Part shown: one piece after another, positions 1-64,000 of the stretch
How positions within the stretch are numbered: the stretch's first letter is position 1
Layout: each line of letters opens with the position of its first letter
Source of the DNA: Veillonellales bacterium
GTDB lineage: Bacteria > Bacillota > Negativicutes > JAAYSF01
NCBI GenBank assembly: GCA_039680175.1
Contig: JBDKTO010000074.1
Coordinates: 229,724-293,723, forward strand
Direction: 5' to 3'
DNA: 64,000 bases
Position numbers and translations under genes: made by a program
The notes under the pieces: model-generated
Databases searched by the model: none
What the model was told of the DNA's origin: nothing
Seen by the model: the letters and a program-made list of their open reading frames with translations, nothing else

Positions 1-1
1 C

Positions 2-758
<757 letters not shown>

Positions 759-762
759 TTAT

Positions 763-794
763 AATGGGCTGCATCCTTAGGATGCAGTCCATTT
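763..794. repeat. Palindromic element copy A (13-bp stem, 3-nt loop) after pyrR
   Basis: The sequence aatgggctgcatcc-tta-ggatgcagtccattt shares the arms AATGGGCTGCA ... GGATGCAG(Y)CCATTT with a second copy at 2471-2503. Confidence 0.6.
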
Positions 795-1019
795 CAGAAT
801 GTAGACAAAAGCACAATCACTCCTGGGAATATGGTAAAATAGAACCATAGCTGGGAGTGATTTTATTGTAGGGGTCGCCAGCAAAACGCAGATTTCGTAC
901 GCTAAGGGAATTTTTACAACATTTGTATTGTCGGTTGCTTATGTATGAAGCCTGGCAAATAAAAAGTTACGCCCTGCTGTCCGATATGAATAGCAAGAGC
1001 GCTTTGCTGTTCACTTCCA

Positions 1020-2129
1020 TTATTTTTTATTGTTATCCCCAACAACATGTTCGAAACCAAAGCGTCTGTAATTATCCCAAAAAAGGCTACGATCTTCAGG
1101 AAATTGCGATGGTTCACTCAGGCGCTTTTGTTCATAAAGCGATTCTTCCTTCGGACGTTCTTCCACCAGCAGATCTTGGCATTGCTTGAGAAGCTCCGCT
1201 CCTTTGGAAGAGTTAGCCAAGATAAGCGATACTCCCAAAGGGTCAAACCATTCAGGGCAATATTTCTCAATTCCCCAATAATCCGCAATAGTCAAATCAG
1301 AAACGCGATGGACATCAGTAAACCGGCACTGCGAACAGGAAGGACGTGTGATAGCCCCAACTTTAAAGAATAACTGGTAAAAACGGTCATCCTCTTTTAT
1401 TTCCGGGCTTTTTTCTGTAGTAAAGAGGAGCCCTTTGTTGCTATTTGCACGACTCCACCCGGCTTTCTTCGAACGAAATTGTACACTGGCCAGCTTCCCA
1501 CCATTTTCTTTTTCCAATAACCATTTATATTCCTCCCAGATTAGCGGGCTTGGAATACTGTGACAAATCAAATCGCAAATATACAGCTTTTTCGTAAGCG
1601 GTGAATTACCCATAACTGCGCGCAACCCGGCTGCTTGGCAAGGGGTGCCGGTGAACAAAACGTTATAACCCTCTTGCAAATCAGCCTTAATCTCAGCGAA
1701 GGTATTACCCATATCGCTCTGCACATATTTAGAAATCCGCATCCGATCACGCTGCTCAGACGTTTCCGCCCGCCGATGAAGAATACGGAAGCCCTCATCA
1801 TAATCTACTCCATAAACAACGCCATTCTGCCCGAGAATAACATCAGAAATAGCAGTAAATGCGCCGCCAGATGTGGATTGCCGCAAAACCTCCTTTGATT
1901 TATGACGCGCCACGTAAAAGCAGGGGATACCACTTTCTTTGTAATTGCCTTCACGTGTCACCGGACAGATTTCGATACATCTGCCACAATCAACGCAAAG
2001 AAATTGATTGATATTAGGATATAGAAAACCTTCCTCATCCGGACTCATCGCAATAGCATTTTGGGGACAGATTTGCTCACAGGCACCGCATCCGCAGCAG
2101 TCTTCTCTTTTAGAAAACACCGAAATCAT
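1020..2129 (-). CDS. Coenzyme F420 hydrogenase/dehydrogenase beta-subunit-like (FrhB/FpoF family) iron-sulfur protein with an N-terminal 2x[4Fe-4S] ferredoxin domain
   Basis: 369 aa. The N-terminus carries CCGCGACEQICP and CVDCGRCIEICP ferredoxin motifs, followed by an FrhB-like domain. The RBS GGGAGG lies at 2137-2143 on the reverse complement. Confidence 0.7.
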   Translation of the reverse strand: MISVFSKREDCCGCGACEQICPQNAIAMSPDEEGFLYPNINQFLCVDCGRCIEICPVTREGNYKESGIPCFYVARHKSKEVLRQSTSGGAFTAISDVILGQNGVVYGVDYDEGFRILHRRAETSEQRDRMRISKYVQSDMGNTFAEIKADLQEGYNVLFTGTPCQAAGLRAVMGNSPLTKKLYICDLICHSIPSPLIWEEYKWLLEKENGGKLASVQFRSKKAGWSRANSNKGLLFTTEKSPEIKEDDRFYQLFFKVGAITRPSCSQCRFTDVHRVSDLTIADYWGIEKYCPEWFDPLGVSLILANSSKGAELLKQCQDLLVEERPKEESLYEQKRLSEPSQFPEDRSLFWDNYRRFGFEHVVGDNNKK

Positions 2130-2418
2130 CGATATACCTCCCTAAGAATTTTGATGGTATCAATCTTTTTATCTCGAATGGGTTGTACAAATTCCAATTC
2201 TAACACCTCATAAATATCATACACAACAACATAATATATCGAGTTAAGTATGATGTAAAGAATGGTAGCTAGTTCTTTATCAATCCCAGCAACGTCAAAG
2301 ACTTGTTGTATAAGGATTTGACGTTATAATGGTTTACCTGGCATGGGCAGTAACTTGGCGGTGAATGTTCGCTATGGACTTGATCGAGTTTGCCATACTT
2401 TACTTGCCTTTCTCATTC

Positions 2419-2458
2419 AAAAATGTCACTTTACGCTTTTGCGTAAAGTGACATTTTT
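2419..2458. terminator. Perfect 18-bp inverted repeat with a 4-nt loop, A-run on one side and T-run on the other (bidirectional terminator-like)
   Basis: aaaaatgtcactttacgc tttt gcgtaaagtgacattttt. Confidence 0.6.
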
Positions 2459-2470
2459 GTCTACGGTTTG

Positions 2471-2503
2471 AAATGGGCTGCACCATCAGGATGCAGCCCA
2501 TTT
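2471..2503. repeat. Palindromic element copy B (12-bp perfect stem, 9-nt loop) abutting the rqcH stop codon
   Basis: aaatgggctgca ccatcagga tgcagcccattt. It is related to copy A at 763-794. Only a short T-run follows on either strand. Confidence 0.6.
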
Positions 2504-2504
2504 C

Positions 2505-4265
2505 TTATCGATTTAATAACTTAGCAACGTAATCTGCTTTAGGCGTAACATAGATAGTATTCTGGCGCTCATAAATAACGAATCCGGGCTTAGCTCCCGA
2601 CGGTTTTTTTACATGTTTTCGCCGGGTGTAATCAACCGGTACATTGGCCGATTCACGGGCTTTACTAAAGTATGCCGCAAGCTGAGACGCTGCTTTCATC
2701 CCGCTTTCCGTTGGCGCTGCCGAATCGCAGCGCAGAATAACATGAGAGCCGGGAATATCTTTAGTATGAAACCAGAGATCGTTGGGCCGGGCAAGTTTAA
2801 AAGTTACAAAATCATTTTGACGGTTGTTTTTGCCAATGATAATAATAGAACCGTCCTGAGCAATTGCCTCGGTCGGCGAAACCGGAACCGGGGAAGCTCG
2901 CCGCTTTTTTCCTGCGAGCTTGATATATCCGGCAGCGCTTAATTCTTCTCTAATATCGGAAAGCTCGGCAGAAGCTAAAGTGGTAGTAAGAGCAACCTCA
3001 ATCGTTTCTAAATAGTCAAATTCCTGCTGACAATGGCTCAACTGAACAGCGAGGGATTCTTTCGCTCTTTTGAGCTTATTATATTTTGTATAATAAGTCC
3101 GGGCATTTTCCAATGGTGTCAACCTTGATTCAACAGGAATAGTAATCAACTGTTCATCCGGTTTGTCGCTGAACAGATTCGCAACAATAACCTGTTCTTT
3201 CCCGTGGGGAATATTATACAAATTCGCCATTAAAAGATCACCGTATTGACGAAAGGAATCAGCATCCTCTGCTTCGGCGAGCTCCTGATGCAAAATGGTC
3301 CGCTTACGTTCCAACCGGTTTAATTCAGTGGAAATAATTCTTACGAGTAACACTTGCTCAGGTGAAATATGATTGCCTGATAAGCCGGCTGCAAATTCAG
3401 CCGCATTACTCATTGAGGAATAGGAAGTAAAGCCGGAAGCATATTCTGCCTGCAAGTGACCGGGCTGAAACGCTGTTATAGCAATACACCGGTTGTTATA
3501 ATCGGCAACGACCGTCGGCGAAGTTTCATTATTCTGCAACGGTTGAATTAAACTTTGTATCGCATCTGCCAGGGAGTCGTAATCGGCCTGATCCAGGGAT
3601 TTAACATCAATGTCACAAGGCAGTCCGGCCCGCCAGATTATTTCTCGCGCGGTAACCGGACCAATGCCGATGCCGGCGGCAACAATTGACTTTGACAGTT
3701 TTCCTGTTATTTGAGTCACGGAGTGTAGAAATTCTGCAATAGGTTCTGTAAGAATATTACACTGTGATTGGCCGGGGGGAAATATGTATTCTTTTCCCGG
3801 CAGGACTTGCCGATAACGGCTCATATTTACACTAACCCGTTTAATCGCGTCGATGACAACATGATTGTGGGTAAAAATAATATTACTGTGCTTCCCCATT
3901 AATTCAGCAATCAGATAGCTAGTCGTAATCATCCCGTGTTCATCCCGTACGTCCACCGCCAGCGAGACGACTCTGTCTAAATTGTGCTGGGAAATACCGG
4001 CAATCCGTCCATCGGCCAAATGCTTCCGCAACAGCATACAAAAAGCCGGAGGTGTTGCGGGATTTTCCGGTACCGAAGTTGCGATATGAATACGGGGGCG
4101 TTCCGGATTTGCCGAAATAACCAGGCGGATATCTTCCCCTGATTGTCTGACCCAAATAATTAAGGTGTGCTTATCAAGTTGAAATATCTTACTGATTCGC
4201 CCGCCGGCAAGCCGATCATTTAACTCAAAGACAAGTGGTGAAAGAGAAAAGCCATCAAGATTCAT
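2505..4265 (-). CDS. rqcH: NFACT-family fibronectin-binding protein A / ribosome quality-control factor RqcH (YloA)
   Basis: 586 aa with N-terminus MNLDGFSLSPLVFELNDRL... typical of FbpA/YloA. It is divergent from a Ca-ATPase, as yloA-yloB are in B. subtilis. Confidence 0.85.
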   Translation of the reverse strand: MNLDGFSLSPLVFELNDRLAGGRISKIFQLDKHTLIIWVRQSGEDIRLVISANPERPRIHIATSVPENPATPPAFCMLLRKHLADGRIAGISQHNLDRVVSLAVDVRDEHGMITTSYLIAELMGKHSNIIFTHNHVVIDAIKRVSVNMSRYRQVLPGKEYIFPPGQSQCNILTEPIAEFLHSVTQITGKLSKSIVAAGIGIGPVTAREIIWRAGLPCDIDVKSLDQADYDSLADAIQSLIQPLQNNETSPTVVADYNNRCIAITAFQPGHLQAEYASGFTSYSSMSNAAEFAAGLSGNHISPEQVLLVRIISTELNRLERKRTILHQELAEAEDADSFRQYGDLLMANLYNIPHGKEQVIVANLFSDKPDEQLITIPVESRLTPLENARTYYTKYNKLKRAKESLAVQLSHCQQEFDYLETIEVALTTTLASAELSDIREELSAAGYIKLAGKKRRASPVPVSPTEAIAQDGSIIIIGKNNRQNDFVTFKLARPNDLWFHTKDIPGSHVILRCDSAAPTESGMKAASQLAAYFSKARESANVPVDYTRRKHVKKPSGAKPGFVIYERQNTIYVTPKADYVAKLLNR

Positions 4266-4445
4266 TTTAACCTCCCAAGCCTAAGCAACTCACATATGCC
4301 GCAAGACGATATTGCGTCCGGCAGAATATGTCTTACCGATTATAAATTCTCATTAGTATACCATTATTTCCAACAACCGGTCAAACCAGGTCTAATTATA
4401 TTTCTTTAGGAATAACATGGATAAAGAAAAACACTGATTAGCGAG

Positions 4446-7208
4446 GTGCTGGGATTGAACGGGAAAAACTGGTACGCACGTACAGCTCAGGAAGTACTTG
4501 CGTTTTGGAAAAGCAACGGGGAAAATGGCTTGTCGACTTCTGAAATAAAAGCCAGATTGCATGAATTTGGTTATAATGAAATGGAAGAAAGGAAAACTAC
4601 AGTTTGGTGGGAGCGCTTTTTAGCACAATTTCAGGATTTTATGGTATTAGTGTTGATGGCTGCAACACTAATTTCTGCATTTTTAGGGGAATATGCGGAC
4701 GCCATAACCATTTTAGCCATTGTAATTATTAATGCCATTTTAGGCTTTATGCAGGAATATCGGGCCGAACAATCAATGCAGGCTTTAAAAAAAATTGCTG
4801 CGCCCACAGCCCGGGTAATGCGGAATGGTACACTGCAGCAAATACCTGCCCGGGAAGTGGTGCCTGGGGATCTGCTGATGTTAGAAGCAGGCGATAAATT
4901 AGCTGCCGACGGCAGACTTTTTCTGTCGCAAAACCTGGAAGTAGAAGAAGCAGCCTTAACCGGGGAGTCTCTGCCCGTACGTAAATTTGCCGATAAACTG
5001 TACAGCGAAGATAGTTCCCTCGGCGATCGCAAAAATATGGTTTATGCCGGTACCAGTGTGTCCCGGGGGCGGGGCAGAGCAGTCGTCTGCTCCACGGGAA
5101 TGGCAACCGAAGTAGGGCATATCGCCGGTATGATTCAAGCAGCAGAACACGAATCTACTCCTCTGGAAAAGCGCCTGGAATATTTAGGACGATGGCTGGT
5201 CTGGGGATGCTTAGGTATTTGCCTGGTAATGGTTATTACCGGAGTTGCTAAAGGAGAATCTCTCTTCTTAATGTGCATGTCGGGTATAAGTCTGGCCGTA
5301 GCGGCCATTCCGGAAGGATTGCCGGCTATCGTTACGGTGGCGCTGGCACTAGGCGTACAGCGGATGATCAAGCGGAATGCCATCGTCCGCAAACTTCCCG
5401 CCGTCGAAACTCTCGGCTGCACAACAGTAATTTGTTCCGATAAAACAGGAACTCTTACGCAGAATGCCATGACGGTAAAAAAAATATTTGCCAATGATAC
5501 TTTATTTGACGTTACCGGGACAGGATATGATATAAAAGGAGGGTTCCTGGTTCATCAGCAAGAATTAAATGCCAAAGAAAACAAGGTCTTGCAACAGTGC
5601 CTGACAATTGGCGCTTTATGCAATAACAGTATGTTAAAACGAAATAATGCGGGCATAACCGGTTTATGGCGCCGCAGACATGACAGCGCCTGGTCCATTG
5701 AAGGCGATCCAACGGAAGGGGCATTATTGGTAGCTGCCGCTAAAGCAGGCATCTGGCAGTCCGAATTGGAAAAAACACAGCAGCGCATCAGCGAATTTCC
5801 CTTTGAATCGGAACGCCGCCGCATGTCGGTGATTTATGAAAATAAGGGTTCTTATCAATTGTATGTGAAGGGAGCGCCTGATACAATTCTGGGAATGTGC
5901 TGTGCTTACAGTAAAGAGGGCAGAGAGGTGCCTCTGTCAGCCCAAATTATCGCTGCCATTTCCGCCGCACATAATCAAATGACACAGCAGGCGCTCCGCG
6001 TTTTAGCCGTTGCTTATCGCCTAATCAGTAAAACCGATGCGGCGATACCGGATGAGTCGGTTGAAACGAAGCTGGTGTTTGCCGGCTTGATTGGCATGAT
6101 TGATCCGCCCCGGGAAGAGGCAAGACAGGCAATTGCTCTTTGTCGTCAAGCCGGCATTAAAACAATTATGATCACCGGCGATCATCGCAATACAGCCGTT
6201 GCCGTTGCCCAGGAGCTGACCATGTATAGTGAAGGGGTTCATTTGGCTCTGACAGGTAAAGAGCTTGATTGTTTAAGCAATGATGAATTGGGGAAAATAG
6301 TAAATCAGGTAACCGTATACGCCCGGGTATCACCATCGCATAAATTGCGAATTGTCCGGGCCTTGAAAAACCAGGGCCATATTGTCGCAATGACAGGTGA
6401 TGGAGTGAACGATGCTCCGGCAATTAAAGAAGCGGATATTGGAATCGCCATGGGGCGGACCGGCACGGATGTAACCAAAGAAGCATCGGCGATGATTCTG
6501 GCTGATGACAATTTTGCTACAATTGTTGCCGCCATAGAAGAAGGCCGTGGTATTTATGACAATATCCGAAAGTTTATCCGCTATTTATTATCCTGCAATA
6601 TGGGAGAAGTTCTCACCATGTTTATTGCTTCCGTGGCCGGATTGCCAATGCCGTTGCTGCCGGTGCAGATTCTCTGGGTAAATTTAGTAACCGATGGGCT
6701 GCCGGCTATGGCGCTGGGAGTCGATCATAATGATCATGACATTATGAACCGTCCACCGCGAAATCCGGCAGAAAGCCTGTTTTCCCGCGGACTAAGCCGT
6801 AAAATAATTACTCGCGGGTTTCAAATCGGCTGTTCTTCTGTGTTCGTATTTGCCGCCGCTTATTTTTTAAAAAATGATTTAGCCCTGGCGCAGACGATGG
6901 CCCTTACAACTTTAGTTTTTTCCCAGATGTTTCACGTTTTTGATTGCCGCTCGGAAATATTTACGATATTCGAAGTTGGGTTTTTACGCAATAAATATCT
7001 TATTGCGGCAGCAGGTTCTTCGCTTATTATGCAGCTGCTCGTGATTTATACTCCTTTTCTACAAGCAATATTTGGCACGGTGCCTATGGGCGTATATGAT
7101 TGGACGCTTGTATTAACAGTATCCGGCTGGACATTTTTGCTTAATTTGTTAAAACATCTTTTTTTCCGTCGTTATGTTGCACGTTCCGTACTGAACAAGA
7201 TACAATAA
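4446..7208 (+). CDS. P-type Ca2+-transporting ATPase (YloB-like, PMCA/SERCA-type)
   Basis: 920 aa with motifs DKTGTLT, TGDHRNTA and VAMTGDGVNDAPA. The start may instead be the TTG at 4455, which has RBS GAGGTG. Confidence 0.9.
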   Translation: MLGLNGKNWYARTAQEVLAFWKSNGENGLSTSEIKARLHEFGYNEMEERKTTVWWERFLAQFQDFMVLVLMAATLISAFLGEYADAITILAIVIINAILGFMQEYRAEQSMQALKKIAAPTARVMRNGTLQQIPAREVVPGDLLMLEAGDKLAADGRLFLSQNLEVEEAALTGESLPVRKFADKLYSEDSSLGDRKNMVYAGTSVSRGRGRAVVCSTGMATEVGHIAGMIQAAEHESTPLEKRLEYLGRWLVWGCLGICLVMVITGVAKGESLFLMCMSGISLAVAAIPEGLPAIVTVALALGVQRMIKRNAIVRKLPAVETLGCTTVICSDKTGTLTQNAMTVKKIFANDTLFDVTGTGYDIKGGFLVHQQELNAKENKVLQQCLTIGALCNNSMLKRNNAGITGLWRRRHDSAWSIEGDPTEGALLVAAAKAGIWQSELEKTQQRISEFPFESERRRMSVIYENKGSYQLYVKGAPDTILGMCCAYSKEGREVPLSAQIIAAISAAHNQMTQQALRVLAVAYRLISKTDAAIPDESVETKLVFAGLIGMIDPPREEARQAIALCRQAGIKTIMITGDHRNTAVAVAQELTMYSEGVHLALTGKELDCLSNDELGKIVNQVTVYARVSPSHKLRIVRALKNQGHIVAMTGDGVNDAPAIKEADIGIAMGRTGTDVTKEASAMILADDNFATIVAAIEEGRGIYDNIRKFIRYLLSCNMGEVLTMFIASVAGLPMPLLPVQILWVNLVTDGLPAMALGVDHNDHDIMNRPPRNPAESLFSRGLSRKIITRGFQIGCSSVFVFAAAYFLKNDLALAQTMALTTLVFSQMFHVFDCRSEIFTIFEVGFLRNKYLIAAAGSSLIMQLLVIYTPFLQAIFGTVPMGVYDWTLVLTVSGWTFLLNLLKHLFFRRYVARSVLNKIQ

Positions 7209-7241
7209 TACAGAGAATGGTTCACTTTGGAGGGTATTGAT

Positions 7242-8087
7242 ATGAAATTCAAATTCAGCAAATGGCAGGGCGCAGGTAATGATTTTGTAATTGTAAACGG
7301 ATTTGAAGAAAAAATCGAAGATTATAAGCAAACCGCCAGAGAAATATGTGACCGTCACTTTGGCGTAGGCGCTGATGGATTGGTACTGATTTTACCATCG
7401 GATACAGCTGATTTTCAGATGCGGATTTTTAATTCAGACGGCAGTGAAGCCGAAATGTGCGGCAATGTAACTCGCTGTGTGGCCCGTTACGTTTATGAAA
7501 CAGGTTTAACCGCGAGTAAAAAAATCACTTTGGAAACCAAGGCGGGTCTGATTAAACCGGAATTGATCTTAGCAGAAGACGGCATGATTCGTACTGTTCG
7601 TGTAGACATGGGAGAACCCCGCTTAAGCCGCGGCCAAATTCCCATGACCGGTAATCCGGCGAAACAGCCGATAAACATTCCGTTGCAGATCGCTGATACT
7701 GCTTATTCTATTACCTGCGTTTCCATGGGAAATCCCCATTGTGTTATTTTTGTCAACGATGCAGCAGCAATTGATTTAATGGCAACCGGTTCCATGATTG
7801 AAACGAATCCGCTCTTTCCGAAAAAAACGAATGTCGAGTTTGTCCAAGTTCTGGCAGAAGACAAAATACGCATGCGAGTCTGGGAACGGGGTGCCGGCAT
7901 TACTATGGCTTGCGGTACCGGTGCCTGTGCCGCTGCCGTTGCCGCGATATTAAATAACAAAATTAACCGGACGACAGTTGTTGAGCTTGATGGCGGACAA
8001 CTGGTCATTGAGTGGGCTGGGGATAATCACGTGTATATGTCGGGGCCGGCAGTAGAAGTCTTTCGTGGAGTTTATCTAAACAGATAA
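7242..8087 (+). CDS. dapF: Diaminopimelate epimerase
   Basis: MKFKFSKWQGAGNDFV... plus a GNPH motif. RBS TGGAGGG lies 7 nt upstream of the ATG at 7242. The ORF-track start at 7227 is a TTG lying inside the RBS. Confidence 0.9.
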   Translation: MKFKFSKWQGAGNDFVIVNGFEEKIEDYKQTAREICDRHFGVGADGLVLILPSDTADFQMRIFNSDGSEAEMCGNVTRCVARYVYETGLTASKKITLETKAGLIKPELILAEDGMIRTVRVDMGEPRLSRGQIPMTGNPAKQPINIPLQIADTAYSITCVSMGNPHCVIFVNDAAAIDLMATGSMIETNPLFPKKTNVEFVQVLAEDKIRMRVWERGAGITMACGTGACAAAVAAILNNKINRTTVVELDGGQLVIEWAGDNHVYMSGPAVEVFRGVYLNR

Positions 8088-8110
8088 ATATAATACTATT
8101 TTTCATACTT

Positions 8111-8134
8111 CAGGGCTTAACCGCCCTGTTTTTG
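8111..8134 (+). terminator. Intrinsic terminator after dapF
   Basis: cagggc ttaacc gccctg followed by ttttt. Confidence 0.6.
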
Positions 8135-8247
8135 TGCCGGTGAAAAAAGGAATTAAACGAAGAGAGTAGAAGTATTTTTAAATAAATAGGACTAATTATA
8201 AAATATACCGTCAATAATAACATACGCAAAGGAAGGTGCGACTTATA

Positions 8248-9132
8248 GTGTTAAAAAGCATGACCGGCTTTGGCCATGGTGAATACATGGACGAAAGCTA
8301 TCGCTTTACAGCGGAAATTAAAGCAGTCAATCACCGTTATAATGAGATTGCCATTCGAATGCCAAAAAATTTAGGCGCATTAGAAGATAAAATCCGCCGA
8401 ACCGTTGCAAGTTCCTTACGTCGCGGTCGTATTGATGTATTCATTACTGCGGATGAATATGGACAAAAGAAACGCCGCATAAGGGTTGACAAAGAATTAG
8501 CGATCGCTTACCATAATGCAATGAAGGATTTGGCAGAATTGCTGAATGCTTCGGCGGGTGATGATATCTATCAGATTGCCCAATATCCTGAGGTGCTTAA
8601 AGTTGAGGAAGCTGCAGAAGATATTGAAGCTTTATGGTCAAAGCTGGCTCCGGCGATTGACACGGCGGTAGCCAATCTCATGTCCATGCGGCTGGCCGAA
8701 GGAGCCAATATTCAAAAAGATTTATTGGCACGTATTGAAAAACTGGAGAAACACATTTTGCTAGTAGAAGAGAATGCCCCGCGAATCGTAATGGATTATC
8801 GTGAGAAGCTGCTAGGCCGGATGCGGGAAGTTTTAGCGACAGTCGGAGCAGAACCTGATGACACTCGTTTACTGCAGGAAGCCGCATTATTTGCGGACCG
8901 CACTAATTTTACCGAAGAATTAGTACGGCTCCACAGTCACTTAGCCCAGTTTAAGACGACCTTGCTGGCCGACGAGGCTGTTGGTCGCAAACTGGATTTT
9001 ATCGTACAGGAAATTAATCGTGAAACCAATACGATTGCGTCCAAAGCAAATGACTTTACAATCGCTAAAGTAGTGGTAGAAATTAAAAGTGAAATTGAGA
9101 AGGTCAGAGAGCAGATTCAGAACATAGAGTAA
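8248..9132 (+). CDS. yicC: YicC/YloC-family stress-induced protein (endoribonuclease-like)
   Basis: The GTG at 8248 gives M-LKSMTGFG, matching the conserved YloC N-terminus MxKSMTGYG. RBS AAAGGAAGGTG lies 9 nt upstream. Confidence 0.85.
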   Translation: MLKSMTGFGHGEYMDESYRFTAEIKAVNHRYNEIAIRMPKNLGALEDKIRRTVASSLRRGRIDVFITADEYGQKKRRIRVDKELAIAYHNAMKDLAELLNASAGDDIYQIAQYPEVLKVEEAAEDIEALWSKLAPAIDTAVANLMSMRLAEGANIQKDLLARIEKLEKHILLVEENAPRIVMDYREKLLGRMREVLATVGAEPDDTRLLQEAALFADRTNFTEELVRLHSHLAQFKTTLLADEAVGRKLDFIVQEINRETNTIASKANDFTIAKVVVEIKSEIEKVREQIQNIE

Positions 9133-9186
9133 TAATATAACACTCAGAGAAAATGGATTCTAATAGAAAATAGGGGGATTTTATTC

Positions 9187-9453
9187 ATGGAAATTAAACT
9201 TATTAACATTGGCTTTGGCAATATTGTTTCCGCTAACCGTATTGTCTCCATTGTCAGTCCCGAATCTGCTCCGATTAAGCGCATCATCCAGGAAGCTCGC
9301 GATCGCGGTATGCTGATTGATGCTACGTATGGCCGGCGTACCCGTGCCGTTATTATCGCTGACAGTGATCACGTAATTTTATCGGCGGTACAGCCTGAAA
9401 CTGTCGCGCATCGCTTAGTAAGCAAAGATACCAGCGATGACACTGCCGAGTAA
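9187..9453 (+). CDS. remA: DUF370 protein, RemA-like extracellular-matrix regulatory protein (YlzA)
   Basis: [55 protein letters not shown]... is a near-canonical RemA sequence. It lies between yicC and gmk, as in Bacillus. Confidence 0.85.
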
Positions 9454-9475
9454 CACAGTGAGGAAGGAGAAATTT

Positions 9476-10093
9476 ATGGCGCAGCAAGGAGTTTTGCTTA
9501 TTCTTTCCGGTCCGTCAGGTGCAGGGAAGGGAACGGTGTGCCGGGAACTGCTGCGTAGCTGCTCTAAATTGAACTATTCTATTTCAGCAACTACCCGCCA
9601 GCCGCGAACCGGAGAAGTAAATGGAGTGAATTATTGGTTTCGATCGCCTGAGCAATTTAAGAATATGATTAAAGCCGATGAACTGTTAGAATGGGCTGAA
9701 GTTTATGGAAATTTCTATGGAACACCTCGCCGTCATGTATCGGAGTTGTTAGTCCATGGTGAGGATGTTGTACTGGAAATTGATATACAGGGAGCTATGC
9801 AAGTAAAAGAAAAATTTGCTCAGGGAGTTCTTGTTTATATTATTCCTCCTTCACTTGATGAGTTGGCTAACCGTATCTATAAACGTGGTACTGATAGCTT
9901 AGAGTCAATAAAAAAGCGCTTGAATTGTGTTAATGATGAACTATCTTATGTGAATAACTATGATTATGTGGTAGTGAATGATGAAGTCAGCCAAGCTGTT
10001 GAAAAAGTTCAAACCATTCTAAGCGCTGAGAAGTGCCGGGTATCGCGGAATCAGGATTTGATTCGCTGTATTCATAAATCCAATAACACATAG
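9476..10093 (+). CDS. gmk: Guanylate kinase
   Basis: [20 protein letters not shown] (P-loop). RBS GGAAGGAG lies 7 nt upstream of the ATG at 9476. The ORF-track start at 9437 is unsupported. Confidence 0.9.
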
Positions 10094-10106
10094 CAGGGGG
10101 AATTCG

Positions 10107-10313
10107 ATGATTTATCCATCGGTAGACACATTAGTCGATAAAGTCGACAGCAAATATACATTAGTGGTACTGGCAGCGAAGCGGGCGCGTGAACTTATGG
10201 ATGGGGCTGCGCCTTTGGTGGAAAGTAAATCCCATAAGCAGGTAACGGTTGCTTTGCAGGAAATATCACAGGAAAAAATCTCTTATGAACGCACCAAAAC
10301 AGGAATTAAATAG
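10107..10313 (+). CDS. rpoZ: DNA-directed RNA polymerase omega subunit
   Basis: 68 aa with ...[13 protein letters not shown]... It follows gmk as in the conserved gmk-rpoZ pair. Confidence 0.85.
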
Positions 10314-10322
10314 GAGGCCGCC

Positions 10323-11513
10323 ATGTTAACAAACCTGAAAATTGTTTTGGGCGTAACAGGCGGGATTGCTTCTTATAAAGCGGTTGAACTGGTTAGCCGT
10401 TTAAAAAAAGCCGGTGCTTCCGTCCATGTTATTATGACTGAGGCAGCGACTAAATTTGTTACGCCTTTAACCTTTCGTGAAATCAGCGGCAATCCGGTTG
10501 TTACCAGTATGTGGACAGAATCGCCTGCCTGGAATGTTGAACATATAGCTTTAGCAAATTTGGCTGATTTATTTGCTGTAGTTCCGGCTACCGCCAATAT
10601 CATCGGCAAAATTGCCAATGGAATTGCCGATGATATGTTGTCCACAACTATTATGGCTACCCAAGCTCCGGTTTTATTGGCGCCGGCAATGAATAGCAAT
10701 ATGTATTTAAATGCCATTGTGCAACAAAATTTGGCCCGCTTAAAACAATCCGGCTATCATATTATTGAGCCGGACTGGGGGAAATTGGCCTGCGGCACGG
10801 AAGGACCGGGACGGTTGCCGGAACCTTCCGTCATTTTTGAAAAGATAACGAGTTTATACCGAGCTGCTCATACCTTTGCCGGGAAAAAAATTTTGGTTAC
10901 CGCAGGCGGTACCCGTGAACCCATTGATCCGGTGCGCTATATAGGCAACAGATCCAGCGGTAAAATGGGCTACGCACTGGCCACTGCGGCTGCAGCCCGC
11001 GGCGCGGAGGTTATCCTGATTTCAGGACCCACAAGTCTGCCTGATCCTGCCGGCGTATTTGTCAAACATATTGAAACGGCGCAGGAAATGCGTCAGGCAG
11101 TCCTAGCGGAATACGACAGAATGGATATCATCATCAAGGCTGCTGCGGTAGCGGATTACCGGCCGATGTCTCCAAGCGTTCATAAAATAAAAAAGGCCGA
11201 TGAAACTTTGACTTTGACTCTGGAAAAGAATCCGGATATTTTGCTGGAATTAGGGCAAAAAAAACAGCATCAAATATTAATTGGCTTTGCCGCAGAAACC
11301 CAGGAATTAATTGGCAATGCTTCGCTGAAACTGGCAAAGAAAAATTTGGATATGGTTATCGCCAATGATGTTACTTTGCCGGGAGCCGGCTTTAATTCCG
11401 ATACAAATATTGTTAAAATATTATATCGCGACGGTCGTATTGAGGAGCTTCCCCAGCTGCCCAAGCAAGAAATTGCTGAACGTATACTTGAAAAAGTATT
11501 TGAGTTTTTGTAG
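10323..11513 (+). CDS. coaBC: Bifunctional phosphopantothenoylcysteine decarboxylase / phosphopantothenate-cysteine ligase
   Basis: 396 aa with an N-terminal flavoprotein domain (GVTGGIASYKA) and a C-terminal CoaB domain. RBS TAGGAGG is present. Confidence 0.9.
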   Translation: MLTNLKIVLGVTGGIASYKAVELVSRLKKAGASVHVIMTEAATKFVTPLTFREISGNPVVTSMWTESPAWNVEHIALANLADLFAVVPATANIIGKIANGIADDMLSTTIMATQAPVLLAPAMNSNMYLNAIVQQNLARLKQSGYHIIEPDWGKLACGTEGPGRLPEPSVIFEKITSLYRAAHTFAGKKILVTAGGTREPIDPVRYIGNRSSGKMGYALATAAAARGAEVILISGPTSLPDPAGVFVKHIETAQEMRQAVLAEYDRMDIIIKAAAVADYRPMSPSVHKIKKADETLTLTLEKNPDILLELGQKKQHQILIGFAAETQELIGNASLKLAKKNLDMVIANDVTLPGAGFNSDTNIVKILYRDGRIEELPQLPKQEIAERILEKVFEFL

Positions 11514-11574
11514 AAAAAGGTTGATTTTTTTACCGGTTTAATTTAAAATCATATATATTGAAAAATACATACAA

Positions 11575-11730
11575 TATGCTCATCAAGAGTTGGCGGAGGG
11601 ACTGGCCCGATGAAACCGCGGCAACCATTTGGCTGTGCCAAAACGGTGCCAATTCCTGCAGATTTTCTGCAAGATGGGAGAGTGACTATCGCCCCTCCTG
11701 CCAATGCAATGGGAGCTTTTTTTTTAAGAT
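11575..11730 (+). ncRNA. SAM-I (S-box) riboswitch with a U-run terminator, leader of metK
   Basis: CTCATCAAGAGTTGGCGGAGGGACTGGCCCGATGAAACCGCGGCAACC...GGTGCCAATTCCTGCAGA...GATGGGAGAG matches the S-box consensus core. A T9 run at 11717-11725 follows a short stem. Confidence 0.85.
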
Positions 11731-11812
11731 TTTCTCCTGCTAAAGTTTTGGATTGCCTTTTTAAAACAGGCGTTTGACCTTTTAACAGGATATTATGAAA
11801 GGAAGGTGCAGT

Positions 11813-13003
11813 ATGGAAAACAAGCGTGTACTATTTACATCCGAATCGGTAACCGAAGGCCATCCGGATAAAATTGCCGATCAGATTTCCGACAGCGTGC
11901 TGGATGCAATTATTGCCCAGGATCCAATGGGCCGTGTTGCTTGCGAAACACTTATCACAACTGGTATCGTGCATGTTGTGGGTGAAATTACAACCAATTG
12001 TTATGTCGATATTCCCAAAATTGTTCGGGATACAATCAGAGATATCGGTTATACGCGGGCAAAATTTGGCTTTGACTGTGATACTTGCGGCGTCATGGTT
12101 TCCATTGACGAACAATCGCCGGATATTGCTTTAGGCGTCGACAAAGCTTTGGAAGCAAAAAAAGGGCAAATGGATGCGATTGAAGCAATTGGTGCCGGTG
12201 ATCAAGGCATGATGTTTGGTTATGCCACCAATGAAACACCGGAATATATGCCTTTAACCATCGCTCTGGCCCACAAATTGGCCCGCCGTTTAGCAGAAGT
12301 ACGGAAAAATAATGAACTCGACTATTTGCGGCCTGACGGAAAAACTCAGGTAACGGTTGAATATGTGGATGGTAAGCCGGTAAGAATTGATACAATCGTA
12401 ATTTCAACTCAGCATAGTCAGGATGTTGAGTTAGCGACGATTGAGAAAGATCTGATTGAAAAAGTCATTTTGCCGATTGTTCCGGCTGAATTGCTGGATA
12501 GCAAGACAAAATATTACATCAATCCTACCGGCCGTTTTGTCGTAGGCGGTCCGCAAGGCGACTCCGGTTTAACCGGCAGAAAAATTATCGTTGATACTTA
12601 CGGCGGTATGGCGCGCCATGGAGGCGGTGCATTTTCCGGCAAGGATCCAACAAAAGTGGATCGTTCCGCCGCTTATGCCGCTCGCTATGTAGCAAAAAAT
12701 GTAGTCGCTGCCGGTTTAGCGGATAAATGTGAAATACAGTTGGCCTATGCAATTGGCATTGCCCGTCCTGTTTCGATTATGGTTGAAACCTTTGGCACGG
12801 CGAAAGTGGCTGAGCAGTTAATCAAAACACTGATTGAAAAACATTTCGATTTACGTCCTGCAGGTATCATTAAGACATTAGATCTGCGGCGTCCCATCTA
12901 TCGTCAAACCGCAGCCTATGGGCATTTTGGCCGCACGGATATTGATTTGCCCTGGGAGAGAACCGACAAAGCAGAGCTATTACGCCGCGAGGCACATCGG
13001 TAA
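11813..13003 (+). CDS. metK: S-adenosylmethionine synthetase
   Basis: [20 protein letters not shown]... and [23 protein letters not shown] lies 5 nt upstream of the ATG at 11813. Confidence 0.95.
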
Positions 13004-13069
13004 AATGAATATTCTTCGGCAGGTATTTTATATTGTCTGACGAATGATAGAATTATAGAGTTGAAATGC

Positions 13070-13104
13070 AAAAAGGGGACTTTAAGTAGTTCCCCTTTTC
13101 TGTT
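13070..13104 (+). terminator. Intrinsic terminator after metK
   Basis: aaaagggga ctttaagtagt tccccttttc tgttt. It lies only about 13 nt before the priA start. Confidence 0.6.
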
Positions 13105-13116
13105 TATTAATAAAGG

Positions 13117-15555
13117 ATGATTGATAAAAGTATGGGGCGTATCGCGGAAGTATTAATAAATATAGCGGCGAAAGGTATTAATAAGCCGTTTTCCTATCTC
13201 CTGCCCGATGAATTTGGCTTTTTATCTGTCGGCTGGAGAGTGCTGGTTCCATTTGGGCCACGCCAATTGGAAGGGTTTGTAATGAATGTAACGGCTGGGG
13301 ATACTAGCGGGTTAAAACCGATTTTTGACGTGTTAGACAGTTCCGTATGGTTTAATGACAACATGCTGAAAACCGCCGAATGGATTTCAGACTATTATCT
13401 ATGTACCTTAGCGGAAGCCATGCGCCTTTTCATCCCGGGAAAGTCGGGAATTAAAGCTCAAACACACTATCGTATTCACGAAGCAGTAGATGCGCCGCAG
13501 GTGATTGCACATTTGTCTGCCAAAGCGGATTTTCAGCGTCAGCTATTCGAATACCTGAAAGGCAACGGACCAACTAATATCACTGTATTAAAAAAAAAAT
13601 TCGGTCCTCATAGCTTACCGGCATTGCAGCAGCTTTTACGTAAAAAACTAATCGTCGCGGACTATACGGCAACGGCCAGACTTCGTGCTAAATATAAGTC
13701 TGTTGTCGAACTGGCAATCAGCCCTGATGCTGCCGCTATAGCCGCGGCCAGACTTTCCGGCAAACCGGCTCAGCTTCGGCTTTTCTTCGCATTATTGGCA
13801 AAAGGTTCATTGGAACATTCCGATTTAGCGCAAATAAAGGCAAGCCGCGCTACGGTTAAAGCGCTGGTGCAGGCAGGAATTGCTGTGATCCGCCAGGTTC
13901 AAGTCATACGAAATACCTATAATGAAAAGCAGTCTGTCCCTGCCAATATTACCTTAACCGCTGAACAGCAGCAGGCAGTAGCAAAAATAAGTTCTGCGAT
14001 AAAGTCTCAACGGTTTCATTCGTTCCTGCTGCATGGAATTACCGGCAGCGGTAAAACCCAGGTTTATATCGAAGCAGTTGCGCTGGTAAGACAAAATAAT
14101 CGGCAAGCAATCGTTCTGGTTCCGGAGATTGCTTTAACCAGTCAAATTGTGTTTCGTTTTCGCAGCCGTTTCGGCGACGATGTGGTCGTGATTCACAGCA
14201 AGTTGTCTGCCGGTGAACGGGCTGATGCCTGGCAACGGCTGCATTATCAGCAAGCAGGTATTGTTATCGGCGCCCGTTCCGCTATTTTCGCACCTCTTTT
14301 CGACATTGGCATTATCATTATCGATGAAGAACATGAATTTACGTATAAGCAGGAAGAGACTCCCCGCTATCACACTCTTGCGGTTGCCATGACCCGTGCC
14401 AGAATGGCGGATGCAATTGTGGTTATGGGAAGCGCCACTCCTTCGGTGGAAACTTATTATAACGCATTGCAGCACAAACACACACTGCTGCCTATGATCA
14501 ATCGTATCAATCACTCTGCACTGCCTCAGGTACAAGTAGTTGATATGAGGGAGGAGCTGCGTGCAGGACGGCGCAGTGTACTTTCCGCACCGTTGAAGGA
14601 ACTGCTGAATGAAACATTCAGCCGGCAGGAGCAGGCTATTATTCTATTAAATCGCCGCGGCTATTCTACTTTTGTATTGTGCCGGGAATGCGGTCATGTT
14701 ATGCGCTGTCCCCATTGTTCCACATCCTTGGTCTACCATGCAGCCGGCAACTATCTTCGCTGCCATTATTGCCAGTGGACCGAACAAGTTCCTGATGTTT
14801 GCCCGGCTTGCCGCAGCCGGTATATCCGCTATTTTGGCACAGGTACGCAAAAGCTCGAAGAAGAATTCCGCCAGCAGTGGCCCTATATCCGGATGATTCG
14901 TATGGATCAGGATACAACCGGTAAAAAAATGTCCCATCATAAAATATTAGCTGCTTTTGCCAAAGGCAGCTATGATGTTTTGCTTGGCACTCAGATGGTC
15001 GCCAAAGGACACGATATAGACAATGTCACAGCAGTCGGCATTATTTCCGCCGACACGGCGCTTAATTTACCTGACTTTCGGGCGGCCGAACAAACCTTCG
15101 ATTTATTAACCCAAGCAGCCGGTCGAGCGGGAAGGGGGATAAAGCCGGGAAGAGTTGTGGTACAAACCTATAATCCGGATCATTACGCAGTACAAACAGG
15201 AGCGATGCAGGATTATCTTTCTTTTTATAAAACAGAAATCAGCTATCGTCATGATCTGGGTTATCCTCCCTTTGGGCAGTTGATCAAGTTTACGATAGTA
15301 TCCAGCGACGAAAATATTTCCTGCCGTCAGGCAGCATTGACAGCGGAAGAGTTAAGATCCGGCTTAGATGATTTACCCAATATTGAAATCATCGGTCCGT
15401 TTAAAGCCCCAATAGCAAAAATTAACGACATGTATCGTATGCAGCTCCTTATCAAATCTCCGGGAATGGATATCGTCAAAACTCGTTTAAATCATATGGA
15501 TATTGTTTCTCGGTCCAATATTATCATTGATGTCGATCCAGTAAACGTAATGTAA
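13117..15555 (+). CDS. priA: Primosomal protein N' (replication restart helicase PriA)
   Basis: 812 aa with Walker A GITGSGKT, a DEEH box and a C-terminal Cys-rich zinc region (CxxC x4). Confidence 0.9.
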   Translation: MIDKSMGRIAEVLINIAAKGINKPFSYLLPDEFGFLSVGWRVLVPFGPRQLEGFVMNVTAGDTSGLKPIFDVLDSSVWFNDNMLKTAEWISDYYLCTLAEAMRLFIPGKSGIKAQTHYRIHEAVDAPQVIAHLSAKADFQRQLFEYLKGNGPTNITVLKKKFGPHSLPALQQLLRKKLIVADYTATARLRAKYKSVVELAISPDAAAIAAARLSGKPAQLRLFFALLAKGSLEHSDLAQIKASRATVKALVQAGIAVIRQVQVIRNTYNEKQSVPANITLTAEQQQAVAKISSAIKSQRFHSFLLHGITGSGKTQVYIEAVALVRQNNRQAIVLVPEIALTSQIVFRFRSRFGDDVVVIHSKLSAGERADAWQRLHYQQAGIVIGARSAIFAPLFDIGIIIIDEEHEFTYKQEETPRYHTLAVAMTRARMADAIVVMGSATPSVETYYNALQHKHTLLPMINRINHSALPQVQVVDMREELRAGRRSVLSAPLKELLNETFSRQEQAIILLNRRGYSTFVLCRECGHVMRCPHCSTSLVYHAAGNYLRCHYCQWTEQVPDVCPACRSRYIRYFGTGTQKLEEEFRQQWPYIRMIRMDQDTTGKKMSHHKILAAFAKGSYDVLLGTQMVAKGHDIDNVTAVGIISADTALNLPDFRAAEQTFDLLTQAAGRAGRGIKPGRVVVQTYNPDHYAVQTGAMQDYLSFYKTEISYRHDLGYPPFGQLIKFTIVSSDENISCRQAALTAEELRSGLDDLPNIEIIGPFKAPIAKINDMYRMQLLIKSPGMDIVKTRLNHMDIVSRSNIIIDVDPVNVM

Positions 15556-15731
15556 TCATTCAAACAAGTACGGATGTATTTTATAAGATTAGGGGATTTT
15601 ATAAGTAGGACAAGCTCCTACCCATAGATTTTTTTATCTTTCTATGATAAAATTTCCCCAGGGTCAATTATTTTAACATTTACCCGCATTTTGTGTTGCC
15701 TGAATGGCAATCAACAATAAGGAGGACCAAT

Positions 15732-16190
15732 ATGGCAGTCCTAGAAATAAAACAAGCCGGCGATAAAATTTTAAAAGAGCACTGTGCTCCTGTAGCAAAA
15801 GTCGACAGAAGAATAAGGCAGATGCTGGATGATATGGCGCAGACCATGTACGCCGCCGATGGGGTCGGACTCGCCGCACCTCAGGTCGGTTTAGCGCTGC
15901 GAGTTGTTGTGGTTGATGCCGGTGATGGCCTAATTGAGCTAATTAATCCGGTAATAGTCAATTCAGAAGGGTCTGAACAAGGGACGGAAGGCTGTTTAAG
16001 CATCCCGGGAGTCTATGGAGAAGTGGAACGCTGTAGTAAAGTTACGGTGGAAGGGCTGAATCGATTTGGGAAAAAGGTCCAAGTTGAGGGAACCGGCCTC
16101 CAGGCTCGTGCTTTGCAGCATGAAATTGACCATCTGGAAGGCATATTGTTTATTGAACTCGCAAAAACGATTTGCCGGGAGAACAGCTAA
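15732..16190 (+). CDS. def: Peptide deformylase
   Basis: MAVLEIKQAG... with GVGLAAPQ, EGCLS and QHEIDHL motifs. RBS AAGGAGGA lies 5 nt upstream of the ATG at 15732. Confidence 0.9.
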   Translation: MAVLEIKQAGDKILKEHCAPVAKVDRRIRQMLDDMAQTMYAADGVGLAAPQVGLALRVVVVDAGDGLIELINPVIVNSEGSEQGTEGCLSIPGVYGEVERCSKVTVEGLNRFGKKVQVEGTGLQARALQHEIDHLEGILFIELAKTICRENS

Positions 16191-17135
16191 ATGTCAAGTT
16201 GCCGTATCGTATTTATGGGAACGCCGGACTTTGCCGTTCCCTGCCTGGACATGCTGGTAAGGGAACAGTATGATGTGATTGCCGTAGTCACTCAGCCTGA
16301 CCGTCCGCAAGGCCGTGGTCAAAAATTAACGGCTTCACCAGTTAAGCAAGCCGCTCTGCACTATAATCTGCCTGTTCTGCAGCCGGAGAAAATTAAATCC
16401 CCGGACTTTGAAGCTAGACTGGCTCTGTTGCAACCTGATGTGATCGTTGTTGTTGCCTTTGGTCAGTTTTTGTCTCAAACTATCTTAAACCTTCCCCCCT
16501 GGGGCTGTATAAATGTCCATGCATCGCTGCTCCCTCAATATCGCGGGGCTGCTCCGATTCATTGGGCGGTCATTCAGGGTGAAAAGTATACAGGTGTAAC
16601 GACTATGTACATGGATAGTGGGATGGATACCGGTGATATGATTTTAAAAGCGGAAGTTCCCATTGAGCCGGAAAATACCACAGGCGATATTCATGATAAA
16701 TTAAAAGAGGTGGGAGCCGCTGTTCTCAAAAAGACACTTACACTGATCAAAAATCGCCAGGGGCCCCGCACTCCCCAGAATTCAAAGTTTGCCAGTTATG
16801 CTCCCCTGTTAACCCGCGAGCTCGAACGTATTCATTGGAGCCAGTCGGCTGTTTCCATTCACAATCTTGTACGCGGCCTTAATCCATGGCCGGGATCCTT
16901 TTGTTTGTTCCAGGGGAAATCACTAAAAATTCGGCAAACTCGTTTGGCGGAACCGGGAAGTTCTGCTGCTAATCACCCCGGCCGGATATCCCGTCTAACC
17001 AACGCTGGCTTCGTTGTGGAAACAGGACAAGGATTTATCGAAATTCTTGTCGTTCAGCCGGAAAGCAAACGTAGCATGAATGCCAATGACTATGCCAACG
17101 GATATAATATCACCGTCGGAGACGTATTGGAATAG
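16191..17135 (+). CDS. fmt: Methionyl-tRNA formyltransferase
   Basis: 314 aa with an N-terminal formyltransferase domain (VVFMGTPDFAVP..., HASLLPQYRGAAPI). It starts directly after the def stop. Confidence 0.9.
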   Translation: MSSCRIVFMGTPDFAVPCLDMLVREQYDVIAVVTQPDRPQGRGQKLTASPVKQAALHYNLPVLQPEKIKSPDFEARLALLQPDVIVVVAFGQFLSQTILNLPPWGCINVHASLLPQYRGAAPIHWAVIQGEKYTGVTTMYMDSGMDTGDMILKAEVPIEPENTTGDIHDKLKEVGAAVLKKTLTLIKNRQGPRTPQNSKFASYAPLLTRELERIHWSQSAVSIHNLVRGLNPWPGSFCLFQGKSLKIRQTRLAEPGSSAANHPGRISRLTNAGFVVETGQGFIEILVVQPESKRSMNANDYANGYNITVGDVLE

Positions 17136-17147
17136 AAGGTGAGTAGT

Positions 17148-17912
17148 ATGATTGAAGTGATGGTTCGTCCTAAAAAACGATTGTTCATCGCCCTTATTTT
17201 AGTCAGCCTATCTTTGGCAGCATTATCAACCTATGGATTATGGATGGTAAGCTTCCCGGGTTTAGCAAATATCAGTGCCTATTTGCCCTTTATCTTAGGC
17301 GGCTTATTAGCTGCCGTAATTTTAGTGATTGCTTTTGGCGTCATTGGCATTATCTTTGCTATTTTAGGGTTTCCTACACTCGGCGTTTTTCAGGGACCTG
17401 CCTGGTCGGCAGTCAATCTTCTATTTCCCATGGCCATTTGCCTGGGGAAATTATTTGATGTAGATAAGGAGAGAGTGGAACGCTCCTTTATCGAGGTCAG
17501 CAATCATCTTATACGTCAAAAAAACATAAAAGTGTCTCCGGACAAGCTTTTGGTATTAACACCCCACTGTATTCAGCAAGAATCCTGCCCGTATAAAATA
17601 ACCCGCGATGTGGCTAATTGTCATAAATGCGGCAACTGTCAGGTCGGTGAACTGATTACAATCACAAATACTTATGGAGTTAAACTTGCGATTGTAACCG
17701 GCGGAACATTGGCCCGTAAAGTTATAAAAACGTATCGGCCCCAGGCCGTTCTGGCAATTGCCTGTGAGCGGGATTTAACCAGCGGCATTCAGGATGTTTT
17801 CCCTCTCCCGGTCATTGGAGTACTGAACGACCGGCCTTATGGACCTTGCTGTAATACTAGGGTGGACATGCAATGCGTAGAAAAAGCCATCCGTGATTTT
17901 ATTAAAGCATAA
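17148..17912 (+). CDS. DUF116-family membrane protein with a C-terminal Cys-rich domain
   Basis: Two or three N-terminal TM helices, then HCIQQESCPYKITRDVANCHKCGNCQV. The def-fmt-DUF116-rsmB arrangement is conserved in Clostridia-type genomes. RBS GAAGGTGA precedes the ATG at 17148. Confidence 0.7.
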   Translation: MIEVMVRPKKRLFIALILVSLSLAALSTYGLWMVSFPGLANISAYLPFILGGLLAAVILVIAFGVIGIIFAILGFPTLGVFQGPAWSAVNLLFPMAICLGKLFDVDKERVERSFIEVSNHLIRQKNIKVSPDKLLVLTPHCIQQESCPYKITRDVANCHKCGNCQVGELITITNTYGVKLAIVTGGTLARKVIKTYRPQAVLAIACERDLTSGIQDVFPLPVIGVLNDRPYGPCCNTRVDMQCVEKAIRDFIKA

Positions 17913-17925
17913 AAAGCAATCCTGT

Positions 17926-19290
17926 ATGAATTGTTTTAAGCATTTCGAAGAGGTGATCGATACGGAAGCCAGAGAAGCAGCCTTAAAAATAATTAATGAT
18001 GTCCATACAAATGGAGCCTATGCAAATATCACCCTGGCGAAAACGCTTACCAAGCATGAATTTTCCGAACAGGATCGGCGCTTTATCACTGAATTAGTCT
18101 ATGGAACTATCAAAACCGGAGAAACACTGGACTGGATTATCGGTCATTTTAGCCAGCGTTCTCTAACAAAAATACCGCCAATTATTTTAGATATTTTACG
18201 TATGGGCATTTACCAGATGTTTTTTCTGACAAAAGTACCGGATTCCGCGGCTTGTAATCAAGCCGTGCAATTGACTAAAAAGTACGGACACGCCGGGACC
18301 GTCAAATTCGTCAATGCAGTTCTCCGTAATGCAGGACGAACCCGGGGAAAAATTGTTTATCCCGAAAGAGATAAAGATGCGGCAGCTTTTCTGGCGTTAA
18401 AATATTTTCATCCCAAATGGCTCATTGCCCGCTGGCTTAAAAGATTCGGTTTTGATGCCACGGAAGCTCTTTGTCAGGCAAACAATACAACTCCGCCTCT
18501 TTCCCTGCGTACCAATACGCTGAAAATACAGCGGAGCGAATTGCTGGAAGTGCTTGGACAGGAAAAAGTGATTTGTCAGCCTTCCGTCTGGACGCCGGAA
18601 GGCATTATTTGCCGTGAATATCCTTCGCTTACTACGCTGAAATCTTTGCAGGCGGGGCTCTTTCAGGTTCAGGATGAAAGTTCTATGCTGGTTGCCCATG
18701 TGTTAGATCCGCAGCCGGGAGATTTTATTATTGACGCTTGCAGTGCACCAGGCGGGAAAAGTACGCATATGGCCGCTCTTATGAACAATACCGGGCGAAT
18801 CCTTTCGCTCGATATTCATGAACATAAATTGCTTCTGATTCAGGAAAATGCGAAACGACTTGGTATAAACATAATAGAAACATTCGCCGCTGATTCAAGC
18901 TTGCTTGCTAAAAACTATGCATTTCAAGCCGATCGTGTTCTGGTGGATGCGCCGTGTTCCGGCTTGGGAGTAATTCGCCGGAAACCCGACTCCCGCTGGC
19001 GAAAAACTGAATCAATGTTAACAGAGCTGCCTAAACTGCAAACGGCTATTCTAGCAAGCGCCGCCGAGTGTGTAAAACCAGGCGGTGTTTTAGTATACAG
19101 CACCTGTACGATTGAACCGGAAGAGAATGATCAGGTGATACAGGCCTTTTTACATAACCAAAAAAATTTTCAACTGGATTCTGTGGGAAGTTATCTTCCC
19201 GTTCCAGCGGAGGTTGACACTCTGCAATTGCTGCCGCATATTCACCAAATCGATGGGTTTTATATTGCACGAATGATCAGAATAAAGTAG
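17926..19290 (+). CDS. rsmB: 16S rRNA (cytosine967-C5)-methyltransferase RsmB (Sun family)
   Basis: N-terminal NusB-like domain (TEAREAALKIINDV...), a C-terminal SAM-dependent methyltransferase (DACSAPGGKSTH) and a catalytic Cys (YSTCT). The start is uncertain between 17893 and 17926. Confidence 0.85.
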   Translation: MNCFKHFEEVIDTEAREAALKIINDVHTNGAYANITLAKTLTKHEFSEQDRRFITELVYGTIKTGETLDWIIGHFSQRSLTKIPPIILDILRMGIYQMFFLTKVPDSAACNQAVQLTKKYGHAGTVKFVNAVLRNAGRTRGKIVYPERDKDAAAFLALKYFHPKWLIARWLKRFGFDATEALCQANNTTPPLSLRTNTLKIQRSELLEVLGQEKVICQPSVWTPEGIICREYPSLTTLKSLQAGLFQVQDESSMLVAHVLDPQPGDFIIDACSAPGGKSTHMAALMNNTGRILSLDIHEHKLLLIQENAKRLGINIIETFAADSSLLAKNYAFQADRVLVDAPCSGLGVIRRKPDSRWRKTESMLTELPKLQTAILASAAECVKPGGVLVYSTCTIEPEENDQVIQAFLHNQKNFQLDSVGSYLPVPAEVDTLQLLPHIHQIDGFYIARMIRIK

Positions 19291-19300
19291 GTGTTAATGA

Positions 19301-20335
19301 TTGAAAACTAACATCTTTGGCATGTTTGCCGAAGAAATCGCTCAAGCCGTTGAACCTTATGGTCTGCAAAAGTATCGGGGAGAACAAATCGCCAGATGGA
19401 TTTATCAGCACAATATTACTGATTTTGCGCAAATGACAAATCTGTCGGTTGAACAGCGGAAATTTCTTGCGGAAAATTTTGCAATTCTAACGGCAGTGGA
19501 AAAGGCTCGCCAGGCTGCTGCTGACCGGCAAACCAGTAAATATTTGCTGCTTTTTTCTGATGGTGCGGCAGTAGAAACCGTATTAATGTGCCACCCCTAC
19601 GGCAACAGTGTTTGTGTGTCAACTCAGGTAGGCTGTGCCATGGGCTGTTTATTTTGTGCCTCCACCTTACATGGTATTATTAGAAATTTGACCGGAGGGG
19701 AAATTTTAGCTCAGCTATTATATATCGATCGCCTTTTAGCCGCAGAAAGCACCCGTGTGAATACAATCGTCATTATGGGTTCGGGGGAACCGCTGGCTAA
19801 TTATGATCATCTATTACGGTTCATTCATTTGTGCCACCAAGAATATTGTCTGAATCTCAGCTATCGAAATATTACCGTATCCACTTGCGGCATAGTGCCG
19901 GAGATTAACAAGCTTGCCGCCGAAGGAATACCTGTCAATCTGTCTATATCTTTACATGCCCCTACGAATGAGATACGTTCAAAACTAATGCCGATTAACC
20001 AAAGGTTTCCATTGGAGACTGTTCTGGTTGCTGCTGATCGCTATGCGGAAAAAACCGGCAGACGAATCACCTATGAATATATTTTAATTGATGGGATAAA
20101 CGACAAACCGGAGCATGCTGCCGCATTGGCCGCTATCCTGAAAGGACGCTTAGCGAATGTAAATCTTATTCCGGTAAATCCAGTACCTGAAAGAGGTTTG
20201 TTACGCCCCAGCGATGCTCATATCAAACGATTTTTCGCCGGGCTGCAGTCGCGTCATATTAATGTAACAATACGGCATGAAATGGGCGCCGACATTCAGG
20301 CAGCCTGTGGCCAGCTTCGCAATAGAATGACTTAA
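19301..20335 (+). CDS. rlmN: 23S rRNA/tRNA m2A methyltransferase RlmN (radical SAM)
   Basis: CAMGCLFC radical-SAM motif. The TTG start has RBS AAAGTAGGTG. Confidence 0.9.
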   Translation: MKTNIFGMFAEEIAQAVEPYGLQKYRGEQIARWIYQHNITDFAQMTNLSVEQRKFLAENFAILTAVEKARQAAADRQTSKYLLLFSDGAAVETVLMCHPYGNSVCVSTQVGCAMGCLFCASTLHGIIRNLTGGEILAQLLYIDRLLAAESTRVNTIVIMGSGEPLANYDHLLRFIHLCHQEYCLNLSYRNITVSTCGIVPEINKLAAEGIPVNLSISLHAPTNEIRSKLMPINQRFPLETVLVAADRYAEKTGRRITYEYILIDGINDKPEHAAALAAILKGRLANVNLIPVNPVPERGLLRPSDAHIKRFFAGLQSRHINVTIRHEMGADIQAACGQLRNRMT

Positions 20336-20421
20336 TCCTTAAATAAACGTATACTAGTGTTTGTTTTGACTGCTTGAGGAATTTATCATATAATAAGTCA
20401 TATACTATAGACTTGGAGTGC

Positions 20422-21192
20422 ATGCAGGTGAAAATTGTCCGTAATCTGGAAGATTTTTTTGAAAAATATATAGAGGGATTTTTTAATAATAAGTTTTCCA
20501 GCGGCTTACAACCGGTTGAAATTGCCAAACAGCTGGCCAAAGAAATGGAAAATAATTGTTCCATTGGTGTTTCGCATGTTTATGTTCCCAATTCTTACCA
20601 AGTGTATATTAATTCCGCTGACTTTGAGCTTTTATCTACTTATAGCCAGACGGTATGTGAAGAATTATCATCCTATCTCGTCGAAGAAGCAGCACGAAAC
20701 GATTATACTATTATTGGCGGCAAACCATCCATCAGTCTTCAGCTTGATGAAATCTCCGGGCAGGAAAAATTCCGTGTTGCTAGTTCTTTTACTAAACCAT
20801 TGCCGTCAGAAACGAAAAGTAATGCAGGAGATCCTGCTGCCTGTTTTTCGGATACCCGTGTTTTTGATAAGGTGAAACCTCTTAGTAATTGTCCTGCCGT
20901 TTTGGACGCATTATTGACAATTATAGACGGTTTAGATGCCGGCAAGAAAATTGATGTCGCTACCAGCAGGATCAACATTGGCAGACGGGAAGGAAATGAG
21001 CTGTCTTTGGCCGATATGAATACCTCCCGTTTGCATGCCTATATCGTGTACGACGATGGCGTTCATGTATTGCATGACGCTAAAAGTCTAAATGGTACCT
21101 ACGTTGACGGACATCGAATTACGCGTAAAGAGCTGCAGCATGGTGATCGGATTAAAATAGGAAACACCATCATTTTATATGAGGTGAAGTAG
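20422..21192 (+). CDS. FhaA-like protein: N-terminal DUF3662 domain plus C-terminal FHA domain
   Basis: MQVKIVRNLEDFFEKYIEGFF... is DUF3662-like. The C-terminus ...GRREGNELSLADMNTSRLHAYIVYDDGVHVLHDAKSLNGTYVDGHRI... is an FHA domain. RBS CTTGGAGTG is present. Confidence 0.75.
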   Translation: MQVKIVRNLEDFFEKYIEGFFNNKFSSGLQPVEIAKQLAKEMENNCSIGVSHVYVPNSYQVYINSADFELLSTYSQTVCEELSSYLVEEAARNDYTIIGGKPSISLQLDEISGQEKFRVASSFTKPLPSETKSNAGDPAACFSDTRVFDKVKPLSNCPAVLDALLTIIDGLDAGKKIDVATSRINIGRREGNELSLADMNTSRLHAYIVYDDGVHVLHDAKSLNGTYVDGHRITRKELQHGDRIKIGNTIILYEVK

Positions 21193-21194
21193 TT

Positions 21195-21662
21195 TTGCCG
21201 AATAAAACCGCGATTTTAAATTTCATCAGCATTGTTTTTCAATATGGTCTGATTATGCTGATTTATTTATTTTTATTCCGGGTACTAAAGTTAATTTACC
21301 AGGACTTGAAGGTAGCAAAAAATGCTCCCTTCAAATTTTCTGAACCGGGTGAGACTGCAGCAGCAAATCCAGCACGATTGTTAATTATAGACAAAGGCTC
21401 CCTTTCCTTTAACCAAACAGATTTTTTACTTGATGAGACGATTTCAATTGGGCGTGGCCAGGAAAATGATGTTGTAATCAACGATACCTTTGTCTCCCAT
21501 GAGCATGCCTGCATTACCAAATATAAAGCTGAATATTGGCTAAGTGATTTAGGCAGCACAAACTTTACTTATTTGAATGAAGAGCGTGTAGTGGGTCAAG
21601 TGCTGCTAAAACCGGGAGATCTTATTAAAATCGGAGCAGTTACTTTTAAATTTGCGAGGTGA
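21195..21662 (+). CDS. FhaB/FipA-like membrane-anchored FHA-domain protein
   Basis: N-terminal TM helix (ILNFISIVFQYGLIMLIYLFLF) and a C-terminal FHA domain (ISIGRGQENDVVINDTFVSHEHACI...SDLGSTNFTYLN). Confidence 0.7.
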   Translation: MPNKTAILNFISIVFQYGLIMLIYLFLFRVLKLIYQDLKVAKNAPFKFSEPGETAAANPARLLIIDKGSLSFNQTDFLLDETISIGRGQENDVVINDTFVSHEHACITKYKAEYWLSDLGSTNFTYLNEERVVGQVLLKPGDLIKIGAVTFKFAR

Positions 21663-21665
21663 CAG

Positions 21666-22394
21666 GTGTTGCTGGCATATGTGAAGTCAGACATCGGGTT
21701 AGTCAGAGAAACCAACGAGGATAGTTATGTATTTGTTCCGCCTCATCTATTTTTAGTTGCAGACGGCATGGGAGGACATGTAGCCGGAGAAGTTGCGAGT
21801 AGTGTGGCGGCAAATGCGGTAAAAAATTTTGTACAACAGAATATTGCAACTACCGCACCCGGGCTTGTTCTCGAACAAGCGATTATGCATGCCAATGCCC
21901 TAATCTTTCAGATGGCGCTGGAAAAAAATGAATATTCCGGCATGGGAACAACAATGACTGCCGTTTATATAATGGAGGACACTATTTATTGGGCCCACGT
22001 CGGCGACAGTCGTTTTTATTTGTTAAAAAATGATCCAAAAACAATTTATCAAATCACAAATGATCATTCTTTAGTATGGGAACTGATGCAAAACGGAAAT
22101 ATTACGGCAGAAGAAGCGAAAATTCATCCTCAGCGTAATATGTTAACCCGTGCAGTAGGCACAAGTTTTGATATTAAAGTAGATACAGGAATTACAACTT
22201 GGGAAAGTGGCGATATCATACTGTTATGTACGGATGGCCTGACGAATATGGTAAGCGAACAAACATTTTGTCAACTTTTTCTTACTGGAACTGCTATTAA
22301 CCAGCAGGCATTGGACATACTGATTGCAGAAGCCAAGCAGGCCGGTGGAACTGATAATATTACTGCTGTCATAACACAGCATGGGACTGTATAA
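21666..22394 (+). CDS. PP2C-family Ser/Thr protein phosphatase (Stp/PrpC/PstP-like)
   Basis: SDIGLVRETNEDS...LFLVADGMGGHVAGE...DGLTN... are PP2C signature motifs. Confidence 0.85.
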   Translation: MLLAYVKSDIGLVRETNEDSYVFVPPHLFLVADGMGGHVAGEVASSVAANAVKNFVQQNIATTAPGLVLEQAIMHANALIFQMALEKNEYSGMGTTMTAVYIMEDTIYWAHVGDSRFYLLKNDPKTIYQITNDHSLVWELMQNGNITAEEAKIHPQRNMLTRAVGTSFDIKVDTGITTWESGDIILLCTDGLTNMVSEQTFCQLFLTGTAINQQALDILIAEAKQAGGTDNITAVITQHGTV

Positions 22395-23670
22395 AATGAT
22401 GGATGATTCCCTACAGCTTCAGGAACGAGGCTTGCTGCTTATAGCCAGTTTGATTGTCATTACCGGAGTCCTTGCTGTCAGCTTGGCAACTAATTCGTTG
22501 GATAGTAAAATTCTTGCTTTGCTGGGATGCTTGATTGCCTGTTGGCTGAGTATCCATCTCATCCTGCGTCATTCCAGTCATCGTAATGGCGATCCGTTTT
22601 TTTTACCCCTGGCAGTCATGTTAATTGGAATTGGATTAACAATGGTACTGCGGCTCAAACCGGCTTTGTTTTTGTATCAATCTATCTGGGTTATTGCTGG
22701 CTTATTCTGTTTTTTGTTTTCTGTCTTTTTCTTCCGGCATTTGGAGCAGCTTTCTCAATACAAGTATCTTTGTGGTATGATTGGTATTGTTTTATTACTC
22801 ATTGCAATAATTTTCGGTGTGGATATTGGCGGGCATAGAAGCTGGGTTATTTTAGGACCGGTTAGATTTCAACCGTCGGAATTTGCTAAGATTTTTATCA
22901 TCTTGTTTTTGGCCGCATATTTAACTGAGCGCCATGAATTACTCACATCGGCCACAAAGCATTACGGCCCGCTGGTTTTGCCTCATCCGCGCTTTATCGC
23001 ACCGCTGCTGGCTATTTGGGGTCTTGCCATGGTTATGTTTGTAGTGCAGCGGGACTTAGGCTCTGCGTTGTTGTATTTTGGCATTACCATTATTATGGTT
23101 TACATAGCCAGCGGCCGTCTTACCTACGTTCTACTGGGTATCATTTTATTCTTTATCGGTTCGTTCGCTTGTTATAAACTCTACGCCCATGTTCAGGTAC
23201 GGGTTGATATCTGGCTTAACCCTTGGGCTGATCCCAATGGGAAAGCATACCAAATCGTTCAATCTTTATTTGCTCTTGGTTCAGGCGGCATACTTGGCAG
23301 CGGTCTCACCTATGGTTTTCCGCAGATGATTCCGGAAGTTCACACTGACTTTATTTTTGCCGCAATTGGTGAAGAACTTGGCTTTGCTGGATCATCCGCC
23401 GTATTAATAAGCTACATTTTAATCATTTATCGTGCTTTTAAAGCTGCCTTGGAAACGATCAATCCGTTTAGTATTCTGGTCGCGGCAGGATTAGCCGTTT
23501 CTTTTGCATTGCAGATTTTTCTAATCATCGGCGGTGTTACTAAATTTTTCCCGCTTACAGGAATTACATTGCCTTTCGTCAGCTATGGCGGAAGTTCTAT
23601 GGTAGCAAACTTTATTTTGTTGGGCATGTTATTTGCCATATCGGAAGAGAGGCCCAAACATGCACCTTAA
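22381..23670 (+). CDS. SEDS-family peptidoglycan glycosyltransferase (RodA/FtsW family)
   Basis: 429 aa polytopic membrane protein with the motifs FQPSEFAKI and TDFIFAAIGEELGF. Confidence 0.85.
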   Translation: MGLYKMMDDSLQLQERGLLLIASLIVITGVLAVSLATNSLDSKILALLGCLIACWLSIHLILRHSSHRNGDPFFLPLAVMLIGIGLTMVLRLKPALFLYQSIWVIAGLFCFLFSVFFFRHLEQLSQYKYLCGMIGIVLLLIAIIFGVDIGGHRSWVILGPVRFQPSEFAKIFIILFLAAYLTERHELLTSATKHYGPLVLPHPRFIAPLLAIWGLAMVMFVVQRDLGSALLYFGITIIMVYIASGRLTYVLLGIILFFIGSFACYKLYAHVQVRVDIWLNPWADPNGKAYQIVQSLFALGSGGILGSGLTYGFPQMIPEVHTDFIFAAIGEELGFAGSSAVLISYILIIYRAFKAALETINPFSILVAAGLAVSFALQIFLIIGGVTKFFPLTGITLPFVSYGGSSMVANFILLGMLFAISEERPKHAP

Positions 23671-25078
23671 CATAACCGACAAATTTTACAAAAATATCCG
23701 TGGGGTTGCATTTTCTCTCATCGGCCTGTTAGTAATTTTATTTTTCTATCTTGCTTATGTGCAAATTATCCAGGAAGATTTTCTGGCGAATCATCCCCTT
23801 AATCACCGTGCCTTGGAATTGGCTGCCAAAACCCAGCATGGAACCATTGTTGATCTTCATGGCGAGAAACTGGCTGTCAGTATTCCGGATGGTTCCGGCG
23901 GGTTTAAAAGAAAGTATCCCTATGGACCCATTACAGGCCACGTTGTTGGTTATGATAGTGCCAAATATGGGAAAACAGGTATTGAAAGCACTTATTCCGG
24001 CGACCTGACGGGCCTTAACAATCCATTGCGTCATCTTGGCCCGATTACAAGTATTTGGAAAAATCAACCCGGCAATAATGTTGGTCTAACAATTGATGCC
24101 CGGCTGCAGGAAACAGCGTATAAGGCCTTAGGCACTAAACGAGGTGCAATCGTGGCGATTTCACCCCGCACCGGAGCTATACTAGCAATGGTAAGCAAAC
24201 CGAGTTTTGATCCGAATTCGATTGATCAGTCCTGGGATACTGTTTCTCAGGCAGCGGACAGTCCGTTGCTGAACCGTTCGGTTCAAGGTCTTTACCCACC
24301 GGGCTCAACTTTGAAAGTCATGATTGCTGAAGCAGTACTGGCTGAAAAAATTGCTGACCGGAATCGGATTTTTAATTGTAACGGCGCATTAAAAATTGGT
24401 CCGGATTATATTTTAACCGAAAGTAATCATCAAGCCCACGGGAAAATTAATTTAGAAGAGGCATTGGCGGTTTCCTGTAATATTACTTTCGGTACATTAT
24501 CTCTGGAATTAGGACGCAATCGAATGGAAAAAACTTTTGAGCGGTACGGTTTCAATCGCCCGCTTGGTAATGATTTACAAGAACTTTCCAGTCGACTGCC
24601 TGATTTTTCCCGACTCAGTGACGGCGAGCTAGCGCAAACCGGTATTGGCCAGGGAAGTTTATTGGTTACGCCAATTCGAATGGCGATGCTGGCAAGTAGT
24701 TTTGCGAATCAGGGAATTATGATGCAGCCTTATCTGGTTAATCAGGTTACCGCTCCGGATGGGACCGTAGTGAAGCGCTTTACCCCTAAAAAATGGCTGC
24801 AGCCTTCCAGTCCTCAACTGGCTGATATTATTAAACAAATGATGATTACTGTTGTCAATGCGGGTACAGGGAGTGGGACACGTTTATCAGGAATTTCAGT
24901 TGCGGGGAAAACAGGTACTGCAGAAAACCCCCATGGTGCTTCTCATGCGTGGTTTATCGGCTTTGCTCCAGCGGATGATCCTCAAATAGCCATTGCCGTT
25001 ATTGTCGAAAATGGCGGCTCAGGCGGAGAAACAGCTGCACCAATAGCACGTCAAATATTCGCTCAGGCATTACGTTAA
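23660..25078 (+). CDS. Class B penicillin-binding protein (PBP2/PbpA-like transpeptidase)
   Basis: STLK active-site motif (PPGSTLKV) and KTGT motif (AGKTGTAE). RBS GAAGAGAGG precedes the ATG at 23660. The ORF-track start at 23633 overlaps the SEDS gene. Confidence 0.85.
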   Translation: MHLNITDKFYKNIRGVAFSLIGLLVILFFYLAYVQIIQEDFLANHPLNHRALELAAKTQHGTIVDLHGEKLAVSIPDGSGGFKRKYPYGPITGHVVGYDSAKYGKTGIESTYSGDLTGLNNPLRHLGPITSIWKNQPGNNVGLTIDARLQETAYKALGTKRGAIVAISPRTGAILAMVSKPSFDPNSIDQSWDTVSQAADSPLLNRSVQGLYPPGSTLKVMIAEAVLAEKIADRNRIFNCNGALKIGPDYILTESNHQAHGKINLEEALAVSCNITFGTLSLELGRNRMEKTFERYGFNRPLGNDLQELSSRLPDFSRLSDGELAQTGIGQGSLLVTPIRMAMLASSFANQGIMMQPYLVNQVTAPDGTVVKRFTPKKWLQPSSPQLADIIKQMMITVVNAGTGSGTRLSGISVAGKTGTAENPHGASHAWFIGFAPADDPQIAIAVIVENGGSGGETAAPIARQIFAQALR

Positions 25079-25092
25079 GGAGGTGATGGTTA

Positions 25093-26979
25093 ATGATTAA
25101 CAGAACACTGGGCCAGCGTTATACAGTTCTGGAACATGTCGGCGGCGGCGGTATGGCCGATGTTTATCGCGCACACGATAAATTGCTCGATCGTTCTGTG
25201 GCAGTAAAAATTCTTCGGCCCCAATTTACCAATGACGAAGAATTTGTAACGCGCTTTCGCCGTGAGGCGCAGGCTGCGGCTCGCTTGTCTCATCCTAATA
25301 TCGTTAACATCTATGATGTCGGTCGTGATGAAGATATTGACTATATTGTTATGGAGTATATCTCAGGAGAAACCCTAAAAGAAAGAATCACACGTGAAAC
25401 AGTATTGCCGGTAGAAACAGCGGTTCGCATTGCGCTGGAAATTGCCGAAGCATTGGAACATGCTCATCAAAACAATTTAGTTCACTGTGATATTAAACCA
25501 CATAATATTCTCTTAACCCGCAACGGTAGAATCAAAGTCACTGATTTTGGCATTGCCCGGGCAGTAACATCGGCGACAATGACACAAACCGGAGCCGTAT
25601 TGGGTTCCGTACATTATTTTTCTCCGGAACAGGCAAAAGGCGGGGCCATAGGAGCAAAATCCGATATTTATTCCCTGGGGGTTGTACTTTATGAAATGCT
25701 GACAGGGGAACTGCCTTTTACGGGAGAAACTCCCATTAGCATCGCCTTGAAACATCTTCAGGAGGAACCAAAGCCATTACGGGAAATTAACCCGGCTATT
25801 CCTCCCTTGGTGGAAGCTATCGTATTGAAAGCGATGGCTAAAGATCCCGCGGCACGTTTTGCCAATATTGATGAAATGATTGTAGACTTAAAGCTGGCGC
25901 AAAATTACTTGCGGGATGATCAAACCAGGAGAATGTCCACCGAAGATTTCCCTACACAGGTACTCCCCCGTGTATTGCCATCGGCTGTGGATAGTACCGA
26001 CATAACAAACCAGGAAAATTTATCCAGCCGCTTGCATACGGAAAGAAATAAAACGTCTAAGCGGTGGGTATGGGGCATACTTGTCTTGTTAGCCGTTGGC
26101 TTTTTAATTGGTGCCTTTTTAGCCTTTGGCAAGTTTTGGAGCTCCAGTGAAGTTGTGGTAGCCGATGTTGTCGGTAAACAAGTCGACGCCGCTCGCAATG
26201 TGCTGATTGCCCAAAAATTACGTGTTTCTGTTTCCGAAGTATTTAATGATAAAGTCCCTCCCGGAACTGTTATATCCCAATATCCTGAAGCCGGAACGAC
26301 AGTAAAGGAACAGCGTATGGTCACTCTGGTGGTAAGTAAAGGCGGTGAAATCACCGTAGTACCGGATGTAAGGGGGCTCAGCCGCCGAGATGCGGAACTG
26401 CAGCTGAAAAATGCCGGCTTGGTCTTAGGGCGTGTTGACGAACAGTTTAGTTCCAGTGCCCCGCCTGATACTGTAATTAGTCAAAATCCCCGTCCGCCTG
26501 CCCAAGTAAGCCGGAATACTCCTATTGATATTGTTATTAGTAAGGGCGCCGAACCTAAGAAAATTTCGCTGCCTGATTTTCGTGGTACACCTTTAAGCAC
26601 TATCAGTGCACAACTTGACAGTTTAAAGCTTAAACTTGGCAAGGTGACAGAAGAAGTAAGCGACAAATATCCTGCCGGTACGGTCAGCGGACAAAATCCC
26701 CCGGCCAATACCGCAGTGACAGAAGGAACAACCGTCGATCTGACAGTCGCAAAAGGAGCATCCGGTGCTGCAAAACGCGCAGTAGTTCAAATTACCGTTC
26801 CGGATGGTCCGTCACGTCAGGCAATTCAAATTGTAGTTACTGATACAAACGGGCGCCGGGTTGTCTATGAGAATGTTCATAAACCGGGTGACAAAGTTGA
26901 GAAAACCGTTGAGGGAGTAGGTCAGGCTCGCGTACAGGTCTATATTAACGGAGTGTTGTTGCAAGAACAATCACTTTAG
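25093..26979 (+). CDS. prkC: Ser/Thr protein kinase with three extracellular PASTA repeats and a C-terminal beta-domain (PknB/PrkC type)
   Basis: Kinase motifs VAVKIL, HCDIKPHNILL and DFGIA, a TM helix around residues 340-362, and three ~65-aa PASTA repeats. Confidence 0.9.
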   Translation: MINRTLGQRYTVLEHVGGGGMADVYRAHDKLLDRSVAVKILRPQFTNDEEFVTRFRREAQAAARLSHPNIVNIYDVGRDEDIDYIVMEYISGETLKERITRETVLPVETAVRIALEIAEALEHAHQNNLVHCDIKPHNILLTRNGRIKVTDFGIARAVTSATMTQTGAVLGSVHYFSPEQAKGGAIGAKSDIYSLGVVLYEMLTGELPFTGETPISIALKHLQEEPKPLREINPAIPPLVEAIVLKAMAKDPAARFANIDEMIVDLKLAQNYLRDDQTRRMSTEDFPTQVLPRVLPSAVDSTDITNQENLSSRLHTERNKTSKRWVWGILVLLAVGFLIGAFLAFGKFWSSSEVVVADVVGKQVDAARNVLIAQKLRVSVSEVFNDKVPPGTVISQYPEAGTTVKEQRMVTLVVSKGGEITVVPDVRGLSRRDAELQLKNAGLVLGRVDEQFSSSAPPDTVISQNPRPPAQVSRNTPIDIVISKGAEPKKISLPDFRGTPLSTISAQLDSLKLKLGKVTEEVSDKYPAGTVSGQNPPANTAVTEGTTVDLTVAKGASGAAKRAVVQITVPDGPSRQAIQIVVTDTNGRRVVYENVHKPGDKVEKTVEGVGQARVQVYINGVLLQEQSL

Positions 26980-26994
26980 CAGGGGGTAGCGGCA

Positions 26995-27870
26995 TTGTTG
27001 CATGGTGTAGTAATCAAAACATACAATAGCTACTATTATGTACAAACCGCCGATAAAATTGCAATGTGTACATTGCGCGGCCGCTTTAAAAAAGAACGTT
27101 TTTCACTCTTGGTCGGCGATGAAGTGCAGTATGACATGCTGGGAAATGATAAAGGCGTAATTGAGCAAATACTGCCGAGGCGCAGTATGCTCAAACGTCC
27201 TATGGTGGCAAATGTCGATCAGGTGATTCTTACCTTTGCCGCGGTTCAGCCGAAAATCAACCCCGCGCTGATGGATCGCTTTCTCATCTTAGCCGATCTT
27301 TCTGCTTTGGTTACGATTCTCTGTATCAATAAAATGGATTTGGCGGATAGTGCTGAGCTAAGCCCCATAATTGAATTATATCGTTCCATCGGCTATAAGG
27401 TGATCACATTATCGGCTAAATATGGCAGTGGGATTCTTGACTTACGAAAATTATTGTGTGATCGGATCACCGCCTTTGCCGGACCGTCGGGAGTTGGTAA
27501 ATCCACCATTTTGAATACGATTGAACCCGGCCTCCAATTGGTTACCGGAGCAGTTAGTGATAAAATCGGCCGGGGCAGACATACTACCCGTTTTGCCGAA
27601 TTATTACCGCTTACCGGCGGCGGTTTTGTCGTAGACACACCCGGATTTAGTTTAACTGAATGTAACGATATCCCCGAATCTCAGTTGATGTACTGTTTTC
27701 ATGAAATTGCGGCATTTGCACCGAAATGCAGGTTCAAATCCTGTCTGCATTTTAAAGAGCCCCAATGTGCAGTGAAACAAGCCGTCGCAGATGGAAAAAT
27801 CAGCAAGCAGCGTTATCAATCTTATCTGGAAGCGCTAACTGAAATTAGAGAAAATAAAAAGGGGTTTTAA
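26995..27870 (+). CDS. rsgA: Ribosome small-subunit-dependent GTPase A
   Basis: Circularly permuted GTPase (GPSGVGKST) with a C-terminal zinc-finger region (CRFKSCLHFKEPQC). The TTG start has RBS GGGGG. Confidence 0.9.
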   Translation: MLHGVVIKTYNSYYYVQTADKIAMCTLRGRFKKERFSLLVGDEVQYDMLGNDKGVIEQILPRRSMLKRPMVANVDQVILTFAAVQPKINPALMDRFLILADLSALVTILCINKMDLADSAELSPIIELYRSIGYKVITLSAKYGSGILDLRKLLCDRITAFAGPSGVGKSTILNTIEPGLQLVTGAVSDKIGRGRHTTRFAELLPLTGGGFVVDTPGFSLTECNDIPESQLMYCFHEIAAFAPKCRFKSCLHFKEPQCAVKQAVADGKISKQRYQSYLEALTEIRENKKGF

Positions 27871-27874
27871 ATTT

Positions 27875-28522
27875 ATGGTGAACATTGCACCCTCAATTCT
27901 TGCCGCTGACTTTGCCAACCTGACAAAAGCAATCCAGCAAGTCGAAACTGCCGGAGCAGATATGCTGCATATTGACATTATGGATGGACATTTTGTCCCT
28001 AACTTAACGTTTGGACCGCCTGTGGTTGCTGCTATACGCCAAGTTAGCCGAATGATTTTTGATGTACATCTTATGATTGATAATCCGGAAGATTTTATTG
28101 AACCATTTGTCAAGTCCGGTGCGGATATTCTTACTATCCATGTAGAAACAGCACCGCACTTACATCGATTAATTCAAGCTGTAAAGTCTTATGGTATTAA
28201 AGCCGGTGTTGCTTTGAACCCTGCCACTCCATTGTCCGCAATTGAGGAAGTACTTGCTGAAATTGATATGGTACTGCTGATGAGTGTAAATCCAGGCTTC
28301 GGCGGACAAAAATTTATTCCGGGCACAATCAATAAAATAAAAAGACTGCGTCGCAGTATAGTGCAGAATGAAATGGATGTGGCTATTGAAGTTGATGGGG
28401 GAATCAATGAATGTAATGCGGCCGAAATTATTGCCGCCGGCGCAACAATTTTAGTTGCCGGTTCCGCTGTTTATGGCTCGCCTGATGCTAAAAAAGCGAT
28501 TGGTGCTTTACGGGGGACTTGA
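27875..28522 (+). CDS. rpe: Ribulose-phosphate 3-epimerase
   Basis: MVNIAPSILAADFANL...HIDIMDGHFVPN... Confidence 0.9.
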   Translation: MVNIAPSILAADFANLTKAIQQVETAGADMLHIDIMDGHFVPNLTFGPPVVAAIRQVSRMIFDVHLMIDNPEDFIEPFVKSGADILTIHVETAPHLHRLIQAVKSYGIKAGVALNPATPLSAIEEVLAEIDMVLLMSVNPGFGGQKFIPGTINKIKRLRRSIVQNEMDVAIEVDGGINECNAAEIIAAGATILVAGSAVYGSPDAKKAIGALRGT

Positions 28523-28559
28523 TTATTTTCAGCAAAGATGCTAACATAAGTGTATACAA

Positions 28560-28740
28560 ATGAATAAGTGAGCCTTTGGGGCAAGGTGAAAAAGAGCAAT
28601 CTTTTAATTCCTGACCGGCGGTAATTAGCCCGCGAGCCATTTGGCAGATCCGGTGAAATCCCGGAGCCGACAGTAGAGTCTGGATGAAAAAAGGCAAAGT
28701 AATAGAAATTATATATTTCTATTACTCTATTTTTCTGACT
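28560..28740 (+). ncRNA. FMN riboswitch (RFN element) with attenuator terminator
   Basis: ...CTTTGGGGCAAGGTGAAA...TTCCTGACCGGCGGTAATTAGCCCGCGAGC...GATCCGGTGAAATCCCGGAGCCGACAGTAGAGTCTGGATG matches the RFN consensus. A 12-bp hairpin agtaatagaaat/atttctattact plus T-run follows at 28697-28735. Confidence 0.85.
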
Positions 28741-28746
28741 TCACAA

Positions 28747-28790
28747 GGCTGTTTAAAAGTGTAAACTTTTAAAACAGCTTTATTTTTTAG
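28747..28790 (+). terminator. Second hairpin plus T-run downstream of the FMN riboswitch
   Basis: cagctgtttaaaagt gtaaac ttttaaaacagct ttatttttt. Confidence 0.55.
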
Positions 28791-28816
28791 GCCCCTTGAG
28801 AGGAGAAAATTTGGTT

Positions 28817-29944
28817 ATGGATGAATTTTACATGCGACAGGCATTACATATTGCCCAAAATGCACTTGGCCGTACCAGTCCCAATCCTATGGTGGGAGCA
28901 GTAGTTGTCAAAAACGGCGAAATAGTTGGCTATGGCTGGCACAAACGTGCCGGTACTCCCCACGCGGAAATACATGCTTTAAAACAGGCAGGCGAGCTGG
29001 CGGCAGGGGCAACACTGTATGTGACACTGGAGCCATGCTGCCACCACGGCAGAACCGGGCCTTGTACAGAGGCCGTCATTCATGCCGGTATTAAAAAGGT
29101 CGTTATCGCAATGACCGATCCGAACCCGCTTGTAGCCGGCTGCGGCTTAGCGAAATTACGGGAAGCGGGGATTGAAGTCATAGAAGGTGTTCTGGCGAAT
29201 GAAGCAGCACAAATGAATGAAGTGTTTATTAAATGGATAGCCACGAAAATGCCTTTTGGTGTCCTAAAAACCGCTATGACCCTTGATGGCAAAATTGCAA
29301 CTTCAACCGGAGATTCCCAGTGGATTACCGGACCGGCAGCCCGGCAGCGCGGGCATCAGTTCCGCAGCCAATATGACGGAATAGTAGTAGGAATCGGTAC
29401 CGTGTTAGCCGATAATCCCTCATTAACTGCCCGCATACCTAATGGCAGAAATCCAATTCGGATTATTGTCGATACAATGGCGCGAACGCCGCTTACGGCG
29501 AAAGTGGTCGCTGATCAACTGGCGCCGACAATTATTGCTGTTTCTCCTTTGGCTCCGGCGGAGAGGGTCAGTGCCTTAAAAAATAAAGGCATAGAGATTC
29601 TCACCATTCCGCCAGATAATTCCGGCCTTGACTTACAGAGCTTATTTTTAGAATTAGGTGAAAAAGAAATTACCAGTATTTTAATTGAAGGCGGAGCACG
29701 AATCAATGCGTCGGCCCTGGAGGCAAATATTGTAGATAAAATTCATTGCTTTATTGCTCCCAAAATTATTGGCGGCAAGACCGCTCCCGGCCCGGTTGGC
29801 GGACAGGGCATTGCAAATTTATCGGCTGCTGTCTTGCTGGAAAATAGCACGATGGAATATGTAGGGGAAGATATACTAATAAGCGCTTATTTGCGCCGAC
29901 GGGAGGGACGCGATGTTTACCGGACTTGTGGAAGAATTGGGTAA
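28817..29944 (+). CDS. ribD: Bifunctional diaminohydroxyphosphoribosylaminopyrimidine deaminase / 5-amino-6-(5-phosphoribosylamino)uracil reductase
   Basis: CMP/dCMP deaminase zinc motif (HAEIHAL...PCCHHGRTGPC) plus a C-terminal reductase domain. The ATG at 28817 follows RBS GGAGAAAA. The ORF-track TTG at 28796 lies inside the terminator T-run. Confidence 0.9.
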   Translation: MDEFYMRQALHIAQNALGRTSPNPMVGAVVVKNGEIVGYGWHKRAGTPHAEIHALKQAGELAAGATLYVTLEPCCHHGRTGPCTEAVIHAGIKKVVIAMTDPNPLVAGCGLAKLREAGIEVIEGVLANEAAQMNEVFIKWIATKMPFGVLKTAMTLDGKIATSTGDSQWITGPAARQRGHQFRSQYDGIVVGIGTVLADNPSLTARIPNGRNPIRIIVDTMARTPLTAKVVADQLAPTIIAVSPLAPAERVSALKNKGIEILTIPPDNSGLDLQSLFLELGEKEITSILIEGGARINASALEANIVDKIHCFIAPKIIGGKTAPGPVGGQGIANLSAAVLLENSTMEYVGEDILISAYLRRREGRDVYRTCGRIG

Positions 29945-30569
29945 AGTAAAAGCTCTGGTCAGAGGCGCCAAATCGGTTCGCCTAACCGTTGCCGCACAAA
30001 AAATACTTTCTGATGTAAAAATAGGCGACAGCATAGCTGTGAATGGAACTTGTCTGACCGTAGTCGCTTGCGGCGATACATGGTTTACTGTCGATGTCAT
30101 GCCCGAGACCGTTGAACGGACGGCTTTGGTCGCTTTAAAGCCTGGTGATGCTGTAAATTTGGAGCGGACGCTGCGGTTAGGTGATCGTTTTGGCGGTCAT
30201 ATCGTCAGCGGGCATATTGACGGTACAGGCAGCATCTTAGCTATGAAGCGGGATGATAATGCGGTAGTCGTGCGAATTGAGGCTAAGCCGGAAATCATGA
30301 AATATATTATAAAAAAAGGTTCTATCGCAATTGACGGTATTAGCTTAACTGTAGTCGATTATGGTGCAAATTGGTTTACCGTATCACTCATTCCTCACAC
30401 TGCCGCGATGACTACCCTGGGGATCAAAACAACAGGCGATTCTGTAAACCTGGAGAATGATATGATCGGAAAATATGTGGAGAAATTGTTAGGACTTAAA
30501 GATCCGCCCAATAACAAACCGGCAGCTTTTACCCAGGCTTTTTTACAGGAAAATGGGTTTACGCTATGA
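29913..30569 (+). CDS. ribE: Riboflavin synthase alpha chain
   Basis: MFTGLVEELGKV... and two lumazine-binding repeats. Confidence 0.9.
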   Translation: MFTGLVEELGKVKALVRGAKSVRLTVAAQKILSDVKIGDSIAVNGTCLTVVACGDTWFTVDVMPETVERTALVALKPGDAVNLERTLRLGDRFGGHIVSGHIDGTGSILAMKRDDNAVVVRIEAKPEIMKYIIKKGSIAIDGISLTVVDYGANWFTVSLIPHTAAMTTLGIKTTGDSVNLENDMIGKYVEKLLGLKDPPNNKPAAFTQAFLQENGFTL

Positions 30570-30620
30570 AATAAAGGCAGATAACTTGCTTGCAAAACTA
30601 TTATATGAGGGGGATTTATC

Positions 30621-31832
30621 ATGAAATTCAGTGCTATTCAAGACGCAATTACTGATATAAAAAATGGCAGGATGGTAGTGGTTATTGATGATGAGGATCG
30701 GGAAAACGAAGGCGATCTATTGATGGCAGCAGAAAAAGTTACACCGGAAGCAGTTAACTTCATGGTTACTTATGGGCGCGGACTCGTCTGCATGCCTATC
30801 AGTGGCGCGCGTTTGGATGAATTGGGAATTGGTGCCATGGTGAATGAGAATACGGATAATCATTGTACTGCCTTTACTGTTTCGATTGATGCGGACACGA
30901 CAACTACCGGGATTTCCGCTCACGAACGGGCAGCAACCATTAAAGCAGTTCTCGATCCGAGGACCCAACCAGAAAATCTTCGCCGTCCCGGCCATGTATT
31001 TCCGCTTCGCTATGTGGAAGGTGGGGTGCTGCGCCGGGCCGGACATACGGAAGCTGCCGTTGATCTCACTATGCTGGCAGGCTTATATCCTGCCGGAGTG
31101 ATCTGCGAAGTTATGAATGAAGACGGAACAATGGCCAGAACGCCTGAATTACTGGATTTTGTCGCCAAACATAATCTTAAAATTATTACGATTGCCGATT
31201 TAATTAAATATCGCAAAATGAATGAAAAATTTATCGTCCGTGCGGCTGAAACCACTCTGCCGACGAAATATGGTACATTCCGGCTGATTGCCTACGAAAG
31301 TGAGCTTGATCGGCAATGCCACGTTGCCTTAATAAAAGGCGATGTAGCCGGTAAAAAAAATGTTCTTGTCCGCGTTCACTCGGAATGTTTAACCGGCGAT
31401 GTATTAGGCTCGCTGCGCTGCGACTGCGGTGAACAACTAGCAAGCGCTTTGCGTCGGATTGAAGCGGAAGGCACCGGCGTACTTCTTTATATGCGCCAGG
31501 AAGGACGGGGTATTGGTTTGGCAAATAAGATTCGTGCCTATGCCCTGCAAGATAAAGGCAAAGATACCGTAGAAGCCAATGAAATACTTGGCTTCGCCCC
31601 TGATTTGCGGGATTACGGCATCGGTGCTCAAATCCTGGCAGACATTGGGCTAACCAGTATCCGTTTATTGACGAATAATCCGAAAAAGCGGGCCGGGCTG
31701 GAGGGCTATGGTTTAAAAATTTCCGAAAGGGTACCGCTGGAAATGAAGGCTAACCGGTTCAATCAACGCTATCTATCCACTAAAAAAACAAAGCTGGGAC
31801 ATATCTTGAAACAGTATGAGGAGGCAAAATAG
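30621..31832 (+). CDS. ribBA: Bifunctional 3,4-dihydroxy-2-butanone-4-phosphate synthase / GTP cyclohydrolase II
   Basis: 403 aa. The N-terminal DHBP synthase domain carries [11 protein letters not shown]. The C-terminal GCH II domain carries a CxxC Zn site (CDCGEQL). Confidence 0.9.
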
Positions 31833-31834
31833 AA

Positions 31835-32299
31835 ATGGTAAACACTTTTGCAGGAAAATTAGTTGCTGATGGTTTGAAATTCGGTATTGTGGTAGCAAGA
31901 TTTAATGAATTTATCACCAGCAAGCTTCTCGCCGGTGCTCTGGACGCATTGCAGCGTCACGGTGCTAAAGATGATGATATCAATGTTGCCTGGGTTCCCG
32001 GTGCTTTTGAAATCCCATTAATCGCGGCAAAAATGGCAGCTAGTAAAAAGTATGACGCTGTGATTTGCCTGGGGACTGTCATCCGCGGCAATACATCCCA
32101 CTATGACTATGTATGTGCGGAAGTATCCAAAGGCGTTGCTCAGGTGGGGCTTTCTACCGGTGTGCCGACAATCTTCGGCGTTTTAACAACGGAGACCATT
32201 GAACAAGCCGTTGAGAGGGCAGGCACCAAAGCCGGCAATAAAGGCTTTGATGCTGCGGCAGCGGCAATTGAAATGGCGAACCTAATTCACAATATGTAA
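31835..32299 (+). CDS. ribH: 6,7-dimethyl-8-ribityllumazine synthase
   Basis: 154 aa with ...ARFNEFIT...VPGAFEIPL... Confidence 0.9.
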
Positions 32300-32328
32300 T
32301 ATATTTCCAGGAAATAATCGGAGGATGG

Positions 32329-32898
32329 ATGATGAAAATTGGAATCATCAGTGATACTCACGGCTGCTCCCTTACTTGGAAAAAGATTTTTGACCGGTAT
32401 TTGGCAGATGCCGATTTGATTATTCATGCCGGCGATGTACTCTATCACGGACCTCGCAACGCCATTCCGGCTGAATACGATCCGAAAGGGCTGGCCGAAA
32501 GCTTAAACGCTTGTCCGGTTCCCATTATCATAGCGGCGGGAAATTGTGATGCCGAAGTCGACAGCATGGTTCTCCATATACCGATACAATCGCCTTACGC
32601 CTATGTGTTTGCCGATGGACTGCGAATTTTAGTGAATCATGGGCATAAGTTGAATGACCAGGAAAAGCTAGATAGCGCCACGGGCTATAAAGTCAATTTA
32701 TTTATTTCCGGGCATACTCATATTGCAGCCCTGAATACACAAAATGATATTACTTTGCTGAATCCGGGCTCACCCTGTATGTCCAAAAGCAAAGACGGCC
32801 ATGGTACAATTGCTGTACTAGCTGATTTGCAGCTTACCATATTTGATATTGAAACAGGAGAATCCCTTGTATCCCAAAAGTTAAAGACCAATGTATAA
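32329..32898 (+). CDS. YfcE-family metallophosphoesterase (phosphodiesterase)
   Basis: Calcineurin-like motifs (ISDTHG, GDVLYHG, GNCD, NHGH, GHTH). Confidence 0.8.
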   Translation: MMKIGIISDTHGCSLTWKKIFDRYLADADLIIHAGDVLYHGPRNAIPAEYDPKGLAESLNACPVPIIIAAGNCDAEVDSMVLHIPIQSPYAYVFADGLRILVNHGHKLNDQEKLDSATGYKVNLFISGHTHIAALNTQNDITLLNPGSPCMSKSKDGHGTIAVLADLQLTIFDIETGESLVSQKLKTNV

Positions 32899-32905
32899 TT
32901 GAGTA

Positions 32906-32948
32906 CAAAAATGCGCTGCCCGGTTTTATGCGGGGCAGCGCATTTTTG
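32906..32948 (+). terminator. Intrinsic terminator after the phosphoesterase gene
   Basis: aaaaatgcgctgcccgg ttttatg cggggcagcgcattttt. Confidence 0.65.
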
Positions 32949-32977
32949 GGAATGGACGACAAAAATCATAATAAAGC

Positions 32978-33020
32978 AGCCGGTATTTAAGTTTAACTTA
33001 AATACCGGCTGGGATAAAAA
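32978..33020 (-). terminator. Intrinsic terminator of rpmB (minus strand)
   Basis: agccggtatttaag tttaa cttaaataccggct. The A-run on the plus strand reads as a T-run on the minus strand. Confidence 0.65.
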
Positions 33021-33022
33021 AA

Positions 33023-33214
33023 TTATATTGCACGCTGAATCTTACCAGAACGCAGGCAGCGGGTACATACATTTATTCTTTTTACTTCACCGTTTACAAC
33101 TGCCTTAACCCGTTGGATATTAGGTTTCCAAGTGCGTTTGGTTTTTAAGTGGGAGTGGCTGACATTAAAGCCGCTGGTTTCACCTTTAGAACAAATTTCA
33201 CAAACATTTGCCAT
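33023..33214 (-). CDS. rpmB: 50S ribosomal protein L28
   Basis: MANVCEICSKGETSGFNVSHSHLKTKRTWKPNIQRVKAVVNGEVKRINVCTRCLRSGKIQRA. RBS AAGGAGGTG is present. A sigma-A-like promoter TTGCAT-18-TAAAAT lies on the minus strand at about 33255-33300. Confidence 0.9.
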   Translation of the reverse strand: MANVCEICSKGETSGFNVSHSHLKTKRTWKPNIQRVKAVVNGEVKRINVCTRCLRSGKIQRAI

Positions 33215-33444
33215 CTATTCCACCTCCTTTAATGAAGGACAAGATATCCTTAAATCAATAACAATAGTATTTTAGCATAATATAGGTAGTATATGCAAGC
33301 TCTGCAAATGATAACGCTGAGAAACAATAGCCGCGAGGCGTCCCCTGGATTGAAAAAGCTGCGATGAGCGATAAAGGCAGGAGTTTTTGCATATATAGGG
33401 AATATAAAAATAAAAACAAATAAGAGGATAAGGAGGCCAATATT

Positions 33445-33639
33445 ATGATTAATAGAAATACCTCGATAATGGAAGCTCTCCGTTCTCATCCGGGAGCACG
33501 GGAAGTGTTTGTCAAACATGGTATGGGGTGTATTGGCTGTATGGGGTCATCCAGCGAAACAATAGAAAATGGTGCTAAAATGCATGACATTGACCTTGAG
33601 GCATTACTTAAGGAGCTAAACGAATTGCAGAAAAATTAA
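33445..33639 (+). CDS. DUF1858-domain small protein (hybrid-cluster-protein-associated redox-disulfide-like CxxC protein), paralogue 1
   Basis: 64 aa with [21 protein letters not shown] is present. A paralogue lies at 52606-52806. Confidence 0.7.
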
Positions 33640-33671
33640 AGGCGAAAGGTTTATTTGCCTTTAATTGTGAG

Positions 33672-35750
33672 GTGAGGCTTTTGCCGAACAGCAGCAACAA
33701 TCTTAATATCAAATATATAAAAGGGGTTGGCCCCGCCAGAGCCGAAATCTTAGCTGAGTTAGGAATTTATACTGTCAGCGATCTTCTTACCCACTACCCA
33801 AGACGATATGAGGATCGCAGCCGCTTGAAAGAAATTTGCGCTTTGACTGATAATACGGTAGAAACCTTTCGGGCAACCGTAACGGGCGCAAACGAAATAA
33901 AACCGCGGCGTGGTTTAACCCTTACTAAAATCACGGTAAAAGATTCGTCAGGCTTCGCTTACTTAGTTTGGTTTAATCAATCCTATAAAAAAAATGTATT
34001 TAAACCGGGAATGAATCTTGTGGTTTCGGGGAAAATTCAACGTCGGTTACATCAAATTGAAGTGGTTCATCCGGAAGTGGAAATCATCGGCGACGAATCA
34101 GATATGTTGAATGCTGGCCGTATCGTACCCATTTATCCGGCAAATGAAAAAATAACGCAGCGAACGCTGCGAACTTTACTAAATAATGTTTTTACTATGC
34201 TGGATTCAGCGGAATCTATTTTAGAAACTTTACCGGCGAAGGTGCTTCACGATTTTCATCTTCTGGATCGGTCAACCGCTCTGCACCAGATACACTTTCC
34301 CACCAATAAAGTATCCTTAAATGCAGCAAGACGGCGTCTGGCGTTTGAAGAACTTTATTTAATGCAGTGCGGCTTGGCATACTTACGCAAAAAAAACCGT
34401 CAAAATAGAAACGGTATCAAACATAGCCCGAATGGTTCACTGGTGCAAGCTTTTAAAAAATCACTTCCCTTTGTGCTTACCGCTGATCAACAGCAAGTCA
34501 TCCGGGAAATCGAAGCCGATATGGAAGATGTCCTGCCAATGCAGCGTCTGGTGCAGGGAGATGTAGGATCAGGGAAAACTGTTATTGCTGCGATTGCCTT
34601 AGCCAAAACGGTGGAAAACGGATATCAGGGAGCGTTTATGGTTCCGACTGAGATTCTCGCCGAGCAGCATTATCATTCTCTTGGAGGACTATTTGCCCCT
34701 CTTGGTATCCGCCTTGCTGTTTTAACCGGCAGACTTTCTCGCCGTGTTCGCGCAGAAACTTTATTGCAAATTAAAAATGGCTTGGCCGATATCATACTGG
34801 GGACCCATGCTCTGATTCAAGAAGACGTAGAATTTCAAAAGCTTGGTCTTATTGTAACCGATGAGCAGCATCGGTTTGGCGTACAACAACGAGCAAAACT
34901 GCAGGATAAAGGTGATATGCCGGATGTGATTGTCATGACCGCAACACCCATACCACGTACTATGGCTCTTACGGTATATGGCGATTTAGATGTTTCGGTA
35001 ATCCGGCAATTGCCTCCCGGAAGAAAACCGATTCGAACCTTTGTCCGCAACAGCGATCGTCGGGGAAAGATTTATCAGTTCTTGGTCAATGAAATTAAAA
35101 AGGGCAGACAAGCCTATATTGTCTGCCCTTTAGTTGAAGAATCTTCCAGAATTGAAGCACAGTCTGCCGTAGAGTTATATGAACAACTTACGAAGACATA
35201 TCTAAAGGATATTGATTGCGGCTTAGTTCATGGCAAAATGAAGCCAAATGAAAAAGATGCTGTGATGGATGGGTTTTACCGGGGAGCAATTAAAGTTTTG
35301 GTGGCCACAACAGTGATTGAAGTTGGCGTCAATGTTCCTAATGCTACTGTAATGGTGGTGGAAGGAGCCGAAAGGTTCGGCCTTGCCCAATTGCACCAGC
35401 TTCGCGGCAGAATTGGGCGCGGCAACTATCAATCCTATTGCATCTTACTTTCTGACAGCAAGAGTAAAGAAACGCAGGAACGACTGGCGATCATGACGCA
35501 AACAGCCGACGGCTTCCGCTTAGCCGAAGAAGATCTTCGTATACGGGGACCCGGTCAATTTTTTGGTACTCGTCAGCACGGTCTCCCCGATTTGAAAATT
35601 GCCGACATTACCCGGGATATAGCCATACTGTTAGAAGCAAGGACTGCTGCCCAGCAAACGATTCATGTCCCGGAAGAATTAAACAGTGTACGTCCTGCTT
35701 TGGAAAAGTGGTTTGGTGATCAATCCTATGAAATGATATTCTGCAATTAG
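33672..35750 (+). CDS. recG: ATP-dependent DNA helicase RecG
   Basis: 692 aa with a wedge domain and helicase motifs ([24 protein letters not shown]). The start codon is non-ATG. Confidence 0.9.
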
Positions 35751-35780
35751 AAAAAAAAGGCGGCAAATAGCCGCCAATTA
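35751..35780 (-). terminator. Hairpin with an A-run only on the plus-strand 5' side (reads as an intrinsic terminator on the minus strand)
   Basis: aaaaaaaa ggcggc aaata gccgcc aatta. No T-run follows on the plus strand. Confidence 0.4.
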
Positions 35781-35920
35781 TGGGAGAGGAGAAAATTTAC
35801 GTTATTAATGTGCACCAATGTAAATATAAATATACATCTTATGAAAAAGTTTTTTTAATTATTTTACTATCATTGGGTACACACTAGCAGTAGTAGAAAG
35901 TGTGGGGGTGATTTTAAAAA

Positions 35921-36130
35921 ATGAGTCCTGCTATCTATAGTGAAGACCAGCTTCGTCGTATTGCAATAGAATGCCATGAGTTTGAACATATTATTACTGC
36001 GATGGGTTATGGCTTTTCATTATTGAATGTTTCCCCGGACAACTTTATACGCCGCTGCAGCGACTGCGTACATTGGTTCGATAGCTCATGTAATATATTT
36101 CAGCATGAAATAAATCGATGGAATTCGTAA
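35921..36130 (+). CDS. Small Cys/His-rich hypothetical protein (69 aa)
   Basis: RBS GTGGGGGTGA lies 10 nt upstream. An 18-bp perfect-stem terminator starts immediately after the stop. The protein carries the motifs CHEFEH and CSDCVHWFDSSC and has no recognisable family. Confidence 0.45.
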   Translation: MSPAIYSEDQLRRIAIECHEFEHIITAMGYGFSLLNVSPDNFIRRCSDCVHWFDSSCNIFQHEINRWNS

Positions 36131-36178
36131 AAAGGGGCTGAGCTGAAATTTGAATTTCAGCTCAGCCCCTTTCTCTGT
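36131..36178 (+). terminator. Strong intrinsic terminator (18-bp perfect stem)
   Basis: aggggctgagctgaaatt tg aatttcagctcagcccct ttctctgtct. Confidence 0.75.
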
Positions 36179-36201
36179 CTATTTATTCTACCTAATTTTG
36201 T

Positions 36202-36228
36202 AATATTATCAGCGGCATGTCATATATT
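36202..36228 (+). promoter_or_regulatory. Candidate sigma-E-type sporulation promoter upstream of spoIVA
   Basis: AATATT-13nt-CATATATT resembles the sigma-E consensus (ATATT ... CATACAnT). This is a by-eye match only. Confidence 0.25.
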
Positions 36229-36387
36229 TATAATGGTTAATCACATGCCGTCTAACTGGCCGTTTAGCAAATACTAATTCCTTCTCGTCCGGTTATCACT
36301 TTTGCTTAAGGGAGGGATGAATGCGGGGTTTAGTGGGCTATGCTCACATGAGTAGATAATGTTAGTTATGGGGAGGGACATGATTGG

Positions 36388-37866
36388 ATGGAAAAATTTG
36401 ACCTATTTCGCGATATTGCCGAACGTACTGGCGGTGATATTTATATAGGGGTAGTAGGGCCAGTACGTACAGGAAAATCAACATTTATTAAAAGATTTAT
36501 GGAAACGATGGTCTTACCAAATATCACAGATCCTTACGATAAAGAAAGAGCGAAAGATGAATTGCCGCAAAGTGCTGCCGGTAAAACTATTATGACCACT
36601 GAACCCAAATTCATTCCCAATGAGGCCGTAGAAATTAATATTAAAGATAATGTGAATGTAAGAGTCCGGGTGGTCGATTGTGTTGGTTACACGGTTGACG
36701 GAGCTTTGGGCTATGAAGAAGAAGATGGCCCGCGAATGGTACTGACTCCCTGGTATGATCATGAAATTCCTTTTCAGGAAGCGGCGGAAGTAGGAACCAG
36801 AAAAGTGATTGCCGAGCATTCGACTATTGGTATCGTGATTACGACAGATGGCACTGTTACGGATTTGTCACGAGAAAAATATCTGGCTGCCGAAGAACGG
36901 GTTGTCAAAGAATTGAAAGAATTGGAAAAACCATTTCTGCTCATCTTGAATACAAACCAGCCTACCAACAAAGAAACCCGTGAGTTAGTGGCAAAACTGG
37001 AAACCGCTTATGATGTGCCGGTAATTCCCGTAGACTGCGCCCAATTGAATCATGACGATATTTATGCGATTTTACAGGAAGTACTGTATGAATTTCCGGT
37101 TAAAGAAGTTAATATTTCCTTGCCGAAATGGGTGGAAGAACTGGATACTGAACATTGGCTGCGACAAAAATTCGATGGTTCCGTCCATGAGGTACTGCAG
37201 TATGTACGACGCCTGCGGGATATTGACCGGGCCATTGATGATTTATCCGGGTATGATTTTGTAGCCGATGTTATCCTGCATGACATGGATCTTGGCAGTG
37301 GGTTAGCCGTGATCGAAATAACTGCCCGTAATGATTTATTCTATCAGGTGCTGGAAGAACTTACCGGATTCACCATTACCGGCGAACATCATCTGCTGAG
37401 GCTTATGAAAGATTTAGCGGTAGCCAAACGGGAATATGACAAATTAGCCGGTGCTCTGGAACAAGTGCAGCAAACCGGCTATGGAATTGTACAGCCTCAG
37501 CTTGACGAGATGATCTTGGAAGAACCGGAAATTATTCGCACAGGGAATCGTTTTGGCGTAAGACTCCGGGCTATGGCGCCATCACTTCATATTATCAAAA
37601 CCGACGTTCAAGCAGAAATTTCACCTATTATTGGAACGGAAAAACAAAGCGAAGAATTAGTCCAATACCTGATGCGTGAGTTTGAAGGAGAGCCGGAAAA
37701 AATCTGGCGCACCAACTTATTTGGTAAATCCCTGAATGCCTTAGTGAGGGAGGGTATCCAAAACAAACTGTCCAGTATGCCGGAAAATGCACAAACGAAA
37801 TTAAAGGATACTCTGCAGAAAATTGTTAATGATGGCAGCGGTGGTTTAATATGCATTATCTTTTAA
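36388..37866 (+). CDS. spoIVA: Stage IV sporulation protein A (spore coat morphogenetic ATPase)
   Basis: MEKFDLFRDIAERTGGDIYIGVVGPVRTGKSTFIKRFME... (Walker A), 492 aa. RBS GGGAGGGAC is present. Confidence 0.9.
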   Translation: MEKFDLFRDIAERTGGDIYIGVVGPVRTGKSTFIKRFMETMVLPNITDPYDKERAKDELPQSAAGKTIMTTEPKFIPNEAVEINIKDNVNVRVRVVDCVGYTVDGALGYEEEDGPRMVLTPWYDHEIPFQEAAEVGTRKVIAEHSTIGIVITTDGTVTDLSREKYLAAEERVVKELKELEKPFLLILNTNQPTNKETRELVAKLETAYDVPVIPVDCAQLNHDDIYAILQEVLYEFPVKEVNISLPKWVEELDTEHWLRQKFDGSVHEVLQYVRRLRDIDRAIDDLSGYDFVADVILHDMDLGSGLAVIEITARNDLFYQVLEELTGFTITGEHHLLRLMKDLAVAKREYDKLAGALEQVQQTGYGIVQPQLDEMILEEPEIIRTGNRFGVRLRAMAPSLHIIKTDVQAEISPIIGTEKQSEELVQYLMREFEGEPEKIWRTNLFGKSLNALVREGIQNKLSSMPENAQTKLKDTLQKIVNDGSGGLICIIF

Positions 37867-37868
37867 TG

Positions 37869-37903
37869 AAAAAGCAGCCGGTCTGTAAGACTGGCTGCTT
37901 TTT
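37869..37903. terminator. Bidirectional terminator between convergent spoIVA and the deacetylase gene
   Basis: aaaaagcagccggtc tgtaa gactggctgcttttt. Confidence 0.7.
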
Positions 37904-37905
37904 CA

Positions 37906-38823
37906 TTACCATGGCGGCGGCGTTTGAGCATTAATCACACGGAATGTAAAACCATGCTCTTTAAAAAATTTAATAATTTCGGGAAGTGCCTTGACTGTTT
38001 CGCCATGGCCGCTTCCGTCATGCATCAGCACAATTGCATGGCTCCACAAAAACTTATTATCCATTTGGTACACGATATTGCCAACCAGCTGTTCGGCTTT
38101 GGCACTCGAAGCATCACCGGAACTAACGTTCCAGCCTTCTTCAAGATAGCCTTCTTGTTTCAAAAGTTCCCAATACGCCTTGGTAAAGCTGCCGACTGAT
38201 CCCCCGGGAGCGCGAGAAATATGGGGACGAACGCCAATGACGTTTTTAATAATTTCATCCGTCCGATGAAGCTGCCCGGTATAAGAAGCCGGAGATTGAT
38301 AAAGCTGGCGGTAAATGTGGTTATAGGAATGATTTCCAATGGCATGCCCGTCTTGATAAACCATTTGTAATACATCAGGAAACTTTTCTACTTGCGTGCC
38401 GACTACAAAAAAAGTAGCCTTAATCCCGTTATCTTTCAGAATTTGTAATACTTCCGGCGTGTTTTGCGGATCAGGACCGTCATCAAAGGTTAAATAAACC
38501 ACTTTTTCACCATAGTAAGGCGGAAGCACCGGCAACTGAGTCGGCAGATTTCCTGCCTGCCGCTCGGCGACTGTCAGCGTATCGTAAAAGGGCTGATCAC
38601 CCGGCGGTAATTCCATATTATTTTCAGCAAGATAATAAGCATCCGGATGATCCGGCGCCGGTGCCGAATCAAGGCCGTCGCTGCTCGCAGAATCTATCGC
38701 AGGAGAAAAAGCAGCGGAATCCAAGTAAAAAGCTAAGGTAATAAGAGGAGAAGAAATCAATAATGTAAGGAAAAAAGTTAAACCAACACAAAGAGTTCGA
38801 AAGGTACTGGAATTTCTTATCAT
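37906..38823 (-). CDS. Polysaccharide deacetylase (NodB-domain, PdaA/PdaB-like) with an N-terminal signal/anchor
   Basis: NodB motifs TFDDGP and HSYNH, plus an N-terminal hydrophobic segment. Confidence 0.8.
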   Translation of the reverse strand: MIRNSSTFRTLCVGLTFFLTLLISSPLITLAFYLDSAAFSPAIDSASSDGLDSAPAPDHPDAYYLAENNMELPPGDQPFYDTLTVAERQAGNLPTQLPVLPPYYGEKVVYLTFDDGPDPQNTPEVLQILKDNGIKATFFVVGTQVEKFPDVLQMVYQDGHAIGNHSYNHIYRQLYQSPASYTGQLHRTDEIIKNVIGVRPHISRAPGGSVGSFTKAYWELLKQEGYLEEGWNVSSGDASSAKAEQLVGNIVYQMDNKFLWSHAIVLMHDGSGHGETVKALPEIIKFFKEHGFTFRVINAQTPPPW

Positions 38824-38938
38824 ACTCTAGCCCCGCATAGAAGTAAATTTCGTATAATCTTGTATTCGCCACAGCGGCATGATTTCCTGCGTGTAAATTG
38901 TATTCGGTCTTGGAATACTACTGTTTAGGGGGAGTGCA

Positions 38939-40906
38939 ATGATGTGGCGGAATATTACGATCATCTTACTAATATGTATGTGCAGCAATATTTGTTATGC
39001 CTTTTTTGATTTGCCCCGTACCGACAATTTAGAGAACCTGCATATGATAGCGGCCACACAAGTGTTTGATATAGAGGGGAAGCCTGTAGCAAGATTATTT
39101 GAAGAAAATCGTATTGTTGTAACGATTACTAACATCTCTCCTTATGTACAGGAAGCAATCGTGGCAAATGAGGACAGCCGTTTTTATAATCATATAGGCA
39201 TTGATCCCATCGGAATTATTCGAGCATTATGGGTGGATATTCGAACCGGCAGCTTCGAGGAAGGCGGCAGTACCATCACGCAGCAGTTGGCAAAAAATAT
39301 GTTTTTAACACAAGAACGAACCTTGACGCGAAAACTCAAAGAAGCTGTTTTAGCTTTGCTTATTGAGCGAAAATTTTCCAAGCAGGAAATACTGGAAGCT
39401 TACTTAAACCAAGTTTATTTCGGCGAAGGTACCTACGGAATTGAAGCAGCCAGTCAGATATATTTAGGTAAACATGCCAGTGAACTAACGTTAGCGGAAA
39501 GTGCCATGCTGGCAGGGCTGCCGCGTGGTCCAAACGTATATTCTCCTTATATTGATCCGCAAGCAGCGGTTAACCGTCGCGCTACGGTGCTTGCAGGCAT
39601 GGTAAAAGAAGGATATATTTCACAGGCTGAGGCGGATCGTGCACAAACAGAGTCGATAGTATTGGCCGGGAAGAAAAAACGGGACGTACAAGCCTCCTAC
39701 TTTTTGGATTATGTCGCCAATGAGCTTAGCGGGCGTTATGGTGCAAATCGTGTTTATAAAGGCGGACTTAAGATTTACACGACATTGGACAGTAAAATAC
39801 AATTAGCGGCAGAAAACGTATTAAAACAATACCAGGGTGGCGTATTGGCCTTGGATCCTAAAACCGGTTATATCAAAGCGATGGTTGGCGGACGAAATTA
39901 TGCAGAAAGCCAGCTGAACAGAGTCATTGTCGAAGTACGTCAACCAGGCTCAGCATTCAAACCCTTTGTTTATGCGACAGCACTGAATCAGGGGCTTGCT
40001 GCTAATTCGTTGATTATTGATGAACCAATAAACATCTCAGGTTATACGCCGCAAAATTATGACAAAAAATTCCGGGGAGCAATTACATTGAAAAAAGCGC
40101 TCCGGCTGTCCGTCAACATAGCTGCAGTAAAATTAGGCCAGCAGGTAGGAATGGATCAGGTCTGCAGGTTAGCACAAAATATGGGAATTACTACCTTAGT
40201 TCAGCAAGATAATAACTTAGCAACGGCTTTGGGAGGACTAACGAATGGTGTTAATCTGATGGAGCTTTCTACGGCCTATACTGCCTTTGCCAATGGCGGA
40301 GTGTTGTCCCGTCCTATTAGTATTCTGAAAGTACTTGACGAAAATAATCAAGTGTTAGAAGAAAGCCGGTTAACTCAACAATCCGTTTTAAGCCCCGATG
40401 TCGCTTACATTTTAACGGACATGCTGAAAGGTGTTATTGAGAAAGGAACCGGAACAGCAGCAAATATTGGCCGACCAGAGGCGGGGAAAACGGGTACCAC
40501 CGATAATTATGAGACTGCCTGGTTTATCGGCTATACGCCGGATTTACTGGTTGGAATTTATGTGGGAAACGATGATCGCAAGCCGGTTGGAATTTCCGGA
40601 AGCGAAGTTGCCGGATTATGGGGTATTATGATGAATCAAGTATTACAAGGGACAAAACCGCTTGATTTTACTATACCACCTAATGTGATAGCCGGTGTGG
40701 CAATATGTGCCGACTCAGGAAGATTAGCCGGTATCGGCTGCTCCGATATCGAATACAGTTCTTTTATTCGAGGAACAGAACCTAAGGTAGTGGATTCACG
40801 CCTTCGGCCGGATTTAAAAACAGACGCTAACCAGCAAACACCGCCGGATGGTCGGACTAATCAGCTCAAATGGAAGCTGCCTTTCCCATGGTTGCCCATT
40901 TTTTAA
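38939..40906 (+). CDS. Class A penicillin-binding protein (bifunctional transglycosylase/transpeptidase, PBP1A-like)
   Basis: GT51 motifs (EDSRFYNH, GGSTITQQLAKN) and transpeptidase motifs SAFK, SVN and KTGTT. Confidence 0.85.
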   Translation: MMWRNITIILLICMCSNICYAFFDLPRTDNLENLHMIAATQVFDIEGKPVARLFEENRIVVTITNISPYVQEAIVANEDSRFYNHIGIDPIGIIRALWVDIRTGSFEEGGSTITQQLAKNMFLTQERTLTRKLKEAVLALLIERKFSKQEILEAYLNQVYFGEGTYGIEAASQIYLGKHASELTLAESAMLAGLPRGPNVYSPYIDPQAAVNRRATVLAGMVKEGYISQAEADRAQTESIVLAGKKKRDVQASYFLDYVANELSGRYGANRVYKGGLKIYTTLDSKIQLAAENVLKQYQGGVLALDPKTGYIKAMVGGRNYAESQLNRVIVEVRQPGSAFKPFVYATALNQGLAANSLIIDEPINISGYTPQNYDKKFRGAITLKKALRLSVNIAAVKLGQQVGMDQVCRLAQNMGITTLVQQDNNLATALGGLTNGVNLMELSTAYTAFANGGVLSRPISILKVLDENNQVLEESRLTQQSVLSPDVAYILTDMLKGVIEKGTGTAANIGRPEAGKTGTTDNYETAWFIGYTPDLLVGIYVGNDDRKPVGISGSEVAGLWGIMMNQVLQGTKPLDFTIPPNVIAGVAICADSGRLAGIGCSDIEYSSFIRGTEPKVVDSRLRPDLKTDANQQTPPDGRTNQLKWKLPFPWLPIF

Positions 40907-41019
40907 TCTTATGATAAAATATACCAAAATAGGTGCTTTACTTGTGGCACGGGTCTTCAGTAACCTGTATGAACGGGCTGCAAAGTATTTTCCCCGACAG
41001 GATAAGGAGATAGCAAGAA

Positions 41020-41757
41020 TTGAAAAATAGAATAGCGGTTTTAAATACCCAGATCAATGCGGTTACGATGGAAGAAGCAGTTAGTCTCATTGAGAAATTT
41101 ATACAGGAGCGAGTACCTCACTTAGTTGCTACCGCTAACGCTGAGATGGTTATGCTAGCAGAAAAAGATAAGGAACTGGCTGAAATTCTTAAGAATGCCG
41201 ATTTGATTGTGCCGGATGGAGCGGGCGTTGTCTGGGCCGCACGGCATCAAGGCTATATTGTTCCCGAACGAGTGGCAGGTTATGACCTAGTTCAGTATTT
41301 ACTTAAAAGATCTGCAGCTAAAGGTTATCGTGTATTCCTGTTTGGCGGTTCTCCCGGTATTGCGGACCGTGCCCGGATAGTTGCCGAACAATATTATAAA
41401 GGGGTTAAGATTTTGGGAACATGCAACGGCTTTTTCGATGCGAAACGAGAGCAAGAAATCATTCAAATGATTCAATCTGTTCAGCCGGATATTCTGCTTG
41501 TCGCCCTGGGAGTACCGAAACAAGAAAAATGGCTGGCGCGTCATATGAGTCAGCTGAATGTACCTGTATCTATCGGCGTGGGGGGGACTTTTGATGTTAT
41601 GTCCGGAGTAATGAAACGAGCACCCCTATGGATGCAGCGGGCAAATATAGAATGGCTATTCCGTCTCATCTCACAGCCGAAACGCGCCATGAGAATGCTG
41701 GCATTACCCCACTTCGTATTCAAGGTACTTAGTATTAAAAAACATGGACAAAAGTAA
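41020..41757 (+). CDS. tagA: WecB/TagA/CpsF-family (GT26) glycosyltransferase
   Basis: 245 aa with the GT26 pattern (...ATANAEMV...DGAGVVWA...). The TTG start has RBS AAGGAGA. Confidence 0.75.
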   Translation: MKNRIAVLNTQINAVTMEEAVSLIEKFIQERVPHLVATANAEMVMLAEKDKELAEILKNADLIVPDGAGVVWAARHQGYIVPERVAGYDLVQYLLKRSAAKGYRVFLFGGSPGIADRARIVAEQYYKGVKILGTCNGFFDAKREQEIIQMIQSVQPDILLVALGVPKQEKWLARHMSQLNVPVSIGVGGTFDVMSGVMKRAPLWMQRANIEWLFRLISQPKRAMRMLALPHFVFKVLSIKKHGQK

Positions 41758-41854
41758 ACTAGATATATTATAATAAATAAGAATGAGAGGGCACGTTTTG
41801 AGACAGCCCTTTTGTTTTGGCCGATTGAGGGTAAGCTTAATAGGAGGAGGATAA

Positions 41855-42490
41855 ATGGTTAGAACGCCTATTGTGAAGGAAGGCTTCAGATATATATTTA
41901 TTCTTGCATTTATTACTGTTGTAGTCGCTTTGACCGTTCATCCTTATTGGAGCATTATTCCGGGCGTATTGTTGGCTTTTATCACCTTTTTTTTTCGCAA
42001 CCCGAACCGAAAAGTGCCGGACGACAATGTTTTAGTGCTTTCGCCGGCTGATGGGAAAGTCATGAGTGTCTGTGAGTTTTATGATGATGAGTTTTTGAAC
42101 GAAATCGGAACCAAAGTAACTATTTTTTTATCCGTATTGGATGTACATGTAAACCGCAGTCCTATTGCCGGTGAAATAAAATATCAACAATATACTTGCG
42201 GACGCTTTCGTCCTGCCTATAAAGAATCCGCAGGCTGCGAAAATGAACGCCATTCCATTGGGCTGGAAAATGAAATTTTGCGTGTTTTGGTCATTCAAAT
42301 TGCAGGTATTTTAGCTCGCCGGATTGTTTCATGGGTAACATTGGGCAGTGTATTACAGCAGGGACAACGATATGGTATGATTAAGTTTGGCTCCTGTACA
42401 GAAGTTATCATGCCTAAAGCCGTAGAAATATTAGTAAAAAAAGGCGATAAGGTCAAAGGCGGCGAGACAGTTATAGGGAGGTTGCCTTAA
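41855..42490 (+). CDS. psd: Phosphatidylserine decarboxylase, short archaeal-type proenzyme
   Basis: 211 aa with an N-terminal TM region and an FGSCT self-cleavage motif. RBS AGGAGGAGG is present. Confidence 0.8.
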   Translation: MVRTPIVKEGFRYIFILAFITVVVALTVHPYWSIIPGVLLAFITFFFRNPNRKVPDDNVLVLSPADGKVMSVCEFYDDEFLNEIGTKVTIFLSVLDVHVNRSPIAGEIKYQQYTCGRFRPAYKESAGCENERHSIGLENEILRVLVIQIAGILARRIVSWVTLGSVLQQGQRYGMIKFGSCTEVIMPKAVEILVKKGDKVKGGETVIGRLP

Positions 42491-43167
42491 TGAGAAATGT
42501 TATTCCCAATGCGCTGACATCGTTAAACCTTATTTTAGGCGTATTTGCTATTATATTTACGTATAATGGAGATTTTTATCTGGCGGCTGTTTTTATCCTG
42601 GCAGCTATGGTTGCTGACGGGATGGATGGACGAGTTGCCCGTTATTTCAAAGTCAGCAGCGAATTTGGTAAGGAACTTGACTCGCTATGTGATCTGGTTT
42701 CCTTTGGAGTCGCTCCGGCAATTCTGTCATATGCCTTTTTATTGAAAGATTTTGGCGTTCGCGGCATGTTAGTCGCAGCATTTTTTGCCACCTGCGGTGC
42801 TTTGCGCCTTGCCCGGTTTAATGTAAATACAGGGATAGTCAAAGGATACTTTATGGGCCTTCCCATTCCGGCGGCAGGCTGTGTGGTGGCTAGTTTTGTT
42901 ATGCTTAACATAAAACCATCGGGCTGGCTTTTTCCGATTATGGTATGCATATTTGCTTATTTGATGGTCAGTTCGATAAAATATCCTGACTTTAAAGGCA
43001 AAGGTGAAAAAATTAGAATGGTTCCTGCCATCCTAACGTTTTTAATTGCCGGTTATATTTTATTTGTTCAGCATAATGCCATAGTGTTCGTTATCTTTTT
43101 TGCGTATGCCTTATTCGGGATACTAAATACTATCATGGGTTTATTTTCTCATAGCTCTCCTTGTTAA
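42490..43167 (+). CDS. pssA: CDP-diacylglycerol--serine O-phosphatidyltransferase (CDP-alcohol phosphatidyltransferase family)
   Basis: DGMDGRVAR...GKELDSLCDLVSFGVAPA matches the CDP-OH phosphatidyltransferase motif. The ATG overlaps the psd stop (taATG). Confidence 0.8.
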   Translation: MRNVIPNALTSLNLILGVFAIIFTYNGDFYLAAVFILAAMVADGMDGRVARYFKVSSEFGKELDSLCDLVSFGVAPAILSYAFLLKDFGVRGMLVAAFFATCGALRLARFNVNTGIVKGYFMGLPIPAAGCVVASFVMLNIKPSGWLFPIMVCIFAYLMVSSIKYPDFKGKGEKIRMVPAILTFLIAGYILFVQHNAIVFVIFFAYALFGILNTIMGLFSHSSPC

Positions 43168-43266
43168 TTTGCCCATTGCTTCTTAAAAAAAATTGTTGTT
43201 ATCTCATTCTAGCTAAAAAGACTAGGTCATATCATAGCTAGGGAGAAGCAATGTACAGATTCGCTT

Positions 43267-43300
43267 TTTTCCAGCTTGACAGGTATAGCACTTAAACTTA
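43267..43300 (+). promoter_or_regulatory. Candidate sigma-A promoter for the GT2 gene
   Basis: TTGACA-17nt-TAAAAT, leaving a roughly 100-nt 5' UTR. Confidence 0.3.
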
Positions 43301-43403
43301 AAATGGTATTTGTGGTTGAACTAATATATTCTTTTTTCTTCGTTTAAAATATCCTCTAGGTTACTTTAGATGATGAATGCGGAATATTAAAGGAGCAAGA
43401 TCC

Positions 43404-44693
43404 ATGAACTATGTGTTTGATTACATAATGATTCCCATGCAACTTATTATTGTTTTCTTTACGCTGTATTATTTTATTATTGCATTTTTTGGCATGTGGC
43501 GGCCCAAAGAAACGAAAATAGTGACACCTAAAAAGAATTTTGCCGTCATTGTTGCTGCTCACAATGAAGAACAGGTGATAGCTCAGTTATTGGAAAATCT
43601 TCATGTACTGAAATACCCACAGGAATTATATGATATTTTTGTCATTGCTGATAACTGTAAAGATCGTACTGCTCAATTGGCGCGTTCTGCCGGTGCTATT
43701 GTCTATGAAAGATTTAATCTCGAACAGCGCGGCAAGGGTTTTGCCCTTGAGTGGATGTTTAATAAGCTATTTAAACTAAAACATAAATATGATGCTGTTG
43801 TTGTTTTTGACGCGGACAATCTTGTACATCCTAATTTTTTGCTGGAAATGAATAATCGTTTATGTAAAGGTGAAAAGGTTATTCAAGGTTATTTAGACGC
43901 TAAAAATCCAAATGATACCTGGATTTCCGGTACTTTTGCCATTTCTTTCTGGGTTGTCAATCATATTTGGCATTTAGCCAAATATAATCTGGGACTATCA
44001 AGTGTTTTAGGCGGTACCGGTATGTGTATCGCAACCGATGTTTTACAAAGATTTGGCTGGGGAGCAACTTGCCTGACAGAGGATATGGAATTTACGATGA
44101 AAGTTCTGTTAGAAGGCATTCCCACCACTTGGGCTCATGATGCGATTGTTTACGATGAAAAGCCCCTTACTTTTATGCAATCATGGCATCAGCGCAGACG
44201 GTGGGCGCAAGGGCATTTTGATCTTGCGGGAAGGTATATTCCCCTTATGCTGGCGGAAGGGTTTAAAAAGCATGACATTCGCATATTAGATGGCGTTTTG
44301 CATTTATTGCAACCTCATTTTCTTCTATTATCGACAGCTTTTGTATTGTTAAGCTATGTATATTACATTTCTCCGTTTTATACTAATATTTTATATATGG
44401 TTTTACCCGTTGAGGTATGGACAATTATTGGAATCGGACAATATCTCTTTCCCATGATTGTCTTGGCAAAAATTCGTGCTCCCTGGAAATCCTGGCTTTA
44501 TTTGATTTTATATCCGCTGTTTGTCTATAGCTGGGTGCCAATTACTTTTCTTGGCTTTCTGCACCGCAATGAGCGGGAGTGGAGTCATACCCAGCATACC
44601 CGCAGTCTCAGTTATCGTGATGTATTAATAACTCAGTCTGGTTCGAATGAATTTTCTAAAGATAATTTATTAAGTAAACAAGCTGTCAAATAA
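43404..44693 (+). CDS. Membrane-embedded family-2 glycosyltransferase (processive GT2, multi-TM C-terminus)
   Basis: N-terminal TM helix, then a GT-A domain (VIVAAHNEE, DADN) and a QRRRW-like motif (HQRRRWAQG), followed by several C-terminal TM helices. RBS AAAGGAG lies 7 nt upstream of the ATG at 43404. Confidence 0.75.
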   Translation: MNYVFDYIMIPMQLIIVFFTLYYFIIAFFGMWRPKETKIVTPKKNFAVIVAAHNEEQVIAQLLENLHVLKYPQELYDIFVIADNCKDRTAQLARSAGAIVYERFNLEQRGKGFALEWMFNKLFKLKHKYDAVVVFDADNLVHPNFLLEMNNRLCKGEKVIQGYLDAKNPNDTWISGTFAISFWVVNHIWHLAKYNLGLSSVLGGTGMCIATDVLQRFGWGATCLTEDMEFTMKVLLEGIPTTWAHDAIVYDEKPLTFMQSWHQRRRWAQGHFDLAGRYIPLMLAEGFKKHDIRILDGVLHLLQPHFLLLSTAFVLLSYVYYISPFYTNILYMVLPVEVWTIIGIGQYLFPMIVLAKIRAPWKSWLYLILYPLFVYSWVPITFLGFLHRNEREWSHTQHTRSLSYRDVLITQSGSNEFSKDNLLSKQAVK

Positions 44694-44728
44694 TTTTGTA
44701 AATTGGCGGTAACGTATGGCATAAAAAA

Positions 44729-44755
44729 AGATGAGTGTACACTCATCTTTTTTTA
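44729..44755. terminator. Terminator after the GT2 gene (perfect palindrome plus T-run)
   Basis: aaaaaaa gatgagtgtacactcatc ttttttt. Confidence 0.7.
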
Positions 44756-44823
44756 CCTTCAGGCTTATTTCCCTTTTAGAAAAATTACCGGCAGACTGCT
44801 GTTTTATGGAAGGAAGAATTATT

Positions 44824-45600
44824 TTGCGTATTCTATTAACAAATGATGATGGTATAGAAGCTCAGGGCATACGGGTTTTATGGAAAGAGCTGGCTTCGGT
44901 TACGGATGTGACTGTCAGCGTTGTAGCCCCGGATGCGGAACAAAGTGCTACGAGTCAGGCTATTACTGTACGTCAGCCAATCAGAGTTGATCCATATTCT
45001 ATAGAGCAATTCCCGCGCTTTTCTGCCTGGCGTGTGAACGGTACACCTACCGACTGCGTTAAAGTTGCCTTAGAAGCCTTGCTGGAGGAAAAGCCGGATA
45101 TAGTCGTTTCGGGCATCAATCATGGACCGAATCTGGGGACGGATGTATTATATTCCGGAACAGTAAGTGCAGCCATTGAAGGTGCGCTTCATGGAATACC
45201 TTCCGTCGCTGTATCGCTGAATTGTTTCAAAGATTTTAATTTTTCTCCGGCAGCTCAGTTCATGCGAACTTTAATTTTTATGATCATGAAGCAGGGATTG
45301 CCGCCTAATACTTTGCTGAACGTAAATGTTCCAGCATTTGCGGGAAAGGAAATAGCCGGAGTTGCTATTACTAAATTAGGTGTACGACAATATAAAAATA
45401 CTTTTGAGCGCCGCGAAGATCCACACGGTCGCATCTATTATTGGATGGGGGGAAAGCTGGCCGACAGCAAGAATGATGATGACAGCGATGTAGCGGCTGT
45501 TGGCAATAACTTGATTTCCGTAACGCCGGTGCATTTTGATTTAACGAATTATAACATAATGCATCTGCTACAATCATGGAATTTATCGACGGGAAATTAA
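44824..45600 (+). CDS. surE: 5'/3'-nucleotidase SurE
   Basis: The TTG at 44824 gives M-RILLTNDDGIEAQGI..., the canonical SurE N-terminus. RBS GGAAGGAAG lies 7 nt upstream. The ORF-track start at 44731 lies inside the upstream terminator hairpin. Confidence 0.8.
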   Translation: MRILLTNDDGIEAQGIRVLWKELASVTDVTVSVVAPDAEQSATSQAITVRQPIRVDPYSIEQFPRFSAWRVNGTPTDCVKVALEALLEEKPDIVVSGINHGPNLGTDVLYSGTVSAAIEGALHGIPSVAVSLNCFKDFNFSPAAQFMRTLIFMIMKQGLPPNTLLNVNVPAFAGKEIAGVAITKLGVRQYKNTFERREDPHGRIYYWMGGKLADSKNDDDSDVAAVGNNLISVTPVHFDLTNYNIMHLLQSWNLSTGN

Positions 45601-45703
45601 CGCCGTAAAGTTTTTAACTGCTTTTTCGATTTTGGGGTATATTTAGTTTTTTATTGCATAAATTTACAGTAAAACTCCGGAAGAACTCCAGGGAGGGAAG
45701 GCT

Positions 45704-46120
45704 GTGGCTAAATATACCGGACGCACGCGCGGCAATACAAAACTACAAAAACCGTCTGGTGCGGTTGTGCTTATTTTCCTGGGAGCCATTGTCAGTCTGG
45801 CAGTATCTTTAGTATGTACCCTGTTCTTATCGTTGGTAAGCTTGTTATCGGAAGGCTTTTTTATTGAGCGCTATATGGAATATATTATGGTCGCAGTAAC
45901 AATGGTCAGCATTTTTATTGGCAGTGTTTTTGCCGCCCAGAAGGCGGAATCGAAAGGGCTTCTTATCGGAATTGCTGTTGGTTTTATTTATGTAATTGTT
46001 TCCGTTGCTGTTGGTATGAAAATCAGTCAGGAAACCATTACCCTTTTAGTATTCGCAAATAAGTTTGTAGCAGGAATTGCAGCCGGCGCATTGGGGGGGC
46101 TGATTGGTATCAATTTATAG
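45704..46120 (+). CDS. Small four-TM membrane protein (TIGR04086/YrzE-like; family assignment is tentative)
   Basis: 138 aa with four predicted hydrophobic helices. RBS GGGAGGGAAGG precedes the GTG start. Confidence 0.55.
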   Translation: MAKYTGRTRGNTKLQKPSGAVVLIFLGAIVSLAVSLVCTLFLSLVSLLSEGFFIERYMEYIMVAVTMVSIFIGSVFAAQKAESKGLLIGIAVGFIYVIVSVAVGMKISQETITLLVFANKFVAGIAAGALGGLIGINL

Positions 46121-46134
46121 CCTGCTGCTTTCTT

Positions 46135-46156
46135 TGAGGCCATTGGCCTCTTTTTT
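46135..46156 (+). terminator. Intrinsic terminator
   Basis: gaggcc att ggcctc tttttt. Confidence 0.65.
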
Positions 46157-46372
46157 GCGTAGTGCAGAAACATATTGTCTTACTATTGGTGCCATTTTCT
46201 CTGATAAGTCGACCAGTATGGCCAGTAAAAATCCGGCTACTTGATAAACAATTTAGGTAAAATATTGAATAGAGACTGGTAAGAGAGAAGGGATTAGCAG
46301 AACACATTACGAATAGTAAAATAGCATTGAATTTTAATAGCTGTAATCTTATTATGAATGGCAGGGTGAAAA

Positions 46373-47167
46373 ATGATTAAAATCGCGATAATCGGTGGAA
46401 CAGGAGTATATGACCCTAGTATTCTAAATAATATTCAGGCTCATGAAGTTTCAACTCCCTATGGAACAGTCACTTTTAAGGTCGGTGAATTTAATGGTAA
46501 AGAAATTGCATTCATTCCAAGACACGGAAGCACTCATGCAATTCCGCCCCATCTTATAAACTACCGGGCCAATATTTGGAGTATGAAAAAGATCGGCGTT
46601 GAAAATATTATTGCCACAACGGCTGTCGGTTCTCTCAATCCGGCAATGAAACCTGGTGATTTTGTTTTGGTGGATCAATTTTTGGATTTTACAAAGAACC
46701 GGGTAAGCACCTTCTATGAAGGCGGAGAACGCGGTGTGGTGCATGTCGATGTTACCAGCCCTTACTGCTCCAGATTGAGGCATATCCTTGTTGCTGCCGC
46801 GCAGAAACATAAGCTCAGTATTCATCAGCTCGGTACATATGTTTGCACGGAAGGGCCGCGGTTTGAAACCGCGGCGGAAATTGCTATGTTCGCAAAACTT
46901 GGCGGCGATTTAGTCGGTATGACAAATGTGCCGGAGGCTGTGTTAGCGCATGAAGCGGAGATGTGTTATTCTACGGTGTCGATGGTTACGAATTATGCTG
47001 CCGGCATTTCGCAAACAGCTTTGACTCACAGTGAAGTCGTTGCGACGATGAAGCACAATGCTGAAGGCATTAAGCAGCTTATTATGACTGCTATTGACGA
47101 TATGAACCTGGATGAAGATTGCAACTGCCGGCATACGTTAGCCGAATACGGCGGATTTAAATTATAA
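46373..47167 (+). CDS. mtnP: MTAP-family 5'-methylthio-purine-nucleoside phosphorylase, predicted methylthioinosine-specific (Asp to Asn at the purine-6 recognition site)
   Basis: 264 aa aligning with MTAP (GTGVYDP...HLINYRANIWS...GMTNVPEAVLAHEAEMCY). In ...SMVTNYAAG the Asn (residue 207, nt 46991-46993) aligns with Asp220 of the human MTAP motif MATDYDC. Confidence 0.85.
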   Translation: MIKIAIIGGTGVYDPSILNNIQAHEVSTPYGTVTFKVGEFNGKEIAFIPRHGSTHAIPPHLINYRANIWSMKKIGVENIIATTAVGSLNPAMKPGDFVLVDQFLDFTKNRVSTFYEGGERGVVHVDVTSPYCSRLRHILVAAAQKHKLSIHQLGTYVCTEGPRFETAAEIAMFAKLGGDLVGMTNVPEAVLAHEAEMCYSTVSMVTNYAAGISQTALTHSEVVATMKHNAEGIKQLIMTAIDDMNLDEDCNCRHTLAEYGGFKL

Positions 47168-47172
47168 AGGCG

Positions 47173-48246
47173 GTGCAAGTCTTGCGTTCAATGGAATGGG
47201 ATAATTCTTGTTTAAAACTATTAAATCAAACTTTACTGCCTGGTAAAGTCGAATATAGGGAATGCCGGGATTATCGGGCAGTGGCGGAAGCAATCCGCCG
47301 TTTGGAAGTTCGCGGTGCTCCCGCGATTGGCGCGGCAGCGGCTTTTGCCTTCGTATTAGGAGCCAGGGAGATTGTGACCGAGAATGATTTTTTTGCGAAA
47401 CTGGCGGGAATTGCTGCGGAACTTAAACAAACCAGACCAACGGCAATCAATCTTTCTTGGGCTATTGAAAAGATGAGGGCAGTAGTGAATGCGTATCCGG
47501 GCAGCAAGGAAGATAAGACCGAATTGCTAACAGCGTTAGAAACAGAAGCGATCAATATCTATCAGCAGGACGAGAACGTGAATCACCGCATCTCTCAATA
47601 TGGAGCAAGTTTATTTGACAAACCGACAGCCGTATTAACTCATTGTAATGCCGGTGCTTTGGCAACTGTAGCCTGGGGAACCGCATTAGGGGTTATTCGC
47701 GCTGCCTGGTCACAAGGAAAAATAGACCGGGTATATGCCGATGAAACCCGTCCCTTGTTGCAGGGAGCAAGACTGACAGCCTGGGAATTACAACAGGATA
47801 ATATTCCGGTTACTTTAATTACCGACAATATGGCTGGCTGGATCATGAAAAAAAAGCTGGTACAATCAGTCATCGTCGGCGCCGACAGAATAACGGCCAA
47901 CGGTGATGTAGCAAATAAAATCGGCACTTATAGCGTAGCTGTACTGGCCAAACAGCATAATATTCCTTTTTATGTAGCTGCACCGGTTTCAACTTTTGAC
48001 TTTGCTATGTACAGTGGGGAGGATATCCCAATTGAAGAGCGTCAAGCCGAAGAAGTAACCGTATTTGCCGGCCACCGGATCGCACCGGAAAGCATCGACG
48101 TATTTAATCCGGCTTTTGATGTTACGCCAAGTTCCTTCGTTACGGCAATTATTACCGAGTTCGGCCTTCTGCGGTCTCCTTATTCCAGCGCGATCAGCAA
48201 ATTAAAAATCATGAAGGATGGGATGCACAATGGAATCAATGATTAA
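47173..48246 (+). CDS. mtnA: Methylthioribose-1-phosphate isomerase (eIF-2B alpha/beta/delta-like)
   Basis: 357 aa with ...RGAPAIG...THCNAGALAT... motifs. The start may instead be the TTG at 47182. Confidence 0.85.
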   Translation: MQVLRSMEWDNSCLKLLNQTLLPGKVEYRECRDYRAVAEAIRRLEVRGAPAIGAAAAFAFVLGAREIVTENDFFAKLAGIAAELKQTRPTAINLSWAIEKMRAVVNAYPGSKEDKTELLTALETEAINIYQQDENVNHRISQYGASLFDKPTAVLTHCNAGALATVAWGTALGVIRAAWSQGKIDRVYADETRPLLQGARLTAWELQQDNIPVTLITDNMAGWIMKKKLVQSVIVGADRITANGDVANKIGTYSVAVLAKQHNIPFYVAAPVSTFDFAMYSGEDIPIEERQAEEVTVFAGHRIAPESIDVFNPAFDVTPSSFVTAIITEFGLLRSPYSSAISKLKIMKDGMHNGIND

Positions 48247-49471
48247 AAATATCAGTCTTGCCCCTCAGGGACATGATAAAATTAACTGGGTGAGGCAGTT
48301 TATGCCGGTTCTCAATATTTTAAATGATAAATTATCCCACGACAGGCCATTAAAGGGGAAAAATATGGTTTTAACAATGCATTTAGAAGCTAAAACAGCC
48401 TATTTGGCACTGGTGCTAAAAAATGCCGGCGCAAATGTAGCCGTTACCGGCAGCAATCCGTTATCGACCCAGGACGACGTAGCGGCAGCCTTAGCGGAGC
48501 AGGGAGTGACCGTGCTTGCCTGGTACAACACTTCAGCCGAAGAATATAAACAGTTGCTGCATAGAGCATTAGATACTAAACCGAACATTATTGTCGACGA
48601 TGGCGGCGATTTGGTATCTTTACTGCATACAGAACGCCGGGAACTGCTTGACAATATCTGGGGTGGATCGGAAGAAACGACTACAGGCGTAATTCGTCTA
48701 AAAGCCTTAGCCGCAGAGGGGCGACTGAAATTTCCGATGATAGCGGTAAATGACGCCTACTGCAAGTATCTGTTTGATAACCGGTATGGTACGGGGCAGT
48801 CTACTTGGGATGGAATTATGCGGACAACCAATCTTACTGTAACCGGTAAAACAGTTGTCATTGCCGGATATGGCTGGTGCGGCAAAGGAGCTTCCATGCG
48901 GGCGAAGGGGCTGGGGGCTAATGTGATCATAACCGAAGTAAACCCGATTAAAGCCATAGAAGCCGTTTTTGATGGCTTTCGGGTTATGCCGATGCAGGAA
49001 GCCGCGAAACTGGGCGATATCTTTGTCACGCTAACCGGATGCAAAGATGTGATCCGTCAGGAACATTTTGCCGTGATGAAATCCGGAGCGATTTTGGCTA
49101 ACGCCGGCCACTTTGATGTGGAAATCAATAAAACGGATTTGTCGCAAGCGGCAGTATCCCGCCGGGATGTTCGTAAAAATATCGAAGAGTTCGCCATGGC
49201 TGACGGACGTAAAATTTATCTGCTGGCCGAAGGGCGGTTAGTAAATCTTGCCGCCGGCGACGGACATCCTACAGAAATCATGGATTTGTCTTTTGCTATG
49301 CAAGCTTTGGCCGTACTGCATATTGCCGAACATCATGGTGAAATGGAAAATAAAGTATATACTATAGAGGATGCAATGAACAACCGTGTAGCCTCGCTTA
49401 AATTGGGAGCAATGGGGCTGGCAATTGATCATTTATCCGCGGAACAGCAGCAATATCTCAAGCAGGCATGA
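48230..49471 (+). CDS. ahcY: Adenosylhomocysteinase-family hydrolase (SAH or S-inosylhomocysteine hydrolase)
   Basis: NAD-binding GYGWCGKG and other AhcY motifs. The ATG at 48230 has RBS GAAGGATGGG. It overlaps the mtnA 3' end. Confidence 0.85.
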   Translation: MESMIKNISLAPQGHDKINWVRQFMPVLNILNDKLSHDRPLKGKNMVLTMHLEAKTAYLALVLKNAGANVAVTGSNPLSTQDDVAAALAEQGVTVLAWYNTSAEEYKQLLHRALDTKPNIIVDDGGDLVSLLHTERRELLDNIWGGSEETTTGVIRLKALAAEGRLKFPMIAVNDAYCKYLFDNRYGTGQSTWDGIMRTTNLTVTGKTVVIAGYGWCGKGASMRAKGLGANVIITEVNPIKAIEAVFDGFRVMPMQEAAKLGDIFVTLTGCKDVIRQEHFAVMKSGAILANAGHFDVEINKTDLSQAAVSRRDVRKNIEEFAMADGRKIYLLAEGRLVNLAAGDGHPTEIMDLSFAMQALAVLHIAEHHGEMENKVYTIEDAMNNRVASLKLGAMGLAIDHLSAEQQQYLKQA

Positions 49472-49500
49472 TACAGTAAGGGTATTGGAGCGAATATAAA

Positions 49501-50166
49501 ATGAACGGATATTCTGAAATTAAGCTGGAAATTTTAACGGCTGGGATTGCTCTTTTTAAAAAAAATCTGGTAACCGGGACCTGGGGAAATCTTAGTTCGC
49601 GAGTGCCCGGAACTGATTTATTGGCTATCACCCCTTCCGGACGGGATTATCGAAAATTGCAAAATGATGATATCGTCATTGTTGGCAGAAATGGTCTTAC
49701 GGTACAGGGGCATTTAATACCATCATCTGAATTGCCGCTGCATTTGGCCATTTATAAGGCACGGCAGGATGTACAAGCAATTGTGCATACCCATAGTGTT
49801 TTTGCCAGCGCTTGTGCAGTTGCCCGCAGGGCGATTCCGCCTATTATTGAGGATTTGGTTCAAGTAACAGGCGGTAGTGTTGAGGTAGCCGAATATGCAC
49901 TACCGGGAACGGCGGAACTGGCACGAAACGTGGTAACAGCATTGGGAAACCGCAGCGCAGCCCTACTCGCCAATCATGGCGTTGTTTGCTGTGCCCGAAG
50001 CGTAACAGAAGCGATGACAGCTTGCGAACTGGTGGAAAAAGCAGCCGAAATTTATCTGTACGCCCAACAGCTTGGCGGTGCCGTTACTCTTAATCAACAG
50101 GATGTTGCGACGATGCATGAATTTTACGTAAAGCATTATCGAAAACTTCAAGGAGACGATGAATAA
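49501..50166 (+). CDS. Class II aldolase/adducin-family protein (MtnB dehydratase-like or Ald2/fuculose-phosphate-aldolase-like)
   Basis: 221 aa with ...GTWGNLSSR...HTHS... metal-binding His motifs of class II aldolases. Confidence 0.75.
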   Translation: MNGYSEIKLEILTAGIALFKKNLVTGTWGNLSSRVPGTDLLAITPSGRDYRKLQNDDIVIVGRNGLTVQGHLIPSSELPLHLAIYKARQDVQAIVHTHSVFASACAVARRAIPPIIEDLVQVTGGSVEVAEYALPGTAELARNVVTALGNRSAALLANHGVVCCARSVTEAMTACELVEKAAEIYLYAQQLGGAVTLNQQDVATMHEFYVKHYRKLQGDDE

Positions 50167-51453
50167 GTGGCAAAAATTTTGTTAAAAAGCGCCGAAGCAT
50201 TGACGCCGGATGGTGCGATAAAGCAGCATGATATTGCAATTGAGGGTTGTCTCATTTCCTATGTCGACACAATTCCTGCCGGCTGGCAGGCCGACCGTAT
50301 TATTGACTGCAGCGGCAAACTTGCGATACCCGGTATGATAAATACCCATACCCATGCGGCCATGACACTGTTTCGCAGTTATGCCGACGATATGCTCCTA
50401 ATGGATTGGCTGCAAAATAAAATCTGGCCGGCAGAAGCCAATTTAACCGAGAAAGACGTATATTGGGGAACGCTGCTGTCTATTGCCGAAATGCTGAAAT
50501 CAGGAACAACTACTTTTGCCGACATGTATTTTTTTATGCCGCAAGTAGCCCGAGCAGTTGCTGAGAGCGGTATCCGCGCGGTTTTGTCCCGCGGTATGAC
50601 CGGCGTTGCTCCCAATGCTGAACAGGCGTTGATTGAGAGTGAAGACTTCTTTAAACAGTTTCATCAGGCCGCTAATGGGCGCATAACCGTCATGCTTGGA
50701 CCCCACGCCCCCTATACCTGTCCACCGGAGTATCTGAGAAAAGTGGTAGCATTAGCGGAACGATTACAAGCGGAAATTCACATTCACTTAGCGGAAACAA
50801 AGGATGAAGTGGAAAATTGCCTGAAACAATACGGCAAATCACCGATTGCTTTGATGGATGAAATCGGCGTACTGGATTGCGGCGTATTAGCCGCTCATTG
50901 CGTTCATGTGTCACAGGAAGATATAGCGATTATGCAGAAGAAGAAAGTTCGTGTTGCACATAATCCGGGAAGCAACATGAAACTGGCCAGCGGGATTGCG
51001 CCGGTACCGGAAATGTTAAGTGCCGGATTATGTGTGGGATTGGGTACCGATGGCGCTGCCAGCAACAACAATCTGGATATGATCAGGGAAATGCGTTTAG
51101 CAGCCACGCTCCACAAAGTACATACGCTGGATCCTTTGGCTATACCGTCCAAAACGGCAGTGGATATGGCTACAGTCAACGGGGCAAAAGCACTGGGGCT
51201 GGACCATATAACCGGTTCTATTGCCGTTGGTTATAAAGCAGATATCGCTTTATTGGATATTCATGCTCCCCATTGGTATCCGACACATGATAAACTATCG
51301 CTTCTGGCTTATTCAGCCGCCGCCAGCGATGTGCATACCGTGCTGGTAGACGGACAAATTTTACTGGAGAACAGGCAATTAACAACTATTGATGAAGAAC
51401 AATTGCTTTATGAGGTGCAAAAACGGGGAGTGCGTCTTGTAGAAAAACTATAA
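50167..51453 (+). CDS. mtaD: 5'-methylthioadenosine / S-adenosylhomocysteine deaminase (amidohydrolase superfamily)
   Basis: 428 aa with PGMINTHTHAAMT (HxH metal site) and the MtaD/TM0936-like pattern. The GTG start abuts the upstream stop. Confidence 0.85.
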   Translation: MAKILLKSAEALTPDGAIKQHDIAIEGCLISYVDTIPAGWQADRIIDCSGKLAIPGMINTHTHAAMTLFRSYADDMLLMDWLQNKIWPAEANLTEKDVYWGTLLSIAEMLKSGTTTFADMYFFMPQVARAVAESGIRAVLSRGMTGVAPNAEQALIESEDFFKQFHQAANGRITVMLGPHAPYTCPPEYLRKVVALAERLQAEIHIHLAETKDEVENCLKQYGKSPIALMDEIGVLDCGVLAAHCVHVSQEDIAIMQKKKVRVAHNPGSNMKLASGIAPVPEMLSAGLCVGLGTDGAASNNNLDMIREMRLAATLHKVHTLDPLAIPSKTAVDMATVNGAKALGLDHITGSIAVGYKADIALLDIHAPHWYPTHDKLSLLAYSAAASDVHTVLVDGQILLENRQLTTIDEEQLLYEVQKRGVRLVEKL

Positions 51454-51517
51454 TGGCAATTGCGATTCATAGAAGAATGTTATAAAATAGTAACAAGTAA
51501 TGGAGAGGGGTAGTATA

Positions 51518-51865
51518 ATGCGTGCCTTAAATTTTTATTCCTCAAATTATCACAATCAATTGGTTTGCCGACGTAAAACCTGCACGATTCGCCGTGGCGA
51601 TAAAACAGATAAGTATTCGGAAGGTGATATTGTCTGGGTAACAGTAGGGAAACGCTTCTCCCAAAGAAAGAAAATTTATACTGCCGTTATTGACCGAGTT
51701 CTTGTTAAGCCAATCTCTCAGCTTACAAAAGAAGATTTGCAAGGCGAAAATCCAGATATTACTAGCGTCGATGATTTAATGGACTTTTTGCAGTCTGTTT
51801 ATGATAAGACGTTGACCCTCAGTGACACTGTCACTGTGGTTTATTTCTCTGAAATCATCGAATAG
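51518..51865 (+). CDS. ASCH-domain protein, YqfB-like (PUA-like fold; predicted N4-acylcytidine amidohydrolase family)
   Basis: RRKTCTIRRGDK...EGDIVWV... resembles the YqfB ASCH core. RBS GGAGAGGGG lies 7 nt upstream of the ATG at 51518. Confidence 0.55.
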   Translation: MRALNFYSSNYHNQLVCRRKTCTIRRGDKTDKYSEGDIVWVTVGKRFSQRKKIYTAVIDRVLVKPISQLTKEDLQGENPDITSVDDLMDFLQSVYDKTLTLSDTVTVVYFSEIIE

Positions 51866-51907
51866 CAGGTATATATAATTTAAATGGCAGAAGGAGTGTA
51901 AGTAATA

Positions 51908-52483
51908 ATGTCTGACAAAAAAATTCCAGTGGGTATTTCCGCACGGCACGTACATGTTTCCCGGGAAGATCTTGATATTCTTTTTGGCTCAGGCTATGAG
52001 CTTACTGTTAAGAAGGCTTTGTCTCAGCCGGGACAATTTGCCAGTAATGAAACAGTAGATTTGGTAACAGAGAAAAACACTTTTAAAAAGGTACGAATTT
52101 TAGGACCAATACGTAACGCAACTCAAGTGGAACTTGCTTTGACGGATGGAATGAAACTTGGCTTAAAGCTGCCAGTCAAGGATTCCGGGAATCATGCGGG
52201 AACACCCGGTATTACGATTGTAGGACCTAAAGGGTCGGTAGATATTAAACAGGGAGTCATCGCTGCCTGCCGTCATATTCACATGACTCCGGCCGATGCC
52301 GCGCAGCATAATGTGAAAGATAAAGAAATTGTGCAAGTAAAATTTGAAGGTGACCGTGCATTGATATTTGATAAAGTCTTGATTCGAGTCAGCGATACTT
52401 GTAAATTAGATATGCATATTGATACTGATGAGGCAAATGCTTGTATGTGTAAAAATGGGGATACGGTTGAAATTATAAAGTAG
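51908..52483 (+). CDS. pduL: PduL-type phosphate acyltransferase (phosphate propanoyl/acetyltransferase)
   Basis: 191 aa with the duplicated PduL fold (...GISARHVHVS..., ...AACRHIHMTP...). No other pdu/eut genes lie nearby. Confidence 0.8.
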   Translation: MSDKKIPVGISARHVHVSREDLDILFGSGYELTVKKALSQPGQFASNETVDLVTEKNTFKKVRILGPIRNATQVELALTDGMKLGLKLPVKDSGNHAGTPGITIVGPKGSVDIKQGVIAACRHIHMTPADAAQHNVKDKEIVQVKFEGDRALIFDKVLIRVSDTCKLDMHIDTDEANACMCKNGDTVEIIK

Positions 52484-52493
52484 ATTTATTTGA

Positions 52494-52527
52494 TAAAAAA
52501 ACTCCAGCAATGCTGGAGTTTTTTTAT
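52494..52527 (+). terminator. Terminator after pduL
   Basis: aaaaaaa ctccagca a tgctggag tttttttatt. Confidence 0.7.
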
Positions 52528-52543
52528 TATATCTCTGCGACGA

Positions 52544-52580
52544 CAAAAAAAGAGCCCAACATATTTTCATATTGGGTTCG
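52544..52580 (-). terminator. Terminator of the minus-strand DUF1858 gene
   Basis: gagcccaa catattttcata ttgggttc. An A-run on the plus strand gives a T-run on the minus strand. Confidence 0.5.
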
Positions 52581-52605
52581 TGGTATAACAAATACTTAAA
52601 ACCAG

Positions 52606-52806
52606 TTATTTACCTGCGACTGTTTTATTTAAATCAGCAATAAGCGCCTCAATATCAATACCATGAGCAGAAGCTCCCTGTTCGATATTTTCAAAACGAG
52701 CAGCGGCACAACCTAAGCAACCCATGCCATGATTGCGAAATATCTCGACCGTTTGCGGATGCTTTTGGACAACTTCAGTAATACTCATTTCTTTCGTAAT
52801 TGGCAT
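52606..52806 (-). CDS. DUF1858-domain small CxxC protein, paralogue 2
   Basis: 66 aa with HGMGCLGCAAARFENIEQGA..., the same architecture as 33445-33639. A strong RBS (AAGGGAGGG) is present. Confidence 0.7.
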   Translation of the reverse strand: MPITKEMSITEVVQKHPQTVEIFRNHGMGCLGCAAARFENIEQGASAHGIDIEALIADLNKTVAGK

Positions 52807-52963
52807 AATATGCCCTCCCTTAGTTAAAATAGGTTACAAACAATATCATTATACCATATTCAGTATAAGGACGTAAGGACTAGGCATAGGACTTTGGAAT
52901 TATTTATAAAATTTTTTCTGCCATTTTGAAGGATTTTATTTTTTTCTCCAGAAAATACATAAT

Positions 52964-52993
52964 AAAGTGGTTTGTTGTGGTGGGATGTGGTGA
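52964..52993 (+). promoter_or_regulatory. Putative MraZ operator: GTGG direct repeats at 10-bp spacing upstream of mraZ
   Basis: GTGG at 52967, 52977 and 52987 (aaaGTGGtttgttGTGGtgggatGTGGtgaat), ending about 30 nt before the mraZ start. Confidence 0.5.
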
Positions 52994-53020
52994 ATATATT
53001 CGCCAAGGGGGTGATGAGCC

Positions 53021-53452
53021 GTGCTGATGGGAGAGTATTTACACACGATAGATACGAAGGGCCGGCTCATTTTACCTGTAAAATTTCGCGAAGAATTAGG
53101 CGACACTTTTGTCATTACCAAGGGACTGGATGGTTGTTTGTTCGTATACGCTATGGAAGAATGGGCTACGCTAGAAGAAAAATTAAAACGCTTGCCATTA
53201 GCAAAACCGGAAGCTAGGGCTTTTGTTCGTTTCTTTTTTGCTGGAGCGGCAGAAGGTGTATGCGATAAACAGGGTCGTGTTCTTCTTCCCAATAACCTGA
53301 GAGAATATGCCCATTTAGAAAAAGATGTTGTAGTGATTGGCGTGTCCAACCGGGTTGAAATTTGGGCTCAAAACACCTGGGATTCTTATAGTGAACAAAT
53401 CGGGCCAACGGTAGCCCAAATCTCCGAGAGCTTGGCGGATTTAGGTATTTGA
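53021..53452 (+). CDS. mraZ: Transcriptional regulator MraZ
   Basis: (V)LMGEYLHTIDTKGRLILPVKFREELG... is the canonical MraZ N-terminus. RBS AAGGGGGTGA is present. Confidence 0.9.
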   Translation: MLMGEYLHTIDTKGRLILPVKFREELGDTFVITKGLDGCLFVYAMEEWATLEEKLKRLPLAKPEARAFVRFFFAGAAEGVCDKQGRVLLPNNLREYAHLEKDVVVIGVSNRVEIWAQNTWDSYSEQIGPTVAQISESLADLGI

Positions 53453-53466
53453 TGAGGTGAGTATCA

Positions 53467-54405
53467 GTGGAATTTCACCATATAAGTGTTTTGCTGGAAG
53501 AAAGTGTGTCGGCTCTAGTGACGGATCCTGCCGGAATTTATGTTGATTGTACGTTAGGCGGCAGCGGACATGCGGCACAAATAGTCAGCCGCTTGCAGCC
53601 AGCGGGTCGGTTTGTGGGTATAGACCAGGATCCGGCAGCAATTCATACCGGCCAAATCCGTTTGGCGAAAGTTGCTTGCAAGGTGGACATTGTTCAAGGG
53701 AATTTCCAGCAGATGGGGAATATTTTGCAGGAATTGCACATCGACGCAGTTGACGGTATTTTTTTTGATTTAGGCGTATCATCCTATCAACTGGATGTGG
53801 CTGAACGGGGATTTTCTTATATGCAGGATGCCCCCCTTGATATGCGGATGAACCCGACAGCTGACTTATCGGCTTACCATGTAATCAACACCTATTCGGT
53901 GGAACGGCTGGCCCAAATCATTGCCGACTATGGTGAGGAGCGCTGGGCGAAACGAATTGCAAAGTTTATTGCGGAAGCTCGCCTTTCTGCACCGGTGGAG
54001 ACTACCGGACAATTGGTTGACATTATAAAAAGGGCGATTCCCGCAGCTGCCAGAAGAGACGGGCCCCATCCGGCAAAACGTACTTTTCAGGCAATACGGA
54101 TTGAGGTGAACAATGAACTGGGGATTTTACCCGCAACATTTATTACGGCGGTTGATAAGTTAAAGCCGGGCGGACGGTTAGGTATCATTACATTTCATTC
54201 TCTGGAAGATCGAATTGCCAAAAAGACGCTGCAGAGTATGGCGAAAGGCTGTATTTGTCCCCCTAAGCTGCCGGTGTGCGTCTGCGGCCACAAGCCGCAA
54301 ATCAAGCTTCTGGGCAAACCGATTGTGCCGTCAGAGGCTGAAATTAATGCGAACCCCCGAGCCCGAAGTGCAAAACTGCGTCTGGCGGAAAAAGTAGGAA
54401 TTTAG
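53467..54405 (+). CDS. rsmH: 16S rRNA m4C1402 methyltransferase RsmH (MraW)
   Basis: HISVLLEE...[12 protein letters not shown]...[11 protein letters not shown]... Confidence 0.9.
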
Positions 54406-54461
54406 CAGGCCTTTTATGGATGAAGCGTATTTTGTTCTAATTTTTAAGGAGGGTAAATAAT

Positions 54462-54923
54462 ATGTTAGCAAGTAAAAAAAAGCAATGGGTTGTCATCGAA
54501 GAAGAACAGACTGCCCCTACCTCCGATAAAGGCTTGCCGAAAGTAAATGGTGCATTGCGGGCAAAATGTTTTATTATGGTTATATTTGCCGTTACCATTG
54601 CTTTTTTTGGTACCATTCGCAGCGAGACGATTGTTCGGGACGGATACGAATTGGTCCAGATGAAGGCTCAAGTTGTAAAGCTGGAAAAAGAGAATGAATT
54701 ACTGCGATTGGATATTGCTAAAATGAAAGCACCCCAGCGGATACAGCATATCGCTGCCACTCAATTAGGAATGGTATTGCCGCAAACGGTTTATTGCGCT
54801 ACTACGGCAGCTGATGCGCCGACCGGCGATTCGCCAATGAATGGATACGAAGAAAAGAATTTGGTCAACCGGGTGCTGAATGCTGTTCAGTCTGCTAAGG
54901 CGGAGGCGAGTCAGGGGCGTTAA
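54462..54923 (+). CDS. ftsL: Cell division protein FtsL (single TM plus coiled coil)
   Basis: 153 aa with a TM helix (CFIMVIFAVTIAFFGTI) and a heptad-rich segment (VVKLEKENELLRLDIAKM). It lies between rsmH and the division PBP. Confidence 0.65.
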   Translation: MLASKKKQWVVIEEEQTAPTSDKGLPKVNGALRAKCFIMVIFAVTIAFFGTIRSETIVRDGYELVQMKAQVVKLEKENELLRLDIAKMKAPQRIQHIAATQLGMVLPQTVYCATTAADAPTGDSPMNGYEEKNLVNRVLNAVQSAKAEASQGR

Positions 54924-54929
54924 TTTGAA

Positions 54930-57032
54930 TTGGGGGAGAGGCCATTGGCGTCAGCTGCACATGGTACCATCAGAAAAAGGGTAGCGTGTCTGTTCCTATT
55001 TGTGGCGGTTATTATGGCAGGACTTAGTTGTCGTCTCATGTATATCCAATTCTATCGCAGTAATTGGTTAATGGAAAATGCCATCGATCAGAGGATGCGT
55101 GATATTCCGGTCGAAGCAAAACGGGGAATTATTTTTGATCGAAATGGCAGGGAACTGGCAATTAGTGTAAGTACTGAATCTGTTTACGCCATACCTGCAG
55201 AAATACGTGATGTCGATGAAACAGCAGCCAAATTGGCTGCTATTTTGGCGTTGGATGAGGATAAGTTGTCGGTAAAACTAAAAAAGCGTCAGGCTTTTAC
55301 CTGGGTAAAGCGAAAGATTGACGCTGAGCCGGCCAAAGCAGTAAAAATGCTGGATTTGCCGGGTATAGGATTGACTCAGGAGAGCCGGCGGGTTTATCCT
55401 CACGATAATTTGGCAGCTCATGTCCTGGGATTTACCGGGATTGACAGTCAGGGATTAGATGGGGTAGAAATCACCTTTGACAGTTATTTAAAAGGACGTT
55501 CCGGCAGTATAGTGATTGAATACGATGCCCGCGGCCATGAAATACCGTATGTCACTCATCGGTTTGTTCCGCCGGTGGAAGGCCAAGATGTTTATCTTAC
55601 GATTGATATGGTTATCCAGCAAATTGTTGAACGGGAAATCGAGCGGGTTATGAAGGAGACTCAGGCAAAATCGGTAACGATTCTTGCTATGCAGCCGCGT
55701 ACGGGCGAAATATTGGCTTTGGCCAACCGACCGGATTATAATCCCAACCAATTCGCTGATTATTCACCAAAAACCTGGCGCAATATTGCTGTATCCAACG
55801 CTTACGAACCTGGTTCAACGTTTAAGATTATTACTACAACGGCCGCTTTGGGAGAAAAAGTGGTTACTTTGGAAGATCGCTTTTTTGATCCTGGAGTGAT
55901 CGAAGTACAAGGAAGAAAAATTCATTGCTGGAAACATGGCGGGCATGGCAGTGAAACTTTCCGGGAAGTAGTAGAGAATTCCTGTAATGTGGGTTTTGTT
56001 ACCGTGGGGCTTCGCTTAGGCCGCGATCCTTTTTATCAGTATCTGGACTCTTTCGGTTTGGGTCAGACGACTCAGATTGACTTGCCGGGGGAAGCCAAGG
56101 GAATTTTGATTGACCGGCTGCAGGCAAAGCCAATTAATTTAGCTACTATGGCAATGGGGCAAAGCATTGCGGTAACGCCGATTCAATTATTGACGGCCGT
56201 AGCGGCAGTTGCCAATGATGGTGTTAGAACCAGGCCCCAAATTGTTCGCGAAGTCAGGGATAAAAGCGGAAAGAAAATTCGCGGCTTTGAACCGGATGTC
56301 GTGAATCAGATTGTGGATAAGGCAACAGCCAAACAGGTTCAGGAAGTCCTGGAAAGTGTAGTGGCTAACGGAACCGGTAAGAATGCATATATTGAAGGAT
56401 TCAGGATTGCCGGTAAAACAGGAACAGCACAAAAAGTAGGCGCCGGTGGCTATGAGCCGGGGAAATATGTGGCCTCGTTTGTCGGATTTGCACCTGCCGA
56501 TAATCCCCAGATCGTCATGCTGGTAATGATTGATGAACCGGTAGGCCTTTATTATGGCGGACAAATTGCGGCACCGGTTTTTGGGGCTATCATGAAAGAT
56601 GTGCTACAATATTTAAAAGTGGCGCCGCGGCTTTTGTCAGCCGGGGGGAATGAGGACAAGAAAAGTCATGTTTTAGTACCCAGTGTTATTAACTTATCAG
56701 TACCGGAGGCGGTAAATATTTTACAGAAGGCAGGACTAAACGCCCGGATCGAAGAAGAGGGGGAGCGGGTTGCGGATCAGATTCCGAAACCGGGCAGCCG
56801 TGTCCCCCAGGGCGCTACTACGCTCCTATATACCTTAACGTCCCGTTACAATGAAGGGGAAGTTACTGTTCCCGACTGTCATGGCCTTTCTTTACGGCAA
56901 GCGGCTGAACTTCTTGCCCAAATAGGATTAAGTATTCAGCCGGTTGGTTCAGGTGACAAAGTAAGCAGGCAGAATCCCTTACCGGGGAATAAAGTGGTCT
57001 CAGGTGCTAGTATTACGTTATTTTTTGAATAG
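54930..57032 (+). CDS. Division-type class B PBP (PBP2B/SpoVD/FtsI family) with two C-terminal PASTA domains
   Basis: Transpeptidase motifs STFK, SNV and KTGTA plus two PASTA repeats at the C-terminus. The TTG start is of uncertain reliability. Confidence 0.85.
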   Translation: MGERPLASAAHGTIRKRVACLFLFVAVIMAGLSCRLMYIQFYRSNWLMENAIDQRMRDIPVEAKRGIIFDRNGRELAISVSTESVYAIPAEIRDVDETAAKLAAILALDEDKLSVKLKKRQAFTWVKRKIDAEPAKAVKMLDLPGIGLTQESRRVYPHDNLAAHVLGFTGIDSQGLDGVEITFDSYLKGRSGSIVIEYDARGHEIPYVTHRFVPPVEGQDVYLTIDMVIQQIVEREIERVMKETQAKSVTILAMQPRTGEILALANRPDYNPNQFADYSPKTWRNIAVSNAYEPGSTFKIITTTAALGEKVVTLEDRFFDPGVIEVQGRKIHCWKHGGHGSETFREVVENSCNVGFVTVGLRLGRDPFYQYLDSFGLGQTTQIDLPGEAKGILIDRLQAKPINLATMAMGQSIAVTPIQLLTAVAAVANDGVRTRPQIVREVRDKSGKKIRGFEPDVVNQIVDKATAKQVQEVLESVVANGTGKNAYIEGFRIAGKTGTAQKVGAGGYEPGKYVASFVGFAPADNPQIVMLVMIDEPVGLYYGGQIAAPVFGAIMKDVLQYLKVAPRLLSAGGNEDKKSHVLVPSVINLSVPEAVNILQKAGLNARIEEEGERVADQIPKPGSRVPQGATTLLYTLTSRYNEGEVTVPDCHGLSLRQAAELLAQIGLSIQPVGSGDKVSRQNPLPGNKVVSGASITLFFE

Positions 57033-57124
57033 CAGGGCGGCACACGGATAGACTTTTTCGCCGGATTCAGATAAAATTGATAATATTGGTAATAATAGTG
57101 ATGAATAGATGGGAGGATTCCAGC

Positions 57125-58609
57125 ATGAAGACATTACAGGAACTCGCCGCTTTGCTGTCCAATGCAGCGATAACAGGAGATATAAAACAACCGGTTCAGG
57201 CTTTAACCCATGATTCAAGACAGGTAAGGCCCGGCACTTTATTCGTCTGTCTGACCGGCACTAAAGTTGATGGTCATGACTATATTGAGCAGGCTCGTCA
57301 AAAGGGAGCCATAGCGGTATTGGTTGAAAAAGCTGTGGCAATTGCCGGGATAACGGTGATTAAGGTACCGGATACCCGTTTGGCCATGCAGCAAATTGCG
57401 CCTTATTTTTATGACTATCCAGCCGAAAAGTTGAGAATCATTGGAATCACCGGCACAAATGGCAAGACTACAACGACCTATCTGATTCGCAGCATTTTAC
57501 AGCAGGCGGGTTTCCGGGTAGGCGTAATCGGAACAATACAAATTATGATCGACGATCAGGTTTTGCCAATTCATAATACTACTCCGGATGTGATTGAACT
57601 TCAGTCCGTATTAGCCAAAATGGTCGTTGCCAAAATGGATTATGTGGTGATGGAAGTGTCTTCCCATGCTTTAGCGTTGAACAGGATTGCCGGTTGTGAG
57701 TTTGATGTAGCGGTGTTTACCAACATGACCCGGGACCATCTTGATTTTCACGGGACATTTGAAAACTACCTTGCAGCAAAATCTCGTTTATTCCAATTGG
57801 TGAGTGAGCCCAGTAATCGTAAGGCGGGCAAGGCGGCAGTGGTTAATATTGATGATCCTGCAGCCAGTACGATTCTTCGAAGTTCACACTGCCGGACTAT
57901 ATCCTACAGCGTGAATCAGTCGGCGGATTTACAGGCGAAAGATATTGATATCCAGGCCAGGGGAGCGAGTTTCGTAATAGTGTCGGAACAGGGAGATATT
58001 CCAATCAAGCTTAAAATTACCGGCGTTTTTAATGTGTACAATGTCTTGGCGGCTGCCGGGACAGCTTTGGCGGAAGCTATTGACGGTAAACTGATAAAAC
58101 AGGCGCTTGAAAATTTTGTCAGTGTGCCGGGGCGGTTTGAACTGGTGGCTGCCGGACAGCCGTTTAGCGTGATTGTTGATTTCGCTCATACTCCGGATGG
58201 ATTGGAAAATATTTTAAAGACGGTACAACAGTTTGCTAAAGGGAAAATCATTACCGTATTTGGCTGCGGCGGTGATCGCGACCGGACCAAACGGCCGATT
58301 ATGGGGCATATTGCAGCTGAATTATCCGATGTGGTCATTGCGACTTCCGATAACCCCCGGACGGAAGAGCCGGAAGCAATTTTGAGTGAAATTGAGGCTG
58401 GCATTTTGAAAAATCTGACTGCCGGTAAAACCTATGAAAAGATTATTGACAGACGTCAGGCAATCCAGCGGGCGCTGGAATTAGCAAAAGATGAGGATAC
58501 GGTTATTATTGCCGGAAAAGGGCATGAACCTTATCAGATTTTAAAAGAGAGAACCATTGCTTTTGACGATCGGGAGATAGTCCGAGAGCTTGTCAGGGGG
58601 ATGAAATAG
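57125..58609 (+). CDS. murE: UDP-N-acetylmuramoyl-L-alanyl-D-glutamate--2,6-diaminopimelate ligase
   Basis: GTNGKTTT P-loop. The DNPR motif (TSDNPRTEEP) indicates meso-DAP specificity. RBS GGGAGGA lies 7 nt upstream of the ATG at 57125. Confidence 0.9.
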   Translation: MKTLQELAALLSNAAITGDIKQPVQALTHDSRQVRPGTLFVCLTGTKVDGHDYIEQARQKGAIAVLVEKAVAIAGITVIKVPDTRLAMQQIAPYFYDYPAEKLRIIGITGTNGKTTTTYLIRSILQQAGFRVGVIGTIQIMIDDQVLPIHNTTPDVIELQSVLAKMVVAKMDYVVMEVSSHALALNRIAGCEFDVAVFTNMTRDHLDFHGTFENYLAAKSRLFQLVSEPSNRKAGKAAVVNIDDPAASTILRSSHCRTISYSVNQSADLQAKDIDIQARGASFVIVSEQGDIPIKLKITGVFNVYNVLAAAGTALAEAIDGKLIKQALENFVSVPGRFELVAAGQPFSVIVDFAHTPDGLENILKTVQQFAKGKIITVFGCGGDRDRTKRPIMGHIAAELSDVVIATSDNPRTEEPEAILSEIEAGILKNLTAGKTYEKIIDRRQAIQRALELAKDEDTVIIAGKGHEPYQILKERTIAFDDREIVRELVRGMK

Positions 58610-58611
58610 CG

Positions 58612-59970
58612 ATGGCGGTTTTTACAATAGCTGAGGTCGTTTCAGCAACCGGCGGAAAGCTGAGGGGTGCAGCCCAGGAGAGGTTTACGGGGGTTGCTAC
58701 TGATACCCGCAAGATTCAACCGGGAAATCTGTTTGTTGCTCTGCAAGGCGAACGCTTTGACGGTCATGATTTTATTAGTCAGGCGGTGGAGCGGGGAGCC
58801 GGCGGCGTTTTGGCTTCACGAACCGATATGAAGATGCCGGAGGGAGTTCCTGTGATTTATGTTGAAGACACGTTGCAGGGATTGCAGCAATTGGCCCGGT
58901 TTCATCGCCTGAGATTTTCTATTCCGCTGATTGCAGTTACGGGATCAAATGGTAAAACCACGACAAAAGATATGATTGCTGCCGTTTTGTCAAGCCGTTT
59001 TCATGTTTTAAAGACCGAGGCTAATTTTAACAATGAAATTGGCTTATCACTCACGTTGTTGAATCTTGATTCCAACCACGACGCTGCTGTTGTGGAGATT
59101 GGCATGCGGGGGCAGGGGCAGCTGCGTGAACTGGCAAAAATAGCTTTACCGACGATGGCAGTGATTACAAATGTCAGTGAAACCCATATTGAATTGTTAG
59201 GATCTATTGAAAATATCGCTGCTGCTAAAGCTGAACTGGTAGAGGCGATTCCTGAGACCGGAGTTGTATTTTTAAATGGGGATGATTCCTATGTTAAGGC
59301 TATGAGTCTAAGCAGCAAAGCTCGGGTAGTGGAGTATGGAATTCTGGGGAAGCGGGATGTCTGGGCTGATGCGATCCGCAATGACGGGCAGGGAATGACA
59401 TTTCATTGTCACGGGCAGGTCACGTTTACGGCAACGGTTTCCGCTGCGGGCAGGCATAATGTATACAACGCTTTAGCGGCAATTGCAGTAGGAGTGGAAA
59501 TGAAGTTAACCGTGGAGGAAATCAAACGGGGACTGCAAGCTTTTTCCGCTGGCGCTATGCGCTTGTCTATAGAAAAGCTGGGGGAGTATGTTATTATTAA
59601 CGATGCCTATAATGCCAGTCCGCTATCTATGTCGGCGGCTATTGACACGTTAGCGGAGGTGGCTAAGGGCCGATCTATTGCTGTGCTGGGCGATATGCTG
59701 GAATTAGGCCACATCGCTATCGAAGCCCATCGGCGAATTGGCCGCAAACTGGCGGAACAGGGCGTCAAAATTGTGATTACGGTTGGCGAATTGGCTCGTA
59801 ATATTGCGGAATCAGCCCATGAATATGGAATTGTCAATGCGGTAGCGTGTCAGACTCATAGTGAAGCCATAAAAGTTTTACAGCAATATATTAAGCCGGG
59901 CGATACATTGCTAATTAAAGGCTCACGGGGCATGAAAATGGAACAGATTCTGAAAATGTTTGGGGAATAG
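58612..59970 (+). CDS. murF: UDP-N-acetylmuramoyl-tripeptide--D-alanyl-D-alanine ligase
   Basis: GSNGKTTTK P-loop in the Mur ligase domain architecture. Confidence 0.9.
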   Translation: MAVFTIAEVVSATGGKLRGAAQERFTGVATDTRKIQPGNLFVALQGERFDGHDFISQAVERGAGGVLASRTDMKMPEGVPVIYVEDTLQGLQQLARFHRLRFSIPLIAVTGSNGKTTTKDMIAAVLSSRFHVLKTEANFNNEIGLSLTLLNLDSNHDAAVVEIGMRGQGQLRELAKIALPTMAVITNVSETHIELLGSIENIAAAKAELVEAIPETGVVFLNGDDSYVKAMSLSSKARVVEYGILGKRDVWADAIRNDGQGMTFHCHGQVTFTATVSAAGRHNVYNALAAIAVGVEMKLTVEEIKRGLQAFSAGAMRLSIEKLGEYVIINDAYNASPLSMSAAIDTLAEVAKGRSIAVLGDMLELGHIAIEAHRRIGRKLAEQGVKIVITVGELARNIAESAHEYGIVNAVACQTHSEAIKVLQQYIKPGDTLLIKGSRGMKMEQILKMFGE

Positions 59971-59985
59971 TTGGGGAGGCTTACT

Positions 59986-60960
59986 ATGCAGGAGTTGTTG
60001 TTTGCCGCCGGGGTGGCATTTTTTATAGCATTGCTGATTGGTCCATTGATTATTCCGGTTTTGCGGCGATTAAAGTTCGGTCAGAGCATTCGCCGGGAAG
60101 GGCCGAAAAGGCATTATGCAAAAGCGGGAACACCCACTATGGGCGGCATTATTATTTTAATTGCTTTGTTACTTTCTTCGTTGTTGTATGCGGGAAAAAG
60201 CCCCGAAGTCTGGCTGGCGTTATTTGTTACTTTAGGCCACGGAGTACTCGGCTTTTTGGATGATTTTATTAAAGTGGCGCTGAAACGGTCCCTTGGTCTT
60301 AAAGCCCGCCAGAAACTTTTCGGGCAGATTATTTTGGCCGTGGCCTTGGCCTATATTGCCACTACTTATATGGGGCGGGGCACTGACTTATGGATACCCG
60401 TGCTGGGGATGAATCTGGATCTTGGCCCATTCTATTATGTACTGATTTTTTTCGTTCTGGTTGGAACCACCAATGCGGTAAACCTTACCGACGGACTGGA
60501 TGGCCTTGCGGCTGGGACGACAATAGTTGCCGCCGTTGCCTATGCTGTCATTGCTCTTGCTTTTGCCAAACCGGAGCTGGCTGCTTTTTGCGTTGCATTG
60601 GCGGGAGCAACGTTAGGCTTTTTGCGTTTTAATGCCTATCCGGCTAAAGTTTTTATGGGGGATACCGGTTCCTTAGCTCTCGGCGGCGCCTTAGCCTCTG
60701 TAGCGGTCATGACGAAAACAGAATTACTGTTGATCCTCGTGGGCGGTGTTTTTGTCATTGAAGCTTTATCGGTTATCATCCAGGTTGTCTCTTTTAAAAC
60801 TACAGGGAAAAGAGTATTTTTAATGAGTCCCATTCATCATCATTTTGAATTGTCCGGCTGGCCGGAGGTTAAAGTGGTGACGGTATTTTGGCTGGCAGGC
60901 GTTGCCTTTAGTGTGTTGGCACTGGCTATTTTATCTGTCAGCCGCGGAGGAGGAATATAA
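59986..60960 (+). CDS. mraY: Phospho-N-acetylmuramoyl-pentapeptide transferase
   Basis: MQELLFAAGVAFF... polytopic protein with motifs NAVNLTDGLDGLA and HHHFE. RBS GGGGAGG lies 6 nt upstream. Confidence 0.9.
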   Translation: MQELLFAAGVAFFIALLIGPLIIPVLRRLKFGQSIRREGPKRHYAKAGTPTMGGIIILIALLLSSLLYAGKSPEVWLALFVTLGHGVLGFLDDFIKVALKRSLGLKARQKLFGQIILAVALAYIATTYMGRGTDLWIPVLGMNLDLGPFYYVLIFFVLVGTTNAVNLTDGLDGLAAGTTIVAAVAYAVIALAFAKPELAAFCVALAGATLGFLRFNAYPAKVFMGDTGSLALGGALASVAVMTKTELLLILVGGVFVIEALSVIIQVVSFKTTGKRVFLMSPIHHHFELSGWPEVKVVTVFWLAGVAFSVLALAILSVSRGGGI

Positions 60961-60964
60961 GTAA

Positions 60965-62320
60965 ATGAATTTTCGCGGTCAAAATATTTTAGTTTTGGGG
61001 GCCGGCATCAGCGGTATCGCCGTGGCTGCCATATTACATAAGTTAGGTGCCAAGGTTACTTTAAACGATGATAAGGCACCTGACAAAATCAAAGGGGATG
61101 TTACGCCGCTCCGCGAGCTGGGTGTGGCGTTGATTTTTGGACGCCAGGATGTGAATTTACTGGATGGTATTGATTTTATCGTGGTTTCGCCGGGAGTTCC
61201 TATTGATATTCCGTTAATTTTGGCGGCAAAAAATAAAGGAATCACAGTAATGAGTGAAATTGAGGTTGCCTATCATTTATGTCCGGCTCCGATTATCGCT
61301 ATTACCGGGACCAATGGCAAGACGACAACGACGACTCTGCTTGGTGAAATGCTCAGGACAACAGGCAGGGATGTGGTAGTGGGAGGAAATATCGGAGCCG
61401 CTCTATCTCAGGAAGTGGCTTCTGTAGATAAAAACGGAATCGTTGTTGCTGAAATTTCCAGTTTTCAGTTAGAAGGTGTCATTGATTTTCATCCCCATAT
61501 TTCGGCCATTTTAAATGTGACGCCGGATCATTTGGATCGGCACTATTCTATGGCAGCTTATATTCAGATGAAGGAGCGGATTTTTGCCAAACAAACAGCC
61601 GCTGATTATTTAATATTGAATTATGATGATGGGATTCTTCGCGATATGTCCCAGCGAACGGCTGCCCAAGTTTTTTTCTTCAGCCGTAAGAGTGAAGTCG
61701 AAAATGGAGCTTTTGTAAAAGATGGTGTGATTACGATTACCTGGCAGGGTAAGACACTGCCGGTTTGTGCCGTAGAAAAGATGCAAATCAAGGGATCCCA
61801 CAATATTGAAAATGCCATGGCTGCTTGTGGCGCGGCATTCCTTTCAGGTATACCTTTACCGGAGATTGCCGCCGTTTTGCAGACATTCGCCGGAGTCGAG
61901 CATCGCATTGAACCGGTTAGGACTGTTAACGGAGTCGAGTATTACAATGACTCCAAGGCGACCAATCCGGAGTCGGCGATGAAAGCGTTGGAATCTTTTC
62001 CCGGCCATATTATTCTGATTGCGGGAGGAACGGATAAACATACCGATTTAACTGCATTCATGGGATTGGTAAAAGAGAAAACCGACCATCTGATACTCCT
62101 GGGCGAAGCGGGGGAAAGATTTTGTGCGGCTGCGAAGAGAGCAGGCGTACAAAGCATCCATCAGGTTGCCACCTTTACCGCTGCGGTGGATTTGGCCTTT
62201 CAGCTGGCTAAACCTCCCCAGGTAGTCGTCTTGTCACCGGCCTGCTCCAGTTACGATATGTTTGCCAATTATGAAGAGCGGGGGCGGGCGTTTAAAAAAA
62301 TGGTTCGAGAATTAGGCTAA
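60965..62320 (+). CDS. murD: UDP-N-acetylmuramoylalanine--D-glutamate ligase
   Basis: GTNGKTTTT P-loop with an N-terminal Rossmann domain (VLGAGISG). Confidence 0.9.
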   Translation: MNFRGQNILVLGAGISGIAVAAILHKLGAKVTLNDDKAPDKIKGDVTPLRELGVALIFGRQDVNLLDGIDFIVVSPGVPIDIPLILAAKNKGITVMSEIEVAYHLCPAPIIAITGTNGKTTTTTLLGEMLRTTGRDVVVGGNIGAALSQEVASVDKNGIVVAEISSFQLEGVIDFHPHISAILNVTPDHLDRHYSMAAYIQMKERIFAKQTAADYLILNYDDGILRDMSQRTAAQVFFFSRKSEVENGAFVKDGVITITWQGKTLPVCAVEKMQIKGSHNIENAMAACGAAFLSGIPLPEIAAVLQTFAGVEHRIEPVRTVNGVEYYNDSKATNPESAMKALESFPGHIILIAGGTDKHTDLTAFMGLVKEKTDHLILLGEAGERFCAAAKRAGVQSIHQVATFTAAVDLAFQLAKPPQVVVLSPACSSYDMFANYEERGRAFKKMVRELG

Positions 62321-62333
62321 AGGAGGAGTTGCC

Positions 62334-63437
62334 TTGACGGGAAGGCCTAAATCACCGGATTTTATTATTTTTTTTACGGTTGCCATTCTGCTGGGATTGG
62401 GAGTGGTAATGGTATATAGTTCGAGCGCGGTTTCAGCCTACGTCAACTTTCATGACAGCTATTACTTTTTGAAGCGCCAGCTGATATGGGTTTCTTTAGG
62501 ACTATTGACAATGCTGCTGACAATGAATATTGATTATCATGTTTGGCGCAAGCTGACTAAGCCAATTATGTTGGTTACGCTGTGTCTGCTGGTGCTGGTT
62601 TTGATCCCCGGCCTAGGGAAGGTTGTCAATGGCGCCCGGCGCTGGCTGGGATTTGGTTCGCTGTATCTGCAGCCTTCGGAAGTGGCAAAATTGAGCATGG
62701 TTTTATTTTGTTCAACCACCCTGGCTCGTCGTCAGGATAAGATGACCAGCTTTTTTAAAGGAGTGGTTCCCCAGCTACTGATGTTGATAGTTGTATTTGG
62801 CCTTATTCTCAAGGAACCTGATTTAGGAACTGCTTTAGCCATCGGGGGAACGGTATTTGTTTTGCTGTTTACTGCCGGAGCAAAGATTTCTCACTTGGTT
62901 TCTCTTGGGATAGCCGGTGTGGGGGGAATTATCGCCGCCATCCTTGTTGAGCCTTACCGATTAAAGCGGCTGCTGGCATTTAGCGATCCCTGGTCAGATC
63001 CCCTTGATACAGGCTATCATATTATTCAATCCCTGTATGCCATTGGTTCCGGCGGCTTATTCGGCGTAGGTCTGGGCCGCAGCCGGGAAAAGTTTCTTTA
63101 TCTGCCGGAGCCGCATACGGATTTTATCTTTGCTATTTTAGGGGAAGAACTAGGTTTTATCGGCACAACAGCCGTAATTTTATTATTCTTTTTATTTGCT
63201 TGGCGCGGCTTTAAGGTTGCGATTTCTGCTCCTGATATATATGGCAGCTTGCTGGCGGCAGGGATGACGACCATGATTATTATACAAGCACTAATGAATA
63301 TTGCCGTAGTCACTGCTTCGATGCCTGTAACCGGTATTCCACTGCCTTTTATTAGTTTCGGCGGTTCTGCACTTATTTTTACTATGGCCGGTGTAGGAAT
63401 TCTGCTCAATATATCACGCTATGTCAATCTAAAATAA
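62334..63437 (+). CDS. ftsW: SEDS-family FtsW/SpoVE peptidoglycan glycosyltransferase
   Basis: 367 aa polytopic protein with PSEVAKL and TDFIFAILGEELGF motifs. The TTG start has RBS AAAGGAGGAG. Its position between murD and murG matches spoVE/ftsW. Confidence 0.85.
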   Translation: MTGRPKSPDFIIFFTVAILLGLGVVMVYSSSAVSAYVNFHDSYYFLKRQLIWVSLGLLTMLLTMNIDYHVWRKLTKPIMLVTLCLLVLVLIPGLGKVVNGARRWLGFGSLYLQPSEVAKLSMVLFCSTTLARRQDKMTSFFKGVVPQLLMLIVVFGLILKEPDLGTALAIGGTVFVLLFTAGAKISHLVSLGIAGVGGIIAAILVEPYRLKRLLAFSDPWSDPLDTGYHIIQSLYAIGSGGLFGVGLGRSREKFLYLPEPHTDFIFAILGEELGFIGTTAVILLFFLFAWRGFKVAISAPDIYGSLLAAGMTTMIIIQALMNIAVVTASMPVTGIPLPFISFGGSALIFTMAGVGILLNISRYVNLK

Positions 63438-63454
63438 GGGGGCTTGGCAGACGT

Positions 63455-64000
63455 ATGCGTATCATCATGTCCGGCGGAGGAACAGGCGGGCACATCTATC
63501 CTGCTATTACTATCATCAGAGCCATTAAAACAGTAGTACAGCCTTGTGAAGTATTATTTGTCGGCACAAAATACGGGCTGGAAGCAGATATTGTTCCTAA
63601 AGAGGGATTGGATTTTGCGACGATTGACATTCGCGGCTTCGAGCGGCATCTGTCATGGCAGAATGTCGCAACTGTTTTTAAAGCTGTCGGCAGTTTGTGG
63701 GAATCACAAAAAATTTTGCGTAGATTTAAGCCGGATATTGTCATTGGCACAGGCGGCTATGTGTGCGGCCCGATTTTGCTCACTGCCAGTCTGCTTGGTA
63801 TCCCGACGATGATTCAGGAGCAGAATGTTGTGCCTGGTATTACGAATAAAATTCTTTCTCATTTTGTGGATAAAATCGCTGTGGGCTATGGGGAGGCAGG
63901 CCGGCATTTTAACAGGCCCGATAAAGTAGTGTTTACTGGAAACCCGATTCGCAGCGAAGTGATGACAGCAGCCCGGGAAGAAGGAATTGCAGCGCTTAGC
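63455..64000 (+). CDS. murG: N-terminal part of UDP-GlcNAc--undecaprenyl-PP-MurNAc-pentapeptide GlcNAc transferase (continues beyond the window)
   Basis: MRIIMSGGGTGGHIYPA... is the canonical MurG N-terminus. RBS AAGGGGG is present. Confidence 0.85.
   Translation, partial: MRIIMSGGGTGGHIYPAITIIRAIKTVVQPCEVLFVGTKYGLEADIVPKEGLDFATIDIRGFERHLSWQNVATVFKAVGSLWESQKILRRFKPDIVIGTGGYVCGPILLTASLLGIPTMIQEQNVVPGITNKILSHFVDKIAVGYGEAGRHFNRPDKVVFTGNPIRSEVMTAAREEGIAALS

What the first reader, a model, noticed from the sequence alone, without database searches (positions are those of the whole stretch)
46373..51453. Clustered hypoxanthine-route recycling module for SAM by-products (MtaD deaminase, MTAP-like phosphorylase, MtnA, class II aldolase, AhcY)
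Five consecutive same-strand genes with overlapping or abutting ends encode an MTA/SAH deaminase (MtaD), an MTAP-family phosphorylase, MTR-1-P isomerase (MtnA), a class II aldolase-family protein and an AhcY-family hydrolase. No MtnN nucleosidase, MtnK kinase or downstream MtnW/X/D genes are in the window. A deaminase next to an MTA phosphorylase is redundant unless the deaminase acts first (MTA to methylthioinosine, SAH to S-inosylhomocysteine) and the phosphorylase and hydrolase are MTI- and SIH-specific. An aldolase immediately after MtnA, with the rest of the classical methionine-salvage pathway absent here, would fit an anaerobic DHAP-shunt-type endpoint. Each enzyme type is known individually: PaMTIP in Pseudomonas, DadD/SIH hydrolase in Methanocaldococcus, and the Ald2 DHAP shunt in Rhodospirillum and E. 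coli. A single operon combining all of them in a Firmicute is not, to my knowledge, a described arrangement.
Basis: partly seen in the sequence, partly recalled or inferred. Interest (0 to 1): 0.7.

Follow-up and report, generated by a model that had tools for sequence, protein, structure and literature searches.

The report
Deaminase-first SAM by-product recycling operon
Five adjacent genes in a Negativicutes bacterium appear to clear the toxic leftovers of S-adenosylmethionine reactions by first converting them to inosine forms, joining an archaeal-style route to a sugar-splitting end step; every enzyme type is known, but I found no description of this combined, widely conserved operon.

Summary
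Five intact + strand genes at 46373-51453 form one tightly packed unit: an MTAP-family phosphorylase, MtnA, an AhcY-like hydrolase, a class II aldolase and an MtaD/DadD-type deaminase.

The interpretation survives independent sequence tests.
- The hydrolase carries the HxExK fingerprint of the enzymes shown to prefer S-inosylhomocysteine. All 80 Negativicutes homologues carry it too.
- The phosphorylase has Glu and Asn where adenine-specific MTAPs have Ser and Asp. The characterised Pseudomonas methylthioinosine phosphorylase has the same Glu and Asn.
- A deaminase follows the hydrolase in 67 of 70 loci.
- The aldolase keeps the FucA/DrdA catalytic residues and fails the MtnB model.

The identical five-gene order recurs in 24 of 64 species, including gut Phascolarctobacterium. 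Four-gene and two-gene forms occur elsewhere.

Caveats:
- The phosphorylase 5' pocket has a PNP-like His, so it may also take inosine.
- The aldolase lacks the usual Tyr.
- The genome-wide absence of mtnN, luxS and mtnK could not be checked.
- Nothing has been assayed.

Verdict: a new variant of known kinds. It combines the S-inosylhomocysteine route with a third, deaminase-first entry to the DHAP shunt.

The parts
46136..46150 (+). Intrinsic terminator of the upstream DUF3792 gene. It marks the 5' boundary of the unit.
   Evidence: GAGGCC-ATT-GGCCTC followed by TTTTTT.
46294..46355 (+). Two overlapping sigma-70-like promoter candidates in the 252-nt leader. No riboswitch is present.
   Evidence: The consensus scan gives 9 of 12 matches for each site, which is weak evidence. 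Rfam found nothing at the gathering threshold or at E<=1. The leader is not conserved between loci.
46373..47167 (+). MTAP-family phosphorylase of the 6-oxopurine (Glu-Asn-Ala-His) class. Predicted substrates are 5'-methylthioinosine, 5'-deoxyinosine and probably inosine.
   Evidence: It passes TIGR01694 (313.7 bits, cut-off 274.85) and the NF006599 MTI phosphorylase model (267.4, cut-off 223). The motifs GPRFET, TNYAAG and LTHSEV contrast with MTAP F-S, T-D-Y-D and V/A, and with PaMTIP L-E-T, V-N-P-A-A-G and Met. Across the loci Glu is 38/38, Asn 38/38 and His 33/38.
47173..48246 (+). MtnA, the 5-methylthioribose-1-P / 5-deoxyribose-1-P isomerase.
   Evidence: It passes NF004326 (468.6 bits, cut-off 271) and TIGR00512 (441.8, cut-off 279). 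Its ribose-1,5-bisphosphate isomerase score is 201.7, below the 314 cut-off. It starts 5 nt after the phosphorylase stop and lies directly upstream of AhcY in 34 of 67 loci.
48218..49471 (+). Archaeal-type AhcY with the HxExK fingerprint, a predicted S-inosyl-L-homocysteine hydrolase. The likely start is 48230.
   Evidence: Its best solved relatives are PfuSAHH 7r37 (549 bits), MmaSAHH 7r3a and TmSAHH 3x2e. HLEAK aligns with the motifs of those enzymes. All three prefer SIH in assays. HLEAK is present in 80 of 80 loci.
49501..50166 (+). Class II (metal-dependent) aldolase. Its predicted substrates are 5-deoxyribulose-1-P and 5-methylthioribulose-1-P, giving DHAP plus acetaldehyde or 2-(methylthio)acetaldehyde.
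   Evidence: PF00596 scores 180.5 bits. It scores 142 bits to S. pneumoniae FucA 4c24 and 115 bits to B. thuringiensis DrdA 6btd. The PSSE, VHTH and NHG motifs are conserved. MtnB TIGR03328 scores 82.9, below the 137 cut-off. The FucA Tyr113 position is Glu-Asp in 28 of 28 loci.
50167..51453 (+). MtaD/DadD-type amidohydrolase. It is predicted to deaminate SAH, MTA and 5'-deoxyadenosine to their inosine forms.
   Evidence: Its best solved relative is 4f0r, a 5-methylthioadenosine/S-adenosylhomocysteine deaminase (334 bits). Tm0936 scores 257 bits. The HTHTH metal motif and the equivalents of Tm0936 Trp75, Glu84 and Arg136 are conserved. A deaminase lies within 2.5 kb downstream of AhcY in 67 of 70 loci.
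51500..52483 (+). Syntenic downstream neighbours: an ASCH-domain gene (51500-51865) and an orphan PduL phosphotransacylase (51908-52483). They may be co-transcribed, and their membership of the unit is uncertain.
   Evidence: No terminator lies between 51453 and 51500. Both are conserved downstream in most Sporomusaceae loci but are absent from most Acidaminococcaceae and Selenomonadaceae loci.

Best explanation
The five genes form one operon that disposes of the adenosyl by-products of SAM chemistry through their hypoxanthine (inosine) forms. Adenine and adenosine are never released.

Step 1 (inferred from family, residues and linkage). The MtaD/DadD-type deaminase irreversibly converts SAH to S-inosylhomocysteine, MTA to 5'-methylthioinosine and 5'-deoxyadenosine to 5'-deoxyinosine.

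Step 2 (inferred from a fingerprint validated in vitro in homologues). The HxExK-type AhcY hydrolyses S-inosylhomocysteine to homocysteine and inosine.

Step 3 (base specificity inferred from three determinants; 5' range uncertain). The Glu/Asn-type MTAP-family phosphorylase cleaves 5'-methylthioinosine and 5'-deoxyinosine, and probably the inosine from step 2. The products are hypoxanthine plus the sugar-1-phosphate.

Step 4. MtnA isomerises 5-methylthioribose-1-P and 5-deoxyribose-1-P to the ketose-1-phosphates.

Step 5 (inferred). The class II aldolase cleaves these to DHAP plus 2-(methylthio)acetaldehyde or acetaldehyde.

The operon thus joins the Methanocaldococcus/Thermotoga S-inosylhomocysteine route to a deaminase-first version of the bacterial DHAP shunt.
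For: Anatomy. The five ORFs are intact and co-directional with junctions of +5, -29/-17, +29 and 0 nt. A terminator lies upstream and a promoter-like leader follows it.

Hydrolase. HLEAK aligns with the motif of the SIH-preferring PfuSAHH, TmSAHH and MmaSAHH. Those enzymes score '+' on SAH and '+++' on SIH, and the motif Lys hydrogen-bonds O6 of inosine in crystals (PMC10978960). The motif is present in 80 of 80 loci.

Phosphorylase.
- Glu165, Asn207 and Ala209 are shared with PaMTIP 3ozb and differ from all solved MTAPs.
- It passes the NF006599 model.
- Among the 150 nearest 50%-identity representatives plus the window protein and PaMTIP, the three base-site residues fall into two exclusive classes: E-N-[A/G/C] (109) and S-D-D (33).

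Linkage.
- A deaminase follows AhcY in 67 of 70 Negativicutes loci.
- In an independent metagenome sample outside this clade, a deaminase lies within 3 kb of 11 of 38 Glu-Asn phosphorylases and 0 of 15 Asp-type ones (Fisher p=0.016).
- In that sample the deaminase occurs only beside phosphorylases with His or Tyr at the 5'-pocket site. The arrangements include PNPase-MtnA-deaminase and PNPase-MtnA-aldolase.

MtnA passes its equivalog model.

Aldolase. The FucA/DrdA catalytic Glu and three His are kept. It fails the MtnB model. It is inserted between AhcY and the deaminase in 24 of 64 loci.

Precedent. M. jannaschii MtiP yields MTR-1-P and 5dR-1-P from MTI and 5'-deoxyinosine (review PMC6302742). 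DrdA and Ald2 cleave 5dRu-1-P and MTRu-1-P (PMC6079011 and PMC13474568).
Against: - No enzyme of this operon or of any Negativicutes homologue has been assayed.
- The HxExK rule rests on six archaeal or Thermotoga enzymes, and those enzymes still turn over SAH weakly.
- The phosphorylase has His219 where human PNP has its 5'-OH ligand His257 (own knowledge) and where PaMTIP has Met. It could be mainly an inosine phosphorylase.
- The deaminase falls below every NCBIfam equivalog cut-off (534.6 against 609; 395 against 522; 311 against 779). It has Ala at the position aligned with Tm0936 Arg148.
- The aldolase lacks the Tyr equivalent to FucA Tyr113 and passes no curated aldolase equivalog.
- After dereplication at 90% the metagenome association is no longer significant on its own (8 of 28 against 0 of 8, p=0.10).
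- Ten species keep the other four genes without the aldolase.
- Whether mtnN, luxS or mtnK exist elsewhere in the genome is unknown.
Confidence: 0.7

Rival explanations
1. SAH-only module plus general purine salvage. The deaminase and hydrolase recycle SAH through S-inosylhomocysteine. The phosphorylase is simply a 6-oxopurine nucleoside phosphorylase that clears the released inosine. MtnA and the aldolase then serve some other sugar-phosphate, or ribose-1-P is converted to ribulose-1-P and on to DHAP plus glycolaldehyde.
For: The PNP-like His219 sits at the 5'-OH ligand position, and UniRef names homologues 'Probable 6-oxopurine nucleoside phosphorylase'. PNPase-AhcY-deaminase clusters without MtnA exist (L023, L027). 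The aldolase scores 161 bits to the haloarchaeal ribulose-1-phosphate aldolase model.
Against: The phosphorylase and MtnA are adjacent, 5-30 nt apart, in about 35 Negativicutes loci. In other lineages they occur as PNPase-MtnA-deaminase or PNPase-MtnA-aldolase without any AhcY, so the phosphorylase is not tied to SIH hydrolysis. MtnA passes the MTR-1-P isomerase equivalog. I know of no MtnA that acts on ribose-1-P (own knowledge). The ribulose-1-P aldolase score is far below its cut-off of 300.
Confidence: 0.15
2. Conventional adenine-route enzymes that happen to be clustered. MTAP cleaves MTA, AhcY hydrolyses SAH, and the amidohydrolase deaminates something else, such as adenosine, adenine or a futalosine-type intermediate.
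For: NCBI names the homologues MTA phosphorylase and adenosylhomocysteinase. The proteins pass TIGR01694 and TIGR00936. HxExK enzymes retain some SAH activity.
Against: Both adenine N6-binding Asp residues are replaced (Asn207, Ala209), and a PNP-type Glu is present. The HxTxE(Q) motif of SAH-preferring enzymes is absent. The deaminase is linked to AhcY in 67 of 70 loci. The aminofutalosine deaminase model scores 120.8 against a cut-off of 320.
Confidence: 0.08
3. The front end of a full methionine-salvage pathway. The aldolase-family protein acts as an MtnB-like dehydratase, and the remaining steps are encoded elsewhere.
For: MtnB belongs to the same Aldolase_II superfamily, and TIGR03328 gives a partial hit on residues 13-103. 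A DapL-like aminotransferase follows the deaminase in Sporomusa.
Against: The MtnB score is 82.9 against a cut-off of 137 and covers only the N-terminal half. The best matches are FucA and DrdA, with the FucA-type catalytic Glu. The classical pathway needs an O2-dependent dioxygenase, and these are strict anaerobes (own knowledge). The aminotransferase is absent from the window, and its best hits are LL-diaminopimelate aminotransferase models.
Confidence: 0.05

Closest known systems
Methanocaldococcus jannaschii DadD - SIH hydrolase - MtiP - MTR-1-P isomerase network (White laboratory), and the Thermotoga maritima Tm0936 plus TmSAHH route
   Same: Both use the deaminase-first logic and the same four enzyme families. 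The hydrolase has the same HxExK fingerprint. The phosphorylase acts on the hypoxanthine forms of MTA and 5'-deoxyadenosine (PMC10978960 and PMC6302742).
   Different: - In M. jannaschii the genes are scattered (MJ1541, MJ1388, MJ0060, MJ0454; own knowledge). Here they form one operon.
- The host is a mesophilic diderm Firmicute, not a thermophile or archaeon.
- The end step here is a dedicated class II aldolase. In M. jannaschii it is the proposed route to 6-deoxy-5-ketofructose-1-P.
DHAP shunt (Rhodospirillum rubrum MtnP-MtnA-Ald2; ExPEC E. coli MtnK-MtnA-Ald2; Bacillus thuringiensis DrdK-DrdI-DrdA)
   Same: An MtnA-type isomerase is followed by a FucA-like class II aldolase. The pathway has a dual role for MTA and 5'-deoxyadenosine. 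The genes are arranged as an operon (PMC6079011, PMC10986504, PMC13474568).
   Different: - Entry is through a deaminase plus a 6-oxopurine-type phosphorylase. The two characterised entries are MtnP, or MtnN plus MtnK.
- An SAH-branch hydrolase is embedded in the same operon.
- The aldolase has Glu-Asp where FucA and DrdA have a Tyr.
Pseudomonas aeruginosa MTA deaminase (PA3170, PDB 4gbd) plus MTI phosphorylase (PA3004, PDB 3ozb)
   Same: A deaminase is followed by an MTAP-family phosphorylase that has Glu and Asn in place of Ser and Asp at the base-binding sites.
   Different: - Identity to PaMTIP is only 38%.
- The 5'-pocket residue is His here and Met in PaMTIP.
- To my knowledge the Pseudomonas genes are not in one operon with MtnA, an aldolase or AhcY. 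Pseudomonas SAHH is the long HxTxE type that prefers SAH.
MTAP-family 6-oxopurine nucleoside phosphorylases (for example the Pyrococcus furiosus PNP; UniRef name 'Probable 6-oxopurine nucleoside phosphorylase')
   Same: Both have the MTAP fold with PNP-like Glu, Asn and His determinants and a C-terminal CxC motif. UniRef gives this name to the Sporomusa, Lucifera and Thermosinus orthologues.
   Different: That enzyme is described as an inosine/guanosine phosphorylase for purine salvage (own knowledge). Here the gene is wired to MtnA and a deaminase, which implies 5'-modified substrates.

Membership tests
SIH-preferring SAHH subgroup (SIHH; Koeppl et al. 2024) | AdoHcyase substrate domain plus NAD domain | tested here: met
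   PF05221 and PF00670 are both present. NF004005 scores 675.6 bits against a cut-off of 275.
SIH-preferring SAHH subgroup (SIHH; Koeppl et al. 2024) | HxExK nucleobase-binding fingerprint instead of HxTxE(Q) | tested here: met
   HLEAK at residues 55-59 aligns with HLEMK (7r37), HLEAK (3x2e) and HLEAK (7r3a). It is present in 80 of 80 related loci.
SIH-preferring SAHH subgroup (SIHH; Koeppl et al. 2024) | Short archaeal-type architecture (no ~40-aa insertion, short C-terminus) | tested here: met
   The 417-aa protein aligns end to end with the 405-441-aa archaeal and Thermotoga chains. Long-type chains of 460-498 aa align only from about residue 142 onward.
SIH-preferring SAHH subgroup (SIHH; Koeppl et al. 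2024) | A DadD-type SAH deaminase encoded in the same genome | tested here: met
   The deaminase lies in the same operon (50167-51453). One follows AhcY in 67 of 70 loci.
SIH-preferring SAHH subgroup (SIHH; Koeppl et al. 2024) | Higher conversion of SIH than of SAH in vitro | not testable with these tools
   This needs an enzyme assay.
5'-methylthioinosine phosphorylase (PaMTIP / MjMtiP type) | MTAP-family fold, scoring above the curated MTI phosphorylase model | tested here: met
   NF006599 scores 267.4 bits against a cut-off of 223. The protein also passes the MTAP model TIGR01694 (313.7, cut-off 274.85).
5'-methylthioinosine phosphorylase (PaMTIP / MjMtiP type) | 6-oxopurine determinants replacing the adenine-binding Ser178, Asp220 and Asp222 (human MTAP numbering) | tested here: met
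   The window has Glu165, Asn207 and Ala209. PaMTIP has Glu, Asn and Ala. All solved MTAPs have Ser, Asp and Asp. The two classes are mutually exclusive in the 152 aligned family sequences.
5'-methylthioinosine phosphorylase (PaMTIP / MjMtiP type) | Hydrophobic 5'-alkylthio pocket residue (Val233 in human MTAP, Met in PaMTIP) | tested here: not met
   The window has His219 (33 of 38 loci; Tyr in 5). This resembles human PNP His257 (own knowledge). It is not established that this residue defines the family. His-type enzymes are the ones linked to a deaminase and MtnA.
5'-methylthioinosine phosphorylase (PaMTIP / MjMtiP type) | Preference for MTI or 5'-deoxyinosine over MTA | not testable with these tools
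   This needs an enzyme assay.
MTA/SAH/5'-deoxyadenosine deaminase (MtaD, DadD, Tm0936) | Amidohydrolase fold with an HxH metal site, and characterised MTA/SAH deaminases as the closest relatives | tested here: met
   PF01979 scores 272 bits. 4f0r scores 334 bits and Tm0936 scores 257 bits. The HTHTH motif and the equivalents of Trp75 and Glu84 are conserved.
MTA/SAH/5'-deoxyadenosine deaminase (MtaD, DadD, Tm0936) | Score above a curated equivalog cut-off | tested here: not met
   NF004701 scores 534.6 (cut-off 609), NF005557 (5'-deoxyadenosine deaminase) scores 395.1 (cut-off 522), and NF012037 (MTA/SAH deaminase) scores 311.1 (cut-off 779). The assignment is therefore at family level only.
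MTA/SAH/5'-deoxyadenosine deaminase (MtaD, DadD, Tm0936) | Arg pair binding the homocysteine carboxylate of SAH (Tm0936 Arg136 and Arg148; own knowledge of Hermann et al. 2007) | tested here: inconclusive
   The Arg136 equivalent is present (LSRGM). The position aligned with Arg148 is Ala, but it lies in a gapped loop.
DHAP shunt | MtnA-type MTR-1-P / 5dR-1-P isomerase | tested here: met
   TIGR00512 scores 441.8 bits against a cut-off of 279.
DHAP shunt | Clustered FucA-like class II aldolase (Ald2 or DrdA) that is not an MtnB dehydratase | tested here: met
   The Glu and three His are conserved. DrdA 6btd scores 115 bits. The MtnB model scores below its cut-off. The gene lies between AhcY and the deaminase in 24 of 64 loci, and the same subfamily occurs in PNPase-MtnA-aldolase trios elsewhere. 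The Tyr equivalent to FucA Tyr113 is absent.
DHAP shunt | Entry by MtnP acting on MTA or 5'-deoxyadenosine, or by MtnN plus MtnK | tested here: not met
   The phosphorylase lacks the adenine-binding Asp pair. No MtnN or MtnK is in the window. A deaminase is present instead. This is why I call it a variant and not a member.
DHAP shunt | Formation of DHAP plus acetaldehyde or 2-(methylthio)acetaldehyde | not testable with these tools
   This needs an enzyme assay or metabolomics.
Classical methionine salvage pathway | MtnB dehydratase and MtnW/X or MtnC, plus MtnD | tested here: not met
   None was found among the scanned ORFs of the 64-kb window.

The most novel reading that the evidence does not exclude
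The operon is a self-contained disposal system for all three SAM by-products (SAH, MTA and 5'-deoxyadenosine) that never releases adenine. It would be run by one trifunctional deaminase and one trifunctional His-type 6-oxopurine phosphorylase acting on inosine, MTI and 5'-deoxyinosine. It would replace MtnN/LuxS across the class Negativicutes, including the gut genera Phascolarctobacterium, Megamonas and Mitsuokella. It would also define a third entry to the DHAP shunt, a new specificity class within the MTAP family, and a Tyr-less aldolase subfamily.
Probability: 0.4. Interest if true: 0.65.

Novelty: new variant of a known kind. Interest (0 to 1): 0.55.

Why it matters
- The S-inosylhomocysteine route has so far been treated as a curiosity of some Euryarchaeota and 'archaeal-type' thermophilic bacteria. 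Here its fingerprint is invariant in 80 mesophilic Negativicutes species, several of them abundant gut or rumen organisms, and the hydrolase is almost always followed by the deaminase.
- The operon is natural genetic evidence that four enzymes studied separately in M. jannaschii work as one pathway. It also shows that this pathway can end in the bacterial DHAP shunt.
- It supplies testable sequence rules: Glu/Asn against Ser/Asp in MTAP-family enzymes, and HxExK in AhcY. These rules would correct routine annotations such as 'MTA phosphorylase' and 'adenosylhomocysteinase', and the metabolic models built on them. The models affected include those for adenine versus hypoxanthine salvage, AI-2 production and 5'-deoxynucleoside use.
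- It also points to tractable organisms for experiments, namely Pelosinus and Phascolarctobacterium.

Tried and rejected
- Primary PaMTIP and PaMTADA papers (PMC3040260, PMC3567251) and the DadD paper (PMC3957708). None is held. I recovered the PaMTIP sequence by querying the PDB with a sequence recalled from memory. The deposited 3ozb chain matched it exactly, and I used only the printed chain.
- Comparison with a characterised Ald2. A blastn of the window mtnA against E. coli genomes found nothing. The E. coli papers give no coordinates. Ald2 was therefore not compared, and DrdA (6btd) served as the characterised comparator.
- Leader RNA. There was no Rfam hit at the gathering threshold or at E<=1, and no conserved leader in an alignment of six loci. 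Riboswitch control is rejected on present evidence.
- Sporomusa flanking genes as methionine-salvage enzymes. The HAD is a PpaX-type pyrophosphatase and the aminotransferase is DapL-like. I rejected them as MtnX or MtnE candidates.
- Names for the nearest non-Negativicutes phosphorylase representatives. Most are unnamed metagenome proteins, and no characterised archaeal enzyme was recovered.
- Literature search for SAH, MTA or deoxyadenosine deaminase. The only new bacterial operon mention, in P. gingivalis, is unrelated.
- Genome-wide check for mtnN, luxS or mtnK.
- His219 as evidence against an MTI role. I rejected this after finding that His-type enzymes are the ones linked to deaminases and MtnA.

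Full report
OBSERVATION

The window carries five intact + strand ORFs exactly within 46373-51453. Pfam and NCBIfam assign them as follows.
- 46373-47167: an MTAP-family phosphorylase.
- 47173-48246: MtnA, which passes TIGR00512 with 441.8 bits against a cut-off of 279.
- 48218-49471: an adenosylhomocysteinase-family protein.
- 49501-50166: a class II aldolase.
- 50167-51453: an amidohydrolase whose closest solved relatives are MTA/SAH deaminases. 4f0r scores 334 bits and Tm0936 scores 257 bits.

The junctions are +5, -29, +29 and 0 nt. The -29 becomes -17 from the start codon that homologues support. A clean intrinsic terminator (46136-46150) ends the upstream DUF3792 gene, and promoter-like hexamers follow it. 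There is no riboswitch in the leader.

The surroundings are housekeeping genes. Upstream lie psd, pssA, a GT2 glycosyltransferase and surE. Downstream lie an ASCH gene, PduL and the mraZ-rsmH-ftsL cell-division cluster. metK sits behind a SAM riboswitch 34 kb upstream. No MtnN, LuxS, MtnK or MtnB/W/X/D was found among the window ORFs that I scanned.

SOURCE AND CONSERVATION

The phosphorylase is 100% identical to a protein from a Veillonellales MAG. A scan of one genome per species, anchored on the AhcY gene, returned 80 loci. All are Negativicutes, except a few MAGs labelled only Bacillota or 'bacterium' and one short contig labelled Patescibacteria. tblastn of the window proteins against these loci shows a modular but highly conserved locus.

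A deaminase lies within 2.5 kb downstream of AhcY in 67 of 70 loci that have room for it. Among the 64 loci with full flanks, the architectures are:

| Architecture | Loci | Examples |
|---|---|---|
| Five genes, identical order | 24 | Pelosinus, Dendrosporobacter, Acidaminococcaceae, many Phascolarctobacterium |
| Four genes, no aldolase | 10 | Sporomusa, Propionispira |
| AhcY-deaminase only | 26 | Selenomonadaceae, Megamonas, Mitsuokella |
| AhcY alone | 3 | Anaerovibrio |
| Phosphorylase-AhcY-deaminase | 1 | - |

The arrangement is therefore real, old and under selection. It is not a peculiarity of this genome.

THE HYDROLASE

Koeppl et al. 2024 (PMC10978960) assayed 18 SAHHs. Enzymes with an HxExK nucleobase-binding motif prefer S-inosylhomocysteine, and enzymes with HxTxE(Q) prefer SAH. 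In their crystal structures the motif Lys hydrogen-bonds O6 of inosine.

The window protein's best solved relatives are exactly those SIH-preferring enzymes: PfuSAHH 7r37 (549 bits), MmaSAHH 7r3a and TmSAHH 3x2e. Its HLEAK aligns column for column with their HLEMK, HLEAK and HLEAK. All 80 Negativicutes homologues carry HLEAK.

That paper places the motif in some Euryarchaeota and in 'archaeal-type' thermophilic bacteria. Its invariance in a mesophilic bacterial class is an extension of that range.

THE PHOSPHORYLASE

HMMER alignments to solved MTAPs (human, S. solfataricus, S. tokodaii, A. pernix) show that all of them read T-D-Y-D at the adenine-binding site, which is human Asp220 and Asp222. 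The window protein reads T-N-Y-A. It also has Glu in GPRFET where MTAPs have Ser178.

From my own knowledge of the structures, these are the positions of human PNP Glu201 and Asn243, the 6-oxopurine determinants. The only structurally characterised MTI phosphorylase is P. aeruginosa 3ozb, whose sequence I verified. It has the same Glu, Asn and Ala, and the window protein passes NCBIfam's MTI-phosphorylase model.

I aligned the 150 nearest 50%-identity representatives from 1.84 billion proteins, together with the window protein and PaMTIP. The three base-site residues fall into two mutually exclusive classes. E-N-[A/G/C] has 109 sequences, which include the window protein and PaMTIP. S-D-D has 33. 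A hypoxanthine or guanine base preference is therefore a robust inference.

The 5' pocket is less clear. At human MTAP Val233, which is Met in PaMTIP and Ala in archaeal MTAPs, the window enzyme has His219 in 'LTHSEV'. This resembles the 5'-OH ligand His257 of human PNP in 'NHEEV' (own knowledge). The residue is His in 33 of 38 loci and Tyr in 5. Taken alone, this would suggest a plain inosine phosphorylase.

Gene neighbourhoods argue otherwise. In an independent metagenome sample around a 51%-identical relative:
- A deaminase lies within 3 kb of 11 of 38 Glu-Asn phosphorylases and 0 of 15 Asp-type ones (Fisher p=0.016). After dereplication at 90% this is 8 of 28 against 0 of 8 (p=0.10).
- Within the Glu-Asn class, the deaminase occurs only beside enzymes with His or Tyr at the pocket site (8 of 19 against 0 of 9). 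By my hand calculation from the counts, the hypergeometric probability is about 0.024.
- The arrangements are PNPase-MtnA-deaminase, deaminase-PNPase-MtnA and PNPase-MtnA-aldolase, all without AhcY.

The His-type enzyme is therefore the one that evolution couples both to a deaminase upstream and to MtnA downstream. This fits substrates such as 5'-methylthioinosine and 5'-deoxyinosine. Inosine released by the hydrolase is a likely third substrate. The M. jannaschii enzyme is reported to accept six nucleosides (PMC6302742).

DEAMINASE, ISOMERASE AND ALDOLASE

The deaminase keeps the HxH metal site and the equivalents of Tm0936 Trp75, Glu84 and Arg136. The position aligned with Arg148 is Ala, in a gapped loop. 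It falls below every NCBIfam equivalog cut-off, so only a family-level assignment is justified. Its role on SAH is inferred mainly from its near-obligate pairing with the SIH-type hydrolase.

MtnA is a clear equivalog.

The aldolase scores best against FucA (4c24, 142 bits) and the 5-deoxyribulose-1-P aldolase DrdA (6btd, 115 bits). It keeps the catalytic Glu (PSSE) and the three metal-binding His. It fails the MtnB dehydratase model, scoring 82.9 against a cut-off of 137 on the N-terminal half only.

One oddity remains. The Tyr equivalent to FucA Tyr113, which DrdA also has, is replaced by Glu-Asp ('IEDxxQ'). This holds in all 28 cluster aldolases and in the non-Negativicutes PNPase-MtnA-aldolase trio. 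The effect on catalysis is unknown.

MECHANISM

The best-supported reading, with confidence about 0.7, is a deaminase-first 'hypoxanthine route'.
1. SAH, MTA and 5'-deoxyadenosine are deaminated.
2. SIH is hydrolysed to homocysteine and inosine.
3. MTI, 5'-deoxyinosine and probably inosine are phosphorolysed to hypoxanthine plus a sugar-1-phosphate.
4. MtnA and the aldolase convert the 5-modified sugars to DHAP plus 2-(methylthio)acetaldehyde or acetaldehyde.

What is shown directly is the gene anatomy, the family memberships, the specificity fingerprints and the conserved linkage. The actual substrates, the products and co-transcription are all inferred.

I also infer a rationale. An irreversible first step pulls the by-products away from methyltransferases and radical-SAM enzymes, which they inhibit. 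This would suit anaerobes rich in radical-SAM enzymes.

The rivals are set out in the rival-explanation entries. They are an SAH-only module plus a general PNP (0.15), conventional adenine-route enzymes (0.08) and the front end of classical methionine salvage (0.05).

COMPARISON WITH WHAT IS KNOWN

Every enzyme type has a precedent:
- the M. jannaschii DadD, SIHH, MtiP and MTR-1-P isomerase network, and the T. maritima Tm0936 plus SAHH pair;
- the P. aeruginosa MTA deaminase plus MTI phosphorylase;
- the DHAP shunt of R. rubrum, ExPEC E. coli and B. thuringiensis.

Published gene-cluster surveys describe kinase- or phosphorylase-isomerase-aldolase trios without a deaminase or AhcY (PMC6079011). 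A July 2026 review states that two DHAP-shunt variations have been characterised, starting with MtnP or with MtnN plus MtnK (PMC13474568). My full-text searches found no description of a deaminase-first shunt, or of an operon that merges it with the SIH route. Subscription papers, notably North et al. 2020 and Miller et al. 2015 and 2018, could not be read.

I therefore rate this a new variant of known kinds, not a new kind of system.

VERDICT

- The gene order differs from the title.
- 5'-deoxyadenosine and inosine are likely substrates, so 'MTI-specific' is too narrow.
- The module is class-wide and modular.
- The aldolase is an atypical FucA relative.

Interest is moderate (0.55). A specialist would not be astonished, because each step is precedented. 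The value lies elsewhere:
- The operon gives natural genetic proof that the steps belong together.
- It moves the SIH route into mesophilic and gut bacteria.
- It suggests a third entry to the DHAP shunt.
- It offers simple sequence rules that would re-annotate thousands of 'MTA phosphorylase' and 'adenosylhomocysteinase' genes.

Noticed in passing
window 51500-51865 (likely start 51518): A small ASCH-domain gene follows the deaminase after 46 nt with no terminator. It is 80-89% identical across Sporomusaceae loci, which is more conserved than the five enzymes (roughly 55-82%). It keeps its place between the cluster and PduL. Its function is unknown.
   Followed up: partly
window 51908-52483: An orphan PduL-type phosphotransacylase, outside any microcompartment locus, is syntenic downstream of the cluster. 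In L012, L020 and L072 it follows the deaminase directly. A link to the acetaldehyde produced by the aldolase is conceivable but untested.
   Followed up: no
window 49501-50166 (residues 117-122); L095 7057-7677: The cluster aldolase has Glu-Asp ('IEDxxQ') where FucA Tyr113 and the DrdA Tyr sit. This is invariant in 28 of 28 Negativicutes loci and in a non-Negativicutes PNPase-MtnA-aldolase trio. From my own knowledge, the AraD epimerase has a catalytic Asp at that position.
   Followed up: partly
window 11577-11680 and 11795-13003: A SAM (S-box) riboswitch scoring 78.2 bits lies directly upstream of metK. SAM synthesis is therefore riboswitch-controlled in this genome, while the by-product operon has no detectable riboswitch.
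   Followed up: partly
window 28568-28699: An FMN riboswitch (102.5 bits) lies upstream of ORFs at 28796-32299. I take these to be the riboflavin operon from their sizes and position, not from a family search.
   Followed up: no
L001 7470-8117 and 12663-13838; L081 4154-4807: Sporomusa and several other loci add a PpaX-type HAD pyrophosphatase directly upstream of the phosphorylase. Sporomusa also has an LL-diaminopimelate-aminotransferase-like gene between the deaminase and ASCH. Both are absent from the window.
   Followed up: partly
window 46373-47167 (residues 250-252): The phosphorylase has a C-terminal CxC motif (C-N-C) that is conserved in 38 of 38 loci. From my own knowledge, a CxC motif has been described as a stability element in hyperthermophilic archaeal MTAP and PNP enzymes. 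Its conservation in mesophiles is unexplained.
   Followed up: no
L016 (DATMYQ010000116.1): A 3.3-kb contig carrying AhcY-aldolase-deaminase at 65-79% identity to the window is labelled 'Patescibacteria group bacterium'. This is probably a binning error in that MAG.
   Followed up: no
window 36388-37866 and 37906-38823: spoIVA and a pdaB-like deacetylase show that the source is an endospore-forming Negativicute.
   Followed up: no
window 1020-2129 (-): A 369-aa protein has two 4Fe-4S motifs and an FrhB/FdhB C-terminal domain but no NCBIfam match.
   Followed up: no

Follow-up and report, generated by a model that had tools for sequence, protein, structure and literature searches.

The locus described here raises the question of which nucleosides are cleaved by a phosphorylase of the MTA phosphorylase (MTAP) family whose gene shares an operon with that of a deaminase. 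The window, the whole stretch of 64,000 nucleotides of Veillonellales DNA that was analysed, contains an operon of five genes in the order phosphorylase, MtnA, SIH-type AhcY, class II aldolase and MtaD-type deaminase (Table 1). Public databases answer the question in several ways: one orthologue group bears three names (MTAP, MTI phosphorylase and 6-oxopurine nucleoside phosphorylase), and the exact protein is an MTA phosphorylase at NCBI. A sequence-only reading had predicted a 5′-methylthioinosine (MTI) phosphorylase fed by the deaminase, from an Asn found in place of an adenine-recognising Asp of MTAP. We estimate at roughly 0.7 the probability of a 6-oxopurine-type enzyme, which would be an MTAP-fold trimer with MTAP-like phosphate and ribose sites and a purine site bearing the Glu/Asn pair of 6-oxopurine phosphorylases, and would act downstream of the deaminase on MTI and 5′-deoxyinosine, and probably on inosine.

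Table 1. Features of the phosphorylase operon and its upstream flank, with positions in the window.
Feature	Position	Strand	Evidence or remark
Terminator-like hairpin and T-run after the upstream DUF3792 gene	46136..46150	+	Consensus scan only
Pair of overlapping matches to sigma-70-like promoters in front of the phosphorylase gene	46294..46355	+	Consensus scan, weak evidence
MTAP-family phosphorylase ORF, 264 aa, ATG start	46373..47167	+	ORF present; trimeric NP-I fold, E-N-A-H (6-oxopurine) subfamily
Glu165 codon GAA	46865..46867	+	Opposite MTAP Ser178, PaMTIP Glu181 (chain index), hPNP Glu201
Asn207 codon AAT	46991..46993	+	Opposite MTAP Asp220, PaMTIP Asn223, hPNP Asn243
Ala209 codon GCT	46997..46999	+	Opposite MTAP Asp222, PaMTIP Ala225 (3OZB)
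His219 codon CAC	47027..47029	+	Opposite MTAP Val233, PaMTIP Met235, hPNP His257
mtnA, S-methyl-5-thioribose-1-phosphate isomerase	47173..48246	+	TIGR00512 441.8 bits (cut-off 279), NF004326 468.6 (cut-off 271)
Archaeal-type AhcY, predicted S-inosyl-L-homocysteine (SIH) hydrolase	48218..49471	+	PDB matches, HxExK; 29-nt overlap with mtnA
HLEAK, AhcY residues 55-59	48380..48394	+	Fits the HxExK motif (definition PMC10978960)
Class II (FucA-like) aldolase	49501..50166	+	PF00596; PDB match 6BTD/6BTG 2.6e-32
MtaD/DadD-type amidohydrolase	50167..51453	+	PF01979; best PDB match 4F0R/4F0S 'MTA/SAH deaminase' 1e-98

The phosphorylase gene, whose ATG is preceded at 6 nt by the ribosome-binding site AGGGTGA, encodes a protein that matches the PF01048 domain with 175.2 bits and whose AF2 model (pLDDT 94.2) resembles MTAP structures with TM values of 0.90-0.92 (Foldseek). 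The MTAP model TIGR01694 accepts the protein with 313.7 bits (cut-off 274.85), but does not discriminate, because the proven MTI phosphorylase (EC 2.4.2.44) of Pseudomonas aeruginosa (PaMTIP, 3OZB) also passes with 320.4 bits. The MTIP model NF006599 gives 267.4 bits (cut-off 223), but it also accepts 1V4N, a true MTAP with the S-D-D signature, with 238.9 bits. As each model accepts proven members of the other type, the NCBIfam equivalogs were rejected as a means of telling MTAP from MTIP. The classical PNP models NF006054 (141.8 bits, cut-off 218) and TIGR01697 (130.5 bits, cut-off 197.1) are missed by the protein.

The motif CYSTVSMVTNYAAG comprises residues 198-211, and the HMMER alignment with human MTAP (1CB0) places T206-N207-Y208-A209 opposite T219-D220-Y221-D222. 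Both adenine-recognising aspartates are therefore replaced, the first by Asn, as the sequence-only reading had stated, and the purine residues Ser178, Asp220 and Asp222 of MTA phosphorylases give way to Glu165, Asn207 and Ala209. Glu165 is found in 120/120 of the closest database homologues. Asn207 is likewise invariant in these 120 and present in about three quarters of 150 family representatives, so it is no sequencing accident. Its assignment to a 6-oxopurine pocket, proposed earlier, is supported by its alignment with Asn223 of PaMTIP and the corresponding Asn in trimeric PNPs from bacteria. Glu165 provides a second determinant, predicted from the alignment to be the acceptor for the purine N1-H. 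Both residues align with the Glu/Asn of the trimeric PNPs 1VMK, XapA (1YQQ), 1C3X and 3LA8. In trimeric PNPs, this pair (Glu201/Asn243) is an experimentally proven switch between 6-oxo and 6-amino substrates (PMC2799393, PMC5074518). The PaMTIP structure 3OZB is listed with hypoxanthine bound (PMC5738077). For a purine-site segment of 71 residues, PNPs and PaMTIP give higher scores than any MTAP does, whereas the whole protein is nearest to MTAPs. The phosphate and ribose residues are all of MTAP type: T10, R50, H51, H55, T83, A84, H124, F164, M183 and T184 correspond to MTAP T18, R60, H61, H65, T93, A94, H137′, F177, M196 and T197.

A neighbour-joining tree of the 150 family representatives, calculated with the signature columns masked, revealed one clean bipartition with a single change between the E-N-(A/G/C) and S-D-D signatures (114 versus 28 sequences). 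The E-N branch includes PaMTIP and the P. furiosus 6-oxopurine nucleoside phosphorylase, and the protein studied here falls in a 16-member clade with a Thermococcus homologue (L051). The Asp-to-Asn change noted earlier is thus real; it is no local change in an MTAP, but the hallmark of an old and large subfamily. This subfamily is already recognised, and the 6-oxopurine prediction is already contained in the public orthologue annotation.

Besides the replaced aspartates, two further replacements that the sequence-only reading had not mentioned were observed, Glu165 for MTAP Ser178 and His219 for MTAP Val233. The latter is invariant among close homologues and stands where the 5′-methylthio site has a hydrophobic residue (Met235 in 3OZB, Val233 in human MTAP). 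In human PNP the position is taken by His257, the 5′-OH contact in that enzyme. Since a PNP-type His is kept at the 5′ position, phosphorolysis of inosine is probable, and the enzyme is probably not exclusive for MTI. The 6-oxopurine pocket and the link to the deaminase agree with the earlier prediction of an MTI phosphorylase, with the caveat that the PNP-like His219 makes MTI an improbable exclusive substrate. Because PaMTIP has Met at the position of His219, and human PNP, with His257, does not use MTI (PMC3885546), it is solely the gene context that points to acceptance of MTI. Co-variation of this residue with the presence of SIH hydrolase was sought in 80 genome loci, which carry His (78) or Tyr (2), leaving no variance.

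Regarding the operon, the hairpin after the upstream gene marks its 5′ boundary, and a search of positions 46100-46400 against Rfam yielded no riboswitch or leader, either at the gathering threshold or with E<=1. AhcY has its best PDB matches to 7R37/7R38 and to 7R3A, the last deposited as S-inosyl-L-homocysteine hydrolase; 7R38 is the P. furiosus enzyme, and HxExK instead of HxTxE(Q) is the fingerprint of SIH-preferring hydrolases (PMC10978960). The aldolase is matched best by FucA-like models, with MtnB models below cut-off, and from its sequence it is predicted to be the 5-deoxyribulose-1-phosphate/methylthioribulose-1-phosphate aldolase of the DHAP shunt rather than MtnB. The amidohydrolase, which also matches 4GBD and TM0936 (1P1M) in the PDB and reaches no NCBIfam cut-off, is a predicted deaminase of MTA, SAH and 5′-deoxyadenosine.

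The arrangement recurs in other genomes. In the 57 genomes where an E-N-type gene is followed by at least 5.5 kb of downstream flank, MtnA adjoins the phosphorylase in 48, and the MtaD-type deaminase (46/57), AhcY (37/57) and the aldolase (18/57) occur in the same gene order; the aldolase is missing from about two thirds of the loci. In the 38 S-D-D control loci, MtaD is found in none and MtnA in one. The Fisher test for this comparison, without phylogeny correction and with E-N and S-D-D loci drawn from different collections and taxa, gives p = 6e-17; the E-N loci are not independent, because synteny in Bacillota is partly inherited. The proposed link to the MtaD deaminase is nevertheless upheld by these counts. 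AhcY carries HxExK in 44 of 45 cases beside E-N genes and HxTxE in all four beside S-D-D genes. One E-N locus (L026) has no deaminase and has an AhcY of SAH type. A search of the literature for work on the deaminase in Negativicutes, Veillonella or Moorella yielded nothing relevant.

The observed features are the pocket residues, the split between subfamilies, a gene order that recurs across genomes and the fingerprint of the SIH hydrolase; the following flow and all substrate specificities are predictions. The deaminase would convert the SAM by-products MTA, 5′-deoxyadenosine and SAH to MTI, 5′-deoxyinosine and SIH. The phosphorylase would cleave MTI and 5′-deoxyinosine with phosphate to hypoxanthine and 5-methylthio- or 5-deoxy-ribose-1-phosphate, which MtnA would isomerise to the ribulose-1-phosphates and the aldolase would split into DHAP and methylthioacetaldehyde or acetaldehyde, forming a deaminase-first DHAP shunt. 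AhcY would hydrolyse SIH to homocysteine and inosine, and the inosine released would probably be phosphorolysed by the same phosphorylase. There are precedents for parts of this scheme: Plasmodium combines ADA with a PNP that uses both inosine and MTI (PMC3885546), and M. jannaschii has a DadD/MtiP/SIHH route whose MtiP is promiscuous (PMC6302742, PMC10978960). The operon may constitute a 'deaminate-first' module of bacteria, with MTA, 5′-deoxyadenosine and SAH all processed as hypoxanthine nucleosides and one phosphorylase serving three branches (MTI, 5′-deoxyinosine and SIH-derived inosine); to this wider proposal we give slightly less than an even chance.

Other readings of the same data differ in which substrates they admit. 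The enzyme could be a plain 6-oxopurine nucleoside phosphorylase (EC 2.4.2.1) that serves purine salvage from inosine and guanosine without a role for MTI or 5′-deoxyinosine, the operon neighbours using other inputs. The P. furiosus 6-oxopurine nucleoside phosphorylase, with 56% identity and the same E-N-A-H signature, the UniRef orthologue name 'Probable 6-oxopurine nucleoside phosphorylase', the equivalence of His219 with the 5′-OH-binding His257 of PNP, and the neighbouring SIH hydrolase as a supply of inosine all agree with such a role. It is unlikely, however, in view of the MtnA gene that directly follows in 48/57 genomes, as MtnA acts on 5-methylthio- or 5-deoxy-ribose-1-phosphate and ribose-1-phosphate from inosine needs a phosphopentomutase, which the operon lacks; the phosphate and ribose residues are moreover of MTAP type, and the PNP models stay far under their cut-offs. 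Only an 'inosine only' version of this reading competes with the main explanation. Improbable, with a slim chance, is a catabolic route for nucleoside ribose unrelated to SAM by-products, in which inosine would yield ribose-1-phosphate, an MtnA-like isomerase ribulose-1-phosphate, and the aldolase DHAP and glycolaldehyde. A ribose route through MtnK/MtnA has been proposed for Bacillus, according to a title cited in PMC10986504, and the aldolase matches NF053831, the model for haloarchaeal ribulose-1-phosphate aldolase, with 161 bits, but this is far under the cut-off of 300. The isomerase is matched firmly by the MtnA equivalog models, the aldolase is absent from most of the loci, and the SAH/SIH hydrolase and MTA/SAH-type deaminase point to SAM by-products.

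The remaining readings concern 6-amino substrates. A base-promiscuous phosphorylase would accept 6-amino and 6-oxo nucleosides, including both MTA and MTI, and the deaminase would then be a parallel and not an obligatory route. High promiscuity, with six purine nucleosides used, is described for MtiP of M. jannaschii (PMC6302742), the small change N256D widens the base range of KlacPNP (PMC5074518), and the E-N locus without a deaminase would fit such an enzyme. The reading is nonetheless quite unlikely, as both adenine-recognising Asp residues are gone, a Glu that would pair with N1-H is present, adenosine is not a substrate of trimeric PNPs that have the same Glu/Asn pair (PMC2799393, PMC5074518), and the deaminase is nearly always co-encoded (46/57). 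PaMTIP likewise is not known to have MTA activity, which argues in the same direction. A genuine MTA phosphorylase (EC 2.4.2.28), as in the NCBI annotation, is highly improbable. The name MTAP in the source MAG, the TIGR01694 score above its cut-off, and the fact that archaeal and human MTAPs are its nearest matches in overall sequence and in predicted fold speak for it, but TIGR01694 also accepts PaMTIP just as an S-D-D MTAP passes the MTIP model. The protein furthermore belongs to the E-N branch of the cleanly divided family, with Ser178, Asp220 and Asp222 all replaced, and the co-encoded deaminase would remove MTA.

With the 6-oxopurine-type phosphorylase downstream of the deaminase as the preferred reading, several implications follow. 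The four-residue signature (E/S, N/D, A/D and the 5′ residue) separates the types cleanly, whereas the two NCBIfam equivalogs cannot. If the operon works as proposed, many anaerobic Bacillota would recycle SAM waste via inosine derivatives, the purine base salvaged would be hypoxanthine rather than adenine, and the sources of homocysteine and DHAP would change. The choice between inhibitors of the MT-Immucillin-H and MT-Immucillin-A types would be affected for these bacteria. A deaminate-first module would add a third way of entering the DHAP shunt. With such a module, the S-inosylhomocysteine route, which has up to now been considered in Euryarchaeota and in thermophilic bacteria (PMC10978960), would be standard in many mesophilic Bacillota, including the human commensals Veillonella, Megasphaera and Dialister. 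For specialists on MTAP and PNP, nothing in these results is unexpected.

The closest characterised relative of the enzyme is the P. furiosus 6-oxopurine nucleoside phosphorylase (PfPNP, PF0853, AAL80977.1), with the 56% identity extending over 262 residues, ahead of PaMTIP at about 37%. The two proteins have identical Glu/Asn/Ala/His at the four specificity positions and share the motifs TEGPRFETAAEI, VTNYAAG and LTHSEVV and a C-terminal CxC; PfPNP differs in being archaeal and hyperthermophilic, and the related Thermococcus and Hadarchaeota loci lack MtnA, AhcY and MtaD neighbours. The 6-oxopurine name of PfPNP is the one given by UniRef. PfPNP was reportedly described by Cacciapuoti et al. 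in 2007 as a 6-oxopurine-specific protein of the MTAP family, with inosine and guanosine as substrates, and it is not known to act on MTI or 5′-deoxyinosine. PaMTIP (PA3004) belongs to the same family and has the same Glu/Asn/Ala purine site and MTAP-like phosphate residues, but has Met at the 5′ position and Leu, Val and Pro in place of Phe164, Thr206 and Tyr208, respectively. PaMTIP is reported to be MTI-specific, and its gene is not known to lie in an operon with that of its deaminase in Pseudomonas. PaMTIP acts downstream of an MTA deaminase (PMC6302742). M. jannaschii MtiP (MJ0060), DadD and SIH hydrolase, compared here by description, follow the same logic, in that 5′-deoxyadenosine, MTA and SAH are deaminated first and a hypoxanthine-nucleoside phosphorylase, MtnA and SIH hydrolase come afterwards (PMC6302742, PMC10978960), but the route is archaeal, its genes are scattered, and 5-deoxyribulose-1-phosphate has another downstream use (PMC8102628).

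Human and archaeal MTAPs (1CB0, 1V4N, 2A8Y, 1WTA) match the whole protein and its fold best (42-47% identity, TM 0.9) and have identical phosphate and ribose residues, but they have Ser178, Asp220, Asp222 and a hydrophobic residue at 233 instead of Glu, Asn, Ala and His, belong to the opposite branch of the family and lack a deaminase neighbour in the S-D-D loci. The trimeric PNPs (human PNP, T. maritima 1VMK, E. coli XapA 1YQQ) share with the enzyme a Glu/Asn/His triad as well as the motifs GP.(F/Y)ET.AEI, TN.AAG and L(S/T)H.EV, but they are matched with E values of about 1e-16 to 1e-24, compared with 1e-70 for MTAPs, and have another type of phosphate loop. Finally, the DHAP shunt (MtnP or MtnN and MtnK, MtnA, Ald2/DrdA) resembles the operon in its clustered phosphorylase, MtnA and FucA-like class II aldolase (PMC6079011, PMC13474568), and a 2026 review lists no characterised variants beyond the MtnP-first and MtnN/MtnK-first ones (PMC13474568). 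The operon described here differs in adding a deaminase and an SIH-type hydrolase, and in a phosphorylase predicted to be of 6-oxopurine type.

The open reading frame of the phosphorylase and its Asn in place of Asp220 of human 5'-methylthioadenosine (MTA) phosphorylase (MTAP) are exactly as the sequence-only reading had described them, because alignment with solved structures by HMMER sets T206-N207-Y208-A209 opposite T219-D220-Y221-D222 of the human enzyme, as well as opposite the TDYD of three archaeal MTAPs; the loss of both MTAP aspartates (D220 and D222) is likewise borne out by Asn207 and Ala209. A residue-by-residue map revealed that the phosphate and ribose residues of human MTAP are all kept and that four positions are changed: Ser178 to Glu165, Asp220 to Asn207, Asp222 to Ala209, and Val233 to His219. 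Glu165 and His219 are additions to the earlier description. When only the 71 residues around these four positions were searched against the PDB, the top matches were no longer MTAPs; the best were T. maritima PNP (1VMK), E. coli xanthosine phosphorylase (1YQQ), Cellulomonas PNP (1C3X), which are genuine trimeric 6-oxopurine phosphorylases, and P. aeruginosa 5'-methylthioinosine (MTI) phosphorylase (PaMTIP, 3OZB). GP.(F/Y/L)ET.AEI and (T/V)N.AAG are common to all these matches, and L(S/N)H.EV is also common to the four PNPs, whereas PaMTIP carries Met at that His. Glu165, Asn207, and His219 correspond to Glu201, Asn243, and His257 of human PNP (coordinates of its match in the same search) and to Glu181, Asn223, and Met235 of PaMTIP (chain index). 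The 6-oxopurine pocket proposed earlier thus stands, as in the alignment with human MTAP, PaMTIP, and trimeric PNPs Asn207 lies opposite Asn223 and Asn243, and Glu165 opposite the corresponding Glu. Experiments have established the Glu201/Asn243 pair as the base-specificity switch: human PNP E201Q:N243D uses adenosine-type substrates (PMC2799393), and K. lactis PNP has its preference reversed by N256D (PMC5074518). Judged from its residues, the phosphorylase is a chimera in the PaMTIP sense, because an MTAP-like sugar/phosphate site is kept together with a PNP-like purine site; compared with PaMTIP, it has one additional PNP-like residue, at the 5' position (His219).

Features of the phosphorylase, its operon, and other parts of the window
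Feature	Window position	Strand	Remark
SAM-I (S-box) riboswitch	11577-11680		78.2 bits; directly 5' of metK
metK	11795-13003		methionine adenosyltransferase
FMN riboswitch	28568-28699		102.5 bits; 5' of ORF starting 28796
Terminator-like hairpin	46136-46150		5' of operon
Ribosome-binding site AGGGTGA			6 nt 5' of phosphorylase ATG
Phosphorylase ORF	46373-47167	+	264 aa, ATG start
Motif CYSTVSMVTNYAAG			phosphorylase residues 198-211
Asn207 codon AAT	46991-46993
Ala209 codon GCT	46997-46999
CxC, Cys250 and Cys252 (DCNCRH)	47120-47128		C-terminal
Human MTAP T18, R60, H61, H65, T93, A94			phosphorylase T10, R50, H51, H55, T83, A84
Human MTAP H137, F177, M196, T197, T219			phosphorylase H124, F164, M183, T184, T206
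Gaps in operon order			5 nt, 29-nt overlap, 29 nt, 0 nt
ahcY	48218-49471		annotated as adenosylhomocysteinase by family models
mtnA/ahcY overlap	48218-48246		29 nt
HLEAK (HxExK)	48380-48394		AhcY residues 55-59
Aldolase/deaminase junction	50166/50167		genes abut without gap
ASCH-domain protein	51500-51865		3' of operon
PduL-type phosphate propanoyltransferase	51908-52483		follows ASCH gene

None of the 120 closest homologues (at least 69% identity) departs from Glu165, Asn207, or His219. In a set of 150 family members, each standing for one 50%-identity cluster, two signatures occur at the three base-site positions, E-N-(A/G/C) in about three quarters and S-D-D, the group of human MTAP, in about one quarter, and intermediates are nearly absent. 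With the four signature columns masked, a neighbour-joining tree still separates the groups by a single bipartition (114 vs 28) with one state change. Asn207 is, on the alignments, a subfamily trait and not an isolated substitution. The phosphorylase shares 37.5% identity with PaMTIP, 42-47% with true MTAPs, and 57% with a Thermococcus E-N-type protein. P. furiosus PF0853 (AAL80977.1; 56%), named '6-oxopurine nucleoside phosphorylase' in UniRef, is its closest characterised relative and has the same E-N-A-H signature and C-terminal CxC. This CxC is nearly invariant across the E-N alignment and persists in mesophilic anaerobes; it is missing from Veillonella orthologues, and is also present in P. 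furiosus PNP (RCGCKD) and Sulfolobus MTAP (CSCC). Some S-D-D-type representatives far exceed 270 aa (P0230, 793 aa; P0233, 598 aa; P0160, 519 aa; P0170; P0180; P0250); the MTAP domain occupies one end of each, and they are apparently fusion proteins.

The exact protein is listed at NCBI as 'MAG: S-methyl-5'-thioadenosine phosphorylase [Veillonellales bacterium]', and orthologues with 72-75% identity are named 'S-methyl-5'-thioinosine phosphorylase' in Sporomusa carbonis and S. rhizae and 'Probable 6-oxopurine nucleoside phosphorylase' in Lucifera and Thermosinus (UniRef). The names are mixed within one orthologue group because the 'equivalog' models TIGR01694 (MTAP) and NF006599 (MTI phosphorylase) cross-accept proven members: a proven MTI phosphorylase passes the former and a true MTAP the latter, and the present protein lies above both NCBIfam cut-offs.

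The phosphorylase gene is the first of a tightly packed five-gene unit, in which the mtnA/ahcY overlap and the abutting aldolase and deaminase genes suggest translational coupling. No riboswitch was detectable 5' of this salvage operon; the SAM-I riboswitch and metK sit 35 kb away. MtnA is a solid equivalog match. AhcY is of the archaeal type, with the best PDB matches 7R37/7R38 and 7R3A, the last deposited as S-inosyl-L-homocysteine hydrolase; 7R38 is the P. furiosus enzyme of PMC10978960. The closest structural relatives of the amidohydrolase (mtaD) are the MTA/S-adenosylhomocysteine (SAH) deaminases 4F0R (1e-98), 4GBD, and TM0936. The aldolase is FucA-like class II, not MtnB, and matches 6BTD/6BTG, which we take to be the B. 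thuringiensis 5-deoxyribulose-1-phosphate aldolase. Locus L009 of Sporomusa silvacetica has an 82%-identical match of the ASCH-domain protein that lies 3' of the operon; there, it is encoded about 1.3 kb 3' of the MtaD gene.

In the proposed pathway, the deaminase would convert MTA, 5'-deoxyadenosine, and SAH to MTI, 5'-deoxyinosine, and S-inosylhomocysteine (SIH), and the phosphorylase would release hypoxanthine and 5-methylthio- or 5-deoxyribose-1-phosphate, from which MtnA and the aldolase would form DHAP and an aldehyde; SIH hydrolase would yield homocysteine and inosine. Since His219 is PNP-type, inosine is probably also a substrate of the phosphorylase. MTI-specific PaMTIP has Met at this 5' position, and human PNP, in which the residue is His257, does not use MTI (PMC3885546). 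A dual inosine/MTI phosphorylase acting after a deaminase has precedent in Plasmodium (PMC3885546), and a promiscuous MtiP in M. jannaschii (PMC6302742). The earlier prediction of an MTI phosphorylase is supported by the 6-oxopurine site and the deaminase link; acceptance of MTI, and of 5'-deoxyinosine, is argued from the near-obligatory MtnA neighbour and not from sequence.

This neighbourhood was surveyed in one genome per species, giving 80 E-N loci, 57 of which have at least 5.5 kb downstream: MtnA is present in 48/57, the deaminase in 46/57, AhcY in 37/57, and the aldolase in only about one third (18/57), with the order kept. Many Bacillota and Dictyoglomota have conserved the arrangement phosphorylase, mtnA, ahcY, (aldolase), mtaD, among them the Negativicutes Veillonella (with Veillonella parvula), Megasphaera, Dialister, Sporomusa, and Pelosinus, as well as Desulfotomaculia, Moorella, Syntrophomonadaceae, Alicyclobacillus, and Tumebacillus; MtnA, deaminase, AhcY, and aldolase neighbours are absent from archaeal E-N loci. 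As a control, S-D-D-type genes were scanned in metagenome contigs (80 loci, all confirmed S..D), and the 38 loci flanked by at least 5.5 kb have the deaminase in none, MtnA in one, and AhcY in four. The predicted phosphorylase-deaminase link is supported by this contrast (Fisher p = 6e-17), although the loci are less independent than the p value assumes: E-N and S-D-D genes were drawn from different sources and taxa, and gene order is passed on by descent. At locus L163 (GCA_900142435.1), an E-N-A-S-type phosphorylase adjoins purS/purQ, and a restriction-modification pair (N6_N4 methylase and ResIII helicase) is inserted between it and the Amidohydro_1 gene.

According to Koeppl et al. 2024, HxExK homologues of SAH hydrolase favour SIH and HxTxE(Q) ones favour SAH (PMC10978960). 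Despite its family-model annotation, the AhcY of the window has the SIH-type fingerprint. HxExK occurs in 44/45 AhcY genes beside E-N-type phosphorylases, and HxTxE in all four beside S-D-D-type MTAPs; the sole exception (locus L026, SAH-type HVTTE) is among the few E-N loci with no nearby deaminase gene. From the HxExK of AhcY and the E-N signature of the phosphorylase, it would follow that two operon enzymes have hypoxanthine-type base sites, a third making hypoxanthine nucleosides.

6-Oxopurine-specific MTAP-family enzymes are already characterised (PaMTIP, PF0853, and M. jannaschii MtiP); the phosphorylase belongs to this known kind, and database rules name its orthologues accordingly. Deaminase-first logic is also published for P. 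aeruginosa, M. jannaschii, T. maritima, and Plasmodium (PMC6302742, PMC10978960, PMC3885546). The under-described point may lie at the operon level, namely a full deaminase-first and SIH set that many mesophilic Bacillota, human commensals among them, keep together as a conserved operon; to this reading we give a tentative probability of about 0.45. According to a recent review, the characterised DHAP-shunt variants are only MtnP-first and MtnN/MtnK-first (PMC13474568), and discussion of the SIH route has so far centred on Euryarchaeota and thermophilic bacteria (PMC10978960); if true, the mesophilic Bacillota operon would extend the DHAP shunt beyond these two variants and the SIH route beyond those organisms.
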